Translations under genes and position numbers: made by a program
Source of the DNA: Lytechinus pictus
Lineage: Eukaryota
Direction: 5' to 3'
Length of the DNA stretch: 64,000 nt
Assembly (NCBI RefSeq): GCF_037042905.1
Contig: NC_087252.1
Coordinates: forward strand, 372,001 to 436,000
The notes under the pieces: model-generated
Database searches by the model: none
The model's input: the letters and a program-made list of their open reading frames with translations, nothing else
Told to the model about the DNA's origin: nothing
In this document: positions 1 through 64,000 of the stretch, piece after piece
How the letters are laid out: every line of letters begins with the position of its first letter
How positions within the stretch are numbered: the stretch's first letter is position 1

Positions 1-387
1 CTGATGATAACCATTTACCTACATGTGTAGGTTGAGCGCAGCACGTTGTGGATTAATTTCTTGCTGAAAAAAATTACGCCACAGCTGGCATTTCAACCCA
101 TGAGCCTCTGTTTCAAAGTCCTCATACTAATCCACTGGGCCACAATGCTCCACGTGCTCTAATTGGAAATGACTGCTGTGTACCCATTCATGCATACTAA
201 ATTGTGCTGCCACTCAACGCAGGTGATGTGAATGGGTATGCGGTAGGAATAATTCCTTGAATGCACTGAACACTGAAAGTGGCAGCTTGAGCTGAAGCTT
301 ATGAAATATAGTGTTCTTCTAAATAGATTACATCTAGTACACATCTAGATGGCATTATATAAATGCATATTATTTTCATTACTCTAC

Positions 388-699
388 CTTGTGTCTGAGA
401 TAGCAGAGCATTCATCTCCTCTTCCTTCTCCTTCATCTCTTGGCTTCTCCTATCTTCTTCTCCTCCTTCATCTTCTCTTTCCTTCTCTCCATCTTCCCTT
501 TCCTTTCCTTCATCCTCCACCTCTCCTTCATTCTCAGTCACTTGTTCATTGATTGGTGTCTTGGCTTCGTCTTCTTGTCGTTGTGCTGGTGTTCCTTCGC
601 TGTCCCGCTGGCCGAGGTCTAAGGGTGGGATGGCACTTTCCATACCGGTGTTGGCTCTGGTCTTGGGTGAAGTGTGGATCGCCCATTCAACAATCCAAC
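388..699 (-). CDS. Dynein HC exon 47 (Glu-rich insertion before AAA5)
   Basis: AG/GT; phase 1 joins exon 46 (KG|WIV). Confidence 0.82.
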
Positions 700-3600
700 C
701 TGAAATATAACAAAGAATATAAATCAGTTGAAAAACCAGAAACATAGAAATTCTAAGGTTACAAACAAAGAATGATGATGATTAATTATTCTGTAACATC
801 AGGGGCCCGTTTCATAAAGGACTTGCAACTGTTGTAAATTTGCCATAATGGCAACTACTATGGTAACAGGGCTCAGCAGCCAATCAGAATCAAGGTTACC
901 ATGATAGTTGCCATAATGGCAAAGTTACAGCAGTTGCAAGTCCTTTATGAAACAGGTCCCAGTTCCACCAATCTGCCGCTAGTGGCAAATAATAAAAAAA
1001 AAAAATTATGTCTCAATTGAGTCTAATTGATATTCAGTAATGAAGGAGTAATTAAAATTCCAACATTCCAAAACGTAAGTTTAAACATTCATTATTCGAA
1101 CAGATGATGTGAACGTATAAAGTAACAAAGAGATCTCCAACTTCAGAGTTATAATGTGAGTGCCAAACTTTCAATAATTTATTTCAGTTCATCTTTAGAA
1201 ACAGGCGTAGCAATGAAAATTATCTGAAACAAAAAATTAAAAAAATTTAAACTCACATGACTCTAGTTAGAGATCTCTTTGTTCCTTTATAAGTTCCAAA
1301 GTTTAGTAATATATGTAATAACCAACCTTTCATTGGATCTATGGCATCAATGACCAAAGGAACACCCCTCTCTTGAAGACACAGCGGCCAATGAACAGTC
1401 AGAACGGATCGACGGAACTTAGGATCATAAGGGCCAAGGTAGGTAGCGAAGGCTGCTGCCATTGCAATGGCTCCAGAGATGGCAAACTCTCGTTGAGGAA
1501 GGGATTGACAGATCTGAATGCAGTGCTGGTGCTCCATAGCCAGGATCTATCAGGAAAAATGTTAAATATGAGAAATTGTAAAATAAACACATACTTGGAA
1601 AATTATTAAGAACTTATGCAGATCAGAGATTCATGAAGTAGGATTTTTTGTTTTGCAGGGAATACAATGCATATGAGCTAGTTCAGCCATATAAGGAAAG
1701 TTACTACATTGTATTTAAGTATTAATTACCAATGTGGTGACTTAGCCTGCATATATGTGACTGGAGTCTATGGAAAACAAGTGTTTTAGTTAGCAAAAGC
1801 TCTCCAACAGCTTAAGAACAGACTAAATTGTCGCCTATTCAATGGCGCACTACACATTACCATGGCAATTTCTTGCTGAAGGCACTTTACGCCATGACTG
1901 GGATTTGAACCCACAACCCTCTGCTTCAAAGGCAAGACTAAGGAACCACTAAACCACAATGCTCCACATAACTTGATGGATCACATCACTCACATGTCTG
2001 AATCTATTAGCAGTGTCCAGTTGTTTGGTCATCTTCCTAGAAAGATCTTCCTGGTCATTCTTGTCCACCGTGGCACTCTCAAAGCTCAGGGCCAGGTCCA
2101 GGAGTCTCTCCTCTAATGCCTTCTTCTTATTCTCCAGCATAGAGAGTTTATGCTCTGCTTCCTCAATTGCTACCCTTGTCTCTTCAACCTTCTTGTGAAG
2201 CGGCTTGACCTTGGAGATCATGAGACGATGGTATCTGTGAAGCAATAGCAGAATATGAATGTGTGAGTGATCAAACGAAAGAAGGCAAATGGGGTAATGG
2301 AAGCTTGGCTCTGGAGGAAAGTGTTTTGGAAGGGGTAAGGAGAACTATATTATGGTGGTGGAGATGGTGGATGATGATGAAGAAGAAAATCATGAATCAA
2401 TGGCTCAGGAAACTTGAGGGAAAAAAGCTTAAAGAAAAGAGATATGCAGGCTGGTCTCCCTCCAGTTACAATCAAAATCCAACACAGACAAAACAAGATT
2501 GAGTGCACTGGTTGCATCATCCGGGTGTTTCATAAAGCTGTTCGTAAGTTAAGAGCGACTTTAAGATGACTGGTGATCCTTTCTTGTGGTAAATGGCATG
2601 TTTATTGACAATGGTTTAGCGCGTAAGAAAGGTCCACCAGTCGTTCTTAAAGTCGCTCTTATCTTACAAACAGCTTTATGAAACGGCCCCCTGGAGTGTA
2701 AAACAAAATATTTCATAGGAGCCCGGGCTAACAGAGTCTCAAGACACCGGAGATACCTAGAGACACCCTTGTATTTCGGAAGTCTAGCAAATGCTATATT
2801 ATAGTGCCTACGTCTAGAGAGCTCAATTCCCATTAAAGTCTCCTACATCTCAAATTGAGACCACAGTAGCATATTTTGGCTTACAGCAGATACTCCCCAT
2901 TGAACTAATTACAACCCTCTCTAGCATGGAATGAGGAATATGAGATGATAATAAGAATATGCAACATTTATATAGCGCTTTTTTATATAATACAAATGTT
3001 TTTAAGCGCTGCGTACTATTACATCAGCTACCCAGATCGAACGCTTGAGCAATCAAGGAATTCCTTCCTACTGGGTTCCCATTTACTACACCTGAGCGGA
3101 GAATGGCAAATGTAGACAAACGTCTTGCCAAAGGACGCGAGCGGTGTTGTGGGATTTGAACCCTAGACCTTATGGTACAAAGTCTAGAGACTTATCCACT
3201 GAGCCTTAACACCTGTACCGACAGCAAAAAGAAAAGGAAATAGGCTCACCTGCAGACACCTCTCACCCAGTTACACAGTGAGGCAGCAGCAGCATTCTTT
3301 CTCAGCATATTCTTGGCCTGGAAGGACGACTTCTTGAGGTATGGTTCCACCAGGCTCAGGGTAGACTCTGGAAGCTCAGAATCATCAAAGGAAGCAAGCT
3401 CCTCAAGGAATCTAAAAGGGCAAAGGAAATACCATTGAATTGTAAGACCAAGTGGAGCTAAATGATGATTGGTTATGCACACACATGTGACTGGTCTCTA
3501 ATTTGGCCTACCGTGTGATTTACTAATGACTGGTCATGAGAAAAGAATAAGTTTTAAAATGTAGTAAACAGACTAATTTGTTTAACAAATTGTGAAAAAC

Positions 3601-5176
3601 AAGATTTAACAAAACAGAAATTAGCTGATACAGTCATAAAAATGATAATAAAGTTACCTTTCAATGTTTGCCATCTGACGCTTCGCTCCTTTGCTCCAGG
3701 TCAGGTCAGATGCAGGAGATTTCACTGAAAAATAAATAAAATCATTACACCTTATTAATTCCACAAACAACCTATCAATGGTACATGTAATTAAGCTTAT
3801 TTTTTGCAGAAACTTCATTTAGATATCTACTTAATGACTTATCATCAATGTATATACTCTAATTACACCTACTGGAATGATTAAGAGATCAGTCAGAATG
3901 AATTAAATTCTCAAATGGCGTCCTAAGGTAAAAACAATGGTAGTATTATTATTGATTCATTGACTTACGAATCATAATGATGGAAGCTAGTAGATCTTCA
4001 ATGTCTACATCGGGCTTATGCATGCCTCTAAGCTCCCCTAGACTCGTCACGTCCAACGTCTGGACAACCTTCTTGGTGTCTGCTACTACTGCTACAGTCT
4101 TGTAGACCGCCCTCTCATGTGCGAGGGTGTACTTAGGAAGGGCTTGTTTGAGCTTGAGGAGACTGTCAAGCTGCTTCATGACTATCTTGACCTGTTGACC
4201 GGCAATGGCCTTGTCTTGACCGATCTGTGACAGAAGCTTGATGGTCCCCTAAAAGATAAAAACGAAATAAAATATAAAACAGTTCAACGTGCTGAATAAT
4301 ACCTTTCTTCCAATTTAATCAGTTTGATATAAGGACTTAGGAATTCCCATAACTAAAAGCAAAAGAAGTGAGAACTGATTTTAATCACAGTGCAGATTAT
4401 TCCATGACTTTAGCTTAACAGGAACAATATAATTATCTGCAAGAAAGCAAGAAATTAGGCACATGGTGGCGAAAGTTTGAAAGTAACTTCACAAGGAGGA
4501 TAAGACGAATAAATCAATACAAAATTCAAATTGGCAATGTTGACTTTGAGGTGATTGTGAATAACACTCACATCTGACATGAACCTCAATGTCACAGAAT
4601 TGTAATTTGCTACTGTCGGATTACATAATTGTCTTTAGTCAAAGAAAACTAGTGGAAAACTTATCCGTCTTTCATTTTGTTTCCCTCAAATATATACACT
4701 TTGTAAAGGAAATATTTGTTCTTACATCTTTCCTTTCTTCCAGCACAATAAGTTCATGTTCTAGTTGTTTCTGGAGTCTCATAGCTAGCTTGTTCTCTCT
4801 GTTGATATGATGCAAAGCCTTGGTCACTGTCAGATGTTCCTCATGAATCTTAGCCTGTCTCTGCTTGTACATTGATAGAAACCTACAGGGAAATATCAAG
4901 GAAAACAGTTATATCTCATTATTGGGACAAAAGATAAATAGATGAATATTACAGGTGATATCACTGAGGATCAAATTTCTACACATCAAACTCTATCTTC
5001 GACTATGGATGGACAGATAATAAAATAACAGGGTGAGAAAACTTGCATCTTTATTTCCTCAAGGGTATTAAAGAGTACCAAATTTATCAACTACTCTACT
5101 CTACTCTTGTTTAACCTTATCAACATGGTCCTTGTCAATATCATTATCACCACTACATCTTCATCTTTATCATAAC

Positions 5177-5235
<59 letters not shown>

Positions 5236-8200
5236 CCATCATCACCATCATCACCATCATCATCACCAACACCATCACCACCACCATCATCCACGTCCTC
5301 CCCTTAACTAACCTCTCTACAAACTTCTCATATGTAGTATTAGTAAGATGCTTATATCTCCCTGGTCCTTTCTCTTCTCCATCTAACTGTCTAATAGCAA
5401 GGTGCATGGTAGCTAGAAGATGAGCAAGATTCTCTTGTTGTATGTTGTTCATTCCTTCAGTACCTGAAGTGAGGGAGAGAGAGAAGAATAGATTAAACTC
5501 AATACACACTAGATATCCTGCCAAATTAAAGCAAATGTTTATTTGGAGTTTTAATGCATAAAACCTTCATTAAACAATTGAAATCACATTGGCCCATATA
5601 TGAATTAAACTCTGCTCTAAAGTTGTAATTTAATTATGGAGAGCCAACTGCGACATAAATATCTAACAGTATGTTTGTGAAAGACAAACAAGATACAATG
5701 TAATTGTCTCCATCGTAATAGAATCAGGACAGAGCACAGTAACCGTAAGAAACATACAATGTAAACAAAGTTGTGACATATTTGGCTTCCCATAATATTA
5801 GTACATAGTTAGACCATAGCCTCATTTAAACTGGACTTTGGAATACAGGCCATTGTATTCCCCCCCCCCCCCTCTAAGAAAAGAAATTTTACATTAAACC
5901 TCTAGGTAGACAATATTTTCATAATATACCAAACCTTGTAGGTAGGTCATGGCACAATCTACCAACCTCTGTCAGGAAATGATATGTTATATTCAACCTC
6001 TAGTCAGACAATATCTATTTAATATAGCACACCTTGTAAGTAAGTAACAACATTTTTTACAGGGAAATAAAAAGGTTATATTTAATTTCTAGGGAAGCAA
6101 TATCAATATAATATACCCTACCCTACCTTGTAAATAGGTCATAGCATGGTCCACCAGTCTCTCTCTAGTCCAGTGTTGATACCAGTAACAGTTCAGATGT
6201 TCCGTCAGGGCGGGATACTCTCTACACCTCCGCTGGAAATCATGACCGGTATCAGCAGAGATCAAAACCACTCGGAAGTTGTTCCTAACAATCCTGGTGA
6301 AGTCAAAGTTCACAAAAGTAAAATGGAAAGAAGAAGTACAGAAAGATGTCAAACCTGAGGGCAAGAGCACGGGCCCATTTTATAAAACTTGTAATAACAA
6401 ATTCAGAATAACAGTTTAGGAATACTGAAATCATTTTCAATTATTATAACAATTTTGTATTAAATGGGACCTAGGGCACCATATACCCTAAAAAGGCAGG
6501 GGGTGGGGGAACCTGCTGCTGTGGAATTCACCCCCTTCAACATTTGTTGTGATAAATATGTTATGCATAGAGCATCTGCCCCTCTCTACAGTATTACATG
6601 ACTACAAGCTCTATGACCAAATACTACAAGATAAGTTATACATAGCATTGTTTTCCCGGCTTTTTGATGGGAACCCCGCTTTTAGCAGGGAACAATCTTT
6701 TACTGGAAGTGTATTCAAGGCTTACTAAATAAGCTTGTAGTAATGACCAAATACTTCAAGATAATTACATACAGAACATGAATTCATCAAAATAAAAAAT
6801 GTTCATACTTGAGGAAGAAGTTCCATGCTGTTTCCCGTGTGTAGGTGAGACCTGCTGCCGTGACCTCTGTACGTATGGAATTGATGATGGTCGTCTGTTC
6901 CTCACTTGAGAAAAGATGAGTGATGGCGCCAGTCACAACAAACTCACCAACGTAAACCAAGAAATCTTCCTCATGGAGATCCTCTTCAGTCAGAAGCAGT
7001 AGTATCTTCTCACCCTGATGAAATTGATGGAAAAAAAAAATTGCAATTTCGAAATGTGTTTTCAGCAGACAGAATACCAAATTTTAGTGGTTGTTTTACA
7101 GAACGCACTATGATTTTGGTCCATAAACACTATAAGTATTTCAAAATTCAATTTTAGTCAATATGTAACTTACTTCTATTTGTCAAAATAGGATAATACA
7201 GATACATGTGTACCAGCTCTAAATGGATACAAACCAAAACAAAAACTTAATTGCAAATTAAAATTTTCTTCTTATTACACATGGTGAACCGTAAACCTCC
7301 TCCATGTTATAAACTCCACCATGCAAACCTACAAAGATCATCTAAATTAAAATCTGTTTTCCAATCAGCAGACACAATACCGATAATCAGTGGTTTTTAA
7401 CAGACAGCACACAGTAAAATGGTCCATAAACTCTGTAAGTATTTCAAAACTCAATTTCAGTCAATATGTAATTTACTTCCTTTTATAAGAATAGGATAAT
7501 ACAGATATAACAGCTCTAAATGAGAAATGTATATTCGGTATCAAATATCTATCTACGTATAAGCTTTACATACCAATGGTTAAATTTGTACATGTAGGTA
7601 CGTGGAGCGCAATAAAATATATTATATTGTCTTTAGTGAAACCAACCTTGACTCCAGCCTTGGTGTACATAGCCACAAGATCAGCCTTGAACTGATCAAT
7701 CTTATAGTTCCTGGAGGATGCCTCAGGTGCAGCGCTGATCTCAGACACACTGAACCCACATAGGCTCGCTGCAAGACGGGCAAACAGGTTACTCAGTCCA
7801 GGGTTGCCGTCGGCGACCAGGAGGGCGTGGCCTACCTCGTGAGCAGACATGATCATACGAGCGAGACGACATACTCTCTGAATTGTTTCCTGGATTAAAA
7901 TAAATCATAGGTATTGTTGAGAACAAGGTATTTGCCAAAGGATAACATCATTTGTTTATTTTGTTTAAATGGAATTGAAAATAGAGTAAACTCTAGTATA
8001 GGTTGACACCTTATAAACATTAAGTGAGTCCTACAGATCCATGCAAATAAACAAAAATAATAGTAATAAACCATTCCTGATAATTATTTCAAACATGTTT
8101 TGTATCAACATTCAGCTTAACAGCTAAATCAGGCAGCTGACTTCATGCCCACAACAGATTTTTTGAACATTTTATTGCATGCCCTGAATCTAAAATGAAA

Positions 8201-11200
8201 TGGAGGATATTGATTTTTGGTAAAAATTTATATTAAAAGGAATTTGTCTTTTCTGTTGATGCCCACGATCTAAGTGTTGATTATTATGGTGAACTTGAAA
8301 AAAGTTGACTTGATCTTGTCTGTGATGTCCTACTGTACTATTGAAACATTAATCGCTAGAGGGTATTCATTTGTCTCGCAATCTACTATGGTCAACAAGG
8401 AAATTCGTGACCACTCTCGCAAAAAGTGTTCACTAGCTTTCTAGAAAATTCGTGATCACTCTCGCAAAAAGTGTTCACTAGCTTACAAGTTCACGAGCTT
8501 TCGAGTGCCGCTGCAACTCTTTATCAAGTGACGAAAATTATCTGATAACGTAGTCTATTTATACCAATCCCCAGGACCGTACGCACGAACGCGTTGCACT
8601 GATCCGTTGTGTGATTGGTCGGGCGTTTCACCAATCAGTGCAGCGGCACTCGAAAGCTCGTGAACTTGTAAGCTAGTGAACACTTTTTGCGAGAGTGATC
8701 ACGAATTTCCTTGCTGACCATAGTAGATTGCGAGACAAATGAATACCCTCTAGCGATTATTTCAGTCCGTAATAATGAAACTATTTAGTATTATTGAAAC
8801 ATTTTAGTGAAAAAAATCGTGGGCAAGGGGCAATTATACCATTATTGAAAAAAATCCACTTTCTTGTTACCTTATACAATGTCAGCTTTATCTTGGGATG
8901 TCCTTTATTGTATTCCTCTACTGCATCCTGGAGCAGTCTCTGAACGCTGGCGACCTCAGAGCATGGTTGGTACTGGTCTGTATTCTCTACTTCTGAGCCT
9001 GCGGTGCTGCTGGTAGCCTGCTGTGAGCTACGGTACCCACCAGCGGTAACTATACCGGAGTCCTGCTGGACCAGATTGCTGAAGAGGGGTTGGTCGGGTG
9101 TGATGGTTAGCTGGAGCTGGGGAAATAGAGGATAGGAGAAGTACAATTAAAGGTCAAGTCTACCACAGGAAAATGTTGATTTGAATAAGTAGAGAAAAAT
9201 CAAACTAGAATAACGCTGAAAATTTCATCAAAATCGGATGTAAAATAAGAAAGTTATGACATTTTAAAGTTTCGCTTATTTTTCAAAAAACAGTGATATG
9301 CACAACTCGGTGACATGCAAATGAGACAGTCGATGATTTCCCTTACTCACTATTTCTTTTGTTTTTTATTGTTTGAATTATACATTATTTAATTTTTTTT
9401 ACAAATTTGACAATATGGACCAACTTGACTGAACCATATAGTATTGAACAATGCTAATTCCATATGTTCAGGGAGGAATTATTGTTGTTTCATTTGACGA
9501 GGAGAAAATTTGAATATTTCATATAATAAAATACAAAAGAAATAGTGAGTGGATGATGTCATCAGTCTCCTCATTTGCATACAGACCAGGATGTGCATAT
9601 AACTGTTTTGTGAAATTAAGCGAAACTTTAAAATATCATAACTTTCTTATTTTACATCCGATTTTGATGAAATTTTCAGTGTTATGTTTGTTGGATTTTT
9701 CTCTTTTTATTCAAATAAACTTTTTGTTGGGGGTGAACTTGTCCTTTAAAGAATGCCTAAATTCCATTAGCAGGCTCCATGATGTATTATTTACCCAAGT
9801 GATATTAGTTACTGAGGAATATCACCACCTATTTAATTCATGTATTCAATTCATTCAACATCAACTGATGCAAGACTGTGTTTCTGCTTGTAAGATTGCT
9901 CTCTTTTGTTACTATCATATTTGGTTTGTAATTTCAAGCATTATTGTATCAAAGTAGTTCAATGCAAGAGCCTTGACTAATCTACTCTAGATAGATTCCT
10001 AATAAATATGCTCTATTGTGTTTTATCGATACCGTAATTATTATCATATTACTTATGTCATTATTATCAGCAACAAATATATTATATGATGACAATGATG
10101 ATGATCAACATCATCATTACTTATGTAGACAAAAACAACAATTTCTTTCATCAGACTTGAATATGAAGAAATTTCTTTCTTTCCAAACTCCGTTACGGTT
10201 GTCAGATTCATGTAAGCATAGACTGACCTAATTATTAACAAAATAAAAATATACATATTTCTTACAGCCTGGAAATTTGTGTGAGGTTACAGGTCTAGTC
10301 GTTTTGACCTTTCCCTTCAAGTGAATATTATTTAGATTTGTTACATTTACATTTACCACTAATTGAAAATAAAATAATAACCAAGTTAAAACAAGGATTA
10401 AATAAACAGCAAAGACATCAACTTCCCTGAATAAAATGAGAAAAAAAAGACTGAATTAAAAAAAAAAAAAAAAAAAAAAAACCTCAAATTTTCAGGATTA
10501 ATTTTATCGTTACCAGCAAACAAGACCCACAAAAAATTAGTAAACAAAGATTCATCTGCAATAAGAAGACAAATATACACGTACCAATGAAGGCCATCAT
10601 ACATGTACATGTTCATGTCATAACAAGACAAATAATTATACAGGAATTGAAACAAACTACCCAAACAGGGATACCATAAAAGAGACTTAATTGAAAGGAG
10701 AGACCATTTCAAACTTTCCAAGATAAATCTCCCAAGATATATAATGCAAAGTACAAATCAAGGACATGAAAAAAAAAATATTTACAATGTGGTATATATA
10801 CTTTTCATATAAAAGATATTTACATAATATTCAATACTAAGTCCTAAAGATTAATAATAATTCATCAAATAAGTCAAAGATGAAATACCCACTTACACTT
10901 AAAAAAAAGTAATCAAAATGAGGGAAATAAAAGTATATCAAATACCATTATCAGAAGTTTAAAAAAACAAACAAACACAGCAAAGGACAATGTTAAACAA
11001 AAACGGAACACAAAAGCATACCACTTTCTCTCCTTTCATAATGCAACGGGCGTTACGGCCTGGGCTATATGCTTCAGACTTTAAAAATGGCAAATGATAT
11101 ATGATATTAGATTGGATGCTATGTGGATAAAACGGGTGCGATACAAGTGGGAGATGTACATGTTAAAGATGAAATAAAAATGCAATTCATGCTAAAAGAT

Positions 11201-14200
11201 AATGGCCTGAATTCACAAAGGAGATTTAAACAACTATCAAGGATAACATCTCTCTTTCTGTTTTCTTTTAATAAATAAATGTGTAATGATTCTGTTCTGA
11301 TTCCAATATACATAGGCCTATATTAAATATATTCTAGATCATTGAAAACCCTTTGTGGGGGATATAAGATTAAAACACCTTTGTGAAGTCAGGCCAGTAT
11401 AATGATTCATTAAGTTTCTAGAGTGTCTTCTATGCCAAATTAAAAATGAATAAATGGTAAACATATTCATGCACAAAAAGCAGAACAATTTATATCCTCT
11501 AGCTAGGATAACATATTAATGTGAACTCTTTGTGTGAATTAGAGATGTGCACATATGCAAGATGAACAATTCTATTTAAATGAATGAATGAATAACTACA
11601 GTGAGTGTAAAAATGTATAATTATATGGTGAAATTATCACACTTTCATGCAAAATATCTCATGTTGTATTATAAGATAGGCAATGTACTTCAAGATAACG
11701 CAATTACTATCACTCAAGAAAGAATTCATGATCATGCATCAACAAAATAGATGTGTAGTAAAATCATACTAAAGTGTTTGACAACTAAACAAACTATATT
11801 GTGAAAATGATTTAGAACAATTAAATGAAAGATAATGCTGCAATGCAAAAAACAAAGTGGAATATGATCAATAGAGTGACACTGGGTCATGCAAATGTAA
11901 CAGAAGTGTAAATATGTATACAGACAAGGGTCTCGTCTTACAAAGAGTTAAGATTAATCCGATCAACCTCAAATATATGAAAATCCATCGCCGTCATTTT
12001 CTTCACAAAATTTGCACAATGTCCTTTGTAAACAAAGAGAAGCACACTGAATTTTATAGAAAAAAAAAATATATGAATATACATCATATCTAGAAGATAT
12101 TCTTAACAAACATATATTTTAGATGTTGACGTTGCTGGCTTTCCATAGTTGTGGTTGATTGGATAAATCGTAACTCTTTGTAAGACGGGTCCTGGTGTTT
12201 GAGTGAGAATAACGTGCTTACCGGCTCTTCCGAGGTGAATTCCTTGCGAGCAGCGGTCACGAAAGCCAGCTGATAACGGTCAAAGTCAACTGGACTGACC
12301 AGCCGCTGACCATATACCCACTCACACTCGTGACGCCATAGCAACAGGAGGTTATCTGGATTCGTACCAGGTCTTAGGGACAGACAGATGTTCCTGAGGG
12401 AATAAATATATTAGATTATATCAATGCATACAGCTACTGGTACATGCCATTGGTACAACATATATTTATTATAGTACAATGATTTTTGGAAACAAGCAAA
12501 TGGGATACTAAATGTGCAACATTCGAACCTATGAAGAGAGTTTGCGACCATCTTGCTCAATTTGCAAAGACTCTGTGCTTATTAAAGCTTTTAGGACATG
12601 TTTGTGAACAAAGTAGAAAAGGGTCCTGGGATGCAGGTTCGCAAGTAGTTTCACATGTTGTTGAAATATGTGCCAAAAGATTGGGGTAGCCTCTGAAACT
12701 TAGTGCACATTTGGCACATATAAAACAACTGTCAGAGTGCTTTTTTCAGCATCCACATCCTACGCGAATAATTCATGAGCCCTATTAACCCTAAAATGGC
12801 CGGGGGGGGGGTTGAATCAACCCCCCCCCTCAACATTTTCTGCGATCATTCCGCCGCGCGAAATTTTTTGACCGCGCCACTCACAGAGTTTATACTTTTT
12901 AAGTCTCGCGCATCTTTTGACACCAAATTTACGATGCCCGGGTACGCGGTTCCGAAATTACGCAACATTTTGTTAGTGCATGTCAGACCAAAAATTGTTC
13001 CAAAACGTGATTTTGTGTACAAAGTCAATGCAAATTGAGTTTTCTCATCTTATTCATAAAGATATGATTATTTTTACTTAAAACAGCTGAAAGCAATTGA
13101 TTTTAGCATAATTATGCTTCAAAAAGGTTGTGCAATAAATCTGGTGAAAAAAACAAAGAAAAACAAAAGGTTGAAAAACAAAGAAATACATAAGAAATTC
13201 ATAAAACAATAAAATACATAAGAAATTGATTTCCAAACCGAAGTTTTTTTCAATTGCCATTGTTAAGAATGCTAAAAAGAATATTTTTACCAAAAATTTG
13301 CATTCTAGGAGCTTTATTTAGTGAATTAGAGCAAAAAGTATGATTTATGCATAAATTAACATAATTAATTCATATAAAATAAAATCTCATTATTTTGGAA
13401 AATTTTACCATACAGCCTTGTAGATTACATCGCACACTACCAGCGTGCAAATTTTTGCGGCGCTCGCGCGATCGGCGGCCGAGATCTCAGGGGGGGGTTG
13501 AATCAACCCCCCCCCCAGCCACAGAACAGCCAAAAAAGCCCGGCCTAGTTAGGGTTAAAACTGCACTCAAATTTAGAGGTTTAAGGTAAAAAATTACTTA
13601 TTGGAAGAGTCTTTTCATATCCCTAAAAGAGAAGATGTAATGACATCTCTCGGCCGTTGCTTAGGTCAGAGGTTAAACCTTACCGTGTCAGAAAGCAAGT
13701 AGCTCTGTGAGAGATACATGTATGTGCATTAAGTGGTGCCATTTGGAGACTTCTGCATGTTAACGGTTATTAAAGGCTACAATTAAGTTACTTACTGGAA
13801 GAGTCTTCTCATATCCCTAAGAGAGAAGATGTAATGACATCTCTCGGCCGTTGCTAGGAACATACTCCTCATCCTTTCCTGGACTTCAATTGTCACGTTC
13901 ACCATCATTGAGATTAGCGCCCTCAATTTCTCCTCTTCTTTATCAATCATGTGCTGCTTCTGAAATTTTCAAATATCAATTGTAAAGTGAATAAATCTAA
14001 AAAATGACAGCCATTTGTTTCTGTAAGCATTTCCAAGTATTCTTTTCTTGGTCTAGATAATGTTGCCAGACTAGCGATATGAGTCTCCCTGGACATCATC
14101 ATCACCATCACCATCATAACCATCATCATCACCACCACCACCACCACCACCACCACCACCTCCACCACCACCACCACCTGGACATCATCACCATCACCAT

Positions 14201-14272
14201 CATAACCATCATAATCCTCATATCACTATCATCATCATCATCATCATCACCATCACCACCATCACCACCACC

Positions 14273-14303
<31 letters not shown>

Positions 14304-17300
14304 CCACCACCACAACCACCATCATCATCATCATCATCATCATCACCATTATAATCATGATCACCACCACCAACACCAATATCTCACCTTATGATCCCTG
14401 TTAGCATTAGATGATGTTGTAGCTGGTGTCAGGAAGTGAGTATGAAGCAGAGTGGTGAAGATATTATGAACCTCTGCATTCCTGATTATCAAAAAAAAAA
14501 GAACAAGAAAAATACAATCAAATTGACTCTGATGGTCTGAATTCAGTGATAACTGCGATAAAAAATCTATTCCCAAGATTCTTCATATTTAAATTGACAA
14601 AATGACTTATAAATCAGTGGATAAGTCTATGGAATTAGTACTACAAGGTCAGTGATTCAAACCCCACTGCAACACTACCTTCCTTTTTCAAGGAGATTCT
14701 CTATACTTGTAATTTCCATCCGAACGGTAAAGTGGTATAAAAAACAAAGAAGAAATTAAAATCATTGTACAGCAATAAGAGTGCCTCAACATTTTACTGA
14801 AATATTCCCTCATGGAATCTTGAAAATTCACAAACTGTGAGCAAGCAAGGCAGAAACTACATGCTGGGCTTCTTAACATTTCTTCCATATACATGGCAAT
14901 TATTATACATGTATATCAATAAATTAATTAAAAATTCATACAATTTTAGTATTTTTCTATTCTTCCCATATCACAACTCAATTAATTTTTTGATGTTTTG
15001 CAGTAGGATGAAAATGAATTACAATTTATGAATGAGTTGGCAAATGGCGCTCCATAAAAGTGTGGTCTAAGTTTTAACTATACCACCCATTGCCAATGTA
15101 CAGTATCAAGTTCTACATTGTCTTACTTTGGGTATGGCATGCCAAGTACAGCAAAGTGCCTGACAAGCCTCTGACTGAGGGATGGAACACTGGCAGGGGT
15201 CAAGGGATTGACCGTCGTCACATAGGTCACATTCTTGACCTCTCGCATCCGATGAGTGTCTGGTTCGAAGAATCCACCCGAGTCCAGGTGCTGCCGGACC
15301 ATGGCTGAAGCTGATTGGTGGCTGAACTGGTCAACCTGAGAATAATAGTATAAAAGTAAAATAACAAACCCATTGAAGCAATAATTATATAGCAATTGCC
15401 AATCAAAAGCATTGTTGCATGCGTATTCTGTTTGAAACACAAACGAGGAACAAATCAGAAATATTCTTTAATTTTGCAAATTACAGTAAAAAATCATTAT
15501 GCTCACATTAATGGCCCCTTCTCTTCTTTCACATTTGCAACTCATGCATAATTCAGTAAATTATTTTCATCAAATAGATTTATGGTCATATCAAAGGCTG
15601 GTTTGCATCAAATTTGGAAATTTTCAGAACAAAGGATCTACAGATAAGATTTAAAGGGCAAACGAACCAGAATTCTTGATTGCCCCACCTCAAGTCCTCA
15701 ACAACTCATATCTGGCCAGGTTCAGTACCCATTATGCAACAGTGAGTAGTGTAGTCTTGTGATACAGACCCACTTGAATGGTAACACATTAATTCGCTGC
15801 TCAAAACACAATATCAAGAAGCATAACAGGAACCTTACCTCTCAATTTTTTTTTTACTTTATCTACACAAATGAAATTGTCATCTAATTTTCCTCTATAT
15901 CACTCTCAACAGGTATATGTTAAGACTAGCAATTTACAACATGCAGTCAATAAAACACACAGCGCGCTCTCCCTTCAAATGATTTGAATATGGATTGTGA
16001 ACGTTGGTAACAGGCATCAATTTGGTGCACTGTGACAAAAGCGCGCATCAGCATTGGACATTTTTTATACACGTGCTAAATTAAGCGTAATTTATACAGG
16101 AAATCTGCATAAACCATGGATTCAACCGTGGGTTTTCAAAACCACCTTTGTGAATTCAGGCCATAGTGCGCTCTCCCTTCAAATGATTTGAAAAAAGGAT
16201 TGTGAATGTTAGTAAAGTATGTTGTGTTTGCTGGGTATGAGTACTTACATAAGCCAGGTTGAGATCATCCACAAGACACATTAGTTTCTTATTTCCCTTT
16301 GGTACATAGGTGCGACCATGACGCCATTCAAGCCTCTCTTCCAACCGCTGCCACAGGACACGACTTGTGGTGAACCTGAGAGAACAAAACAAAAGATGCA
16401 TCATCATTATAAAGAGAAAAACTTTTATAGAGATATTAACACCTACATGTAACCAATACCGCTTTCAGTAAGTCGCTGATCTGGACCAATCCCGGGTTAA
16501 GTGGTAAAAGTTTGAGCTTATGAATGACATGGGCTGTTTTCATGAAATCTCAATTTGTCTAGTAATCTTGCTATTTACATGTACAACTTTTTTTTTTCTT
16601 TTATTATGAATGTGTGCTAATTCATCATAATAAGTATCAATTGATTTTTTATAACAAATGAAGAGCTTCATGTCATATCAGAAAGCCTGGTGTACCATTG
16701 TTGATTTATTCTTGGATGTGTCCAATTTGTAGTGTAGTATAGAAGAGCTTCAGAAGAATAAGCTTTACAAAGTGTATTCATCAGAATATGATAAACATAG
16801 TTCTGGGGGTAGACAATTGGTACTCACAATTTCTCAAAACTCCATCTCACTCAGTCATTTGTTTTTTATCTACCCCCTTTTTTCTCTTGTCTACTTGGTC
16901 TTCTTTACATACTTACCTATTAGCAGTGACGGTGAGAGATAGAACTTCAGCCACCTCCCCAGAGCAGACAGTACGGATTCGATCATTGACAATGGCCGTT
17001 TTACCGCAGCCAGCTTCACCGACCAACATTACTGGCTTACCAGCGTCAGACAGTAGTCCAAGTAGGTAGGAAATTTGCTGTTTATAGAGTTACCGAGAAA
17101 TACACAAAATTTAAGCCTTCCCAGCATCATGTTTCACTCATGACAAATTTTGTAGCAATGATTGCAATTAATTGAAGGAGATTTTTTTTCTTTCTTTCTG
17201 AATGCTTTAACTTTCATTGTAACATTCATTTTAACATCCATTCACAATTATTTTTTTTGATGTATTTGCCACATAAAAAAATCAAACACTCAGAGAAGTA

Positions 17301-20300
17301 AGACACATCCTGTATGGTCAGCAGAGGTCTTGTAGCCATTTCATGCAAGTTTTTATCTGGTGTGGATGTATCGTTTCAACAGGTATGGGTACATCTTATG
17401 TTTATGAATAATTGTATTCAAATTTATATTTTTATCATAAACATATTGTTTTTTTTGTTTTTTTTGTAAGACACATCCTGTATGGTCAGCAGAGGTCTTG
17501 TAGCCATTTCATGCAAGTTTTTATCTGGTGTGGATGTATCGTTTCAACAGGTATGGGTACATCTTATGTTTATGAATAATTGTATTCAAATTTATATTCT
17601 TATCATAAACATATTGGCCCATATTCTGAAGTTGGGTTGAACTTAAACTCAGGTTTAAAGTTGTGGTTTAAGTATGGATAGCCAATTGTTATATAAATCA
17701 CTAGCAGTAGAGATATCATATTTCAGCTCATTTGCCTCTCAAATCATTCATAATTGTCTAGGAATTATAGATGATTGTCTTCACCATCGATGAATCAGGA
17801 AAGAGCACAGTAAACATAAGAAACATACAACTAAATAAAATGGTTGACACTTTTGGCTTCCCATAATTTTAGCACAAAGTTAGACCATAGTCAAAATTAA
17901 ATCTGACTTCAGAATACGGGCAATAAGGTCAAAACTCTACAACAGATCAGCAGATCAGAAAGAACAAGAGACATGCTATTCAGTTAATGACAGTTTAATT
18001 CTCAACAAGCCAAAGTCGCCCTTTCCCACAACTCCACGCACATAAATCCCACAGAGCAGCAAGTAATCTAGCAAAGATATTACCTCAGTTGTGACAGTGT
18101 GGACGAAAGCATCTAGTGGGATGCCCTCGTGTGGTGGCATACTGTAGGGTGGTACAGCCTCAGACCACATCACCATCTCTCCGCTCTCACTATCTACAAA
18201 ATAATCAAACACCTGAAGGAAAAAAAATCAAAGAAATCAAAGGGAAATGTTAGAACCATAATGTCAATGAATATACATCATTATCAATCCAGTTTTAAAT
18301 TTGATTTTGTCTCTAGAGGTGGATTCACTTCACACTGGCAAAAATCTAATTCGCTGATAACAGAATAGCAATGGGAATACATGCAGTATATTTGCATCTT
18401 TAGAGATCAGCCTATCGTTAAGCTCAACCAACAATCTCTAACAATAAATCTATTACAAATCCCTCAATGGTGCAACTTAGTCACAGAACACAGTTCAAGA
18501 TTCAAGACTCCTTGATTTATTGAAACCTTCCTGACAAAAAAAAAAGCGCTCTCTTTTCTAGTTACAGATTAGATATATTACTAACCTCGCCCTCTTCAGG
18601 ATAAATCTCACGTTTCTCCCATTTAGAGCGCCACCAATGGCTGAAGGTAGAGCGATGCTTCTCTTCCAGCGTCCCACCGAATGCCCAGACTGCAGCAAAG
18701 CTGACGTAGCGCTCGTACTGCTCATCACTAAGCTCTGTATTCTGAGCAATGATGGCCTATTGGGATGGAGAAAAATAATTTAAAAGTGCAAAACAGGTTC
18801 CTGAGATCTGCCTGATGACAATATCTCGGTCTCATCATGTCTACATGTTTAGAAGAGATGATCAGGGCCCCATTTTATAAAGACTTCTTACTATAACAAA
18901 TGCCTAACAAGTTTACCATAAGCCAATCACATTGAATGATTTTAGTAACTTTAAACTGTTATTGCAAATTATACTTTATGGAACTGGCACCAGATAAACA
19001 AAACCTTATTTGATAATCTCTTCTACCAAACGTAGACACAACAGAATGATTATCTGGACGTCTGGTTAGCACTTATAAACCTCAATAATTCATACAATTT
19101 TACAAAATACATGGAAGGGTACACTTCAGTCTAATTCTGTAATACGTATCCACTCCAGTAAAGGCTAGTCACTAACACATAGAGACATTGATAAACACCA
19201 AAGTCTACCCTAAAATCAATAATGTAGCTTGTTTCTTACATCTAAGATGGCACAGAAAGTAAGGACCATGTTGCTTTTGCTACCCTAGAATCAATAATAA
19301 AGCTTGTTTCTTACATCTAAGATGGCACAGAAAGTAAGGACCATGTTGCTTTCACTCGTATCCACAATCCTCTTCATCTTAGGCCTCTTTCTTTGTTTAC
19401 TGGTTGTCATGACAGCTGGTCTAAGACACAGGTCCAGGTACTCCATGGTAGGACCAAGATACATGTCTGCTAGAACCTTGAGGATCTCCTGGTCCTTCTC
19501 TGGACGTCGGTCTAACCAGGCGGTCAGGAGCAGGGCCCAGCTGACGTCAGACCGGTCCATGGAGAGCAGGCCTACTCGGGAGATTAGGCCTGGACTAAGA
19601 TGGTCCACACTCTCAATCTAGGATACACAGATATTAATCATGAAATGGTACTTTATTCATTCATCTGTTTTGTCTATAAAAGGTCAAATTTTTTCACTAA
19701 TTTTATTCATTCTTTGCTTTATAATTAATATAGTAATGTTACAACTTATTATAATAAATTTTATTATATAAAATTGAAATGCAATTTGCACAACTGTTTT
19801 CCTCCAATGAAGAAATCCCTGGACCTACTACACTATTCACATGAAATACTTCGGAAAAATAGTACAAAACATATTTAGTATAAAACTGCGTTTTTGTAGA
19901 GCAGTTCTAATAATGCACATTCAAATATAAAACTACATGTATGGCTTAACTTCTGCAAAATGCAGTGTGATTAACGATTCAACCATATATTTCTCATTTG
20001 GAAAAACATTGACTAAGGAAAAGAATGCTACATGTATCTACATTCTTCAGTCTGTAAAAAATAATGTTCCTTTCCTACACTGGCCTAATTATGCACATCA
20101 CACATTTCAAATTGACATAAAGGAAGAATAAATATCAATCTTACCTCCCAGAAGATTGAGAAATTATCTGGTATGTGAACACGTTCATTATTGGCAAGAA
20201 CCAGAATACCATCATGATCAAAGAGAGAACTCAAGATTTCCATCTGGGTGGCATTGATCTATAAAGAAATATTTTCAAAAAATCATTCTAAAGCAAACTT

Positions 20301-21678
20301 TCAATGAGAAAAAGAACAAAAACAATGATCGCTGATTTTAATAGTTATAATACAGGTAGTGTAGTAGGTTTCACGGTACATCATGTATCTTTCTTGGGCA
20401 AGTGAAAAAGACCACCAAATCTCGTCGTTTCGACAAGTGTGTTCTCGTCCTGAGGACGACAAGAACACACTTGTTGAAACATCAAGATTCGGTGGTCCTT
20501 TTCAGGACCAACACTTGCCCAAGAAAGATACATGGTATACCGTGAAACCTACTGCACTATTCTCCTTCACCATGGAAACCTTCAGAAGTTATACAATACA
20601 GGTATTGTTCATGTTCAATGATGATATTCATAATATCTACATCGATCTGTTTTACTCACCACTATGCTACTTAACATTCATCAAATATATTCATACATGC
20701 ATAATATCACTTGCTGAATGTTTAAACAAGGATATTTGGACAATGCTATTAGGTTACCAAAATTAGATAGAATTACAAGTATAGAGCAAACAGATGAACA
20801 GACACTTCAGATGAAAACAAAAAAAACCCAGCTGTACGATATACACTTGAGGGTCCCGTAACACAAAGGTTAGCGATTAATTGTTCGCTTGATTTTCACG
20901 ATTGATTGTACTTTGTAGTCAATGCAATCAATCATAGAAAAGTGTTCTACGATGATTGCTAAGCTTAGAGTTAAGGGCCCAGGATTATATTATTTTACAA
21001 TGGCCCGTATTTTGAAGTCAGGTTTAACTTAAACTCGGGTTTAAAGTTGTGGTTTAAGTATGGATAGCCAATTGTTACATAAATCACTAACAGTAGAGAT
21101 ATAATATTTCAGAACATTTGGCTCTCAAATCATTCATAATTGTGTAGGAAGTATAAATAGATGATTGTCTTCACCATCGATGAATCAGGAAAGAGCACAG
21201 TAAACACAAGAAACATACAACTTAATACAAATTTTGACACTTGTGGCTTCCCATAATTTCAGCACAGAGTTAGACCATGGTCTATTAAGTTAAACCAGAC
21301 TTCAGAATACGGGCTAATGTGTTTACCTCTCCATCTAGATGCATAGCTTTCATGTGTGGTTTAGTCTGACTGAAGTCTGCTTTAGGAATGAGACATAGCT
21401 TACGAAGCAATGCGATGAACAGACCATCACGCCACTCCCTACATGGTGAAAATAGGAACAAATTATGTTTGAGTTGAAATCAATCACAGCATAAGAGATA
21501 AATATGTCACATTTAAAATGATTCTGCCAGCTCCCAACACCCCCCCCCAATAAAGTTTGAATTGAAATGGATACACAACAACTGTAATTGCTCTCACCGT
21601 CTCCCCTCCCATGAACAAAATGTTTGAGTTGAAATCAATCACAGCTTAAATAACAGACTTCTATTTATCTACCTATAA

Positions 21679-21766
<88 letters not shown>

Positions 21767-21779
21767 GTCTATCTGTCTA

Positions 21780-21811
<32 letters not shown>

Positions 21812-21819
21812 TCTGTCTA

Positions 21820-21856
<37 letters not shown>

Positions 21857-24800
21857 AAGTCTGTCAGTCAGTCAGTCAGTCAGTCAGTCAGTCAGTCAGT
21901 CAGTCAGTCAGTCAGTCAGTCAGTCAGTCAGTCAGTCAGTCAGTCAGTCAGTCAGTCAGTCAGTCAGTCAGTCAGTCAGTCAGTCAGTCAGTCAGTCAGT
22001 CAGTCAGTCAGTCAGTCAGTCAATCAATCAATCAATCTATCACTGTCTCCTTCTTTTTACTCACTTAGTTTCTGGATCAGCGCTACCAAGAAGCTCCACA
22101 GACTCCACTGCTTGAAGGAAGATCCTATGAGTAGTCACAATCTTTCCAGTCTCCCTCTGAGCCGACATTAACGTCTTGATGCATTCACTTTTACCACAGC
22201 CTGGCGGTCCGGTTACAATCACCTGAAATATACAAACAGTCTTGATTTGTTGATATGCATGGAGTGGAGTAGCCCAATCGATTCGTTACCAGGCTTTGGA
22301 ACATAGGGTCATGGGTTTGAATCCCAGCCATCGCATATTTTCCTCCAGCAAGAATTGGTCCACATTGTGCTGCGATTGGCCCAGGCGTGGTGGATGGGTA
22401 CCAGTAGGATTTTTATTTCTTGAATATATTTAAGCGCCTATATGGCGGCTCAGCTACAGGCGGGGTAATAATACCAAGTATCACTCGCAGTTGAGAATAT
22501 TCATATAGAAACAGTGCTATATAAATAAGACATATTATCATTATTATTTTCATTACAAGAGATGTTGTGGTCTAGTGAATATGTCTCTGGAGTATAAATC
22601 ACAAGCTTTGTGGGCAGGTTCTACATGACGCAACATTCAAAGGACAGTATTGCTTCAACTACATCCACTCCTACTTCAATGGTCCTCTTAATCAATGAAA
22701 CTCACTGTTTGATGTGTATTGGTGAGCTGACACAGCTGAGCAACACGAGCTTGGAACGAGGTGCCTGGAAGCAAGCCTAGCTCGTTGGTTGCCACGGCGA
22801 TGGCAGAGTTGATGTCATCAAGGTATTGTTTCTCTCCTCCGGTGTTTGGTAGATAGCTCTGAATGACCTTACTGGGTCCTTGGGTTGATACCACTGGGGT
22901 ATTCAAACTTATCACATCTGTATCAATCAAAGATAAAAATAAGATTTTCCTAATCAAGCTTATGACATGCTTTTGACATATCCTCAAATTGCAGTACTAA
23001 TGGGGCAGTACTAATGATCACTTGCAAGTCTATTTTTGTTCCCAAAATCAAGCATATGCCGTGCAATTAATTGCAAATTTGCGATTGATTTCTAATCTGG
23101 TGGGTGTTTCATAAAGCTGTTTGTAAGATACAAATGACTTTACGCACGACTGGTGATCCTTTCTTGTGTTATGTGATATCCCTGTATAATTGAGTTATGA
23201 CCTAAGAACATGTTCCAGCCGTGCGTAACTTTACGAACAGCTTTATGAAACACCCACCTGCTCCATTAAAAAAGAAATGTAATCTGATTTTGCTTTAGTT
23301 AAAAGTGATCAATCAATTGTAAAATTGCAACAGAATATTTGCGATTGATTGCAATATTTTTCTTGCAACAGCCCCTTAGACACTGTCTGTTCCTCAGATC
23401 TGCCACACAAACATCTTGAAGTGAATTAAATAATTTAGTTTGTTTGAATCATTTTTATTGGATGAAAAATAAATGAGTAGAATATGGCAACTCACCCGAT
23501 GGGTGTTTCATAAAGCTGTTCGTAAGTTAAGAGCGACTGGTGATCCTTTCTTGTGATAAATGATGTTCACCACTATGTTCATTGGTAATTATTAAGCGTG
23601 TAAGAAAGGATCACCAGTCGTTCTTAAAGTTGCTCTTAACTTACAAACAGCTTTATGAAACACCCACCAGGGATAGGCCTTGATAAACCATGGCCAATGG
23701 TCTCCTATCTGACCTTAACATCAGCTACGTAAAATATTAATGTGAATGTAACATTAATATTCCATTTTCTTTGTATTTTTTTGTGATTCATGCAATAATC
23801 GATGAATTGAATTTAATATTGTAACTCACCAGATTTCTTGCCGATGGAAGGATCGACACCTCCAAAGCCCATGTCCACTGGTGTGTCTGGGAAGACATCC
23901 GTTACCATGGTAACAAACATATCAGCATCACTGCCATGGAGACGAGGCATGAATGTGTTCCTCAGAGCACTGACGATTGCCTCAATCTCATACTTAGCAA
24001 GTGGTTCAGGTAACTCAAAGCTTCCTACAAACCAAAACAGAAATTAATAAAAAAATACAAACATAATATTTTGAAAAAAATATAAATATGCATGTCTACT
24101 TTTATATATACATGTATAGCTTCAAATCGCAATAATGATGCTATTTTACTCTAACCATAGTTGTTATTGTTGAATATGATTTTAGCCCCTATTGTGTCCC
24201 TGGGTGTGTCTGTGGGAGATTTGCGCACTGTATAGATACAAAATTATCATTATTATTTGGTTCTAGTAAATAGCATCTGTAACGCAATGAGAAAGCTGAA
24301 TCTTTTTAACTTTCAGATTTCTTCTCCCAATCAATCAATCTGATATGTGCATATGCATTATATTTCACTTCTTCTTACACTAAATCAAACCATAAATGTG
24401 TCAAGATGGCAACACTCCTTTGCACCAGGCTTTCATCTGACAACCTATCTGACATATTGTAGTGTCTTCCAGTAACAATAGCCCTATTTTTCAAACAGTG
24501 GAGGTCATTTTTTTATGAAGCCTATCAAAGGAAAATCACTCACCCTTTTCAGTTTGCTTTTCATCTTCTTTATCTTCTAATTGATCTTCCTCAGCTACTA
24601 GCTGCAGCGGGTCTCTGTTTTCTATGCTTACCAACTCAGCCAAAGCTGCAAGGAGATACAAAAAGGAACAACATCAATAACCAGGGAATAATTTTACACA
24701 CACACAACAAAAGAATCAGATGTAATTTCCAAAGGAAATATTTCCATGATAATAATCCAGCTGACCCCTCGTACATTAAATTGTAATTAGCATACATGAA

Positions 24801-27800
24801 CATGTACATGTATGCTAACAAGCATAAGCCAAGGTTTGACTATGCTTCAAATCTCCATGTGGTATGATATTAGGGAGTTTTCACCTAGCACCATAAGGAG
24901 GGTTTCAGAACAGAGAAAATGTATTGTCAAATGCCCTTCTTGACAAAGAATAACCACAAACTCTTTGTCAAAACTTGGTGAATTAAAACAGCAGTTTAGT
25001 CCTTTGACTCTGGATAATAAACATATTTGCAATTTTTTATGAGCTCCAAGACTAAGGACGAAACCACCGTCCAGGCTCACTAATTTTCAACACAGGCCTC
25101 CCCGCTCTCCGTTGTCATTTGACGGGCATCTTTAATACATTTTACCGCGTTCTTGAATCCAACATAAGTCATGGAGAAAAAAACTCCCTATTAATCTCTA
25201 GTTAATCCTTTTCAACTGAGGAAAATTGTTATAAAATTACTCTAATTTTTACGGACAAGTTCAATATCAAAATGCTTTTACCTGTTTGATATTCTTCTTC
25301 CATGTAGTTAGCCTGTAGTTCATCCAGTAGAATACCAGCTTCAGTGATGATATTCCTCATGTTACGTATGCTCCATCCATGAGGGCCTTCATATGCTGCA
25401 TTCCCTGTCAAAATAAAAGTAGTGTGCACAACAAATGACGGATTAGATTTGAAGTGGAAATAACCCTTCCTCGATTAAGGATTGCAAAAATTATTTTTAC
25501 TAGTATACAAATAATGAATGTTTATGAGTGCAATGGACAGAATACTTCATGAGGTGAAAGATGAAATAATCCATTTAACGAGGCGTAGCCGAGTTGAATG
25601 GATCGTTATTTCATCTTTCACCGAATGAAGTACATTATCCTGTCCATTGCACGAATGAAAAAAACATTCATTATTTGGTTTATATGACACCTAAATAATT
25701 ATTCTTTTTCCATATGAAATTCATGAATTTCGATGCAAAACATGCTCATGCAGTGCGAGTTCGGTCTGTTGATTTTTACGTCATTACAACATGTGCACTG
25801 CTGGTGCATGAGCTGCAGTCTCGGTGAGCGAGTGCAATGGACAAAATCGTATGGATCCAAAATTGCACGATGAATGGATCCAAAATTGCACGGTTGATGA
25901 CGTCATTGCAAAATGGGCTGAATGAACGATATCAAACAACCAATCAAATCACAAGGATCTATCTAGGTGTAATATAATTGTATCTATTGCTGGTCATATT
26001 TAAGGTGATTGGATCAATTACACCACATTGTAACACTGACCTCTGAACTGGATAAGAATGCTAAACTAGATTATCAACTTACTAAGTTTGTTATCATTGT
26101 TAACAGTGAGTCCCATTGGAATGATCTTGATGTACATCTCTCTCAATGAAGCTAGTCTTGAAGATAGCTCTGCAGCCTGCCTAAAGCCTGTAAAATTAAA
26201 ATAACGAATAGATAAACTTTGCAAAAATCTCAACTGACCAATGTGAATACGATCTCATTAAAGCATTCAAAAATTCAATTACTTGCCTGTGTTGCCTTGT
26301 TTCATAACCTTTATTGATAAATTTTCATATATACATTTTTTAAAAGTAAATATGTTTGTAATTCAAAAAATAAATAAATAAATTACATAGTCTGAAAAGT
26401 GGCATCAAAATTGTACACCATGAATAAATTACAAGATGGCTTGGGGTCACATACATGTAGGTACCTTCACACAAGCCAGAATCCTCACTGTGACATTCAT
26501 TATAGACAAAACAATGAGGCATGCTGGGAGGCCACTGTGAAATACACATAGAATACTTATAATATAGCAGGATTCCTGCTTAAAGAAGCAGTAGATGTTT
26601 CTTTTAAAGTGTCTCAGTGCAATATATATTCCATTGAAATGAACAGAATTTATGAAAAGTCTTTGGACTTTGAACCACAAAGTGCAGGGTTCAAATCCCA
26701 CAGCATTAATCTATATACACCCTGTAAATGTTGCATATTACTATTATCATGACTATAAATACATGTACCTTGAGAGAGAAGAATGATCTCCATACTAATC
26801 CTGAAATCAGGACTGGTGATGGACACTGTCCTAAACAGACCGGTCAGATCTGACGGAAGCATGGACATCGTAGAGTTCAACACAAGGTGACGGTCAATGT
26901 TGGACATGGACGGAGCTTCGAGGGCGCTGTCCAGGGTAGCGAAGCACGCCCCCAATGGGTTGAGGGCGATCTCTTCTCCGAGAGCAGCGTAGGTGATGTG
27001 AGGGCGCTTCGCACGGAGTGCTTCAAGGTAGGTCTGTAGGAGCTCACAGAGGACACTCAAGGCTCCTGGGACGATGTGAGCAAGGTTGTTGAAACACACC
27101 CAAGAACCTAAACGATTCATAAAATATGGAAAAAAATTGTGTTTATATTGGTCCTTTTCAAAGGGTAGTCATGAGGCAAGTTTGAATGTTATCTTCTTGT
27201 TCCCCTTCTCATAGCTACACTGCCTCATTCAATTCTTAATAACTTGAGGAAATTATTTATAAAATTTGGAAAACCTTTTTTCATGTTTTTTCATCTTTCT
27301 TCTGTATGTTTTATTTAGAAAGCAAGAGGTCTTTCTCATTATGTAGTTATGGGGCAAGTTCAAATGTTGTTTTATTCTTCCCTCTTTGTATTTTTTTGTA
27401 GAAAAGTGGTCCTTCTCACAAGTTGTAACTGAGCAGGGCGCGACAAACCCGCTTGCCCGGGGCAAGTGAAAATGACGTGCGGGCAAGCATTTCTCAAAGT
27501 CAATTGCCCGATCGGGCAAGTGGTTGTTTTGAAAATGAACAAGATAAATTGACAGTAAAGTTTAACAATTTTTTGATAAATTGCAATTATCGGCCAATTA
27601 TCTCTCATACAATGTCATACCAGTAAAAAAACAGTGGAAACATGTCAAATCAGCGCCAATTTACCGACAAAAGGCGACAATTTATCACCAGCGGTCCCGT
27701 TCGATGGAGGCTGCCATCTTACTTTCTAAACTACAATGTGCGCATGCGCTACTAATCAACGAAGGAGAGCTAGCTGGGGAAACCCCTCTCTCGCCCTCTG

Positions 27801-30800
27801 AGCGCATGTACGGACGTACACGAGCGATCGAGCCAGCCGAGTCTCGAGCTAGATCGCGCTGAATGCATGCAAGCTTTGGACTGACTCGGCCAGGACCAGA
27901 CGTCCCGTATTTTATTCATTTCTAAAACATTTCAGTTTTTCTTTTTTAAATATATAAAAGAAACACCAAATATCATTAGGATTTTTGTCATATGATTGGA
28001 TTGTTTTTATTTGCTTGAAGTTTGAACTTTTTCCTCTTTCTTTCTTTTCTATCTTTCCTTCTTGCCCTTTTTTGTTACATATCTATTTTTATTTCCTGAT
28101 CCTTTCTCTCTCTCTCTCTCTCTGTTCATTTTCTTTCTTTCCTTCTTTCTCTTACTTGCCTTCTTTATTACATTTTCTTTTTTTGTTTCCTTCATTCCTT
28201 CTCCCTTCCACTCGTTTTTTATTTTCGTTCTATCTCTCCTTCCATTATTATTTTTTTTCATTCTGGCCTCCCTTCATTCTTTCCTCCCTCTCTTTCCTCC
28301 TTTCTTTCTTTCTTTCTTTCATTATTTATTTCATTTTGTCCTTATTCTTTTCCCTTATACTTTCTTTCCCTTTCTTCCTTCCTTCCTGTTTTCTTCTTTC
28401 TTTCCAAGAATGAAGGAAAATTTTCTTTCCTTCATTCTTTCTTTCCTCCTCCTTTTTTCTTACTTTCTTTTTGTCTTTCTCTTCTTTGTTTTGACTTTTA
28501 CACATTTGCTCATCTTCCCTTTTCTTTTTTTTTCTTTCTATATTCAATTCAAAGAATGACAGAAACCTTTTTATCTATTTTTATTCTCTCATCCATTTAT
28601 TAGAACTTTCTTATATTTTTATTATTTCCTTCATTTTCCCCTTCATTTTTTCTTTCTTTCTTCTCAATTCATCTCTTTTCTTTCTCTCCTTCATTCTTTC
28701 GTTCACCCTCCCTTCCAATTCTGTACTTTTTTCACAAGTCTAACACTGTGTAGCCTTCTTTCTTGATCTTTTTTTTTTGTCGATTGTCCCGTATTTCATT
28801 TTGTGAAATCTGGTCACCCTGGCCAGGACTCCGCTTCAAATTCAAACCAAATAAACAATGAGTCGTCAGACTAAAATAGGCGACTTTTGTCGTCGTGATC
28901 GGCGACCAGAACAACTTGAACAAGAGTCAAGAAAAATAAATGCCAAGGGCAGCGCAAGTAAATCAAGTTCAGCCAGGACAGAAAAGAATAATTAAGAGCA
29001 AAATAATTTTTTTTTTTAAATTGGGCAAGCAGTTTTTTCTATCGGGCAAGCAAATTTTTTTATCACTTGCCCGACAGGGCAAGTGATGAATTTTTTTTTT
29101 GTAGAGGCCTGCTGAGGTAAGTGTGGATGTTGACCAGCAGGTGCAATACACCAGGGTCCCGTCTTAGAAAGAGTTACAATTGATCTGATCAACCTCAACT
29201 ATGGAAATCCATCAATGTTATATTTTTCTACACGAAGCTTGCACAATGTCCTTTGTACAACAGGAAAAAAATGAAGGTATAACCATATCAAGGAAATATT
29301 TTAAACATACATGCATTTTAGATGTTGGCATTGCTGGCTTTCCATAGTTGTGACTGATTGGAGCAATCACAAGTCTTTATAAGATGGGGCCTAGGTTTCC
29401 ACCGTACTCTTTCATGAAAAGCCACTTTGTTTTATTAACACAAGACAGCTTCATTGTCCCTGGGGCTGTCAATTCCCCTATCATCTGATTACTTTATGAT
29501 AGTTGTGATAGTTTGTACAAAAGAATGGAATAAGTTACCACAAAACTTTAGATCCAGTCCAACACTGCCCATATTTAAAAATTCATGTCGAAAATATTTA
29601 TTTGAAAGATTACAAAATATCTTAAATTGATTCTTGATAAACCATGTGTGTTGTGTGTGTGTGTGTGCGTGTTGTGTTTGTATGCATTTTCTTATTTTAC
29701 TCTTTAGATTATCATTGTAAATATGTTTTTCATCTCATTATTGTTGTAATGTACTTTATAAGGGGCCCCTCCCACAAGCTCTGCTTCTATGCCCAGGACC
29801 AAAATCCAATTGAAACCAGTTGGATTTCCAACTGGTTTCAATTGGTTTCAACTGGTTTCAATTGGTTTTAACTGGAATTTAACAATTTCCAGTTGAAACC
29901 AATTGAAACCAGTTGGGCAACTGGAAATCCTAACTGGAACCAGTTGGGTAACTGGAAATGACTTCCAATTGGAAATGATTTCTAACTGGAACCAGTTGAG
30001 TAACTGGAAATCCCAACTGGAACCAGTTGGGCAACTGGAAATCCTAACTGGAACCAGTTGGGTAACTGGAAATGTCTTCCAATTGGAAATGATTTCTTAC
30101 TGGAACCAGTTGAGTAACTGGAAATCCCAACTGGAACCAGTTGGGCAACTGGAAATCCTAACTGGAACCAGTTGGGTAACTGGAAATGACTTCCAATTGG
30201 AAATTATTTCTAACTGGAACCAGTTGGGCAACTGGAAATCCTAACTGGAACCAGTTGGGTAACTGGAAATGACTTCCAACTGGAAATGATTTCTAACTGG
30301 AGCCAGTTGAGTAACTGGAAATCCCAACTGGAACCAGTTGGGCAACTGGAAATCCTAACTGGAACCAGTTGGGTAACTGGAAATGACTTCCAATTGGAAA
30401 TGATTTCTTACTGGAACCAGTTGAGTAACTGGAAATCCCAACCGGAACCAGTTGGGCAACTGGAAATCCTAACTGGAACCAGTTGGGTAACTGGAAATGA
30501 CTTCCAATTGGAAATGATTTCTAACTGGAACCAGTTGGGCAACTGGAAATCCTAACTGGAACCAGTTGGGTAACTGGAAATGACTTCCAATTGGAAATTA
30601 TTTCTAACTGGAACCAGTTGGGCAACTGGAAATCCTAACTGGAACCAGTTGGGTAACTGGAAATGACTTCCAACTGGAAATGATTTCTAACTGGAACCAG
30701 TTGAGTAACTGGAAATCCCAACTGGAACCAGTTGGGCAACTGGAAATCCTAACTGGAACCAGTTGGGTAACTGGAAATGACTTCCAATTGGAAATGATTT

Positions 30801-33800
30801 CTTACTGGAACCAGTTGAGTAACTGGAAATCCCAACTGGAACCAGTTGGGCAACTGGAAATCCTAACTGGAACCAGTTGGGTAACTGGAAATGACTTCCA
30901 ATTGGAAATTATTTCTAACTGGAACCAGTTGGGCAACTGGAAATCCTAACTGGAACCAGTTGGGTAACTGGAAATCCTAACTTGAACCATTCAGTTGTGT
31001 AACTGGAAATCCTAACTGGTACCAATTGGGTAACTGAGATGACTTCTAACTGGAAAGATGGTAACTGGAAATGAATTCTAATTGGAACCAGTTGGGTAAC
31101 TGGAAATTATTTCCAATTGGTTTCCAATTGGAAATTTTCCAGTTACCCAACTGGATCCAATTGAAACCAGTTAATTTGCATATTATTTGCCAGTGTGCAC
31201 ATATTAATGTTTTATGAGATTAATCATCATTAACAATGTATCTATTTAATTCTTTACAATTTCAAGTACCACACTTTTTAAAGATTAGTATTTAGAATAC
31301 TTAGCAGTGAAAACCATGTTCATAAATGTTATAGATTATAATTAAAACAGATTAAAGGATAATTAGTACACCACTAACTGTTACCAAATTACATCAAATA
31401 AAAGTACATATATTTGAAGATCTTCCATATAAATATATACACATGAAAGTCTGTATTTTATCAATGCCCTTTACATTGGTATTAATAGACATATAACACT
31501 GCTTCTGTGTTGGCATGAGAAATAGTTAGTGCAAATGCTAATTAATTTGTAACTAATTAAGTTCGTTCCAACTGGAAGTTCCAATTGGATCCAGTTGGAA
31601 ACCAATTGGTTTCAACTGGTTCCAGTTGAAACCAGTTGCCTCCAATTGGTTTCAACTGGAACCAATTGAAACCAGTTGCCTCCAATTGGATTCAATTGGT
31701 TTTAATAGGGAAATTGGAACAACTGGAACTAATTGACAATAATTGCCAACTGGTTCCAGTTGCCCAATTGGTTTTAACTGGAACCAATTGGCAACTGGTT
31801 TTCAATTGGTTTTTAACTGGAACCAATTGGCAACTGGTTTTCAATTGGAACCAGTTGTTCCAATTTCCCTATTGAAACCAGTTGGCCAACTGGTTTCAAT
31901 TGGTTTTGCCCTAATTGGTTTTAACTGGATTTTGGTCCTGGGTGGGGTCCCAAACCTATCATGCATTCTCATTTTTGTTAAGCTATGTGATATGTCTCTT
32001 GTTCTTGATTGGTTTGAATAAATTTGAACTTTGAACTTTGAACTCATATCACATACCTGTTGATGCTAGCCCCCTGAAGATATCGACCAACATAAGAACA
32101 TCCATTGTCTTTGTACAGTTGAAGACATACAGAGGTTGACCTACAATACGACTCAGCTCTCTCGCAGTCTCAACACGTCCACTCAACTATGTAAATAACA
32201 TATGAATCAATAAATTAGGCTACTGTACAACATAACATTAAAATTCAATGTTTTGTGTGTTTCTCTCCATTGTCCTAAACTCTTGAACCTCGAGACAGTT
32301 TAGGAAGTATGAATGCATGACATTACAATATCTTGATAATAAGTTTTCAGGAGATCCCAATCACTTTAATCCCATCAGGTATGGTTAAAGTATTACAATG
32401 CTTGATTTCAATGAGAATTTTCATGTAAAGTTTATTAACTGTCAAAATTTGGGGGGGGGGGGTTGAAAATACACATCATAATAAAACAAACCAAGGGGAA
32501 AAGGTGATCCAGTAATGGGTTACTTTGCAAAGAGCTTGTATAGAAGCCTTTCATAATAAGCCATCTTGCAACTTTGTTAGGTTTTGATTACCTGAGCAAT
32601 ACAGATTGACTATTAAGGTAATATTGGGACAATAGCATAATTATCCAAGAAACAATTAAATAAATGAACAAAGACATGGATCATTAAAAAAGGTAAATGA
32701 AAGGGTAAACATATGAATGTAAAATTGTATAAGTAAATTATGAGATAATGTATGAAAACAACTAATCAACAAAATGAAAAAAAAAAAAAAAAAAACAATT
32801 AACTTACATTTGAGCCAACACACATGGCTGCAGTATGACTCTTTATGGTACTAGCCATGCTATAATACATCTTCTCTGTGCCTGGAAGGAAGGCTAGACG
32901 TGCTGCCGATCCTTGGTATTCAAAGCCATAGTCAAACTCTGCATCAAGGAGCTGTAAATAGATAAAATAAGGGGAAAATCATTTTAAATATGCATCAATG
33001 TTCTTTGAATGCACTCTTGCAATAAACGTATTAACTTATAGATGCAATGTTATTTTCCCCCACTTTTAATTATATATCTGTGAACTCAACATCCAAATGA
33101 GGGAACTCATGAAAAATGTGGCACGGGATGAGTTGATTGACCTTCCGCCCTCCCACCATTTCAACCTTGATTTCATTTTCGAAATACAGTTATGATCTAA
33201 AACATGATCTAATTTAATTCCAAGAATCAAAATGTATTTACATGTACATGTAGATCATAGATTTAAAGGTTTGATGTTCTCATATCTCTTGACCACAAGG
33301 TAAGGTAGCAAACCAATCCTGGGGGTCATTTCATAAAGCTATTCATTAGGAACAACTGTAAGAATCTCTCGATCCTTTTTGTTTATATGGTATGCACCAA
33401 AATGTTAATTGGCGAATGCACAGCACGTAGAAATTTTCACAAGTCATTCTGAAAGTAGCTCTTAACTTATAAACAGCTATATGTAACACCCAACAGTTGG
33501 GTGAAAATAGGTACTCTGTTGGGAATTTATTCACAGAAATTATTTTGTGCCCCAGAGACAACTGTATGCTGAAGGCATGATTAATGACTGTAGAGCACCT
33601 ATGTCTTATAAGAAAAAGTTTTAAAATCAATTCCAAAATTGGCAATGACCATTCTAAATTATTGTTGCATGCTCATACTGAAACATTTTGTTCAATGATA
33701 GTGCACACCAATGTGAATCACAATTCAATTTTATTGCAAATACACTTTTAAAAGGCTGGAGGAATCTATATAAGAGGTTATACGAACCCATCATTATTTA

Positions 33801-36800
33801 ATAGAAACAACTTGTGGATAGCAGAAAAATGAAAAATTGTTTGAATGATGGGGCAGTATGTACCTTGACTTTCAAGTTATTGCTGCTTTCATCCCAGTTG
33901 TATCTAAGCTGGCTCTTCCATTCAAAGCAATCAGCAAGCTTGCCAGTCTCATCCTGCTTCTTATCAAATCTGGGAAAATATGAAAAGAAACAAAAAATTT
34001 AAATTCCTGCTCAGGTTCAAACTCACCATATTTCCACTCCTGAAGACGGACAGTCAACCTGTCCGAAAGGTTGAGTCTCTCTACTACTCATCATCTCTAC
34101 TCGCCGACTCAAGCCAGCATCTCCTCATTAGCTCTACTACTCAAGCTGTTCTCAACTCATCAATCTTTCCTGGTTTACAGTCCTTTTCAGGACTACTTTC
34201 AAGAAAGAATACTCTACTCTCAAATCTCCACTTTCTCGCCTATCCATTTCTTCTCTTCTTCTATCCACTGTTTCTACAACACTCCACATGGTGTACCGTA
34301 AACCACATCAGCGATTGTACATGCCACCATGCAAACCTTCAAACAACATCCAATAAATATTTCATCGTTATGTACGTATTTATTAATTCATCTATCTATC
34401 CATCTATCTATTTATTTGTTTCTGTATTTATCAGTATATTCATCCACATATTTATTGTTATCATTACTGTATACACTATACACGATTATCAGGACAAAAA
34501 CAAGAATAAGAATGAGATACATACATACATGTTTGTACAGAACAAAGAAAATGAAGAGAAAATATAACGGAAAACAGAAAGAAAAAAATATAAATATCAT
34601 TGAAGGTGATTGATACCCCACCATACATGTACAATGTATAGCTGTTACCAGTACACTTGAATCAAATGGATAATGAATGTTTGTACAAAATTTTGTACAA
34701 AAGCTATGGAAACAAAACTGGGGAATTAGTTGTCCTGGGTTTTGGGCACTAGCATGCTGTTATCATGGAAATACAATTTCAAATAGATTTGGAAAATGAA
34801 CTTGCATATTTTTATCTAAAGACAAATGTTGCTGACAACTTTCATGAGCACTGGATACAAACTGGGAAAGTGGTGAGATCAGTAATGAGTTTTCCTGTTT
34901 TGGGTCAAAATATGTGGTTACCATGGCAACACAATGACAAATGAGAAAATAATGTGTCTTACACATCTTTTCATCCTTTCATATGTGGGTGGTAAATTCT
35001 GTGAGAATCGGGTTAAGAACTGATCAAGTAGGTTGAACAAGATTTTTGGCCAATTTTCATAATATAATAATTTTATTACAAAATGGCTAAACAAGCAAAA
35101 AAGAAGTCTTGCACATCAGGACCTCAGGACCAACATGTGACCCAAATCTCATGAGTATTGATTAAAAATTATGAAGTAGTTCGAACTGCAAGATTTTTAC
35201 CTATTTTTTTTGGCCATATTATATGTTGTTACCATGGCAACACAGTTTTTGACACACGCAAACAAATTTGTCTTGCACATCTTTATCTCAAAACCAATGT
35301 GTTTAGCCAAATTTCATGAGAATTGGTTAAAAACTGAGGAAGTATTTTGAACCACAATATTTTATCAAATTTTTGCCAATATACTGTTACCATGGCAACA
35401 CAATTTCCAACACATGCGAAAATGGATTTTTGCACATTTTTAACCCCATTACCAGTGTGTGTTCCAAACTTTATGAGAATTGGTTAAATGTACAACATAA
35501 TTTGCAACCAACCATCAGCCCAACTGTACAACGATTCCCCCTTTAATAAAAATAGGGAAAGAGGGAAAAAAAGGAAATACAAATGAGGGTGTACACAAAA
35601 TCCCAAATAAAAAAATATTGAAAGTATCACAACAATAAATTAGAATGAAACAGGAAACTGGGAAAGTGGAAATAACCTGAATTCTCTTTCTGAAAATCAG
35701 CCATATTTCTTTAATAATTCAATTGAATTAAAGGTCCTTCCTATATCGATGATACTGAGATGTGTTGAAATACTGTCTTACCAGGTCAGTAGACTAGGGT
35801 GCTTGTGTTGATAGAGCTGACATAACGTTGTGTGATAGGCAATACATGTACATGTATGATCATACAACCACCGATTCATGATCATTGCTTCAACAGTCCA
35901 TTGTTATTATACTGAAACATGGCAGGTCAATCAATAAAAATATCTGAAAATATGCATTCATCTGTAAATGCAAAATGCCCGATAGCTACATGTATCCAAG
36001 CACTCGCTCAATATTATTTGGACTTTGGACATGATAAATTTTTAATCTTTTTAATCTTTTCTGTGTTCAAACTTTGAGAATGTTTGCTTTGCTATTAAGT
36101 TTGGCAACAATAGGGATCGAGACTTTTGTGCAGGGTTAGCGACGGAGCATGCGCGTTTGCATGCAATTTCTTCCGGTTTCACAGTTTTCCCGTACTACTA
36201 GACATGTATACAAGTCGATCGTTCCAACACACTGTTTCTACTTACAACTAATAATTGTTCCTCATCTTGTAAAAGCCAATTACACACAATTGCAGGGGTT
36301 TATGGCATCTGAGTCCAGAATTTGACAAGTGAGTATAATTAAAACAATGAATGCAATGATATTGCAGTGTAGTCTTACCATTTACATGTAGATCTAGTGA
36401 GAGTTACCAATGTGTTATATTCATGTAGTGTTGGCTGTACATGTATGTAATGGGTCAGAGTGAAATATACAAGAATGTAATCAACATAATATTTTAACCC
36501 GACTTATAACAGAACAAAAATGAGAAAGAGGGGGAAGGTAAGGGAAGAATTCAATTGCAGACTGTCCTGATTTTATTAGGAATGTCCTGATTTTCAACTT
36601 TCAAAGTGGCTAAAAGATTCAGGATTGTTGTCCTGATTTCTGAAATTCAATTGGAGAAAAAAATATTAAGAGAAAAATTACCAATAGCAATGGACCCATT
36701 CGTACCACCAAGTCTTCAATACACCCCTGTACATGTAAAAGAGCCCAGTATTTTAAGGGTTAACCCTATCTAGACCGGGGTATTTTGGGAGTTCATATGG

Positions 36801-39800
36801 CCGGGGGGGGGGGGGGTGGGCTTCCCAGGCCCCCCCCTTGAGATTTTGGCTGTTGGCCACATGATCGCGCTGAAAACTGGCATGCAGGTTGTCTTGGACA
36901 TAATCTACAAAACTGTATAGCAATTTATTTCATGCAAATTGGTATTTAGCGATTATGCTAATTTATGCGTCATTGGTATGCGAAATCATACTTTTCCCTC
37001 TAACTCCCTAAATAAAGCTGCAATTGTTACAATTTTTGGTATAAAAACTCTTTTTGGTGTTCCTTGCATGTGTACATGAAAAAAATTGCGATATCAGAGT
37101 AATTTCTTATGTATTTTAATTTTTGGCAATTATACTTACATGTACATGCATGTATTTCCTTGTTTTTTGGACCTATTGTGTTTCAATGAAAAGTGTTTTC
37201 AATGAAATTTGTTGGGAACTCTTCTAAGATCATAAACAGCATAAAATAAATACATTTAGACCAGCAAAACTAAAAATAATCATACATTTATGATTATTGG
37301 TTGAAAACAGAATTTGCATTGACTTTGTACACGAAATCACATTTTCAAGCAATTTTTGGTCTGACATGCACTTACATAATGTTGCCTAATTTTGGAACCG
37401 CGTACATAGGTGACACAACTTTGGTCTCAAAAGTTGCGCAAGACAGGGTTAAGGTTGACAAAAATGCAGGAGCTTCAGGAGCACTGCTTTCTGGACTCCT
37501 CATGTGACCCTCATTACCTAAAAAGAGCTAATTCCTTTTAATCCTTATAAGTAGGAGTGGGCTATACATGGGTCAAAAATACTTCTTTTTTCATTTTAAT
37601 ATGCCAACAGTTTTTATTTATTCCAAGGTTGTAATGTATCTCAACATATAATGACAATATTCTTTCTCTCCTCTACCTTGTTTTACGGATTACATGTATT
37701 TGCGAAATATATCATATTAAATAAAAAAAAAATGTAATTTATCCACAGGTGCTATCTACAGTATAGTACAATGTATTGTACATACTGCACTGCATAATGT
37801 ATGTCCTTGCATTGACCACCATTTGTAGGATAAACTAGTGTCATAGAAATGACCTCTTGAATTATATGCCTCAGAAAGTGAAGATACTATACATGTATGT
37901 TTTGTCCCAGAAATTGAAGACACGTTTTGTCCAATATGCATACAGGGGGTGGAAGAGTGGTAAATATCATTAACAATGGATTATACATGTAGCTAGTCAA
38001 CCCCATATATTATGGCATTTACACTGTGGTTATTCTGTTACCATTAGGGTAACTTTGCCATCCAATTGTTACTTTCATGGAATCCTAAATTCTGATTGGC
38101 CGTTGATCATCGTTACATTATCATGGTAGTTACCTGACCCCATGAACATAGGGTTAGACACCCCAACCATGTAAGAACAAGCCTCCAAATGAAGAAGGTA
38201 TGGCTAAAAATGTGATGTAAGTACGTGTACATGATATTTATGTGCAATTTATGTTTATCATCGGGTTACATCATGTACAATGTACATGTACATCAGCTAA
38301 AAAGCAATTAAAATTCACAAGTGACAATCTAATTCTAAACCTCAGGAGCTCACTTCTATGACACGATAAATTATATAAAGGGACTTGTTATATGTCATGG
38401 TGGTCAATGCATGGATATTATACATATAGTGCATGCTGTTGAGTTCAATATACCATAATATGAGTGTCCATAGATTTCAAATTTCTTGCGTGCGTTTATA
38501 GAGGGCGTAGGCCGAGTTGAAATATAAACACACAAGAGAAATTTATGGATATGAATGATATTGTATATTAAACGATAATAAGCATGTACTATGCGTTATA
38601 TGAGATGGGAACACAGAAAAATTACCGCATAATCGTTTTCCTCAAGGTATCGATCGATGGATCACCTTATGAGGTTTTGTACACAAGCTATCGTGCAGAA
38701 ATTGCCGGTATATGCCATGATCGTGGCCATATACCGGATTACGTCATTGCAATTGACCAATCAGAAGCCTTCTCTCATACCACCCATCTTATATACATGT
38801 ATGCTGTGTCGTATGTACAATATATATATATTAGCCTGTATGGATAAATTACATTTTTTTTATTTAATAAGATATATTTCGCAAATATCTGTACAACACA
38901 ATTCTATACGAAGCTGCTTACTACATCTCAACTGGTATAGTCTAATATCCAAGAACCACGAAACTATGAAACCTAATTTTTGGCTGAAAAAAGGGTCTAA
39001 AATGTGTAAATTTAAGTAAAAATCACCTTTCAACTCTACAAATAATGGTTTAAAAGTACTAATTTTAGGAAAAACAAATTGCCTGCCCCCCACAACATAT
39101 GAATAGACACTAAAACCAGAGAAAAAGACCACCTAATAAAGAAGTTGTGGCCAAAACTTTGATTTTGGGGGATTTAAATCCCCCAAAATCACAGTTTTGG
39201 CCACAACTTCTATTTGGCGGCTATTTTGGATTTTGGCCCGGCATACTTTTTTCTCGGACCCAAGACAAAAAATATTTTCATTTCATGTTGAGATAAGAAG
39301 GTAAAAGGAATGCAAAATAACTGTTGCCACAGAAAAACCAAAAATCACCCATTTATAGCCCACTCCTATAATAAGACTGAAGGGGCTGATTCATGCAGCC
39401 CCCCCCCCCTTAACATTTTTTGCAATAAATCCAACGCACAAAATTTTCTGACACGGTCACTCGTTGACTTTTTACTTTCAAGTCTCGCGAACTTTTGAGA
39501 CCAAAATTGTGAGCCCCTGGCACATATACTTGGTTGCGTAGTTACAACATGTATGCAACATTTTGTACATGTAAGTGCATGCAGACCCAAGAATACAGTG
39601 TATGTGAATTTGTGTAAAAATCCAGCGCAAATAGTGTTTTTCTGTATCTGTATCGATCAGTCAGCAAAATTCCAGGATTGGCACATCACGCTAACTTGAA
39701 GAACATGCTACATGTACGTGTGGAGTGGCTCAAAGTATTAACTGATATTAATTTTGATCTATTCTAGCTGAAAATACGGATACAAAGAAAGAGTCCTGAA

Positions 39801-42800
39801 ATGCACCAGCTTTATGATGGATTTGTTTGAACTTTTTGGGGTTGTGTCTCGTAGATATTTCATTGAATTGGACATAGTCTTGAACGGGAATTGAGACTAG
39901 TCCATTCACCATCTTATGGTGCTTCTAGTTTTCAGTGTGGCCCAGCCTAAATCCTTTAGGGCCCCTGTAACAGCACCATCTTCTCTTGAATAGTTGTTAG
40001 TACAGAATCTCGCTGCTTGTCTTTCGATTCGTTCAAGAGAGTTGATGAGTGCCAAAATTGATAAATGTATCATTATTTTTCCTTTTACTGATTAAAATAA
40101 ATTAATTTCATCTTGTTTATGGTCAAAGTAAAGTATCCAGATTCCTATAAAGAGTTTGTGAATCAAAAATTAACATTTTAGGGGTATTATTCAGTTGATT
40201 AGAGCAAACTTCTGATTTAAAAAAAAAGTTAGCATTTCAAAATTAGCATAAATAATATTTATCATTAATTTTTTTCACAGAATTTTATCTTACAGTTTTG
40301 TAGATTATGCCATGGGTATTGTGCGTGTCAATTTTTGTCGCAATCGTGCGGTGATCATAAGGGGGGGGGGGCTGAATCATCCCACCACCCTGTTTTTATT
40401 GGTGTCAAAATAGCCCAGTCTACATGAATGTAGGTTAAAGTAAATTTCAAATTTATGAATGTTGTATGAGGTTTGGATGTATAAAATGCAAATAAACACA
40501 AAGTAACAAATCAGAAACTGAGTTATAGGGTGTATTTAATAAGGCATTTTTTTAGTGCAAACAGATACAGTTTCATCTCTACATTATGCATTTAAAATCG
40601 CTGATGTGATTTACGATACACCATGTGTAGTGTCATAGAAACAGTGGATAGAAGAAGAGAAGAAATGGATAGGTGAGAAAGTGGAGATTTGAGAGTAGAG
40701 TATTCTTTCTTGACAGTAGTCCTGAAAAGGACTGTAAACCAGGAAAGATTGAAGAGTTGAGAACAGCTTGAGTAGTAGAGCTGATGAGGAGATGCTGGCT
40801 TGAGTCGGCGAGTAGAGATGATGAGTAGTAGAGAGACTCTTCTGAAGATGGACAGTCAACCTGCCCGAAACGTCGAGTCTCTCTACTACTCATCATCTCT
40901 ACTCGCCGACTCAAGCCAGCATCTCCTCATCAGCTCTACTACTCAAGCTGTTCTCAACTCTTCAATCTTTCCTGGTTTACAGTCCTTTTCAGGACTACTT
41001 TCAAGAAAGAATACTCTACTCTCAAATCTCCACTTTCTCGCCTATCCATTTCTTCTCTTCTTCTATCCACTGTTTCTATGACACTACACATGGTGTACCG
41101 TAAACCACATCAGCGATTGTACATACCACCATGCAAACCTTTAAACAACATTATGCATTTAATTTTTATGACAGCATTTGAACATATCCATGTTTTTTTC
41201 TTCTCTCTTTAACAGTTTCAAAGAGTGCTTTGCTGAGACATACTGTGAAAACCTGTGAACGACATACACAATTCTGTAGGAACTGATCTCGTTCAAGTGA
41301 CACTTTTTCTTGTTCAATCAACATGGATCTAATGAGACAGAATGTAATTCTGGCTGTTCTGACTGGACTCGTATTGTTCTCTGTCCTGTCTTGTGCAACG
41401 AGTAATGAAATCTCTTCTTGTGTGGACAGTAATGAGGTGGAGTGTGTTGATTTTGACAACACAGACAACTATTGTAAGGTTGGAGAAAACATTTCAGCAC
41501 GGGTTGATATTAGACTACTTAAAGAGGATCTTGAATTGATCCTCTATGAACTGGAACGAGTATCACTCGTCAGCATCGATAAAACCTTGACATCTGGAAA
41601 CACTGTCAAAGACAAGAACTTTGGAAGTCGTTTCCAAGTTGCCACCAACATAAAACCAGCAGAAGAATTTGGAAAACTTGAGATCCAAATGACCTTAGAG
41701 AATTTTAAGCGGAGTGATACAACGCTGATGCATGTGGACATAAGACTCGAGAACAAGATGATTAGTACACAGGGAAAAGCATTCTTCCCAGTACAGCCTG
41801 AACAAACAATCCCAGAAGTAACAACTACAGCAGTAACTCCTAATAAAAAAGATGATGTACATGTAGCAGTATTTCAAATCCTACAGGACATGAACAATAC
41901 AACGAATGGGTTACTTGACAGAATGGACAGGATTGAGCAAACAGATAGTGAAAGCGACTTACATGTATGGCACCTGCATGAAAACCTTACAAAAGGAGAG
42001 CAAAGCAAACCTGAACATGTATATGGCATGTATGTGTACATATGTATAATGACCACCTTAATAGTGATTTTAGAAATCATGTATTTCGCCTGGAAACTGT
42101 ATGAGAGGAGGCGACCAAGGAATTCTTCACACTCTGCAAGAGTAAGTGTGCATAACCTAACTAAAACAAACATCTGTCTACAAGTACCCTTTCATGTAAC
42201 AAAATCAGGAAGTGGACTCCCTTCAATCCTGAACTCACAAGAACACAAAGCATTTGAACAGCCTGGATCCTAGTGGACAAATTTGGGATGCATGCAGTGA
42301 ATCTATAGTTAAAATGTAAATACTGTACACTGTAATATACATTCTTTAAAACTCATTTTAAATTTTGGTAACCACCCCCCCCCCTCCTTAGAAAACAATT
42401 CTGACTAGTATTCAAATTAATTAAATCATATGATATTGTATGCAATAAAACAGTTATGATGCTAATGGCTTTGATTCTTTCAAAGTGCTTCATTAAATAA
42501 ATTTTGATAGTATGGAAATTGTTGATCATCATGGTAGTATAAAATCGGTAAAGGAAATAATCTGTGGTCTTATGATGTGGCAAACTGAAATTGCAACGTT
42601 TTGACTGCACCTGCTAGTCTTCGTCAGGCAATGAGGTGGACAATCGCTGTGGTGCCTTTTATACCGTAAGCCGCGTGCCATCGGTGCCGGAACTGCCGTG
42701 CTACAATTGGTCGGAGTAACCGACCAATTGTAGGCCGCGGATGGCGCGATCGCTGGGCCCTAAATCCCATCGGCTGCGGGCCGCATGGAAAGCGGGCAAT

Positions 42801-45800
42801 TTGCGGACGTTGTTATCAGCGGCAGCTGTACAAATACTAGTGTGATTAGATGTGGACGTCGGAGGGTGATTCACCGATGAGCATCAGGCGGTCATAGGGG
42901 GAGCATGCCGGCGAATGGTCGGAAGCCATTCCTCGGGGATGTCAATGCTGTTATCCCTGTTAACATTATTCGGATGTAGGTGGATTTGGATAGCCTCTTT
43001 AACATGCCATGTGTACCAGTGCTTATCCCGCGCTATGCAGCTTACCTCGTCCCAATTGGGAGGGTGCTATGCAAGCCAAGCATGTTCTGCTAATCCCCAA
43101 CTATCTATGCGCCGGTGCTCGACATCTCAGGGATGTTCTAGCATTCTTTCGCTAACGGGTCTGCCCGTTTCCCCAATATAAACCTTGTCACAAGCACTGC
43201 ATGGTATCTTGTAGATAACGCTATCGAGTCTACCGGGCAGCGTGGGGTCTTTGGGGCACACTAGCTGTTTAGACTTGAAAACGGCGTGTATGCTATACTT
43301 CTCTAAGTGTCGGCGGAGCTGGCAAGAAATAGAATTGACAAACGGTAGAACAACGGTAGACTTGCCTTGCACAACTTCTTTATCGGTGGCGTTCTTCCTC
43401 TTGGTTACGCAGTTGAGAAAGGAGCACGGGTAACCATGGGAAATGAGAGCAGAAGCAATGCATTGCTTCTCAGCGGCGGCGGATTGTGGCTTCGATACAA
43501 AGCGCGATGCCCTGTCATAAAGGCCTTTAACTACCGTACCCTGTGTTTGACGGACTGGAGATGATGCGAATCATAAGCTAAATATTGATCTGTGTGCGTA
43601 GGTTTCCTTTACCGGTTAAGATAAAGTTTTCAGGAAATTGATATTTATTTTGATTGGGTGCCAATCCACTACTTTAAAATGGGTATTCATCCTATTTATA
43701 TATTGTATCAAGCATGGCATTGGCCAACATATAACCAGTCGTTAACAAACTTGATGGTTACTACATTTTTGAAAGGTTGAAGTGTCAGATAATGATGAAG
43801 TGTAATTCACAACTGCAAGCAGAATAATGCTCTTTTATTGTAAAAACAGAAAGAGCATCTTTTCAAAACAATGTATATCAATCAGAACATTGGCAAATTA
43901 ATTGGATCGAAAACTTTCAGAGATAAATCTATGATTTTATATTAACAAGGTAATGTATAATGAACAAGATTGTATAGCAATTATATTGTCAAAAGTAATT
44001 GACACTGCCATCAACTGTTTCATAATTATTACCATCAGACTGTATGTACAACTACCACATTATCTTAATAAATCTGTAAAGCGGGTAGAATCACTGTCTT
44101 TATTGAGCAGTAGTTAAAAGCTGAGTATTTTCAAAATCTGCATAAATGTACCTGTTAACATAAAATACAGGCATTAATCAATTATCATGATCTTATTTTA
44201 TAACACATCTTTATCACATATTTGTCATCATTTCTGTAGGTGTCACGTAATCTGGTAGACAGAAGTGTCAATATTTTGGTATGGTTGGGCACTGATGGAA
44301 AACGACCAATACAAGAAGACCTTGACAAACGGATCCAGAGGGAATACAGCATAATCAATATACCACCAGAACAAACTGCCATCATTTCAGGCCAAGATCC
44401 CAAATCATCATGTCCTGTAGAAGGAGAGCCACTGATAAATAATGACAAATGTACATGCAGATTTGTGCCTGGCAGGTATATAAATATGTAATGGCTACCA
44501 AGGATCTATCATCTAGCAAAAACTAAACCTAACGAAAACACATAAATAATAACTTTTTCCTAGAGGCAACTTTCTACTAATTTACTACACCTGAGGCTTG
44601 TCAATGATATACATACTAAATATGAGAGAAAGTTGCCAAAATGGAAAATATTTTCTTTTTTTTTCATTTGTAAGGGATAGGCCTATGTACATATTGTACA
44701 CATTGTAAATAACTTTAAAAGTCTATTCAAATACATGTATATAAAGGTCTATAGTATATTGAAAATTTTAACATGAAAACAAATGTTGCATTTTTACATG
44801 AAAACATTGAAAGTATTGGACTAAGTGCCCTTAATGACAAATTGTGTAGGGGACCCATGCAGGGACCCATTGCATAAAATATACCATTATGGTAGCTTTG
44901 GTATGCAATGGTTACTTTCATGGAATCCTTGATTTTGATTGGCTGATGAGTATTGTTACCGTGGTAGAAATTACCAATGGATAGCAAAGTTACTTGTACT
45001 ATACTTTGGCCTGCATTCTGAAGTTTTAAAGTTAAAGATTTAAAGTTACGGTTCAACTATGGAGAGCCAATCGAAGCACAAATCCCTAACAGTCCACATT
45101 CAATTATTAACTCATTTGACACCCAAATTGCTCATAATTGTCTGGGAATGATAACTGAAGTATTTTTCTTCATTATGAAAGCAAAATGAAACCAAATAGT
45201 AAACATAAGAAATATACAATATTTTTTTTTTGTATTTTGGCTTCCCATAGTTTTAGCACTGAGTTAGACCATGGTCTAAGTTAATCCTGACTTCAAAATA
45301 CGGGCCTTTATTTGCAAATGGGCCCCAGGAGTCGGTTTTTGTTACTTTTATAACCTCCAAGAATGACCCATATATAAACATAATCGATTAATATTAATAT
45401 TACATGTATCTTTTCATTGCAAATAAGTACTGTACCATATCATTATCAATATTGGTACAAATGCTAGAAATGTTTTCTTTCATTCATTTATTTCTCGTCT
45501 TCTCTCTTGTCTTGCCAAGATTGGTTATTCGTTTGTCATCATTGTCATTGTGATTTGTCATAATTGTAGTTGATTTCTTCTGATTTATCTACCTAGTAGT
45601 CCCAAGCAGGCCAACAAGCTGATTCAACCTTTTCAACTGCCAATACTGAATTTACTTAGAATGGTTACAACAATTCACCTTTCATTCGCTTGTTTTTAAA
45701 ATACATCATTATAGTTTGGTTTAATATTGAAGTACCATCTAATTCCATTCAGTGTACTAAATTTAGGAGTGAATAATTTTTTTCTTTCCTGACATACACA

Positions 45801-48800
45801 TTTTCTCATAGCTGCCCAGAACTAATATCACCTTTGCACTTTTATCATTATGTAATACCATTTGAATTTTGAATTTAGATATGGAAAAGTTTGTGTAATT
45901 TCTTGATTGTTTTGTAACAATGCTTATTGGTTGATTTTATGTGTATTTTTAGTTACTGTTTTGTAAAATTCATTTAAGATACTTACGAGCTGCATGTTTT
46001 ATCAAGTCTTGAATCTTGAAAGCAATTCATGATTACATTTTTTTATGCAAATGCAGAACTTCTAGATCTATGATGCTTTTTGTTGGTATTACAACTGTCC
46101 TTCATTTTACAGTCATGAAATCATTGTTTGCTGTTAATGGTGGGGGATACTATTATCACCTTTGCACTTCAATCATTGTAATACCATTTGAATTTTGAAT
46201 TAAGATATGGAATTGTTTGGGTATTTCTTAATTTTTTGTAAGGTCTTTTTCTGTTGATTATATGTAGAAAACTGGATTAGCACTCCTTGCAACCCCACCC
46301 CCCACAGTCTTTTATTGGACATGTGTATTCACAATTTTCTATCTTAATCTAATTTGTTTTATGTCCCTACTGTATATATGTATATATATAACATTTTATT
46401 TATTATTTTCTTATCTGCATTTTTTTTTAAAGCAAACTATTGATATTCTTCCTACTTGTGTCTTTTGCATTTTTACTGTAAAAAAGGTGTTGTTGAGTTT
46501 ATTCTGATTTGTTTTAACCTCATTGGTAATGTATATGAATGAATGTATTACAGTCATACTTCTCTTATTATCCGGCCTCCCCTTATCCGGATCTCTCTAT
46601 TATCCGGACGCCTTTAAATTGAACTGACACTGCAGTGAATACTGTGTGTACGCCCACTATATTAGATAATGTGTAGCTACTACATGTATAGGGGAGGTAG
46701 CTGCATGTGTTTGATATTGGGTCTCCCAGATCCGGATAAATCTCTTATCCGGATTGGTGCTGGTCCCAACGTGTCCGAATAAGAGAGGTCTGGCTGTAAT
46801 TTTGTTTGTGCCTTTCAGTGGAAAGAAAAAATAAAACTTTTCTAACAGTGTTATTTTGTGTGTAGATTTCTATTTCTGTGGAAATACTAAAGTTTCCTCA
46901 AAATCTCTTATAAAGTCAAGGGAGAAATCATAACACATTCATTACAAATAAAAAAAAAATCAGTTCTTAAACAAGCTAAAATAAGACAGGGTTTACATGT
47001 AGAATAAAAAAAATTGTATAGATCTCCTAATAGAGACCATACAAAAAAAATTACATTTTTTACGTCCCACAAAATAACAAACACAATATTATACGTTTTA
47101 CTTGCATACATGTATATATATTTATCAATGCTAATGCAGACAAATTCTTTTCAAGATGCACATATAATTTCTATGGATGTATTCAGCAAAATATACATAG
47201 TCATCGACACCACACCATACAGATACAATATACAGAGGGAGTGCAAAAAGAGAAACAAGACCAATGTAGAGAGTGAGGGGTGAAAGAGAGAAAGAAAAAA
47301 AGGAAAGATAAGGAAAGAGGGGAGACTTTTGAAGTGTAATAAAGAGATGTCCCGTAAGTCAGGGTAATGATAATATCAGGGCCTGATGGGGGAACAGATT
47401 TAGGAAATGAAGTGGTTATCCTGGATACATAAACTGTTATTATTATAAATATTATTTTCATCATATTCATCATCATCATCATCATCATCATCATTATCAA
47501 CAACATCATCATCATCATCACCATATCATCATCATCATCATCATCACCACCACCATCATCATCATTATCACCACCATCATCATCTTTATCAACATCATCA
47601 ACATCATCATAATTATTATTACTATTATTATTAGCAATGATCATAGAACATTTTTCTACCATTGATTGCATTGACTACAATGTACAATCAGTCATGAAAA
47701 ACAAGCAAACAGTTAATCGCTAACCTTTGTGTTACAGAACTGGACTATTTATCCTTTGATTTTCAACCGTAAAATTGAATCCTGTTTATTCATGCTTTTT
47801 CATATTTCATAAGTTACATTCAAACAATCTCAAAGGAAAAAAGAAGTTTAAACTAGATACACACAGATTCATAGAAGAGATTGTTGCAATTAGAATGAAA
47901 AATTTCATTTTATAAACTGCATTAAACCCTCTTTCAGAACTTTCTCAAAATGGATGCCAAGCCAAAGTATGTCACCCCCATTCCCCCTCCCAAACAGGGC
48001 ACCATGCTAGATATAGTTTGGCAGGGAAAAGAAGGTTAACAAAGTCTGAATTTTACGAACTTTCACACTTAATGACAGGGATAATAGCAGGGATCATGCT
48101 AGCTTAAGATATATTAAATTGTGAAGTCATAGTTTAACATTTCATCGAGGATTTATTATTCACAATTCGTGATCATTGATACTGAAATATGCAATATAAT
48201 GTTTCCCCATAATAAATCCAGAATATCGTTGCAAAACTATTAGACTCTAAGATATCTGGCTGTTTTTATCAGCTACATGTACATGTATATTAGGTTGCTT
48301 TTCATAGTTATGAGCTATAGACAATGGGATTTACATTCAACCAATTTTCAGCCTCCTATTAGAGTACCCAAATTCCATGACAACTAATTTCCTAATGAAC
48401 ATTCCACTAAATGGTATAGGGGTGTTTTACTTACCTACTTATATATACTTCCTATTGATGATAAGAAAAGGGAGATTGAAATCAAACCAGTTTTTGCCCC
48501 ACCCTTATATTAACAGTGAACTCCAAATTTACATTCTATTATGAAATATAGGGGGTTAATCTAACCTGTTATTACATCCCTCTCATGGGCCATGAGGGAA
48601 ATCAGGTTGAAACTAAACCAGTTTCCAACCCCTCTAGTCAATTACAAAATCACATTATATCTATTATCTTAGAACTATTCCATTCTGAGATATAGGGGTG
48701 TTCTGCTTACCTGTTCATTATAACCCTCTGATGGGCTATGAGGGAGATCAGGTTGAAATCAAACAAGTTTACAACCCCTCTATACTAGAAGTGGATTAAA

Positions 48801-51800
48801 AAATTACACTACATTAATACCATGGTCACATTTGCTCTACGGCGGCCATACGGCGAGTCGAAAACAGCCGTTTTATTAATTTTAATTCAAACCATCTATA
48901 TACAGCTGGTACAAAAATGTTAAAACGGCTGTTTTCAACTCGCCGTACGGCCGCCATAGAGTAAATGTGAACATGGTATTACTATCTTAGGACTATTCCA
49001 TTATGAAAATTAGGGGTGTTTTGCTTACCTGGTGATTACATCCCTTTGATGAGCCATGAGGGAAATTAGGTTACTAATCTTCTGTATCTGAGCAGGGAAG
49101 AGGAGAAGCTTCAACTCGGTCCGATCGACCTGTTCCTCAACGACGACCTTGACCTTTGGCCTCTCCGGAGGAAGGACGACCTTCATGGTGTCCACAGGAC
49201 GGCTCTTTATTTCACCAGCTGAACAAGGATAAAAGATAGTATACAAATAATGAATGTTCATGAGTGCAATGGACAGAATACTTCATGAGGTGAAAGATGA
49301 AATGATCCATTCAACGAGGCGTAACCGATTTGAATGGATCATTATTTCATCTTTCACCGAATGAAGTATTCTGTCCATTGTACGAATGAAAAACATTCAT
49401 TATTTGGTTTATATGACACCTAAATTTTTTTTTTTCATATGAAATTCATGAATTTTGATGCAAAACATGCTCATGCAGTGCAAGTTTGGTCTGTTGATTG
49501 TTATGTCACTACAACACGCGCACTGCTGGTGCTTGAGCTTGGTGCGCGAGTGCAATGGACAAAATCGTATGGATCCAAAATTGCATGATGAATGGATCCA
49601 AAATTGCACAGTTGATGACGTCATTGCAAAATGGGCTGAATGAACGATATCAAACAACCAATCAAATCACAAGGATCAATCTAGGTGTCATATAATAAAG
49701 AAAATATCCGTCATACATGTAATAATAATCTGAACATGTGATTGGTCCACACCTCGTCATGTGACCAAAGATAGTTCCAACCAATGACACAAAATTAACG
49801 AAAATGCCATGAATCCCGACATCATGATGTCACAAGCCGGGAATAGTACCCTGAGCCGTGATTAGTTACAGCTTGATAAACATGGCTTAGGGCCATCGTA
49901 TGGAGATCTTTAACAGAGAGCTTGCATACACGCAGTGAGCAATCAACTCAATTTTCATTAACAAGTCCCCATTCAATAACCGGGATTCCTTACTGTTATT
50001 ATATTCAGTGACATTTCCCATCAGTTGTATTCAATGATAGTACCGATGACAGATATCAACAAAATATATCAATCTCAGTGATGGAAATGCGACAATTTGC
50101 GTAGGCTGTGAAATGATATTGCCTTCCCTCATAAAGACCATTATTGACCATTTCAAAATTTTCATGCAATTTTTTGTTTTATTGCTGCAGCAGAGATTTT
50201 TTATGTTGGCATTGCTGGCTTTCCATAGTTGCGGTTGATCTGATCAATAGCAACTCTCTCTTTAAGACATGGCCCTGTTACCATTCTCAAACCTCAATAA
50301 AAATACTTACTGACATCACTAGCCTCTTCATTGATCACAGAGTGCATACTGCCCTCCTCTTGGATGGGAGTGGCAGGTTGAGGGATTGCTGGTTCGTTAA
50401 GACTCCATTGTGAACCTCGGTATGAGTGGGAGCTCTGTCTGCCAGTCTGTGAGACGACCGTGCTGTTATTATCCGCAGCGGAATTATCAATGTTGTTATT
50501 TGCTGGAGGAGAAACAGAGATGATCATCAAGTAAGGTTCATATTACATTCACTTAACCATTTGGAGTAAATGAACGATAACTAATTGAATAAAATGCCCT
50601 ACACATTGAAACAACACACAAATTCACACCTCACCATATAGTAAAAAAAAAGGCACAAGAAATAAAGAAATTCTTAGTATATTGTATACCAAAAAGATTA
50701 ATAAACAGGCACATTGAATCAGCTCTGATTGAATAAAATTAAGTGGAAATAGTAAAAACTTAAGCAGTGATCTGAGATCAAATTTTGATTTTTACCAAAC
50801 TTTCACTGAGCTTTCAACCTAACCGATTCAAGAGGACACAACACTGAGACTTCCCCTCCCGTTTCTTTAGGTATTCAAATTCTTACCTTCTTTCCTGAGT
50901 TCTTTCCTAAGTCTTGCTTTCTTCTCTTTCTCATCTTCAATTCCTTTCAGCATCACCACTGCTGATTGGATGCTAGTATTCATCTTAGTCAAGATATCCT
51001 GAAAATAAGACCATGAAATAGATAATAATAATCAGTTCTTGTATAGTGCAACATTATACATAACATCTCTATGCGCTTCCAAAGGCCTTGGATACTATTA
51101 CCCAGGCTGTAGATCAAGCAGCTAGCTTCCATCACTCGGCATTTCAAGGAATAAATTCCTGCCAGGTACCCATTCACCTCACCTGGGTTGAGTGCAGCAC
51201 AATGTGGATAAATTTCTTGCTGAAGGAAACTAGGCCATGGCTGGGGTTTGAACCCACGACCCTCTATTTCAAAGTCTGGAGACTAATCCACTGGGCCACA
51301 ACGCTCCATATCAAAATGTCATCTCCAATGCTCAAAAACCCTTGGAATGATCTCAAAGGGAATGGACAAAGTGTATACACTGTGTGGAGGCATGCATAGA
51401 TATGGTGACTGGGGTAATAATGAATCAGAAAAGTGCTTAGAGACATTGTTCCAAGGTATTAAGTGCTATATAGAAATGGAATATTATGATTATCAACCCT
51501 TATGGTCCTGGGTTATTTTGATTCTTGTCACTGTCCGGTCGGAAAGGGGATTGATTATACCCCCTCCTAAGATCTCAGCCTTGGATTGTGTGCTCGTGAC
51601 AAAACATTCGTAATTTTGGGTCTGACATGCACTTACATAACAATGTGTATTTTCATAACCACATACCCGGGCGTCACAACTTTGATGTCAAAAGTTCCTT
51701 GAGACTTGAAAGTAAAATGTCAGCGAGCCATGGGGCCCAACAAATTCGTGCGGTGCATTTATAGTGAAAAATCCTCATAAAGTTACCTTGAGTGAGTCTT

Positions 51801-53633
51801 TCTCTCCGCCATCCACTGCCTTAAGACCTCTCTCCACCTGATCACCAAGCTGTATCTGCATCGCTAGATAAACCACCTCTGTCACATGTTCTAACATCCA
51901 TGACTTTGTAGGAGGTTCTTTGGTAGTCTCTAAGGGTCCTTCCTGTTGGGATTCTCTGGTACTTGGTCTCTTGGTTCTCTGTCCAGTCCTGCTCCCGGCT
52001 CGGCTACCAGCACGACTCCCTGGACCTCCTGCATTTAAGAAAATAATTTAAATAACAGTTTGAAAAAAACGATGATCAAGGTAACATTTCATCATGCAGT
52101 CAATCCTATGTCAGTGCCACCTGTCTAAAGCAGCCAGCTATCTATAAAGGCCACATTTCATGTTTCCCTTAGGTGGTTCTTTACAATTTTTACTGCTTCA
52201 TTTTTATAATTATTCATATTTCATTCAGAGTCACCTTTCATCTCAGGAAGGGGGCCATTTCATAAAACTTGTTATGATAACAAATTTGCAATAACAAAGC
52301 TACTGAAATCATTCAATTTGATTGGCTGATAGTAAACTTATTGTAGAAATTCTTAATCAGTTATTATAAGAAATTTTTATGAAAAACGACCATGAAAAGT
52401 GTCTATGGTCTCTCCTATAAACTTAACCTTACACTGTCACATGTCAACATGCAATTTCATAAAACATGCTTTATTTTGCTAAAGACAGTACAATCCATGG
52501 TTCCTACAACATTATATTTTGTGCATCTTGTTGTTTTTTATGTTAATAATATAGGGTATTTATATTGCGCACATATCCACCTTGTTAGGTGCTCAAGGCG
52601 CTCCTATAGTAAGTAAAGCAAAGTAGTTAAAGGTCAAGTCCACCCCAGAATATTGTTGATTCGAATCGATAGAGAATAATCAAACAAACATAACGCTGCA
52701 AATTTCATCGAAATCGGATGTAAAATAAGAAAGTTATGACATTTTTAAGTTTTGCTTATTTTTCACAAAACAGTTAAATGCACAACTCAGTGATATGCAA
52801 ATGAGAGAGTCGATGATGTCCATCACTCACTATTTCTTTTGTTTTTTATTGTTTGAATAATACAATATTTCAATTTTTACAAATTCGGCAATAAGTACCA
52901 ACTTAACTTAACCATAGACTGTTAAAATAATGGTAATTCCACATGTTTAGGGAGAAATAAAACTTTGTTTCACTTGACAAGGAGGAAAAAATTAAAATAT
53001 TTCATATTTCATATAATAAAATACAAAAGAAATAGTGAGTGGGTGACGTCATCAGTCTGCCAATTTGCATACCGACCAGGATGTGCATATAATTGTTTTG
53101 TGAAATTAAGCGAAACTTTAAAATGTCATAACTTTCTTATTTTACATCCGATTTTGATGAAATTTTCAGTGTTTTGCTTGTTGGATTTTTCTCCTTTTTT
53201 TCAAATCAACATTTTGTTGGGGTGGACTTGTCCTTTAAGTAAAGCAAAGGTTAGGCATATATTGTGGAGCATAGGGGCCCAGTGGATAAGTCTCCAACTG
53301 TGAAACAGAAGGTCGTGGGTTCAAATCCCAGCCATGGCATAGTTTCCTTCAGCAAGAAATTTATCCACATTGTGCTGCACTCAACCCAGGTGAGGTGAAT
53401 GGGTACCTGACAGGAACTTATTCCTTGAAATGCACTAAGCACTGGAAGGCTGCTCGAGCTACAGCCGGGGTAATAATATCCAAGTCCTTTGGAAGTGCAT
53501 AGAGACGTTATTCATAATGTGATATGCGCTACACAAGAACTGACTTTTATTATTATACATTTATGTACATGAATTACAATTTGGTCTGCATTGCAATGTT
53601 TGGTTATATTAACTTGTTTTGTCTGTCTGTTGT

Positions 53634-53664
<31 letters not shown>

Positions 53665-56600
53665 GGGGGGGGGGGTAGTTTCTATGTTTAGGTTTGAGAC
53701 AGGTTATGGGACATTTTGAGTTCCATTAAACAATTGAATTCTTAATTTCCAGAGTGTTTGTTCAGGACCTATCAAGTTCTGGTGAGCTATAGGTTGAAGT
53801 TTGGACTTAGGTAGACATGCAGTTTCCCCCTTACCTTTACGCTCATCTTTCCCAACTGTGACTTTCCTGGCCCCAGCACTGTGGATCTCCCTCTCCTTTC
53901 TTGGACCTGGTCCTAGCCCCTCTACCGGTCCAGGACTCTGGAAGGAAGCCTGCAGGTCCAGGGTCTCGTGGGCCAGGGCTGAGGCTAGCTGATTCTGCAG
54001 GGATGTCTTGATCATGGGGATGAGGTTGCCGAGCCAGTTTTCAATAGGACCCTCACAGGATACAACCTAAAGGAGATAACAAGATATTAATACAATCCTT
54101 ATAATAGCATTATAGAACTTGGAGAGGAAGCCTGATGGTCTAATGTCTGATAGGCAAGGCTGATCGATCTGCAAGGAAATGTTGGTAATGGGGATGTGGT
54201 TGCCGAGCTAGTTTTCCTTAGAGCCTTCACAAGAAACCACCTAGGAAGATAGTAAAATAGTCCTGCTATGATACTCATCTTCTTCTAAAATTATAAAATA
54301 TTTTAGAGAAAACTTTTATCTTCCCATCTAATAGGGTCCAGACCTGGGTCCCATAACACAAAGGTTAGCAATAGATCGTATGCTTGATTTTCACGATTGA
54401 TTGTACATTGTAGTCAATGCAATCAATCATAGAAAAATGCTCTGTAATCATTGCTAAGCTTTGTTTTACAGGCTCCTAGAGAAAAGTTGAGGCTATTTTG
54501 CACATTTTCATGAATATGGCATCAATCATATTAATAATAAAAATATAATAATATTCCGCATTTATATAGCGCTTAATACATCGGAACGACGTCTCTAAGC
54601 GCTTTACAGACAAATTATTACCCCGGTCATCGGATCCTTGCATGCCTGCATACAATGTATGCACCTTCTCCACTCCCTGGGGAGCATTCCAACAAGAGTT
54701 CCAAGACTCAATCGCTAAGCATACTACATAGAGGCTTTCACATCCTACCGGGTACCCATTTAACACCTGGGTGGAGAGTGGCAAAGTGTGGATTAACGCC
54801 TTGCCAAAGGACGCTAGGCCATGGTGGGATTCAAACACACGACCCTCTGATTGCAAGGCAAAAGTCAGAACCACTACATCACGACGCTTCCACTTATTAA
54901 GACAATATCACAAATTTAAGACTGACTGCGACTGGTTTAACATATGGAAACATCTTCATAAAGTAATGAGTGTGATGTTTCATCATGCTAATGATTAATT
55001 ATTCAATCTAAAAACACATGTTTTCAGCTAATCAAACATCTTTTTTTTTTTTTTTACAATGGTAAGATGACTTGTAAAGGAGCATGTTTTACATGTTGAC
55101 ACTGTATTTATACACAATCTCATCAATGACTGTTAGAAAAAAATCTTCTGAGCATTATCAGGCCAAGGTAAGTCTAGGTAAAATACTGAAAAAGACAAGA
55201 TATAGATCAAGAGATGCATTCAAGCTTAGTTGGACCATTTTCTGAGGAACTAACAGAGGAGAGAATTGTGCTTACCTGTTTAAGGGGTAGTTTCTCTCCC
55301 AGCATGCTAATCAAGCCGGTCACCTGGAAGTTAGATTCTGCAGCTTCTGAGGCATTGTTCTCAAACTCTAACCGACCAAGGTTCTCAAACAGTTTTGGAA
55401 GGTAGAGATTCACCTGGTTGAGATCATAACCTAGAAGGGAAAGACACAAAGGAACATCTCAATTCAAACACATTCTACAGATTGTAAAGTATTCTAAAAC
55501 TCTAAGGGTCGTATTCTGAAGTCGGGTTTAACTTAAACTCAGGTTTAAAGTTGTGGTTTAAGTATGGATAACCTATTGTTACATAAATCACTGACAGTAG
55601 AGATATCATATTTCAACTCCTTTGGCTCTCAAATCATTGAATTTCATAATTGTCTAGGAAGTATAAAAAGATGATTGTCTTCACCATTGATGAATCAGGA
55701 AAGAGCACAGTAAGCATAAGAAACATACAACTTCATGAAAGATTTGACACTTTTGGCTTCCCATAATTTTAGCACAGAGTTAGACCAGGGTCTAAGTTAA
55801 ACCCGACTTCAGAATACGGGCCTAACTGATTACATTTCTCAAAGAGCTTAGAAAGGTAGAGATTCACCTGATTGAGGTCATATAGCCTTGATTGGAAAGA
55901 CAGAAAGCAAAATCACTATAAATCCTGAATGATTCAAACACATTATGCAGATTGCAAAGTACTGTCTGCAAACTCGAGTCGATCACATTTCTCACCTCGT
56001 TCCCAAGTTCATGCAACCATTAAATATATCACAATTGGGTATTTGTAGCTGATCGCAAAACAAGACTTTATCCGTTCAAAATTATTCTACGATCAATACA
56101 ATTGCAGTGACTGATCTGTTATGATCTGATACGATCTCTATGATTAGTCTACATGTATAATTAAGCCCATGGTTTCAATCAAGACCCTAATTGTGACAGT
56201 GGGAACTAGGCATTAGAAGGGTTAAGGTTGAAATGTGAAAGGGGAGGAGAAACCTCTGCCTTTGTCTCTTAACAAGCAAAGAACATCAGTCAGCAGAACT
56301 CAAGCTTTGAATGGAAAGCTAAATCAAAATGACTTTGTAAATTATAGATTGTTCAATCAATTGCATACACAGTAATCACTTGCTTACAATATAATAATAA
56401 TAATAATAATAACAATATTCAAATTTATACAGCGTTTCATATGTTGGTTTCCAAGCACTTTACTTTGTAATTATTATTACCCCGGTCATAGGATCCATCA
56501 CTGTTCCACACATAAAGTGCACCATCTTCACTCCCTGGGGAGTATCCTGGCCATGCAACCGTTTATTGGTGCACACATGCCAATCTAATCACATTGACTC

Positions 56601-59600
56601 TAAAATCCTACCGGGTAACCATTTGACACCTGGGTGGAGAGTGACAAACGTGGATAAGTGTCTTGCCAAAGGACATTAGCGCCGGATGGGATTCCTACCC
56701 TCGACCCTTGGTTTAAAAGTCAAATGACTGAAACAGCACACAATGACGCCTCCACAAATAATAAATTTGGTACTATTGTTACTATCATCACCGTTAACCA
56801 TGACCTTTTATAAGGGAAGGAGAGAGGAAGTTTTGACCAAACAATAAAGAACCTTGAGGACTCACCATTGCACACAACATGAAGGACATCCTCCATTGAA
56901 AGGAAGTAGAACCTTGGAAACCTTTGCCGACGTCTCTCAAGATGCTGAAGCAATGAACGTCTACAGATCTCAAGGTTACTGTTCATCTTCTCAAGCAAAC
57001 CAAGGATTGCTGATAGGAAAGAAGTACTGAGATTGATTTAAATGGAATTTGCACTTCCTCAAAAATTGTTAATTAAATTGAATGTATTAATACTCACTAC
57101 AATTAAGTAACTTCATTCAGATACATGTACATGTAACTATCCCAATAATTTTTCACTTGTCATGACCTTTCAAGTGTAGACATTAAATCATTACACATGA
57201 TTAGATCCATTTTTTTGTTTTGGTTTTTCAATAAAACGATCATTTATTTTAAAAGATATACAATCCATGATTGATATTTCAAAAACAGTAAGTTTGTAAT
57301 GGAAAAGGGTATTTCAGTGCACGTCAAAAGGAAGATTTGTTACATGATAACAACACAATCCTATGACCTGGATTAAACGTTCTTACATTCATATTATATT
57401 ATATTAAACGCCCTAAGTACAGATCAAAATTTGCTTTTAACCCTAATTTTCCCGGGGGGGGGGGGGGGGACAATTTTCGCGATATATAAAAAAAAAAAAC
57501 ATTATGTAAGTGCATGTCAGACCAAAAATTGCTCCTAAACGTGATTTCATGTACAAATCCAATGCAAATTGTGTATTTAGCCAAAATTCATAAATGTATC
57601 AATATTTCTACTTTTACTGATTAAACTTAATTAATTTTGCCTTGTTTATGATCAGAATTAAGTCTGGAACGATTTCCATAGAAAAAACAATAAAAAACAA
57701 AAAGTAAAAAAACAAAGAAATACATAAGAAATTAAAAAAACAATAAAATACATAAGAAATCGGTCTTGGTACCAGAATTTTTTCATTCACAATTGTTAGG
57801 AATGCTATAAAGAATATTTTCACCAAAAAATAGCATTCTAGGAGCTTTGATTAGCGAATCAGAGCAAAAAGTATGATTTCATGAATAAATTAGCAAAATT
57901 AATTCATATAAAATAAAAATATATGAATTCAGTGAAATTTACCAATGCAACTGCGTAGATTACGTCAATCTCTACCATCATGCAAATTTTTGTTGTGATC
58001 GCGCAATCCGCGGCTGAGATCTTAAGGGGGGCCATAATGGCCCCCCCCCCCCCCCCCCGGATTGACAAGAATAAAAATACCCCAGGAGAATTAGGGTTAA
58101 AACCCAAAATAAACCAAATGACTAACCTTTTCTCTGGCAGCACTGAAGAACATTTGGATTCTTCTCAGATGCTCTCATGAGAAGTCTGAAATCTCTGTTT
58201 GCTGACGTAAAGAGACTTGCTTCATGAGATAGAGATGCTCTGACATCAGCTCCACTGAACACCTACAAGTGTAACATAAAGAGATATTAATGTTTGTGAT
58301 TTATTTCTTCTCTGTTTACATGGTTCACTATAGACGTAAGGTTATGCTGTACTGAATGATGGATCAAATCATTAATGTCAAAAGGCCCAGGGGCCGTTTT
58401 ATAAAGCTGTTTGTAAGTTAAGACTGACTTTAAGAACGACTTGTGATCTTTTCTTGTGGTATGCGATATTCACCATTAAATGTTCATTGGTTATTATTTA
58501 GCACATAAGGATCACCAGTCGTTCTTAAAGTCGCTCTTAACTTACGAACAGCTTTATGAAACACCCATCCGGTTGTTACATAAAATTACAGTTACATTAC
58601 AAATCATTAAATTACTGTTTGGCAGCTCTGTTTATGAAAGTTGTCCTCTGACCTTTTTTATTCAACTCATTTCCCTTGAACCTCGTGCCACATGGCAAGA
58701 ACAGTCAAAATAGTCTGCAACATAACAGAATATGAAGATACAATGTTGCATGACATTCTCTAACCTCTTCCACTTCAACCCATTTCTCCTGTAACTCAAG
58801 CAACACAAGGGCCTGCCTGAAGAATCAAAATCTAATCAAAAGTCAAAGCCGCATCCTTTTTGCGGGAATCCCGCAAGCAGCCTTCAATTCTCACAATTCA
58901 TCCTAGACAATACAATAGTGAATGCAGGAAAACAGAGCTATGAAAAGACACAATTTGTCTTCAAAGTAGGATTGCTTCAAAGACGCAGCACAGTCTTTTG
59001 ACAGGGTACCAAGGTGGGCATATCACTAACAACAGAAAAAAAAGAAAGACCTGAAAACCATCCACTCACCTCTTCTAGCTCCACCCATTTCTCTTGGACC
59101 TCAAGCCACACTGTCAAGACTGCTTCAATGGTCTGTAGCCTCTTTTGCCACTTGGTGACTTCATCCAGGAAAGACCCTGCGGCACTGCTACTCTGCATAC
59201 CCTGGAGGGCTACCTGATGGGATTCAAGCTCGGTGAAGATAGGGTCTGTATCCTTCAACAGGAATAGGTTCCCAGAATCCTGACATTTGAAAAAAAATCA
59301 TAATCAATACAATGAATAAATACGAATCACAAAATGATATAGTAAAAGATAAATATTCATGATTCATCTGTTGACTCATCCATACTACATATTTTCTACT
59401 TATCCTCTCTTCTTTCCTCTCTTCATTTTCTGTTTGTTCACTTATGCTATATTCAGACAGATTTGTGTAGAAGGGCATACCTTATACAAGCCATCGTGTC
59501 TAATAGGGTATAGAAAATTTGTTGAATCTTTTATTTTGGAAGAAATGTTTAAAATTGAATTTGACTGGTAATGTATCACTGTAAGAATTGCAACACTCTC

Positions 59601-62600
59601 TGATAAGGACTTAGTCAAAACTCAGAGCCACATCTTTCCCGCAGGATTCCTCCAGGCAACTATTCATTAAAAATCACCAGAGTCACCATTTACAAAACAA
59701 TTGGGAATGCAGGAAAGCTTCAATGAAAAGATGCATATTATTCTTATAGTGGGATTCATGCTAAATGACTTTTGACAAGTTGCCTGACTGGGTATATATA
59801 TCTTACATCTCCTAAGTTGAGTAGAGATGCCGGTAGTGAGGAGACACTCGCCCTCTTCTGTCGGCCAGCACCAAGGGTCAGGGCAGACATTCTGCTCATG
59901 GTTCGACGTCGAGATCGTGTCTCGGTGATGGCGGTTCCAAGGTCACTTTGACTCTGAGACATCTCACTCTTAGTGTCAGAATGTTGCTGTAGAAGAAGGA
60001 ATGAGATAATATAAGAGATGAAAAAGTTTACCACGTAACAATGTAAATATATCTTTAACGTTTACCTTTACTACAATGATGAAAGAAATACTGAAGCAGA
60101 AATTCCCACTCTATATTGTCTTATAAAAGTCAAGGAGGTGGGGAACTGTGAATGCTTGAAAGGAATACAAATGTCTCAGAATTAAAAATGACAAACCTTA
60201 CGATATTCATGATGGCGATGGTAGTGATGACGATGATGATAGTGATGGTGATGATGATGATGAACAAGAAGTGCTTGTAAAATGATATTGTTGCTACTGG
60301 TGTTACTAATGATCATTGTATGACTTATGAACTGAAAGAGCCCCTACATGTACACTGTGGTTTGACTTACATCTTTATCATTCTTCTCACTGGTGCCCAC
60401 TACGATATGACGGACATGGGGTCGAAGGTCAAAGAGTTTGCTGAGCCAGATCTCTTCATACGTCTTCAGCGCACTCTCGATGGTCACATCCTTGACAGCT
60501 CGCTGTACAATGGCTCTTACTTCATCCACATGGTCTGGAAGAAAGTGGGGGAAGCAACATTGATTTACCTGGTATATTTCTCAGACAAAAAACAAATTTC
60601 AATGAATAAGATTGACTTTTTTGTCATGGACATTGAACTGCTGACTCAAGTCACTGACCCATTACAATTCTGCTGTCAAGAAATTGTTGGGATTACTTCA
60701 TCAACATCTTGATCAGTTGGGGGGAATTTCATGAAAGTTAATGGCACTGACTAAACTGAGAGCTCTAACAATATCAGTGAAATCCTTGATCATGCTTGGC
60801 TGAAAAACATTTTTGCCACTTTCCACCCAGGTATAGTAAATGGGTAACCAGTAGGAAGGAATTCCCTGAATGTTCGAGCATCTGATCAGGGTAGCCATGC
60901 TAACGCTAGGGTAAAAGTATGCAGCACTTGGAAACATTGCATTAATTGCTATGAATGTTGCATATTATTATTATATGATAACTGTCAGAGGAAGGCAATT
61001 TGATTTGTGCTGACAAGCTAAGTGAAAAGATGCGATGAAATTGTAAAGAAAATCTGTGACTTACTCTGAAGACCAAGTTGAAGAAGCTGGCCAAAGGTCA
61101 TATTGATGAGGCTCTCGTTGTCGATGACAAGGGCGCCCCCAGTGACCCGTACTAACTGCTTCCAATGCCTGGTTCTCATGGCTGGGTTGCTAAGATCTTC
61201 AATCAATGGAAGACAGGCCTGTATATGGAAAGGGAATTCACTTCATTAATCTTATCTTAAAGATGACTACGATCACATCTTTTCCAATAAATGCTTTACT
61301 GTTTGTCAATTCAAAGCAAAACTTAAGTTAAAGAACATCTCATCCTACCACAGATATTTTCTTTGAACCAACCAGAAACCTTAGAGTAACTAACAACCTT
61401 ACTCAATACTCGATCAAGGTTGTTATATCTACAACTGCATCATCCTGAAATGAACTGAAACAATAATCACACAGCGAACTATTTGGAGTGCACTTCAAAT
61501 GAAATAAATTGTCAGAATGAGATTATTAAACAGAAAACCTACAACCAGAAGGTAACATAACTAGATACCCAAGCCTGAAAATACTTCCCAACAATGTCTT
61601 AGATCCTGGTGGGTTTCATAAAGCTGTTCAAGTTATGTACAACTTTATGCACGACTGGAACATTTTCTTAGGTACTAAGTCAGTTATATAGGGATGGATC
61701 ATTTAGCACCAAGAAAGGATCACCAGTCGTGTGTAAAGCTATTTGTAGGTTACAGACAACTTTATGTAACACCTACCATGTTATGCTTTGGTGGTCAATT
61801 AATAATCAACATACGTAACACATACTGCCCAAGTTTCACATGTATTGTATTGTATTTATTTTCCATTCAAACTACATCAGGTATAATTACAAAATAAAAT
61901 ACAAAACGGATACATATGAATGGCTGGATTGCCCATTCAGAGTGGTAATTATTTCCACTCTGTTCTGCCTAGGGGTCCAGAACATAATAACAGGTGAAGC
62001 AGAGCAACAATCTAAAAAGAAACTCCAAAGCTTCTCACCTGGATGACAAGAATAGATTCCTGAAGCCCTCTAGTGACGTCCCAGTGTTGAGTCTCATCAG
62101 GTAACGTCTTAACGGTCGTCAGTTGATCATTGGTAGCTTCTCTGAGATACTTGGTATTCATACTCTGCCATCTCTCTTGCTTCCATTCCTGCTGCTGCTC
62201 CTGTAACGTTCTCACTGTATCCCATACCTCATGAAGATTGTGAAGCTCATGACGACACCTAAAAAAATAAGACAAGTTTTCTGGTTGGTGAAACAAGTAC
62301 TGTATAATCTGCTTAAGTCAACCCTATGTAGTTCAAAAAAGTCGAAGCACTTTCTACCAGTATACAGTATGTAAGCATGTGTATGCCATTATAATACTGA
62401 ATGTATACTACTGAATAAAAAGAAAAAAACAAGAGTTAAGAGTTAGCTTTGAATTTCATATAGGACTTGAAAAAGACTTGTTGGTCTTTGTATGAGGGTA
62501 TCCTTGAACATTCTAAACTTTAATTGTACTTGGAAATAATAATACAGGTTTAATGTCTGAATGAAATCTTATTGGACCACAGAAATCTCTTGGAATTACT

Positions 62601-62786
62601 GTAAATGGAATTATAAAATAATCTTATATGGATTGTCTTAACATATCAACTACTTAATTCTGGAATTCATGTAGACTTGTACAGAGATCACCCATTTCTA
62701 GTGGTCAATGGGTTAAGAACTTACTCTGGCAAGATGGTGAAGTTGACAACTGCTGTCTCCAAAAGATCTTGAAGTTCAATCAGGTC
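388..62786 (-). CDS. Divergent dynein heavy chain (axonemal/outer-arm-beta-like or DNHD1-like); partial spliced CDS, 47 exons in window, both ends outside
   Basis: Manual splicing of 47 GT-AG exons with consistent phases. Dynein motifs: [48 protein letters not shown] (AAA2), [14 protein letters not shown] (AAA3), [40 protein letters not shown] (MTBD). Orthology not determined. Confidence 0.95.
803..959. mobile_element. Short Harbinger-like MITE
   Basis: GGGCCCGTTTCATAAAG TIR, CAG TSD; related degenerate copies ~6371, 18865, 52251. Confidence 0.65.
1327..1546 (-). CDS. Dynein HC exon 46 (…[16 protein letters not shown]…)
   Basis: AAFxxYLGP motif; AG/GT. Confidence 0.93.
1994..2234 (-). CDS. 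Dynein HC exon 45, stalk CC2 (KVKP...LDTANR)
   Basis: Coiled-coil with VxP; AG/GT. Confidence 0.93.
2522..2692. mobile_element. MITE family GGGTGTTTCATAAAGCTG (copies ~23100, 23500, 33320, 58390, 61610)
   Basis: Palindromic ends; multiple dispersed copies. Confidence 0.7.
3250..3411 (-). CDS. Dynein HC exon 44, MTBD (FLEELASFD...[11 protein letters not shown])
   Basis: MTBD motif; AG/GT. Confidence 0.94.
3658..3724 (-). CDS. Dynein HC exon 43, MTBD ([21 protein letters not shown])
   Basis: DxxW motif; AG/GT. Confidence 0.9.
3969..4248 (-). CDS. Dynein HC exon 42, CC1 and MTBD start ([10 protein letters not shown])
   Basis: MTBD motif; AG/GT. Confidence 0.92.
4726..4882 (-). CDS. Dynein HC exon 41, stalk CC1
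   Basis: Coiled-coil; AG/GT. Confidence 0.9.
5158..5292. repeat. (CAT/CAC)n microsatellite
   Basis: Visible. Confidence 0.95.
5313..5463 (-). CDS. Dynein HC exon 40
   Basis: AG/GT; phase-consistent. Confidence 0.88.
6127..6293 (-). CDS. Dynein HC exon 39 (VRNNFRVVL...RCREYPAL...W)
   Basis: AAA4 motifs; AG/GT. Confidence 0.93.
6809..7014 (-). CDS. Dynein HC exon 38 ([10 protein letters not shown]...LFSSEE...WNFFL)
   Basis: AAA4 motifs; AG/GT. Confidence 0.93.
7647..7889 (-). CDS. Dynein HC exon 37, AAA4 ([14 protein letters not shown]...FKADL...KAGVK)
   Basis: GHALLV motif; AG/GT. Confidence 0.93.
8351..8790. mobile_element. Penelope-like remnant with inverted pLTR and atypical hammerhead motif
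   Basis: Inverted arms ~8351-8515 and 8639-8758; minus strand TCAC-TTGATAA-..-GAAA-GCTC-GTGA at 8491-8531; CCAAT and TATAAAT upstream; TSD TATTGAAACATT at 8339 and 8792. Confidence 0.7.
8871..9116 (-). CDS. Dynein HC exon 36 (…LQDAVEEYN…)
   Basis: AG/GT; an alternative in-frame acceptor at 9110 is possible. Confidence 0.88.
9151..9745. mobile_element. TTAA-flanked MITE (Kolobok-like AGG...CCT ends)
   Basis: TTAA TSD, TIRs; second copy at 52631-53234. Confidence 0.8.
11928..12192. mobile_element. MITE family GGGxCxCGTCTTACAAAGAG (copy 29155-29391)
   Basis: TIRs; second copy. Confidence 0.65.
12222..12393 (-). CDS. Dynein HC exon 35 (…[14 protein letters not shown]…)
   Basis: LWxHExxxVYxxRL motif; AG/GT. 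Confidence 0.93.
12789..13554. mobile_element. piggyBac-like MITE (CCCT...AGGG, TTAA TSD)
   Basis: TTAA flanks; G/C-run hairpins; related copies elsewhere in window. Confidence 0.8.
13796..13959 (-). CDS. Dynein HC exon 34 (…[21 protein letters not shown])
   Basis: HYxFxLRD motif; AG/GT. Confidence 0.93.
14093..14372. repeat. (CAT/CAC)n microsatellite
   Basis: Visible. Confidence 0.95.
14388..14481 (-). CDS. Dynein HC exon 33
   Basis: AG/GT; phase-consistent. Confidence 0.85.
15127..15335 (-). CDS. Dynein HC exon 32 (VDQFSHQ...VRQHLD...RLVRHF)
   Basis: RQHLD and RLxRHF motifs; AG/GT. Confidence 0.93.
16249..16375 (-). CDS. Dynein HC exon 31, AAA3 Walker B ([12 protein letters not shown])
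   Basis: Motif; AG/GT. Confidence 0.93.
16917..17077 (-). CDS. Dynein HC exon 30, AAA3 Walker A ([13 protein letters not shown])
   Basis: P-loop; AG/GT. Confidence 0.94.
17297..17617. repeat. Near-perfect ~150-bp tandem duplication in intron
   Basis: gtaagacacatcctg...aaacatattg occurs at ~17298 and ~17466. Confidence 0.85.
17617..17922. mobile_element. MITE family GGCCCGTATTCTGAAGTC (copies ~5590, 21002-21314, 45010-45306, 55506-55822)
   Basis: TIRs; multiple dispersed copies. Confidence 0.75.
18084..18212 (-). CDS. Dynein HC exon 29 (VFDYFVD...FVHTVTTE)
   Basis: VFDY and VHT motifs; AG/GT. Confidence 0.92.
18586..18756 (-). CDS. Dynein HC exon 28 (…[11 protein letters not shown]…)
   Basis: FAxxWAFGG motif; AG/GT. 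Confidence 0.92.
19315..19617 (-). CDS. Dynein HC exon 27 ([16 protein letters not shown]...)
   Basis: SPxxxSRxG motif; AG/GT. Confidence 0.93.
20145..20258 (-). CDS. Dynein HC exon 26 (…[12 protein letters not shown]…IFWE)
   Basis: LxLxNxERI-like motif; AG/GT. Confidence 0.92.
20359..20594 (+). mobile_element. Penelope-like pLTR remnant with inverted arm and hammerhead motif
   Basis: Inverted arms around CTGAGGA-cgacaag/cttgtt-GAAA at 20450-20479; TSD AATACAGGTA at 20349 and 20595. Confidence 0.7.
21327..21438 (-). CDS. Dynein HC exon 25 (EWRDGLF...LDGE)
   Basis: WxDG and LDG motifs; AG/GT. Confidence 0.92.
21679..22040. repeat. Compound tetranucleotide microsatellite (CTAT)(CTGT)(CAGT)(CAAT)
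   Basis: Visible. Confidence 0.95.
22065..22222 (-). CDS. Dynein HC exon 24, AAA2 Walker A ([12 protein letters not shown])
   Basis: P-loop; AG/GT. Confidence 0.93.
22261..22545 (+). mobile_element. tRNA-derived SINE, degenerate (partial copies at ~14-151, 1866-1965, 60795-60970, 63318-63472)
   Basis: Similarity to the 53266 copy. Confidence 0.65.
22706..22917 (-). CDS. Dynein HC exon 23 (…[11 protein letters not shown]…)
   Basis: AG/GT; ORF 22688..22987. Confidence 0.88.
23830..24024 (-). CDS. Dynein HC exon 22 (…[10 protein letters not shown]…DVFP…)
   Basis: ALRxxxxP...DxFP motif; AG/GT. Confidence 0.9.
24544..24645 (-). CDS. Dynein HC exon 21 (acidic insertion)
   Basis: AG/GT; phase 1-1, open. 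Confidence 0.78.
25282..25404 (-). CDS. Dynein HC exon 20 (…[12 protein letters not shown]…)
   Basis: Equivalent of YDWGLR sensor II region; AG/GT. Confidence 0.88.
25501..25977. repeat. Dispersed ~470-bp repeat with internal palindrome and no TIR (copy 49238-49697)
   Basis: Two highly similar copies in the window. Confidence 0.75.
26083..26187 (-). CDS. Dynein HC exon 19 ([11 protein letters not shown]...)
   Basis: GFxxAxxL motif across junction; AG/GT. Confidence 0.88.
26769..27107 (-). CDS. Dynein HC exon 18 (SWVCFNNLA...[18 protein letters not shown]...), AAA1
   Basis: LPxxLxxLFR motif; AG/GT. Confidence 0.93.
27434..29111. mobile_element. Non-autonomous hAT-like element with 5-bp TSD
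   Basis: Ends CAGGGCGCGACAAA / TTTGTAGAGGCCTG; CTGAG duplicated on both sides; subterminal TTGCCCG/GGGCAAG repeats; internal pyrimidine-rich tract. Confidence 0.65.
29792..31942. mobile_element. Non-autonomous DNA transposon (EnSpm/CMC-like) with internal minisatellite
   Basis: TIR CCCAGGACCAAAATCCA / TGGATTTTGGTCCTGGG; 2-bp TSD TG; internal AACTGGAACCAGTTGG higher-order repeats. Confidence 0.75.
29903..31110. repeat. Higher-order minisatellite of ~26-bp AACTGGAACCAGTTGGG-based units
   Basis: Directly visible tandem array. Confidence 0.9.
32057..32186 (-). CDS. Dynein HC exon 17 ([12 protein letters not shown]...VFNC...IFRGLAST), AAA1
   Basis: VFNC and xFxGLA motifs; AG/GT. Confidence 0.93.
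32808..32951 (-). CDS. Dynein HC exon 16 ([14 protein letters not shown]...MCVGSN), AAA1 start
   Basis: YGFEY motif; AG/GT. Confidence 0.93.
33864..33969 (-). CDS. Dynein HC exon 15 (…[12 protein letters not shown]…)
   Basis: Conserved FxWxSQLRY motif; phase 2 matches exon 14 across 15-kb intron. Confidence 0.93.
34030..34348 (+). mobile_element. Second copy of the same Penelope-like pLTR family
   Basis: Near-identical to 40840-41147; actc-CTGAAGA-cggacag/ctgtcc-GAAA-ggtt-gagt at 34036-34076. Confidence 0.75.
36140..36328 (+). promoter_or_regulatory. Candidate promoter and non-coding first exon of nested gene
   Basis: CpG-containing patch with GCATGCGC and ETS-like CTTCCGG (36170-36176); donor AA|GTGAGT at 36329. 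Inference only. Confidence 0.35.
36764..37448. mobile_element. piggyBac-like MITE, related copy in reverse orientation
   Basis: TTAA-CCCT...AGGG-TTAA; reverse similarity to 12789-13554. Confidence 0.65.
37552..39368. mobile_element. Non-autonomous TIR element nested in a TTAA-type MITE
   Basis: Perfect 15-bp TIR TAGGAGTGGGCTATA; flanks ttataag / taataag. Confidence 0.65.
39740..40048 (-). mobile_element. Degenerate CR1-like LINE ORF2 3' fragment
   Basis: Minus strand reads [38 protein letters not shown], typical of the post-RT region of CR1/L2-group elements; stops downstream. Confidence 0.6.
40596..41147 (+). mobile_element. Penelope-like pLTR remnant with inverted arm (~240-bp hairpin) and hammerhead motif
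   Basis: Arms 40596-40839 and 40875-41118; CTGAAGA...GAAACGTC at 40842-40874; 15-bp TSD ACATTATGCATTTAA at 40581 and 41148. Confidence 0.8.
41323..42273 (+). CDS. Nested gene: uncharacterised type I membrane protein (signal peptide, possible Ig-V-like ectodomain, TM). 316-aa unspliced ORF; probably spliced at 42141 to exon 44240-44491
   Basis: Long ORF with Kozak-like caacATGG; hydrophobic N-terminus; TM segment followed by ERRRPR; upstream acceptor tttaacag at 41215; strong in-frame donor AGA|GTAAGT at 42142. Confidence 0.8.
   Translation: MDLMRQNVILAVLTGLVLFSVLSCATSNEISSCVDSNEVECVDFDNTDNYCKVGENISARVDIRLLKEDLELILYELERVSLVSIDKTLTSGNTVKDKNFGSRFQVATNIKPAEEFGKLEIQMTLENFKRSDTTLMHVDIRLENKMISTQGKAFFPVQPEQTIPEVTTTAVTPNKKDDVHVAVFQILQDMNNTTNGLLDRMDRIEQTDSESDLHVWHLHENLTKGEQSKPEHVYGMYVYICIMTTLIVILEIMYFAWKLYERRRPRNSSHSARVSVHNLTKTNICLQVPFHVTKSGSGLPSILNSQEHKAFEQPGS
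42546..43614 (-). mobile_element. 5'-truncated, degenerate Penelope-like retroelement (RT C-terminus, GIY-YIG endonuclease, pLTR with hammerhead motif)
   Basis: [16 protein letters not shown] at ~43608; [20 protein letters not shown] (GIY-YIG); frameshifts; TATAAAA then attgc-CTGACGA-agact..agtc-aAAA-cgtt-gcaat at 42590-42632. Confidence 0.9.
44240..44491 (+). CDS. Probable last coding exon of nested membrane-protein gene (VSRNLVDR...GRYINM*)
   Basis: Acceptor tttctgtag|GTG; phase 0 matches donor at 42141/42142; open 83 codons. Confidence 0.65.
   Translation: MSRNLVDRSVNILVWLGTDGKRPIQEDLDKRIQREYSIINIPPEQTAIISGQDPKSSCPVEGEPLINNDKCTCRFVPGRYINM
46551..46796. mobile_element. Tc1/mariner(pogo)-type MITE
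   Basis: TA-CAGTCA...GCTG-TA; subterminal TTATCCGG repeats. Confidence 0.65.
46830..46865 (+). terminator. Candidate poly(A) signal of nested gene
   Basis: AATAAA at 46830 followed by a GT-rich tract, at the end of about 2.3 kb of T-rich 3'UTR-like sequence. Confidence 0.35.
47466..47632. repeat. (CAT)n / (TAT)n microsatellite
   Basis: Visible. Confidence 0.9.
48815..48981. mobile_element. Short palindromic MITE
   Basis: Near-perfect inverted repeat TACCATGGTCACATTTGCTCTA...TAGAGTAAATGTGAACATGGTA. Confidence 0.7.
49029..49218 (-). CDS. Dynein HC exon 14 (…[21 protein letters not shown])
   Basis: HxRDV motif; AG/GT. Confidence 0.92.
49238..49697. repeat. Second copy of ~470-bp repeat
   Basis: Similar to 25501-25977. 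Confidence 0.75.
50311..50502 (-). CDS. Dynein HC exon 13 (low-complexity insertion)
   Basis: AG/GT; phase 1-1; ORF 50294..50530. Confidence 0.8.
50887..50998 (-). CDS. Dynein HC exon 12 (DILTKMN...ELRKE)
   Basis: AG/GT; phase-consistent. Confidence 0.85.
51022..51307 (-). mobile_element. tRNA-derived SINE
   Basis: Reverse copy of the 53266 family. Confidence 0.8.
51787..52028 (-). CDS. Dynein HC exon 11 ([12 protein letters not shown]...[13 protein letters not shown]...)
   Basis: AG/GT; hand-translated, open. Confidence 0.88.
52631..53234. mobile_element. TTAA-flanked MITE (Kolobok-like), copy 2
   Basis: TTAA TSD; TIR AGGTCAAGTCCACCCCA / TGGGGTGGACTTGTCCT. Confidence 0.8.
53266..53555 (+). 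mobile_element. tRNA-derived SINE
   Basis: A-box-like GGCCCAGTGG, B-box GGTTCAAATCC, core CTCAACCCAGGTGAGGTGAATGGGTAC, (TAT)n tail. Confidence 0.8.
53835..54066 (-). CDS. Dynein HC exon 10 ([15 protein letters not shown]...)
   Basis: GxxExWL motif; AG/GT. Confidence 0.9.
54546..54891 (-). mobile_element. tRNA-derived SINE (related family; copies ~2950-3213, 56390-56752)
   Basis: B-box GTTTGAATCCC, core CTCTCCACCCAGGTG, TAT tail. Confidence 0.75.
55276..55430 (-). CDS. Dynein HC exon 9 ([14 protein letters not shown]...)
   Basis: AG/GT; linker similarity. Confidence 0.9.
56866..57009 (-). CDS. Dynein HC exon 8 (…[20 protein letters not shown])
   Basis: FPRFYF motif; AG/GT. Confidence 0.95.
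57441..58096. mobile_element. piggyBac-like MITE, related copy
   Basis: TTAA-CCCT...AGGG-TTAA; similar to 12789-13554. Confidence 0.75.
58127..58262 (-). CDS. Dynein HC exon 7 ([11 protein letters not shown]...CCQRK)
   Basis: AG/GT; hand-translated, open. Confidence 0.9.
59070..59279 (-). CDS. Dynein HC exon 6 (LESHQVALQ...WVELEE)
   Basis: Linker motif; AG/GT. Confidence 0.93.
59807..59986 (-). CDS. Dynein HC exon 5 (Ser/Arg-rich insertion)
   Basis: AG/GT; 180 nt, phase 0-0, open frame. Confidence 0.8.
60371..60534 (-). CDS. Dynein HC exon 4 ([15 protein letters not shown]...)
   Basis: AG/GT; linker similarity. Confidence 0.9.
61065..61218 (-). CDS. Dynein HC exon 3 ([22 protein letters not shown]...)
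   Basis: Conserved tail/linker motif; AG/GT. Confidence 0.93.
62039..62258 (-). CDS. Dynein HC exon 2 ([12 protein letters not shown]...SILVIQ)
   Basis: AG/GT flanks; ORF 62012..62296. Confidence 0.9.
62725..62786 (-). CDS. Dynein HC exon 1 of window ([21 protein letters not shown])
   Basis: AG/GT flanks; phase 2 joins next exon. Confidence 0.8.
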
Positions 62787-64000
62787 CTATCATAACAAAA
62801 TAAAAGTTAATTTAAGAGAAATGGTACAAAGAAGAAAAACAACCAAACATTGATCATTTTCATTGCCAAGAACAAGATGTGACACAGTGTGATCACATAG
62901 GTCTGAATTCACAAAGGTGATTTTGGAACCGTGGTTTCAAAGAATGGTTATGCAGATTTCATCCTCCATTACAATGAATTCAGCATGTATATTGAGAAAG
63001 CATCTAATAGAAAATGGGCACTTTTGCCACAGGGAGCTATAAATTTCAACACTTGTTACTTATAAGTCACTGTATTAATGAGCCTAATATTTATGAACAT
63101 TAATAAAACAAACAGTAAACTCATTAAAGCTCCATCCTTATTAAAAAGCATCAATTTTACTGTGCATTCATTCTCGGACTGTTTCTCAATTATAAGTGCT
63201 GAATTAAGCATAATCAATTGAAAATATCAGTATATAACACCATGGTTTGAAACCACAGATTCAAAGTCACCCTCTTGTTAAAATGGTCCATAGTCACTGC
63301 GTAAAAATAGCTCAAATAATAATAGTTAAATTTATAAAGCGCTTTTTGCCAGAGGATACAAAGCGCTGCTATTATTACTCCGGCTTTAGCTCGAGCTACC
63401 ATCACCGGCGCTCAGTGCATGTAAGGAATTACTCCTGCCGGGTACCCATTCACCTCACCTGGGTCGAGTGCATTGACCAAAACTAAACACTTTGAAAAAA
63501 AAATCATTCCCACTCACAGTAGAATGGGTAATGTAAGATCATGCAATAAAATAGATGCAAACATTGAGCAAAAACAAAAGCAAAGCAATATTATATTTGT
63601 TTGAATAAAATCATTCCATATATCAGTTACTACATGTATTTTCATCTTTAATAATCACTTACATATTGCAACTCATTTGACTGTCAAGCAACAGATTACA
63701 TATTGACTTTTTCTTTGTTTAGTGCAAATTTTGTGAAATTTCAAATGAAAATATTGCTAAGCAAACAAAATTGACAATGTGCAAAATAAATAATATCAAG
63801 CAATAAATAAAGCTGGTAACATATTTGTGAACACTTGTGGCTGACAAGGCATATCCAGTGAAATAATAAACAATGAATCACAAATAATGATATCTCATAC
63901 ATATGCATATCTTGCAAACTCATCTGCCTATATTCTCTAATAAACATTCAGATTTACCTATACTGTTGATAAAATAGTTGCAGCTGTCCATTGTCATTAT

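What the first reader, a model, noticed from the sequence alone, without database searches (positions are those of the whole stretch)
26769..32951. Dynein heavy chain with a dead AAA1 catalytic site in an otherwise intact gene
Seen: spliced AAA1 reads MCVGSN|LSGRVET where dyneins have [18 protein letters not shown] where they have WxCFDEFN, and FATLDS where they have FITMNP; the GYAGR segment is absent. Established: AAA1 Walker A Lys and Walker B Asp/Glu drive the dynein power stroke. Yet all 47 exons keep frame and splice sites, AAA2 (GPPGCGKS) and AAA3 (GEAGCGKT) P-loops are intact, and the MTBD is recognisable. Inference: a maintained pseudo-motor acting as a structural tether, brake or regulator, possibly DNHD1-like or a separate outer-arm-beta-derived lineage.
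Basis: partly seen in the sequence, partly recalled or inferred. Interest (0 to 1): 0.8.

Follow-up and report, generated by a model that had tools for sequence, protein, structure and literature searches.

The report
Third "dead-motor" dynein heavy chain
This sea-urchin gene encodes a giant dynein whose main ATP-burning site has been inactive since before corals and vertebrates split, yet the protein has been kept intact, so it probably acts as a structural or regulatory arm in cilia and sperm tails, not as a motor.

Summary
Three minus-strand exons (32951-32808, 32186-32057, 27107-26769) splice into a dynein AAA1 module. It reads GSNLSGRVE where canonical chains have GPAGTGKTE, CFNNLA for CFDEFN, and a 15-residue insert replaces the NPGY sensor-I loop.

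The gene is intact. My model has 87 homology-supported GT-AG exons and 5,406 codons with no stop, spanning 118.5 kb; 44 exons lie in the window.

It is neither DNHD1 nor the published non-motile DNAHX. Both sit at other loci of the same genome (C13:6.1M and C4:19.48M).

It belongs to a separate animal family (coral, annelid, echinoderms, hemichordate, tunicates, sturgeon, lungfish, amphibians). That family fits Kollmar's 2016 "class-13" dyneins: outer-arm-beta-type tail, enlarged AAA5, low-complexity C-terminal extension.

Walker B Asp and Glu are each absent in 20 of 20 family rows. The AAA4 P-loop lysine is also lost. AAA2, AAA3 and above all the microtubule-binding domain are strongly conserved.

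Best reading: a maintained heavy chain whose AAA1 cannot hydrolyse ATP and which still binds microtubules. The family and the idea of non-motile dyneins are both in print, but I found no description of the dead AAA1 of this class.

Expression was not tested: the read-laying run failed.

The parts
1262..62311 (-). Part of the gene that lies in the window: 44 homology-supported exons (7,767 coding nt; model residues 1358-3946, from the linker to the start of AAA5). The whole gene runs from window coordinate 91223 to about -27314.
   Evidence: Multi-guide spliced model; all junctions GT-AG, no stop
32808..32951 (-). AAA1 exon a: ..[20 protein letters not shown] (first half of the degenerate Walker A)
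   Evidence: 14 of 14 guides agree on the junction
32057..32186 (-). AAA1 exon b: [17 protein letters not shown] (Walker A Lys replaced by Arg, Thr by Val)
   Evidence: 15 of 15 guides agree
26769..27107 (-). AAA1 exon c: [10 protein letters not shown] (Walker B Asp-Glu replaced by Asn-Asn), FATLDS plus a 15-residue sensor-I insert, [18 protein letters not shown]
26083..26187 (-). AAA1 small-domain exon ([14 protein letters not shown]..)
   Evidence: 100% match to P0002; model
22065..22222 (-). AAA2 P-loop exon (GPPGCGKS), intact
16917..17077 (-). AAA3 P-loop exon (GEAGCGKT), intact
16249..16375 (-). AAA3 Walker B exon (LVDDLNL, as in canonical axonemal chains)
7647..7889 (-). AAA4 exon with a degenerate P-loop (ADGNPGLSN where canonical chains have GVGGSGK)
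3250..4248 (-). End of stalk coiled-coil 1 and the microtubule-binding domain (exons 4248-3969, 3724-3658, 3411-3250); the most conserved block of the family
   Evidence: 80% identity to crinoid, 62% to salamander in this bin
1262..1546 (-). Exon at the start of AAA5, where the family-specific insert begins (91 residues in this gene)
59807..59986 (-). Exon of the family-specific Ser/Arg-rich insert in the linker region, ending ..[19 protein letters not shown]

Best explanation
The window holds the middle of a 118-kb, 87-exon sea-urchin gene for a dynein heavy chain of about 5,400 residues. It belongs to the animal-specific family that Kollmar (2016) called class 13 (DHC13).

Shown: the tail is of the outer-arm beta type. 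The motor has the full six-AAA ring, a stalk of normal length and a microtubule-binding domain. In AAA1 the residues that coordinate and hydrolyse ATP are gone: Walker B Asp-Glu in the whole family, the Walker A Thr/Ser in nearly all members, and the Walker A Lys in ambulacrarians and tunicates. The sensor-I loop is replaced by an insert, and the AAA4 P-loop lysine is lost.

Inferred: AAA1 is kept as a structural module of the ring and cannot drive an ATP-powered stroke. The chain is held in an outer-arm-like complex by its conserved tail. It binds the neighbouring microtubule through its highly conserved domain, perhaps with affinity tuned by the intact AAA3 site. It would then work as a static or regulated cross-bridge or assembly partner, not as a force generator.
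For: Motifs and splice.

Intact gene: 87 exons, 5,406 codons, 0 stops, all GT-AG.

The AAA1 core is still predicted as a AAA+ fold. pLDDT is 80-94 over most of residues 80-205 and 230-282 of P0002, and the sensor-I insert (208-224) is disordered. Foldseek top hits are all dynein motors.

Family: 12 of 12 rows form one clade with support 100, in an order that follows species relationships.

Family-wide losses: Walker B Asp 0 of 20, Glu 0 of 20; Walker A Thr/Ser 1 of 20; Walker A Lys 15 of 20. The AAA4 lysine is lost in 7 of 7 aligned rows. The AAA2 arginine finger is kept in only 3 of 7.

Conservation is shifted away from AAA1. Urchin-crinoid identity is 49% in the AAA1 bin, against 75% (AAA3), 80% (microtubule-binding domain) and 71% (tail). 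In canonical DNAH9 versus DNAH5 the AAA1 bin is the best conserved, at 63%.

Class-13 traits: beta-type tail (E 1e-60 to 1e-117 against beta tails, 1e-26 to 1e-36 against alpha tails; tail tree split supported at 100). AAA5 inserts and a C-terminal extension. Kollmar's supplement lists DHC11, DHC12 and DHC13 for sea urchin, matching the three odd loci found here.

Coral orthologues of 5,295 residues sit on Logan contigs of only 16.9-18.2 kb. That implies intron-free transcript assemblies, which is my inference.
Against: No expression or protein evidence for the sea-urchin gene was obtained. laid nothing, and one search listed no holder on record as RNA.

Loss of catalysis is inferred from sequence only. 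Fifteen of 20 family rows keep the P-loop Gly-Lys, so nucleotide binding without hydrolysis is possible, as the preprint reports for DNAHX.

In the motor-domain tree (FastTree only) the family sits on a long stem outside the canonical clades, so a beta origin is shown for the tail alone.

My model lacks its 3' end and possibly a few exons. dN/dS was not measured.
Confidence: 0.8

Rival explanations
1. The gene is DNAHX itself (XP_041462850 of Lytechinus variegatus), so the finding is already fully published.
For: Same genus; similar size (5,272 versus about 5,400 residues); AAA1 near residue 2,200 in both; poorly conserved AAA1 in both.
Against: The preprint gives Walker A Thr replaced by Val, 101 residues before sensor-I Ser-x-Thr, with Walker B present. 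Exactly that pattern (GGTGVGKTE, CFDEFQ, NSET at +101 and +103) is at another locus, C4:19.48M. That locus matches a starfish DNAHX-family protein at 66% identity and groups with a frog member beside outer-arm alpha chains.

The window gene has a beta-type tail. It has no insert of 12 or more residues in AAA4S, stalk or microtubule-binding domain. Its family keeps Pfam PF12777, which the DNAHX family lacks.
Confidence: 0.03
2. It is a decaying duplicate (pseudogene) of the outer-arm beta chain, with no function.
For: Catalytic motifs of AAA1 and AAA4 are lost; there are many disordered inserts.
Against: 87 exons with no stop or frameshift and canonical splice sites. Orthologues exist from coral to amphibians with the same derived motifs. 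Identity to a crinoid is 62-80% in many blocks.
Confidence: 0.02
3. AAA1 is still catalytically active, either through an unannotated alternative exon or through non-canonical residues.
For: A 4.9-kb intron separates the AAA1 exons. Arg can partly replace the P-loop Lys in some NTPases (recalled, not tested here).
Against: No canonical-like exon anywhere in the window. Orthologous proteins from 18 named species and one unnamed Logan contig are colinear across these junctions and also lack Asp-Glu. Sensor I, sensor II and the arginine finger are not conserved within the family either.
Confidence: 0.07
4. It is the DNHD1 (class-11) orthologue.
For: The preprint says DNHD1 also lacks Walker B catalytic residues.
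Against: DNHD1-like proteins of Mya and Lottia are remote: E 5e-11 in the family search and a separate clade. They match locus C13:6.1M at 46% identity over 4 HSPs, not this gene.
Confidence: 0.01

Closest known systems
Class-13 dynein heavy chains (DHC13) of Kollmar 2016, Mol Biol Evol 33:3249 (PMC5100056; passages and supplement table read)
   Same: Metazoan-restricted. Tail alignable to outer-arm class-4 (beta) tails. Longer AAA5. Low-complexity C-terminal extension. Listed for sea urchin next to DHC11 and DHC12.
   Different: [quoted passage not shown] The dead AAA1 and AAA4 and the very conserved microtubule-binding domain are described here. Identity with Kollmar's sequences could not be checked directly.
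DNAHX / dynein-X (Chai et al. 2025 preprint, PMC11785096; Results, Discussion and legends read)
   Same: A giant heavy chain of about 5,300 residues found in the same genus. AAA1 motifs are poorly conserved and it is presumed non-motile. It is absent from amniotes and has a similar species range: 10 named species carry both families.
   Different: Different locus and clade. DNAHX has an alpha-type tail, keeps Walker B and the P-loop Lys, and has inserts in AAA4S, stalk and microtubule-binding domain that are said to abolish binding. This gene has a beta-type tail, no Walker B acids, no such inserts and a strongly conserved microtubule-binding domain.
DNHD1 (class 11)
   Same: An orphan heavy chain with AAA1 lacking Walker B catalytic residues, as stated in the preprint.
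   Different: A remote clade. Its orthologue is at C13:6.1M in this genome. It is present in mammals, whereas this family was not seen in amniotes in my searches.
Outer-arm beta heavy chains (DNAH9/11/17; class 4)
   Same: The tail aligns over about 1,300 residues. These are the best full-length BLAST partners of the motor.
   Different: Canonical chains have GPAGTGKTE, CFDEFN and NPGY, and are about 4,450-4,550 residues long. The single canonical beta locus of this genome is at C10:5.76M.

Membership tests
Dynein heavy chain superfamily | AAA1 module of Pfam AAA_6 type and a fold like solved dynein motors | tested here: met
   PF12774 E 5.9e-50 on P0002. 84 PDB dynein sequences matched, best E 1.4e-37. 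Foldseek top hits are all dynein motors.
Dynein heavy chain superfamily | Full architecture: tail, linker, six AAA modules, stalk with microtubule-binding domain, C-terminal domain | tested here: met
   Colinear with the 5,974-residue crinoid chain from residue 1 to 5366. Precomputed Pfam lists of family members include DHC_N1, DHC_N2, AAA_6-9, MT and Dynein_C.
Class-13 DHC (Kollmar 2016) | Distinct, metazoan-only clade in motor-domain phylogeny | tested here: met
   12 of 12 family rows form one clade, support 100. Members are coral, echinoderms, hemichordate, tunicates and anamniote vertebrates. FastTree only.
Class-13 DHC (Kollmar 2016) | N-terminal tail homologous to class-4 (outer-arm beta) tails | tested here: met
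   BLAST. Tail tree of 24 rows and 1,190 columns: family plus beta against alpha plus DNAHX, split supported at 100.
Class-13 DHC (Kollmar 2016) | Longer AAA5 and low-complexity C-terminal extension | tested here: met
   Inserts of 75-136 and 35-71 residues after DNAH9 residues 3425 and 3722. Extensions of 224-609 residues in four of the six family rows checked, only 14 in the coral row, and at least 90 in the still unfinished model of this gene.
Class-13 DHC (Kollmar 2016) | Clusters with Kollmar's own DHC13 sequences | not testable with these tools
   His sequences are not held here. Only the name table listing DHC11/12/13 for sea urchin was seen.
DNAHX | AAA1 with GxxGVGKT, Walker B present, sensor-I Ser-x-Thr at +101/+103 | tested here: not met
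   The window gene has GSNLSGRVE and CFNNLA, with Asp and Ala (of TLDSAL) at the positions +101/+103 from the residue aligned to that Thr. The C4:19.48M locus meets all three.
DNAHX | Inserts in AAA4S (PS2i), stalk and microtubule-binding domain; alpha-derived | tested here: not met
   No insert of 12 or more residues between DNAH9 residues 2765 and 3425. Beta-type tail.
DNHD1 (class 11) | Clusters with DNHD1-named proteins | tested here: not met
Canonical outer-arm beta chain (class 4) | Catalytic AAA1 (GPAGTGKT, DE, NPGY) | tested here: not met

The most novel reading that the evidence does not exclude
This gene encodes the unidentified second heavy chain of 'dynein-X'. On this reading, DHC12 (DNAHX, alpha-type tail, crippled stalk) and DHC13 (this gene, beta-type tail, normal stalk, conserved microtubule-binding domain) pair through their tails like an outer arm. 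Together they form a two-headed complex in which both primary ATP sites are dead and only DHC13 holds the microtubule.

For: Kollmar suggested a class-12/class-13 heterodimer from the tail homologies. The preprint's second head has a canonical extended stalk and lacks the AAA4S insert, which fits this gene. Ten named species plus this genome carry both families, and neither was seen in amniotes. The genome shows only one canonical beta locus, while the preprint's mass spectrometry lists two 'beta' proteins, DNAH17 and a minor DNAH9. NCBI names relatives of this gene 'DNAH9-like' or 'beta chain-like'.

Against: the authors favour DNAH6 or DNAH7. Any canonical chain also fits an 8-Å map. No expression data were obtained here.
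Probability: 0.25. Interest if true: 0.8.

Novelty: new member of a known kind. Interest (0 to 1): 0.55.

Why it matters
Dyneins are normally defined by ATP hydrolysis at AAA1. Two lineages without it (DNHD1 and DNAHX) have recently been linked to cilium and sperm-tail assembly.

This gene shows a third, independent lineage that is ancient (it predates the cnidarian-bilaterian split). It has lost catalysis at AAA1 and nucleotide-binding residues at AAA4. Unlike DNAHX, it has kept an unusually conserved microtubule-binding domain, which gives a natural experiment on what a dynein ring does when it cannot stroke.

It is also a concrete, testable candidate for the missing partner in dynein-X. The family occurs in Xenopus, the axolotl and a Lytechinus sea urchin, where knock-outs and sperm proteomics are feasible.

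Tried and rejected
RNA evidence:
- The look-up of sequencing runs gave no RNA holder listed.
The call was counted and nothing was laid, so expression and splice junctions remain untested by reads.

Tail pairing: complex prediction of a frog DNAHX-family tail (1-450) with the Xenopus family tail (1-450) returned 'no answer' (score 0.00, partner fold uncertain). This is not evidence either way.

I fetched the flanks instead.

PDB sequence searches:
- They found no near-identical chain for this family or for the DNAHX family. Absence from the PDB therefore says nothing.
- One search used the wrong frame and failed; it was not repeated.

Earlier findings of the scan: nothing relevant.

Pfam on four intronic ORFs: no hit.

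Literature (library as described by the tool):
- 'DNHD1' + 'Walker A'
- 'DHC13' + 'dynein' (other hits are the Chlamydomonas gene of that name)
- a six-term search on non-motile or inactive dynein (0 papers)
- 'DNAHX'
- 'dynein-X'
None describes the AAA1 state of class-13 chains.

The preprint's supplement holds no mass-spectrometry accession table as text. Kollmar's supplementary file 1 could not be searched and may bear on class membership.

dN/dS could not be computed because no orthologous coding DNA was available.
Full report
**1. What is at the coordinates.**
The window is eukaryotic DNA of about 37% G+C. It lies at C8:372001-436000 of an 811.7-Mb assembly.
- 32951-32808: ..[43 protein letters not shown]
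- 32186-32057: [44 protein letters not shown]
- 27107-26769: [72 protein letters not shown]

The only database protein found with the third exon was a 558-residue NCBI model from Lytechinus pictus (P0002). It is 99% identical and uses the same two junctions.

P0002 hits Pfam AAA_6 at E 5.9e-50. It matches 84 solved dynein sequences, all at about the same distance (best E 1.4e-37). In the printed alignments:
- GSNLSGRVE lies opposite GPAGTGKTE.
- CFNNLA lies opposite CFDEFN.
- The NPGYxGR sensor-I stretch is replaced.

**2. The gene is whole.**
I used 16 related proteins as guides on the window plus 60 kb of fetched flanks. With them I built a spliced model:
- 87 exons, 16,218 nt, 5,406 codons, no in-frame stop.
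- Every intron is GT-AG.
- The span is 118.5 kb, from window coordinate 91223 to -27314.
- The 3' end was not reached.

The window holds 44 of these exons (residues 1358-3946, from the linker to the start of AAA5). Two stretches of the crinoid guide have no counterpart in my model, so a few exons may be missing from it.

tblastn with the AAA1 segments of four canonical chains finds only the three known exons in the window. A six-frame scan of 26701-33100 finds no P-loop, DE or NPGY string. I therefore see no alternative exon that would restore catalysis.

**3. It is not DNAHX and not DNHD1.**
A 2025 preprint (PMC11785096; Results, Discussion and legends read) describes DNAHX. This is a 5,272-residue non-motile heavy chain from Lytechinus variegatus sperm. 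Its stated features are:
- Walker A Thr replaced by Val (V2221).
- Walker B present.
- Sensor-I Pro and Tyr replaced by Ser and Thr at +101 and +103.
- Inserts in AAA4S, stalk and microtubule-binding domain.
- An origin from the outer-arm alpha chain.

A Pfam AAA_6 scan of the window's own genome gave 90 matches, which I grouped into 19 loci. Reading their exons:
- Locus C4:19.48M has GGTGVGKTE, CFDEFQ and ITVNSET, with Ser and Thr exactly 101 and 103 residues after the Val.
- That locus matches a starfish protein of the DNAHX family at 66% identity.
- In the tree it joins a frog member beside the alpha chains.
- That locus is DNAHX.

Locus C13:6.1M (GPSGVGKTE, LLDNAD) matches a protein named 'DNHD1-like' from Mya at 46% identity over four HSPs.

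The window gene differs from DNAHX in every listed feature. It also has no insert of 12 or more residues anywhere between AAA4 and the end of the stalk.

**4. The family.**
A full HMMER scan with P0002 found 2,741 relatives. Only a few stood clearly above the general dynein background of about 1e-40: a hemichordate fragment (6e-125), a 133-residue ENA fragment 83% identical to the query (4e-46) and a 5,410-residue salamander protein (9e-60).

A word-indexed search seeded from the salamander protein added frogs, axolotl, sturgeon, a crinoid, two tunicates and an unnamed Logan protein. The lungfish and annelid (Capitella) members had already come from the HMMER scan. The cluster of the Logan protein includes a Montipora coral protein. 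After these, the next hits are DNAH11 and DNAH9 (about 1e-56).

In a 62-row, 1,515-column FastTree of linker to AAA3:
- The 12 family rows form one clade (support 100).
- Urchin pairs with crinoid, then hemichordate.
- Tunicates pair with vertebrates.
- The clade lies on a long stem outside the canonical clades.
- It is apart from the DNAHX pair and the DNHD1-like pair.

**5. Fit to Kollmar's class 13.**
Kollmar (2016; PMC5100056, passages read) defined the metazoan classes 11 (DNHD1), 12 and 13:
- Class-12 tails resemble class-3 (alpha/gamma) tails, and class 12 has an aberrant stalk.
- Class-13 tails resemble class-4 (beta) tails.
- Class 13 has longer AAA5 domains and low-complexity C-terminal extensions.
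- He proposed a 12/13 heterodimer.
- He stated that the ATP sites were not analysed.

His supplement lists DHC11, DHC12 and DHC13 for sea urchin.

Results here:
- The tail aligns over about 1,300 residues to beta tails (E 1e-60 to 1e-117), against 1e-26 to 1e-36 for alpha tails.
- An IQ-TREE tail tree of 24 rows and 1,190 columns splits family plus beta from alpha plus DNAHX with support 100.
- All six family rows checked carry inserts after DNAH9 residues 3425 (75-136 aa) and 3722.
- Four of those six carry C-terminal extensions of 224-609 residues and the coral row only 14. This gene has at least 90, Glu-rich, in an unfinished model.

I therefore file the gene as DHC13. The caveat is that I could not compare it with Kollmar's sequences.

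**6. State of the nucleotide sites.**
Across 20 family rows:
- Walker B Asp is kept in 0 and Glu in 0. They are mostly Asn-Asn or Asn-Gly.
- The Walker A Thr/Ser is kept in 1.
- The Walker A Lys is kept in 15. It is lost in urchin, crinoid, hemichordate and both tunicates.

All seven aligned family rows carry an insert in the sensor-I loop. Sensor-II Arg and the AAA2 arginine finger vary within the family; the finger is kept in 3 of 7 rows.

AAA2 (GPPGCGKS) and AAA3 (GEAGCGKT plus the DD Walker B of axonemal chains) are conserved. The AAA4 P-loop Lys is lost in 7 of 7 family rows.

An AlphaFold2 model of P0002, built with a 20-row family alignment, still gives a confident AAA+ core. pLDDT is 80-94 over most of residues 80-205 and 230-282, and the insert (208-224) is disordered. 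The overall mean pLDDT is only 62.6. All leading Foldseek hits are dynein motors.

**7. Where selection acts.**

| Region | Urchin vs crinoid | Urchin vs salamander |
|---|---|---|
| AAA1 bin | 49% | 40% |
| AAA3 bin | 75% | - |
| AAA4S / coiled-coil 1 bins | 76% and 70% | - |
| Microtubule-binding bin | 80% | 62% |
| Tail | 71% | - |

For comparison, between canonical DNAH9 and DNAH5 the AAA1 bin is the best conserved, at 63%.

The constraint has moved from the catalytic site to the tail, AAA3 and the microtubule-binding end.

**8. Mechanism.**
Shown: an intact, ancient heavy chain with a beta-type tail. It lacks the AAA1 and AAA4 residues needed for hydrolysis or binding. It keeps a normal-length stalk and a strongly conserved microtubule-binding domain.

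Inferred:
- It cannot perform an AAA1-driven power stroke.
- It joins an outer-arm-like complex through its tail.
- It binds the adjacent microtubule as a static or AAA3-modulated cross-bridge, brake or assembly partner.

Whether AAA1 is empty or permanently nucleotide-bound, as the preprint reports for DNAHX, is open.

**9. The bolder reading.**
DNAHX forms a heterodimer ('dynein-X') with an unidentified second chain. That chain has a canonical stalk and lacks the AAA4S insert. This gene fits that description, although any canonical chain would too.

Points in favour:
- Its tail type is the natural partner of an alpha-type tail.
- Ten named species carry both families.
- The genome shows one canonical beta locus and three alpha loci. 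The preprint's mass spectrometry lists two 'beta' proteins.
- NCBI labels relatives of this gene 'DNAH9-like' or 'beta chain, ciliary-like'.

I rate this reading at about 25%. A tail-tail complex prediction gave no answer.

**10. What is missing.**
There is no expression evidence for the urchin gene:
- The run search listed no holder on record as RNA.

Indirect support for transcription in the family comes from coral. Its 5,295-residue orthologues sit on Logan contigs of 16.9-18.2 kb, too short to hold introns (my inference).

dN/dS, ATPase activity and localisation were not tested.

**11. Verdict.**

The family was catalogued in 2016, and the concept of non-motile heavy chains was published in 2025 for a different gene of the same genus. 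In my searches I found no description of the dead AAA1 and AAA4 or the conserved microtubule-binding end of class 13.

Noticed in passing
Own genome C4:19.48M (locus L042:1794-5834): AAA1 exons with GGTGVGKTE, CFDEFQ and ITVNSET. This matches the published description of DNAHX and a starfish DNAHX-family protein at 66% identity, so it is the DNAHX locus of this genome.
   Followed up: yes
Own genome C13:6.10-6.11M (loci L041, L046): A divergent heavy-chain locus (GPSGVGKTE; LLDNAD in place of Walker B) that best matches proteins named DNHD1-like. It is probably the DNHD1 (class-11) orthologue.
   Followed up: partly
Own genome C3:10.09M (locus L043): Two tandem, degenerate copies of an alpha-type P-loop exon (SRTGKTA and AGKGKTS variants) plus a Walker-B-less fragment. 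It is 58% identical to DNAH5 and looks like a decayed partial duplicate.
   Followed up: no
window 7647-7889 (-): The AAA4 P-loop reads ADGNPGLSN where canonical chains have GVGGSGK. The lysine is lost in all seven family rows aligned, so only AAA2 and AAA3 keep P-loops.
   Followed up: yes
window 59807-59986 (-): A small exon in a Ser/Arg-rich, family-specific insert of the linker region. It ends [19 protein letters not shown] and is nearly identical in the crinoid. The basic-x-Ser pattern resembles a kinase site (recalled, not tested).
   Followed up: no
window 29790-31900: The 4.9-kb intron between the AAA1 exons holds a tandem array of about 1.1 kb (units of 31, 83, 114 and 197 bp built on AACTGGAACCAGTTGGG). 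It is flanked by related stretches at 29790-29900 and 31580-31900. It looks like a mobile element with internal repeats.
   Followed up: partly
window 28000-28750: A long CT-rich low-complexity tract in the same intron.
   Followed up: no
window 17298-17616: A 168-bp unit repeated 1.9 times at 99% identity, inside an intron.
   Followed up: no
window 34000-49000: A 15-kb intron with several long ORFs (for example 43130-43570 on the minus strand). Three of the four ORFs scanned lie in it (the fourth, 54479-54907, is in another intron) and none has a Pfam hit. Two stretches of the crinoid guide have no counterpart in the model (about 2126-2164 at this intron, about 1997-2071 just upstream of it), so an undetected exon may lie in this region.
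   Followed up: partly
(Pfam lists of relatives): Proteins of the DNAHX family lack the Pfam stalk domain PF12777, while proteins of this gene's family carry it. This agrees with a crippled stalk in the former and an intact one in the latter.
   Followed up: partly

What the first reader, a model, noticed from the sequence alone, without database searches (positions are those of the whole stretch)
36140..46865. Opposite-strand receptor-like gene nested in the 15-kb dynein intron
Seen: a plus-strand ORF at 41323 with signal peptide, Cys-containing N-terminus, an Ig-V-like segment (RFQV...[14 protein letters not shown], without the canonical F-strand Cys), a Thr/Pro stalk, a TM helix and a basic stop-transfer. 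An acceptor at 41215, an in-frame donor at 42142 and an acceptor at 44239 predict a 356-aa protein (273 + 83). No family is recognisable to me. It lies in the only very long intron of the host gene.
Basis: partly seen in the sequence, partly recalled or inferred. Interest (0 to 1): 0.75.

Follow-up and report, generated by a model that had tools for sequence, protein, structure and literature searches.

The report
Ig-like membrane gene in dynein intron
A real, already annotated but unstudied sea-urchin gene for a single-pass membrane protein with an antibody-like outer domain lies on the opposite strand inside a 15-kb intron of a dynein gene; the nesting is ordinary, while the protein belongs to a tiny unnamed family.

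Summary
The plus-strand frame 41287-42273 is the longest in the window. Its splice sites are canonical. A 316-aa read-through form is also on record. Both coding exons lie inside one minus-strand dynein intron, 33970-49028 (15,059 nt). The upper exon of that intron is assigned by frame and splice sites only.

The gene is single-copy. Only five distant relatives (19-22% identity over the whole alignment) turned up in billions of proteins. I could not obtain RNA evidence, so the 5' exon (36328>41216) and expression remain untested.

Verdict: a real gene, a new member of a known kind (a cryptic IgSF-like receptor), in an ordinary nested position.

The parts
36140..36328 (+).
   Evidence: GTGAGT follows base 36328. 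No RNA data could be laid, so this is a prediction only.
41216..42141 (+). Main coding exon: 5' UTR part plus codons 1-273 (ATG at 41323)
   Evidence: Acceptor AG at 41214-15 and donor GTAAGT at 42142-47. The translation equals residues 1-273 of XP_063959377.1.
41323..41397 (+). Signal peptide (about residues 1-25)
   Evidence: N-terminal hydrophobic window with Kyte-Doolittle 2.41. All six family members have one.
41434..41802 (+). V-set-like Ig domain (residues 38-160), preceded by the conserved Cys33/Cys41 pair
41803..42018 (+). Thr/Pro stalk and predicted helical membrane-proximal segment (residues 161-232)
   Evidence: Sequence. AF2 predicts a helix at 182-224 but with pLDDT below 50. Four of five homologues give weak, below-cut-off coiled-coil-type Pfam hits at about 167-224.
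42019..42096 (+). Transmembrane helix (about residues 233-258), followed by the basic YERRRPR
   Evidence: Best hydropathy window is 238-256 (2.21). AF2 predicts a helix at 231-262.
42142..44239 (+). Intron of the nested gene (2,098 nt). Retained, it gives the 316-aa isoform, which stops at 42271-42273
   Evidence: The 316-aa form P0001 is itself an NCBI/UniRef record.
43127..43570 (-). Fragment of a high-copy mobile element inside that intron
   Evidence: 393 candidates in the own genome. All 150 scored lie between 1.7e-95 and 9.8e-11, many inside frames of 700-900 aa. No Pfam hit.
44240..44491 (+). Second coding exon: 83 residues of the cytoplasmic tail plus the stop
   Evidence: Acceptor AG at 44238-39. 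The translation equals residues 274-356 of XP_063959377.1. A tail motif is shared with P0007, reached by 4 of 500 shuffles.
44492..46865 (+). Putative 3' UTR, up to the first AATAAA at 46830
   Evidence: The first AATAAA/ATTAAA after the stop is at 46830. The true end is not verified by RNA.
33970..49028 (-). Host dynein intron (15,059 nt) that contains the whole nested coding sequence
   Evidence: GT at 49028-27 after exon 49029-49218, and AG at 33971-70 before exon 33864-33969. The lower exon is mapped by P0008. The upper exon is assigned by frame and splice sites only.
40590..41124 (.). 535-nt foldback repeat ending 92 nt before the acceptor of the coding exon
   Evidence: 250-nt arms, 98% complementary. 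It is a high-copy dispersed repeat.

Best explanation
This is a genuine single-copy protein-coding gene of Lytechinus pictus, RefSeq LOC135155009. It is transcribed from the plus strand inside a 15-kb intron of a minus-strand dynein heavy-chain gene.

Shown:
- two coding exons with canonical splice sites;
- a 356-aa product identical to RefSeq isoform X1;
- a read-through 316-aa isoform that is also on record.

Inferred from sequence and predicted structure: the product is a type I membrane glycoprotein. From N to C terminus it has:
- a cleaved signal peptide;
- a small Cys-x7-8-Cys loop;
- one V-set-like Ig domain whose core disulfide 'pin' is replaced by hydrophobic residues, while the Arg-Asp pair and the core Leu are kept;
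- a Thr/Pro stalk that is probably O-glycosylated;
- a helical membrane-proximal segment, leucine-zipper-like in the homologues, that probably holds two or more chains together;
- one TM helix;
- a 100-residue cytoplasmic tail.

Inferred function: a cell-surface recognition or adhesion receptor. The Ig-like domain would bind an extracellular ligand, and the tail would couple to sorting or signalling. The tail carries YSII and a C-terminal YINM, and both are present only in the spliced isoform. Retaining the intron would swap this tail for one without tyrosine motifs.

The nesting itself is probably incidental. The host and the guest look like independent transcription units.
For: Gene reality.
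- The frame is 328 aa, against a simulated maximum of 204 aa.
- Codon-position GC is coding-like.
- Splice sites are canonical.
- The product matches XP_063959377.1 exactly, and a second isoform is on record.

Homologues.
- phmmer read all 1.84 billion representatives and found 3 relatives (E 8.7e-11, 1.1e-07, 6.3e-06) besides the query itself.
- A profile search added 2 more.
- All six proteins have an N-terminal hydrophobic stretch. Five of six have a C-terminal TM window; the sixth, P0004, ends inside it.
- Thirteen columns are invariant.

Constraint on the domain. In the closer trio the ectodomain is 77-78% identical (100/130 and 101/130), while the stalk is 46-48% identical (34/71 and 32/70).

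Fold.
- AF2 pLDDT is 68-88 over the 10-residue blocks 41-160.
- Foldseek's top PDB hits are Ig V domains, with TMt 0.61-0.75.
- The Atlas's own ESMFold model aligns to Ig domains at TM 0.60-0.69.

Single copy.
- The query matches only its own locus in the 812-Mb genome.
- P0002, P0003 and P0007 each match only this locus.
- The neighbouring repeats, by contrast, are high-copy.

Tail. Exon 2 shares an (I/L)PPxxxxxIxGQxP stretch with P0007, reached by 4 of 500 shuffles.
Against: - I saw no transcript evidence.
- The structural alignment behind the model is shallow: six sequences, whole-model pLDDT 56 and pTM 0.37.
- The stalk helix and the tail are modelled below pLDDT 50.
- No Pfam Ig model matches any of the six members. 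The PDB profile search finds nothing.
- The C'' strand is not predicted as a strand.
- Tail similarity to the other homologues is not significant: 31-491 of 500 shuffles reach the observed score.
- The tyrosine motifs are not conserved, and no member has an ITAM or ITIM.
- No named orthologue from another annotated echinoderm appeared in any search.
- Ligand, oligomeric state, cell type and function are all inferred.
Confidence: 0.7

Rival explanations
1. The gene is a captured or domesticated glycoprotein gene of a virus or mobile element that landed in the dynein intron. It would not be an ordinary host receptor gene.
For: - The language-model look-alikes of the whole protein are led by herpesvirus glycoprotein I clusters (0.91, 0.90) and include adenovirus E3 CR1.
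- Mobile-element debris lies on both sides: a high-copy element fragment in its intron and a high-copy foldback repeat 92 nt upstream of the exon.
Against: - The gene is single-copy in the genome, unlike the flanking repeats (against 70, 71).
- It has a spliced two-exon structure with canonical sites.
- No terminal repeats bracket it.
- The BFVD matches are only generic Ig-like membrane proteins with poor superposition. The best TMt is 0.56, and most rows have rmsd above 5 A.
- Atlas scores of about 0.9 occur for 4-10% of shuffled proteins, by the tool's own note.
Confidence: 0.05
2. The locus is a young, lineage-restricted open frame that the annotation pipeline called. It has little or no function: either a decaying or a de novo gene.
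For: - Only five distant relatives were found in billions of proteins.
- No named orthologue appeared.
- I saw no RNA evidence.
Against: - The relatives share the whole architecture and 13 invariant residues at only 19-22% identity over the whole alignment. That implies long-term retention.
- The ectodomain is more conserved than the stalk within the closer trio.
- The domain folds confidently.
- A 328-codon frame is far beyond chance.
Confidence: 0.1
3. The ectodomain is a beta sandwich of Ig-like shape only. It would be convergent, or belong to another sandwich superfamily, and would not be a diverged V-set IgSF domain. On this view the comparison with Ig receptors says nothing about descent.
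For: - No sequence method links it to IgSF.
- The disulfide pin, the Trp and the Tyr corner are absent.
- A helix at 67-75 sits between strands B and C, and the C'' position is helical.
- Greek-key sandwiches are a common arrangement.
Against: - Of the 50 rows of the wide search, all but one (7dkj_C, rmsd 12.9 A over 150 residues) are V-type Ig domains.
- The Arg...Asp pair, the core Leu and the Asp-x3-hydrophobic-x-hydrophobic spacing fall where the V-set motifs fall (PMC9546547, section 10).
Confidence: 0.15

Closest known systems
Single-pass IgSF receptors with one V-set domain. Structural matches here: CD8 alpha, TCR delta V, Nav beta2, MAG domain 1, Dpr/DIP Ig1. Atlas look-alikes: PVRIG, VSIG4.
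   Different: No Pfam V-set/ig hit. There is no B-F disulfide, no core Trp and no Tyr corner. A conserved Cys-x7-8-Cys pair precedes strand A. A helical, zipper-like segment lies between the stalk and the membrane.
Hydractinia Alr proteins, domain 1 (Huene et al. 2022, PMC9546547; abstract and sections 9 and 10 read)
   Same: Both have V-set-shaped domains that HMMs mostly miss. In both, the Cys-Trp-Cys pin is replaced by hydrophobic residues while the Arg-Asp salt bridge and the core Leu are kept. Both are type I membrane proteins with fast-evolving tails. An Alr2 cluster is among the Atlas structural neighbours (TM 0.67).
   Different: The Alr proteins form a 41-gene cluster with two or three Ig domains, and many have ITAMs or ITIMs. 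Here there is one domain, one gene per genome and no ITAM or ITIM. No sequence similarity to Alr was shown.
Protein-coding genes nested in introns on the opposite strand. Examples: Drosophila 2mit in timeless2 (PMC3786989) and LRRTM genes in alpha-catenin introns (PMC3933685). For both papers I saw only the search listing and the start of the abstract.
   Same: A complete membrane-protein gene lies inside a long intron of an unrelated host gene, in antisense orientation.
   Different: Nothing unusual. Conservation of this nesting in other echinoderms was not testable here.
YxNM signalling tails of DAP10 and CD28 (recalled, not from any call)
   Same: The spliced isoform ends in YINM, which fits both YxN and YxxM.
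   Different: It is a four-residue match in one species only. None of the five homologues has it. The resemblance comes from memory and is a lead only.

Membership tests
IgSF V-set domain | Two-sheet Greek-key sandwich of V-domain size that superposes on solved V domains | tested here: met
IgSF V-set domain | Cys23-Cys104 disulfide between strands B and F (feature list from PMC9546547, section 10) | tested here: not met
   No Cys lies in strand B (57-66) or strand F (135-141). The aligned positions read V/M/M/L/L/I and V in 6 of 6. I mapped the positions by spacing and DSSP strands, not by a printed superposition.
IgSF V-set domain | Core Trp41 on strand C | tested here: not met
   Strand C (80-84) reads VSLVS. 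The columns at 80 and 82 are V/L/V/I/I/V and L/V/I/L/L/L, with no Trp. Mapping is by position.
IgSF V-set domain | Arg75-Asp98 salt bridge | tested here: inconclusive
   R103 is Arg in 5 of 6 members and D132 is Asp in 6 of 6, at the expected places in the sequence. The contact itself could not be measured, because model coordinates are not exposed.
IgSF V-set domain | Hydrophobic core Leu89 on strand E | tested here: met
   L119 is Leu in 6 of 6 members, within GKLEIQM.
IgSF V-set domain | Tyr102 corner | tested here: not met
   Position 136 is M/L/L/L/L/L. It is aromatic in 0 of 6 members.
IgSF V-set domain | C'' strand specific to the V-set | tested here: inconclusive
   DSSP gives strands at 41-46, 57-66, 80-84, 88-91, 104-111, 116-125, 135-141 and 146-148. 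It gives a short helix at 98-101 where C'' would lie.
IgSF V-set domain | Match to the Pfam V-set/ig models | tested here: not met
   0 of 6 members hit any Ig family at E up to 1.
Type I single-pass membrane protein | N-terminal signal sequence, one C-terminal TM helix and a basic stop-transfer | tested here: met
   By hydropathy only. The N-terminal window scores 2.41 and the TM window 238-256 scores 2.21, followed by YERRRPR. No dedicated signal-peptide or topology predictor was available.
Nested (intronic, antisense) gene | All coding exons lie within one intron of a host gene on the other strand | tested here: met
   The CDS (41323-42141 and 44240-44491, + strand) lies inside host intron 33970-49028 (- strand). 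The upper host exon is assigned by frame and splice sites only (one search found no dynein match).
ITAM/ITIM-bearing immune receptors | Yxx[I/L]x(6-9)Yxx[L/I] or [I/L/V/S]xYxx[I/V/L] in the tail (definitions from PMC9546547, section 9) | tested here: not met
   No match in any of the six tails.
Mobile-element or viral gene | Multiple copies, or flanking element structures, or specific similarity to viral proteins | tested here: not met
   One locus in 812 Mb. No bracketing repeats. Only generic Ig-like matches in BFVD.

The most novel reading that the evidence does not exclude
The protein founds a deuterostome-invertebrate family of 'pin-less' V-set receptors that sequence methods cannot see. 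They would oligomerise through a membrane-proximal zipper. In Lytechinus they would signal through a DAP10/CD28-like YxNM tail, switched on and off by retention of the single coding intron. That would make it a costimulatory-type immune or gamete-recognition receptor, outside the catalogued sea-urchin IgSF repertoire.
Probability: 0.07. Interest if true: 0.6.

Novelty: new member of a known kind. Interest (0 to 1): 0.3.

Why it matters
The gene model itself is already in RefSeq, and genes nested in long introns are common. So neither the existence nor the position of the gene is news.

What this work adds is a reading of the protein. It is a single-copy type I membrane protein whose ectodomain is predicted to be a V-type Ig sandwich. 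Sequence models cannot detect that domain, and it lacks the disulfide pin. This is the same kind of cryptic IgSF domain described for Hydractinia Alr proteins.

If such families are widespread, counts of IgSF receptors in echinoderm genomes that rest on HMM searches are too low.

L. pictus is a sea urchin, and I recall (from no call) that it can be raised through generations in the laboratory. A knockout and a localisation study are therefore realistic.

Tried and rejected
RNA evidence.
- The look-up of sequencing runs listed 20 runs, and no listed holder is on record as RNA.
- Four runs of one study hold 1.00, 0.38, 0.35 and 0.24 of the sampled words, and their kind is only guessed.
- Runs of a second organism hold 0.04-0.13 of the words. 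None of these could be laid, so they say nothing about expression or conservation.

Structure and complex tools.
- Complex prediction (two copies of residues 30-265) was not available.

Searches of the own genome and of earlier findings.
- The genome search does not take an alignment for this genome. I used single proteins instead.
- The search of earlier findings returned nothing by place, by sequence or by words.

Mapping the host dynein exons.
- A Pfam scan of 136 minus-strand frames between 31 and 54 kb found only the two AAA_6 exons.
- Frame 53707-54066 and exon 49031-49216 gave no dynein hit in PDB.
- A long translation with stops was rejected.
- tblastn with the frames of a paralogous dynein locus (L005) found exons only outside the intron.
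- The 'longer' protein search returned only a 558-aa fragment, P0008.

Family assignment by sequence.
- Pfam on the query and its pieces gave 0 families.
- The PDB profile search gave only coiled-coil noise, E 0.8-4.8.

Rejected readings.
- Viral origin: BFVD shows only generic Ig-like membrane proteins.
- ITAM/ITIM receptor: no motif.
- Intronic RNA gene: no Rfam family and no tRNA in 33900-49100.
- The read-through tail as the conserved form: P0001 against P0002 tails, 31 of 500 shuffles reach the observed score.

Literature. There were 0 papers for LOC135155009 or XP_063959377 in the searched library.


Full report
**Observation**

The plus-strand frame 41287-42273 is open for 328 codons and has an ATG at 41323. 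It is the longest stop-to-stop frame of the 64-kb window; the next are 219 and 177 aa. In 100 first-order Markov simulations of the window, the longest frame averaged 144 aa (sd 19, maximum 204). GC by codon position is 0.48/0.32/0.385, a coding-like pattern.

- an AG at 41214-15 behind a long pyrimidine tract;
- GTAAGT at 42142-47, directly after codon 273;
- an AG at 44238-39, opening an 83-codon frame that ends with TAA at 44489-91.

**The gene is already annotated**

An exact look-up shows that the unspliced 316-aa product (P0001) is an NCBI/UniRef record. Its 90% cluster holds one other member, P0005. P0005 is 356 aa and is XP_063959377.1, [quoted passage not shown].

So the coding model made by eye is correct, and the gene is known to RefSeq as an uncharacterised locus. 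No paper in the searched library mentions either identifier.

I could not see transcript evidence myself. The proposed non-coding exon ending at 36328 therefore remains a prediction. A GTGAGT does follow that base.

**Host gene and nesting**

The minus strand carries a dynein heavy chain.
- DHC_N2 exons lie at window 55261-62260 (C8 coordinates minus 372000).
- AAA_6 exons lie at 32802-32978 and 32052-32186.
- A 558-aa L. pictus dynein fragment, P0008, maps in ten pieces from 34007 down to 22064.

Reading the sequence gives the intron boundaries. The exon that begins FDKKQDE... starts at 33969 behind an AG at 33971-70. The next upstream open exon, 49029-49218, ends ...AHQRDVIT and is followed by GTAAGC. 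The two join in frame.

That gives an intron of 33970-49028, or 15,059 nt. It contains both coding exons of the nested gene on the opposite strand. The other dynein introns I delimited in the window are about 4.5-5 kb.

One caveat applies. The upper exon is assigned from frame, splice sites and frame continuity only. Neither Pfam nor PDB sequence searches recognise it as dynein, because this dynein is very divergent.

**Relatives**

- The word-indexed search found only the query itself: 1 of 901 candidates.
- phmmer read all 1,835,955,588 representatives. It found three relatives, at E 8.7e-11, 1.1e-07 and 6.3e-06.
- A profile of these added two more.
- All five relatives come from unnamed Logan assemblies, on contigs of 1.1-2.0 kb.
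- They are 19-22% identical to the L. pictus protein over the whole alignment.

They share the whole plan of the protein:
- an N-terminal hydrophobic leader;
- a Cys-x7-8-Cys pair;
- a block of about 125 residues with 13 invariant columns: M1, C41, T47, R64, L70, G92, G117, L119, D132, H137, V138, R141 and T149;
- an acidic and Thr-rich stalk;
- a TM helix;
- a short, variable tail.

In the L. pictus genome the protein matches only its own locus. P0002, P0003 and P0007 also match only this locus. So it is a single-copy gene without detectable paralogues.

Within the closer trio (P0004, P0006, P0007) the ectodomain is 77-78% identical (100/130 and 101/130). The stalk is only 46-48% identical (34/71 and 32/70). 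That is the pattern expected if selection acts on the ectodomain. No nucleotide sequences of the relatives were available, so dN/dS could not be computed.

**Fold**

No Pfam family matches the protein or any relative at E up to 1, apart from weak coiled-coil-type hits in the stalk. A PDB profile search finds nothing.

AlphaFold2 on the six-sequence alignment gives a low whole-chain score (pLDDT 56, pTM 0.37). However, the 10-residue blocks from 41 to 160 score 68-88, with eight strands. The model matches solved structures as follows.
- Foldseek's best PDB matches are Ig V domains: TMt 0.61-0.75, rmsd 3.2-5.0 A, 7-12% identity.

A second predictor agrees. The ESM Atlas's own model of residues 36-165 aligns to Ig domains at TM 0.60-0.69. 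Among them is a Hydractinia Allorecognition 2 cluster, at 0.67.

**Membership**

I used the eight diagnostic V-set residues quoted by Huene et al. 2022 (PMC9546547, section 10, read in full). I mapped them by spacing and DSSP strands, not from a printed superposition.
- Gly16 corresponds to G54 (Gly in 4 of 6).
- Cys23 corresponds to V61 (V/M/M/L/L/I).
- Trp41 falls on a hydrophobic residue of strand C, and no member has Trp there.
- Arg75 corresponds to R103 (Arg in 5 of 6).
- Leu89 corresponds to L119 (6 of 6).
- Asp98 corresponds to D132 (6 of 6).
- Tyr102 corresponds to M136 (M or L; aromatic in 0 of 6).
- Cys104 corresponds to V138 (Val in 6 of 6).

So the Cys-Trp-Cys pin and the Tyr corner are absent. 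The Arg/Asp pair and the core Leu are kept. This is the pattern that paper reports for Alr domain 1.

The protein folds like a V-set domain. By sequence criteria it cannot be filed as a member, and whether it is a diverged homologue or a look-alike stays open.

**Rest of the protein and likely working**

Residues 156-178 are Pro/Thr-rich. AF2 draws a helix at 182-224, but with pLDDT below 50. In four of five relatives the equivalent stretch (about 167-224) gives weak hits to leucine-zipper or coiled-coil families: TSC22 at E 7e-4, plus bZIP, XRCC4_CC, ZapB and DivIC. All are below the curated cut-offs.

I therefore infer a membrane-proximal helical segment that may pair chains. The complex predictor was not available to test this.

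The tail of the spliced isoform carries YSII (residue 309) and ends in YINM (residue 353). No member has an ITAM or ITIM by the definitions of PMC9546547, section 9. The tyrosine motifs are not conserved, and the read-through isoform has none.

Exon 2 shares an (I/L)PPxxxxxIxGQxP stretch with P0007, which 4 of 500 shuffles reach. Other tail comparisons are not significant.

The most likely reading is a cell-surface recognition or adhesion receptor whose Ig-like domain binds a ligand. Splicing of the only coding intron would then choose between two tails. Ligand, cell type and pathway are all unknown.

**Rivals**

A viral or mobile-element origin was considered for two reasons. The whole-protein language-model neighbours are led by herpesvirus gI clusters (0.91 and 0.90). 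The gene is also surrounded by repeats: a 535-nt foldback ending 92 nt before the acceptor and a high-copy element fragment in its intron.

Against this reading:
- the gene itself is single-copy;
- it is spliced;
- no repeats bracket it;
- its BFVD matches are generic Ig-like membrane proteins with poor superposition.

A function-less young frame is unlikely, given relatives at 19-22% identity over the whole alignment that share the architecture and have a better-conserved ectodomain.

**Verdict**

It is not a strange object. It is a RefSeq-annotated, uncharacterised gene in an ordinary nested position. Intronic genes make up about 6% of Drosophila genes, according to the abstract of PMC3786989, which I saw only in the search listing.

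The modest novelty is the assignment of a cryptic, pin-less V-type Ig domain to a tiny, fast-evolving, single-copy family.

Noticed in passing
window 32055-32186 and 32808-32963 (-): The host dynein's AAA1 Walker A looks degenerate. The exons read ...[19 protein letters not shown]..., where the aligned solved dynein (7kzm_A) has GPAGTGKTETTKDL. The host may be a divergent, possibly non-hydrolysing dynein-like heavy chain. It is only 29-38% identical to a paralogue over the matched exons.
   Followed up: partly
window 49000-49075, 48538-48608 and about 48682-48760 (-): The last ~45 nt of dynein exon 49029-49218, together with its donor and ~30 nt of intron, are duplicated twice within the intron a few hundred bases downstream. 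This is a local duplication, not a dispersed repeat: the genome holds only the sequence itself and one local copy at the search threshold.
   Followed up: partly
window 40590-41124; related arm at 34037-34336: A foldback element with 250-nt arms (98% complementary, 35-nt loop) ends 92 nt upstream of the nested gene's acceptor. A third arm copy abuts the dynein exon at 33969. The element is high-copy in the genome: 1192 first-look candidates, with copies at 90-95% identity.
   Followed up: partly
window 43127-43570 (-): A 147-aa frame inside the nested gene's own intron belongs to a high-copy element. There were 393 candidates, and all 150 scored had E of 1e-10 or better, many inside frames of 700-900 aa. 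It has no Pfam hit. A GIY-YIG/Penelope-like nature is only my recollection.
   Followed up: partly
window 29899-30989: A satellite array with nested periods of 83, 114, 197, 311 and 394 nt (86-99% matches) lies in another dynein intron. It produces spurious repeated open frames on the plus strand.
   Followed up: no
window 47411-47645, 14061-14404 and 5115-5566: Trinucleotide (CAT/ATC-type) microsatellites generate long low-complexity open frames rich in His, Ile, Met and Asp. These account for several of the longest non-genic frames in the window.
   Followed up: no

What the first reader, a model, noticed from the sequence alone, without database searches (positions are those of the whole stretch)
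42020..44491. Nested protein pairs an intramembrane acidic residue with a C-terminal YINM motif
The TM segment (…[18 protein letters not shown]) contains a Glu, and the predicted spliced tail ends GRYINM*. Established: YINM is the PI3K p85/Grb2 docking motif of DAP10 (CD28 has YMNM), and DAP10-type adaptors pair through an acidic TM residue. Inference: a possibly convergent invertebrate activating or costimulatory receptor. Reading through the 42142 donor gives a different 43-aa tail with no Tyr motif, so splicing could switch signalling on or off.
Basis: inference. Interest (0 to 1): 0.7.

Follow-up and report, generated by a model that had tools for sequence, protein, structure and literature searches.

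The report
Two-tailed sea urchin Ig receptor gene
A sea urchin gene lying inside an intron of a dynein-like gene encodes a predicted surface protein with one antibody-like domain and two alternative inner tails, a switch likely shared with distant relatives, whereas its DAP10-like YINM word and membrane glutamate are missing from those relatives and are untested.

Summary
The gene lies antisense inside one 15-kb intron of a dynein-heavy-chain-like gene. The spliced product equals RefSeq XP_063959377.1 (Lytechinus pictus, uncharacterized, 356 aa, ends YINM), and the 316-aa read-through form is also on record.

It is not a DAP10-type adaptor. It has a ~205-residue ectodomain: a predicted V-type Ig fold (pLDDT 85, Z 10.9) without the usual Cys/Trp pin, then a heptad stalk.

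Seven distant relatives (20-27% identical) were found. None of the 5 with a whole membrane helix has the Glu, and none of 6 tails has YxxM, but only one tail is surely the spliced type and no close orthologue was reached.

What looks shared is the two-tail layout. One relative exists as two records that split just behind the membrane. One continues V-S, as a read-through donor would. The other matches our last exon best of 3,045 window segments, at a PP..GQxP stretch upstream of YINM.

Best reading: an undescribed single-V receptor family with switchable tails, and YINM a late add-on of unproven use. Precedent exists (Botryllus FcoR, Hydractinia Alr). No read-level splice evidence was obtained.

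The parts
33970..49028 (-). Single intron (15,059 bp) of the dynein-heavy-chain-like host gene, which holds the nested gene on the opposite strand
   Evidence: Flanking exons join in one open frame across GT...AG; host exons hit Pfam DHC_N2 and AAA_6 and an nr protein named dynein heavy chain-like of L. pictus
41190..41215 (+). Likely splice acceptor in front of the first coding exon, implying an unlocated upstream untranslated exon
   Evidence: Pyrimidine tract plus AACAG|; inference, no transcript seen
41323..41400 (+). Start codon and likely signal peptide (residues 1-26)
   Evidence: Hydropathy peak at residues 7-25; in-frame stop upstream; relatives start alike
41401..41802 (+). Predicted V-type Ig-like domain (about residues 27-160), lacking the canonical Cys-Trp-Cys pin, with an N-terminal Cys pair (33, 41)
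   Evidence: AlphaFold2 with 7 sequences: pLDDT 85.1, pTM 0.79; best Z 10.9, rmsd 2.5 over 108 residues to antibody V domains, also CD8a, Dpr/DIP; no Trp, Cys only at 33, 41, 51
41881..41943 (+). Heptad repeat in the stalk (residues 187-207), likely a short coiled coil
   Evidence: My own heptad score reached by 4 of 1000 shuffles; also in 4 of 6 relatives (1, 3, 18, 29 of 1000), not in P0005 or P0008
42022..42093 (+). Single membrane helix (residues 234-257) with Cys241 (42043-42045) and Glu251 (42073-42075)
   Evidence: Hydropathy. A Cys at the like place in P0007, P0012 and P0013, which are one close group. Glu not kept in 5 of 5 whole helices
42142..42273 (+). Splice donor GTAAGT at 42142, and the 43-codon read-through tail of the 316-aa form
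   Evidence: GC 40.2% like the coding exons (39.6%, 40.5%) against 30.3% right behind the stop
42444..42449 (+). AATAAA, candidate polyadenylation signal of the read-through form
   Evidence: use not shown
42610..43600 (-). GC-rich decayed insert in the nested gene's intron, likely the 3' end of a Penelope-like retroelement (approximate ends)
   Evidence: GC 51%; broken frame with a GIY-YIG-like stretch (label recalled, no Pfam hit)
44240..44491 (+). Last coding exon of the 356-aa form (83 codons plus stop)
   Evidence: Spliced product identical to RefSeq XP_063959377.1; best match of a relative's tail among 3,045 window segments
44360..44401 (+). [14 protein letters not shown] (residues 314-327), the part of the long tail that matches relative P0013
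   Evidence: Score 36; reached by 11 of 5000, 65 of 20000 and 41 of 20000 shuffles
44476..44488 (+). Possible internal donor (GT at 44476) and the terminal YINM codons (44477-44488)
   Evidence: not used in the RefSeq model; YxxM in 0 of 6 relative tails

Best explanation
The gene encodes a predicted cell-surface protein with one V-type Ig-like domain, a stalk that likely dimerises it and one membrane helix, and it likely makes two forms that differ only in the inner tail by either splicing at 42142 or reading through that donor. The two-tail choice looks old and family-wide, so the outer domain would bind the same ligand while the tail decides which cytoplasmic partner is engaged. The piece of the long tail that is kept is the PP..GQxP stretch. 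The YINM end and the membrane Glu are most likely late, lineage-specific additions and not the core of the mechanism. Shown: gene structure, both proteins on record, relatives, tail match. Predicted: fold, coiled coil. Inferred: surface location, dimer, regulated tail choice, any binding partner. No immune role is shown.
For: Both forms are on record, and the spliced one equals my splice. Fold. P0013 and P0015 are identical for 257 residues and split 5 residues after the first basic residue behind the membrane (ours: 16). P0015 goes on V-S, the translation of GTAAGT; so do P0012, P0006 and our 316-aa form. P0013's other tail scores best against our last exon: rank 1 of 330 stop-free segments in 42142-49000 (36 against 29) and rank 1 of 3,045 in the window (36 against 33). 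The V-S tails look coding: P0015 and P0006, only 33% identical in the Ig domain (P0013 vs P0006), share an alignable stretch (0 of 10,000 shuffles with V-S removed). Our read-through has exon-like GC and stays open 43 codons, as 21 of 201 donor-like sites of the window do for 42 or more. Glu in 0 of 5 whole helices, YxxM in 0 of 6 tails.
Against: No transcript reads were laid, so neither junction nor the poly(A) site was seen directly, and the support behind the RefSeq models was not visible. The relatives are unnamed protein records; their DNA and whether they come from RNA or DNA are unknown, so the V-S tails could be gene calls running into introns. Our own read-through tail matches the relatives' only weakly: local tests 1443, 5023 and 3989 of 10,000; 17 of 201 donor-started peptides score as well, itself included; only the donor-anchored ungapped test against P0015 gave 109 of 20,000. 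The last-exon match rests on one relative and 14 residues, is one of 12 comparisons, and leads by 3 points window-wide; for P0008 the exon ranks 3 of 330, for P0005 14 of 330. The 7 relatives are about 4 independent lines (P0007, P0012, P0013 are 78-89% identical). Loss of YINM in distant relatives says little about close orthologues.
Confidence: 0.55

Rival explanations
1. One reading: the long form is an activating or co-stimulatory receptor whose terminal YINM is phosphorylated and binds p85 and Grb2, the short form is a silent competitor, and the membrane Glu pairs with a basic partner.
For: Exact YINM, the DAP10 motif (PMC3192283, passages); 0.22% in shuffled tails. Single V domain, likely dimer stalk and YxNM is the CD28 layout, and the helix holds a YxxxxT word (Y239-T244), described as the CD28 dimer motif (PMC11599192, passages). 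Tail swaps by intron retention change Tyr motifs in Botryllus FcoR3/4 (PMC12582321, passages).
Against: Glu, YxxM and YxxxxT are not kept in the relatives. The residue before Tyr is Arg with no acidic residue nearby, unlike the CD28 consensus [D/E/V/I]-Y-M-[N/D]-[M/I/V/T]. The Glu lies in the inner half of the helix. The Met is the very last residue; its effect on SH2 binding is not known to me.
Confidence: 0.17
2. The terminal YINM is a Yxx-bulky sorting signal read by clathrin adaptors, so tail choice sets how fast the protein leaves the surface and does not switch signalling.
For: Fits the (G)YXX-phi consensus, which usually sits at a protein's end; CD63's C-terminal signal also ends in Met (PMC5297682, passages). 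Relative P0012 also ends in a Yxx-bulky word (YEQL) and P0008 has YMPL inside its tail.
Against: No Gly directly before the Tyr; 95 residues from the membrane; Yxx-bulky arises in 57% of shuffled tails; P0012's word lies in the V-S type tail, not in the matching exon; P0013's spliced-type tail has none.
Confidence: 0.13
3. Only the spliced form is a real product; the 316-aa record reflects unspliced or incompletely processed RNA, so there is no switch.
For: The donor is a perfect GTAAGT, and a retroelement-like insert lies in the intron. Our read-through tail is not significantly like the relatives' in local tests. About 10% of donor-like sites stay open this long (21 of 201).
Against: The 316-aa form is held by NCBI/UniRef and the long form is called isoform X1. 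AATAAA lies 170 bases behind its stop. The read-through has exon-like GC. Relatives' V-S tails are alignable with each other at 33% domain identity.
Confidence: 0.12
4. The internal donor at 44476 is used, so that YINM is not the usual end of the long form.
For: CAG|GTATAT differs by one base from a host-gene donor-like site at an exon end, CAG|GTATGT at 32056.
Against: The RefSeq model ends in YINM. My pyrimidine-tract filter found only 2 acceptor candidates in 44500-49000, 3.5-4.2 kb away, giving 4 and 19 residues.
Confidence: 0.03

Closest known systems
RefSeq XP_063959377.1, uncharacterized protein LOC135155009 isoform X1, Lytechinus pictus (P0003)
   Same: Identical to the spliced product; the gene is already modelled in public annotation.
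   Different: The record carries no domain or function; a full-text search for the locus id found 0 papers.
DAP10 (HCST) adaptor
   Same: YINM word in the tail and an acidic residue in the membrane helix.
   Different: DAP10 has a short ectodomain, a near-central Asp pair and is a disulfide-linked dimer serving NKG2D (PMC1440944, PMC3192283; passages). Here: about 205 residues outside with a V-type domain, Glu in the inner half, no Pfam match.
CD28/CTLA4/ICOS family
   Same: One V-type domain, stalk, single helix with a YxxxxT word, tail with YxNM.
   Different: No PPP loop motif, no Cys/Trp pin, flanks of the Tyr differ from the consensus, no sequence match. PMC11599192 (passages) found no CD28 homologue in S. 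purpuratus. At most a convergent layout.
Hydractinia Alr proteins
   Same: Invertebrate single-pass proteins whose V domain lacks the canonical Cys pair, with alternative tails by splicing and Tyr motifs (bioRxiv 10.1101/2022.03.04.482883, passages). An Alr2 cluster is among the Atlas structure look-alikes (TM 0.65, under the naming bar).
   Different: Alr proteins have several Ig domains plus an Fn3-like fold and sit in a polymorphic cluster; this gene has one domain and no paralogue was found in the searches.
Botryllus FcoR3/FcoR4 co-receptors
   Same: Ig-superfamily type I proteins whose Tyr motifs are swapped or removed by intron retention in the tail (PMC12582321, passages).
   Different: Multi-domain with Sushi, ITIM/hemITAM motifs; that paper states the DAP10-type YxNM was not found on any FcoR. 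No sequence link was found.
Mouse 2B4 (CD244) long and short isoforms
   Same: Two splice forms with different tails and opposite effects (PMC12506779, passages).
   Different: Vertebrate SLAM-family receptor with ITSM motifs; analogy only.

Membership tests
DAP10-type adaptor | Short extracellular part | tested here: not met
   About 205 residues outside, with a folded domain; feature from PMC1440944
DAP10-type adaptor | Acidic residue near the centre of the membrane helix | tested here: not met
   Glu251 is 16 of 21 in the best window, 7 residues before the first Lys; helix limits come from hydropathy only
DAP10-type adaptor | YINM/YxxM in the tail | tested here: met
   Residues 353-356 of the spliced form
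DAP10-type adaptor | Disulfide-linked homodimer | not testable with these tools
   Cys241 and a heptad stalk allow it; needs a non-reducing gel
DAP10-type adaptor | Assembly with a partner that has a basic membrane residue | not testable with these tools
   No partner known
DAP10-type adaptor | Sequence match to a described family | tested here: not met
   0 Pfam families at E up to 1 for both forms; 0 PDB sequences at E up to 10
CD28/CTLA4 family | Single V-type Ig ectodomain | tested here: met
   Predicted model, Z 10.9, rmsd 2.5 over 108 residues
CD28/CTLA4 family | PPP motif in the CDR3-like loop | tested here: not met
   No such motif in the domain sequence; feature from PMC11599192
CD28/CTLA4 family | YxxxxT in the membrane helix | tested here: met
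   Y239-T244 by letter; near the outer end and not kept in relatives
CD28/CTLA4 family | Tail consensus [D/E/V/I]-Y-M-[N/D]-[M/I/V/T] | tested here: not met
   R-Y-I-N-M: core YxNM fits, positions -1 and +1 do not
Ig superfamily, V-type fold | Ig beta-sandwich that superposes on V domains | tested here: met
   233 of 48,161 chains at Z 8 or more, the listed rows nearly all Ig domains; 349 Foldseek hits at E up to 0.001; the Atlas's own model gives TM 0.66 to MERTK Ig
Ig superfamily, V-type fold | Canonical Cys-Trp-Cys pin | tested here: not met
   No Trp in residues 27-165; Cys only at 33, 41, 51. Alr domain 1 lacks it too and is still filed as V-set
Hydractinia Alr family | V plus I-set domains plus Fn3-like fold | tested here: not met
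   One domain, then a stalk
Hydractinia Alr family | Clustered, polymorphic gene family | tested here: inconclusive
   No paralogue in the window or in protein searches; no whole genome was held
(G)YXX-phi sorting signal | Tyr-x-x-bulky residue near the protein's end | tested here: met
   YINM at the C-terminus; no Gly at -1
(G)YXX-phi sorting signal | Binds AP adaptor complexes and drives uptake | not testable with these tools
   Needs an uptake assay

The most novel reading that the evidence does not exclude
An undescribed family of single-V-domain dimeric receptors carries an old built-in switch between two inner tails, and in Lytechinus the long tail has gained a working YxNM motif. That would make it an independently evolved CD28-like co-stimulatory receptor of an echinoderm, turned on or off by one splice choice.
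Probability: 0.15. Interest if true: 0.7.

Novelty: new variant of a known kind. Interest (0 to 1): 0.36.

Why it matters
If the tail switch is real and family-wide, this is a small, tractable receptor family in a genetically workable sea urchin (that L. pictus is workable is recalled) for asking how invertebrate Ig receptors gain and swap signalling tails. If YINM also works, it would be a PI3K/Grb2-type receptor motif outside vertebrates, in a group where CD28 homologues were not found (PMC11599192) and of a type reported absent from Botryllus FcoRs (PMC12582321). As it stands, atypical V domains and splice-swapped tails already have invertebrate precedent and no function is shown, so the interest is moderate.

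Tried and rejected
- No whole genome is held for this window, so paralogues and urchin p85/Grb2 genes could not be searched.
- Sequencing runs: no RNA holder listed. No read-level result on the junctions was obtained.
- Single-sequence AlphaFold2 model of the domain: pLDDT 42.5, not used.
- Two-copy complex of residues 27-266: no answer, score 0.01 against a mark of 0.32, alignment not used.
- Word-based protein search with the 316-aa form found only itself among 901 candidates; the profile search found 4 among 4516. No named orthologue from another urchin appeared; only near lengths were searched.
- Metagenome scans: 126 and 64 pattern hits, none confirmed. The wide alignment had no usable pattern.
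- PDB sequence search: 0 hits with the protein, 1 chance hit (E 0.12) with the profile.
- Viral fold search gave Ig-like viral proteins at TM about 0.5 or less, read as shared fold only; Atlas feature hits at 0.87-0.92 were leads only.
- P0007 ends ...ILEY inside its membrane helix, which at first looked like a kept Glu. It was left out of the count because P0012 (89% identical in the domain) runs on there without an acidic residue. P0014 (a fragment) and P0009-P0011 (99-100% copies of P0008) were also left out of counts.
- P0013 has an Asp at the outer edge of its helix (3 of 21) and P0005 has Arg and Lys inside; neither was counted as the same feature.
- Earlier-finding look-ups by place, sequence and relatives gave nothing.
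Full report
What is there. The window is from the sea urchin Lytechinus pictus, as shown by public names of proteins it encodes. Most of it is a dynein-heavy-chain-like gene on the minus strand (Pfam DHC_N2 and AAA_6). Two of its exons join in frame across one 15,059-bp intron, 33970-49028. The finding lies inside this intron on the plus strand. The first coding exon runs from ATG 41323 to a perfect donor at 42142; the last exon is 44240-44491. The spliced 356-aa protein is identical to RefSeq XP_063959377.1, 'uncharacterized protein LOC135155009 isoform X1'. The 316-aa read-through form is in the same cluster, from NCBI/UniRef; that it is a second RefSeq isoform is my inference.

Anatomy. Signal peptide (1-26), a domain of about 135 residues, a stalk with a heptad repeat at 187-207 (4 of 1000 shuffles by my own score), one membrane helix (234-257) and a 98- or 58-residue tail. 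No Pfam family matched. A full HMMER search of 1.84 billion representatives gave 4 relatives at E 1e-10 to 9e-4; a profile search added 2 and a cluster look-up added variants. All are unnamed records, 20-27% identical in the domain. With 6 of them as alignment, AlphaFold2 gave a confident model (pLDDT 85.1, pTM 0.79). It superposes on V-type Ig domains: best Z 10.9, rmsd 2.5 over 108 residues, with CD8a, TCR delta V, Dpr/DIP and CD200R among near-tied rows. The Atlas's own model agrees (TM 0.66 to MERTK Ig). The domain has no Trp and no canonical Cys pair, only Cys 33, 41 and 51. Hydractinia Alr domain 1 is a published case of such a pin-less V domain (bioRxiv 10.1101/2022.03.04.482883, passages). 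A shared fold shows no function.

The YINM and the Glu. YINM is the DAP10 motif that recruits p85 and Grb2 (PMC3192283, passages). In 200,000 shuffles of this tail YxNM arose in 0.22% and YxxM in 3.0%; some Yxx-bulky word arose in 57%. DAP10 is a short-ectodomain dimer with an Asp pair near the centre of the helix (PMC1440944, passages). Here the ectodomain is about 205 residues and Glu251 is residue 16 of the best 21-residue window. Of the 7 relatives, 5 distinct whole helices could be read (P0005, P0006, P0008, P0012, P0013/P0015); none has an acidic residue in the middle or inner half. P0013 has an Asp at the outer edge and P0005 has Arg and Lys. P0007 stops inside its helix at ...ILEY and was left out. 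None of 6 tails has YxxM or YxN. The limit is real: only P0013's tail is surely the spliced type, and these relatives form about 4 independent lines. No close orthologue was reached, so a recent, working YINM is not excluded. The layout (one V domain, stalk, YxxxxT in the helix, YxNM) is nearer CD28 than DAP10, but the PPP loop and the Tyr flanks of the CD28 consensus are missing, and PMC11599192 (passages) reports no CD28 homologue in S. purpuratus.

What the family seems to keep. P0013 and P0015 are identical for 257 residues and part just behind the membrane. P0015 continues V-S, which is what GTAAGT encodes; P0012, P0006 and our 316-aa form continue V-S at the like place. P0013's other tail aligns without gaps to our last exon, [14 protein letters not shown] against LPPQSITYIKGQRP (11 of 5000 shuffles, one of 12 comparisons; 65 and 41 of 20,000). 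Scored against every stop-free segment of 14 or more residues in six frames, its best match is that exon: rank 1 of 330 downstream of the donor (36 against 29) and rank 1 of 3,045 in the window (36 against 33). P0013 ends two residues after this stretch; our exon runs 29 residues further to YINM. The V-S tails of P0015 and P0006 align with each other (0 of 10,000 shuffles with V-S removed) although their domains are 33% identical, which non-coding intron would not be expected to do (inference). Against this: P0006 versus P0012 is not significant (3807 of 10,000), our own read-through tail matches the relatives only in one donor-anchored test (109 of 20,000) and not in local tests, and the DNA behind these records was not seen. 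Our read-through has exon-like GC (40% against 30% behind the stop) and an AATAAA 170 bases after its stop.

How it most likely works. A surface protein, likely a dimer through its stalk, binds an unknown ligand with its V-like domain. The cell chooses between splicing at 42142 and reading on to an intronic end, which changes only the tail. The long tail's kept element is the PP..GQxP stretch; YINM and Glu251 are likely later additions. I put this at 0.55, a working p85/Grb2 motif at 0.17, a sorting signal at 0.13 ((G)YXX-phi consensus, PMC5297682, passages), no real short form at 0.12 and use of the 44476 donor at 0.03. No read-level evidence on splicing was obtained, so the isoform ratio, the first exon and the 44476 donor stay open.

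What is known. Tail switching by intron retention is described for Botryllus FcoR3/4, where YxNM was not found on any member (PMC12582321, passages); alternative tails for Hydractinia Alr1 and mouse 2B4 (PMC12506779, passages). I found no paper on this gene or family in the held library: locus id, 0 papers; topic searches, seen as listings with abstract starts only, showed none that appeared to treat it. I opened no supplements; gene tables of L. pictus expression studies could list the locus, and most subscription journals are not held.

Verdict. A real, already modelled but undescribed gene; a new variant of a known kind (invertebrate Ig-superfamily membrane protein with an atypical V domain and alternative tails). 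It is not a DAP10 or CD28 family member. Interest 0.36.

Noticed in passing
P0015 and P0006, read-through-type tails: Both carry a word that fits the RVxF phosphatase-1 docking pattern (RVKF, KVSF; pattern recalled) inside the stretch they share. P0012 and our 43-aa tail do not fit it. In those relatives the short tail may be the one that binds a partner.
   Followed up: partly
window 42610-43600, minus strand: GC-rich (51%) decayed insert in the nested gene's intron, reading like the 3' end of a Penelope-like element with a GIY-YIG-like stretch (label recalled; no Pfam hit).
   Followed up: partly
window 40588-41151: A repeat with a 96% copy at 34037-34349 is arranged as an inverted pair centred near 40839, ending about 60 bases before the nested gene's 5' acceptor.
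   Followed up: no
window 27650-27900: CpG-rich stretch (observed/expected 1.19 for 27501-28000) with promoter-like words inside another dynein intron; it might be the start of this or another gene.
   Followed up: no
window 22064-34007, minus strand: The public L. pictus protein P0004 (558 aa, named dynein heavy chain-like) begins just inside the intron that holds the nested gene and matches the window's exons at 85-100%, while the window's frame continues upstream across that intron. That record seems to cover only part of the host gene and may come from another allele or assembly.
   Followed up: partly
window 42043-42045 (Cys241) and P0007/P0012/P0013: A Cys near the outer end of the membrane helix is shared with one group of relatives and could link a dimer.
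   Followed up: no
window 29829-31857: A 2-kb complex tandem array of 17-394 bp periods inside a dynein intron.
   Followed up: no
P0012, C-terminus: Its tail ends in an acidic run followed by YEQL, like a hemITAM or a sorting signal, so terminal Tyr words occur more than once in the family, in different tails.
   Followed up: no
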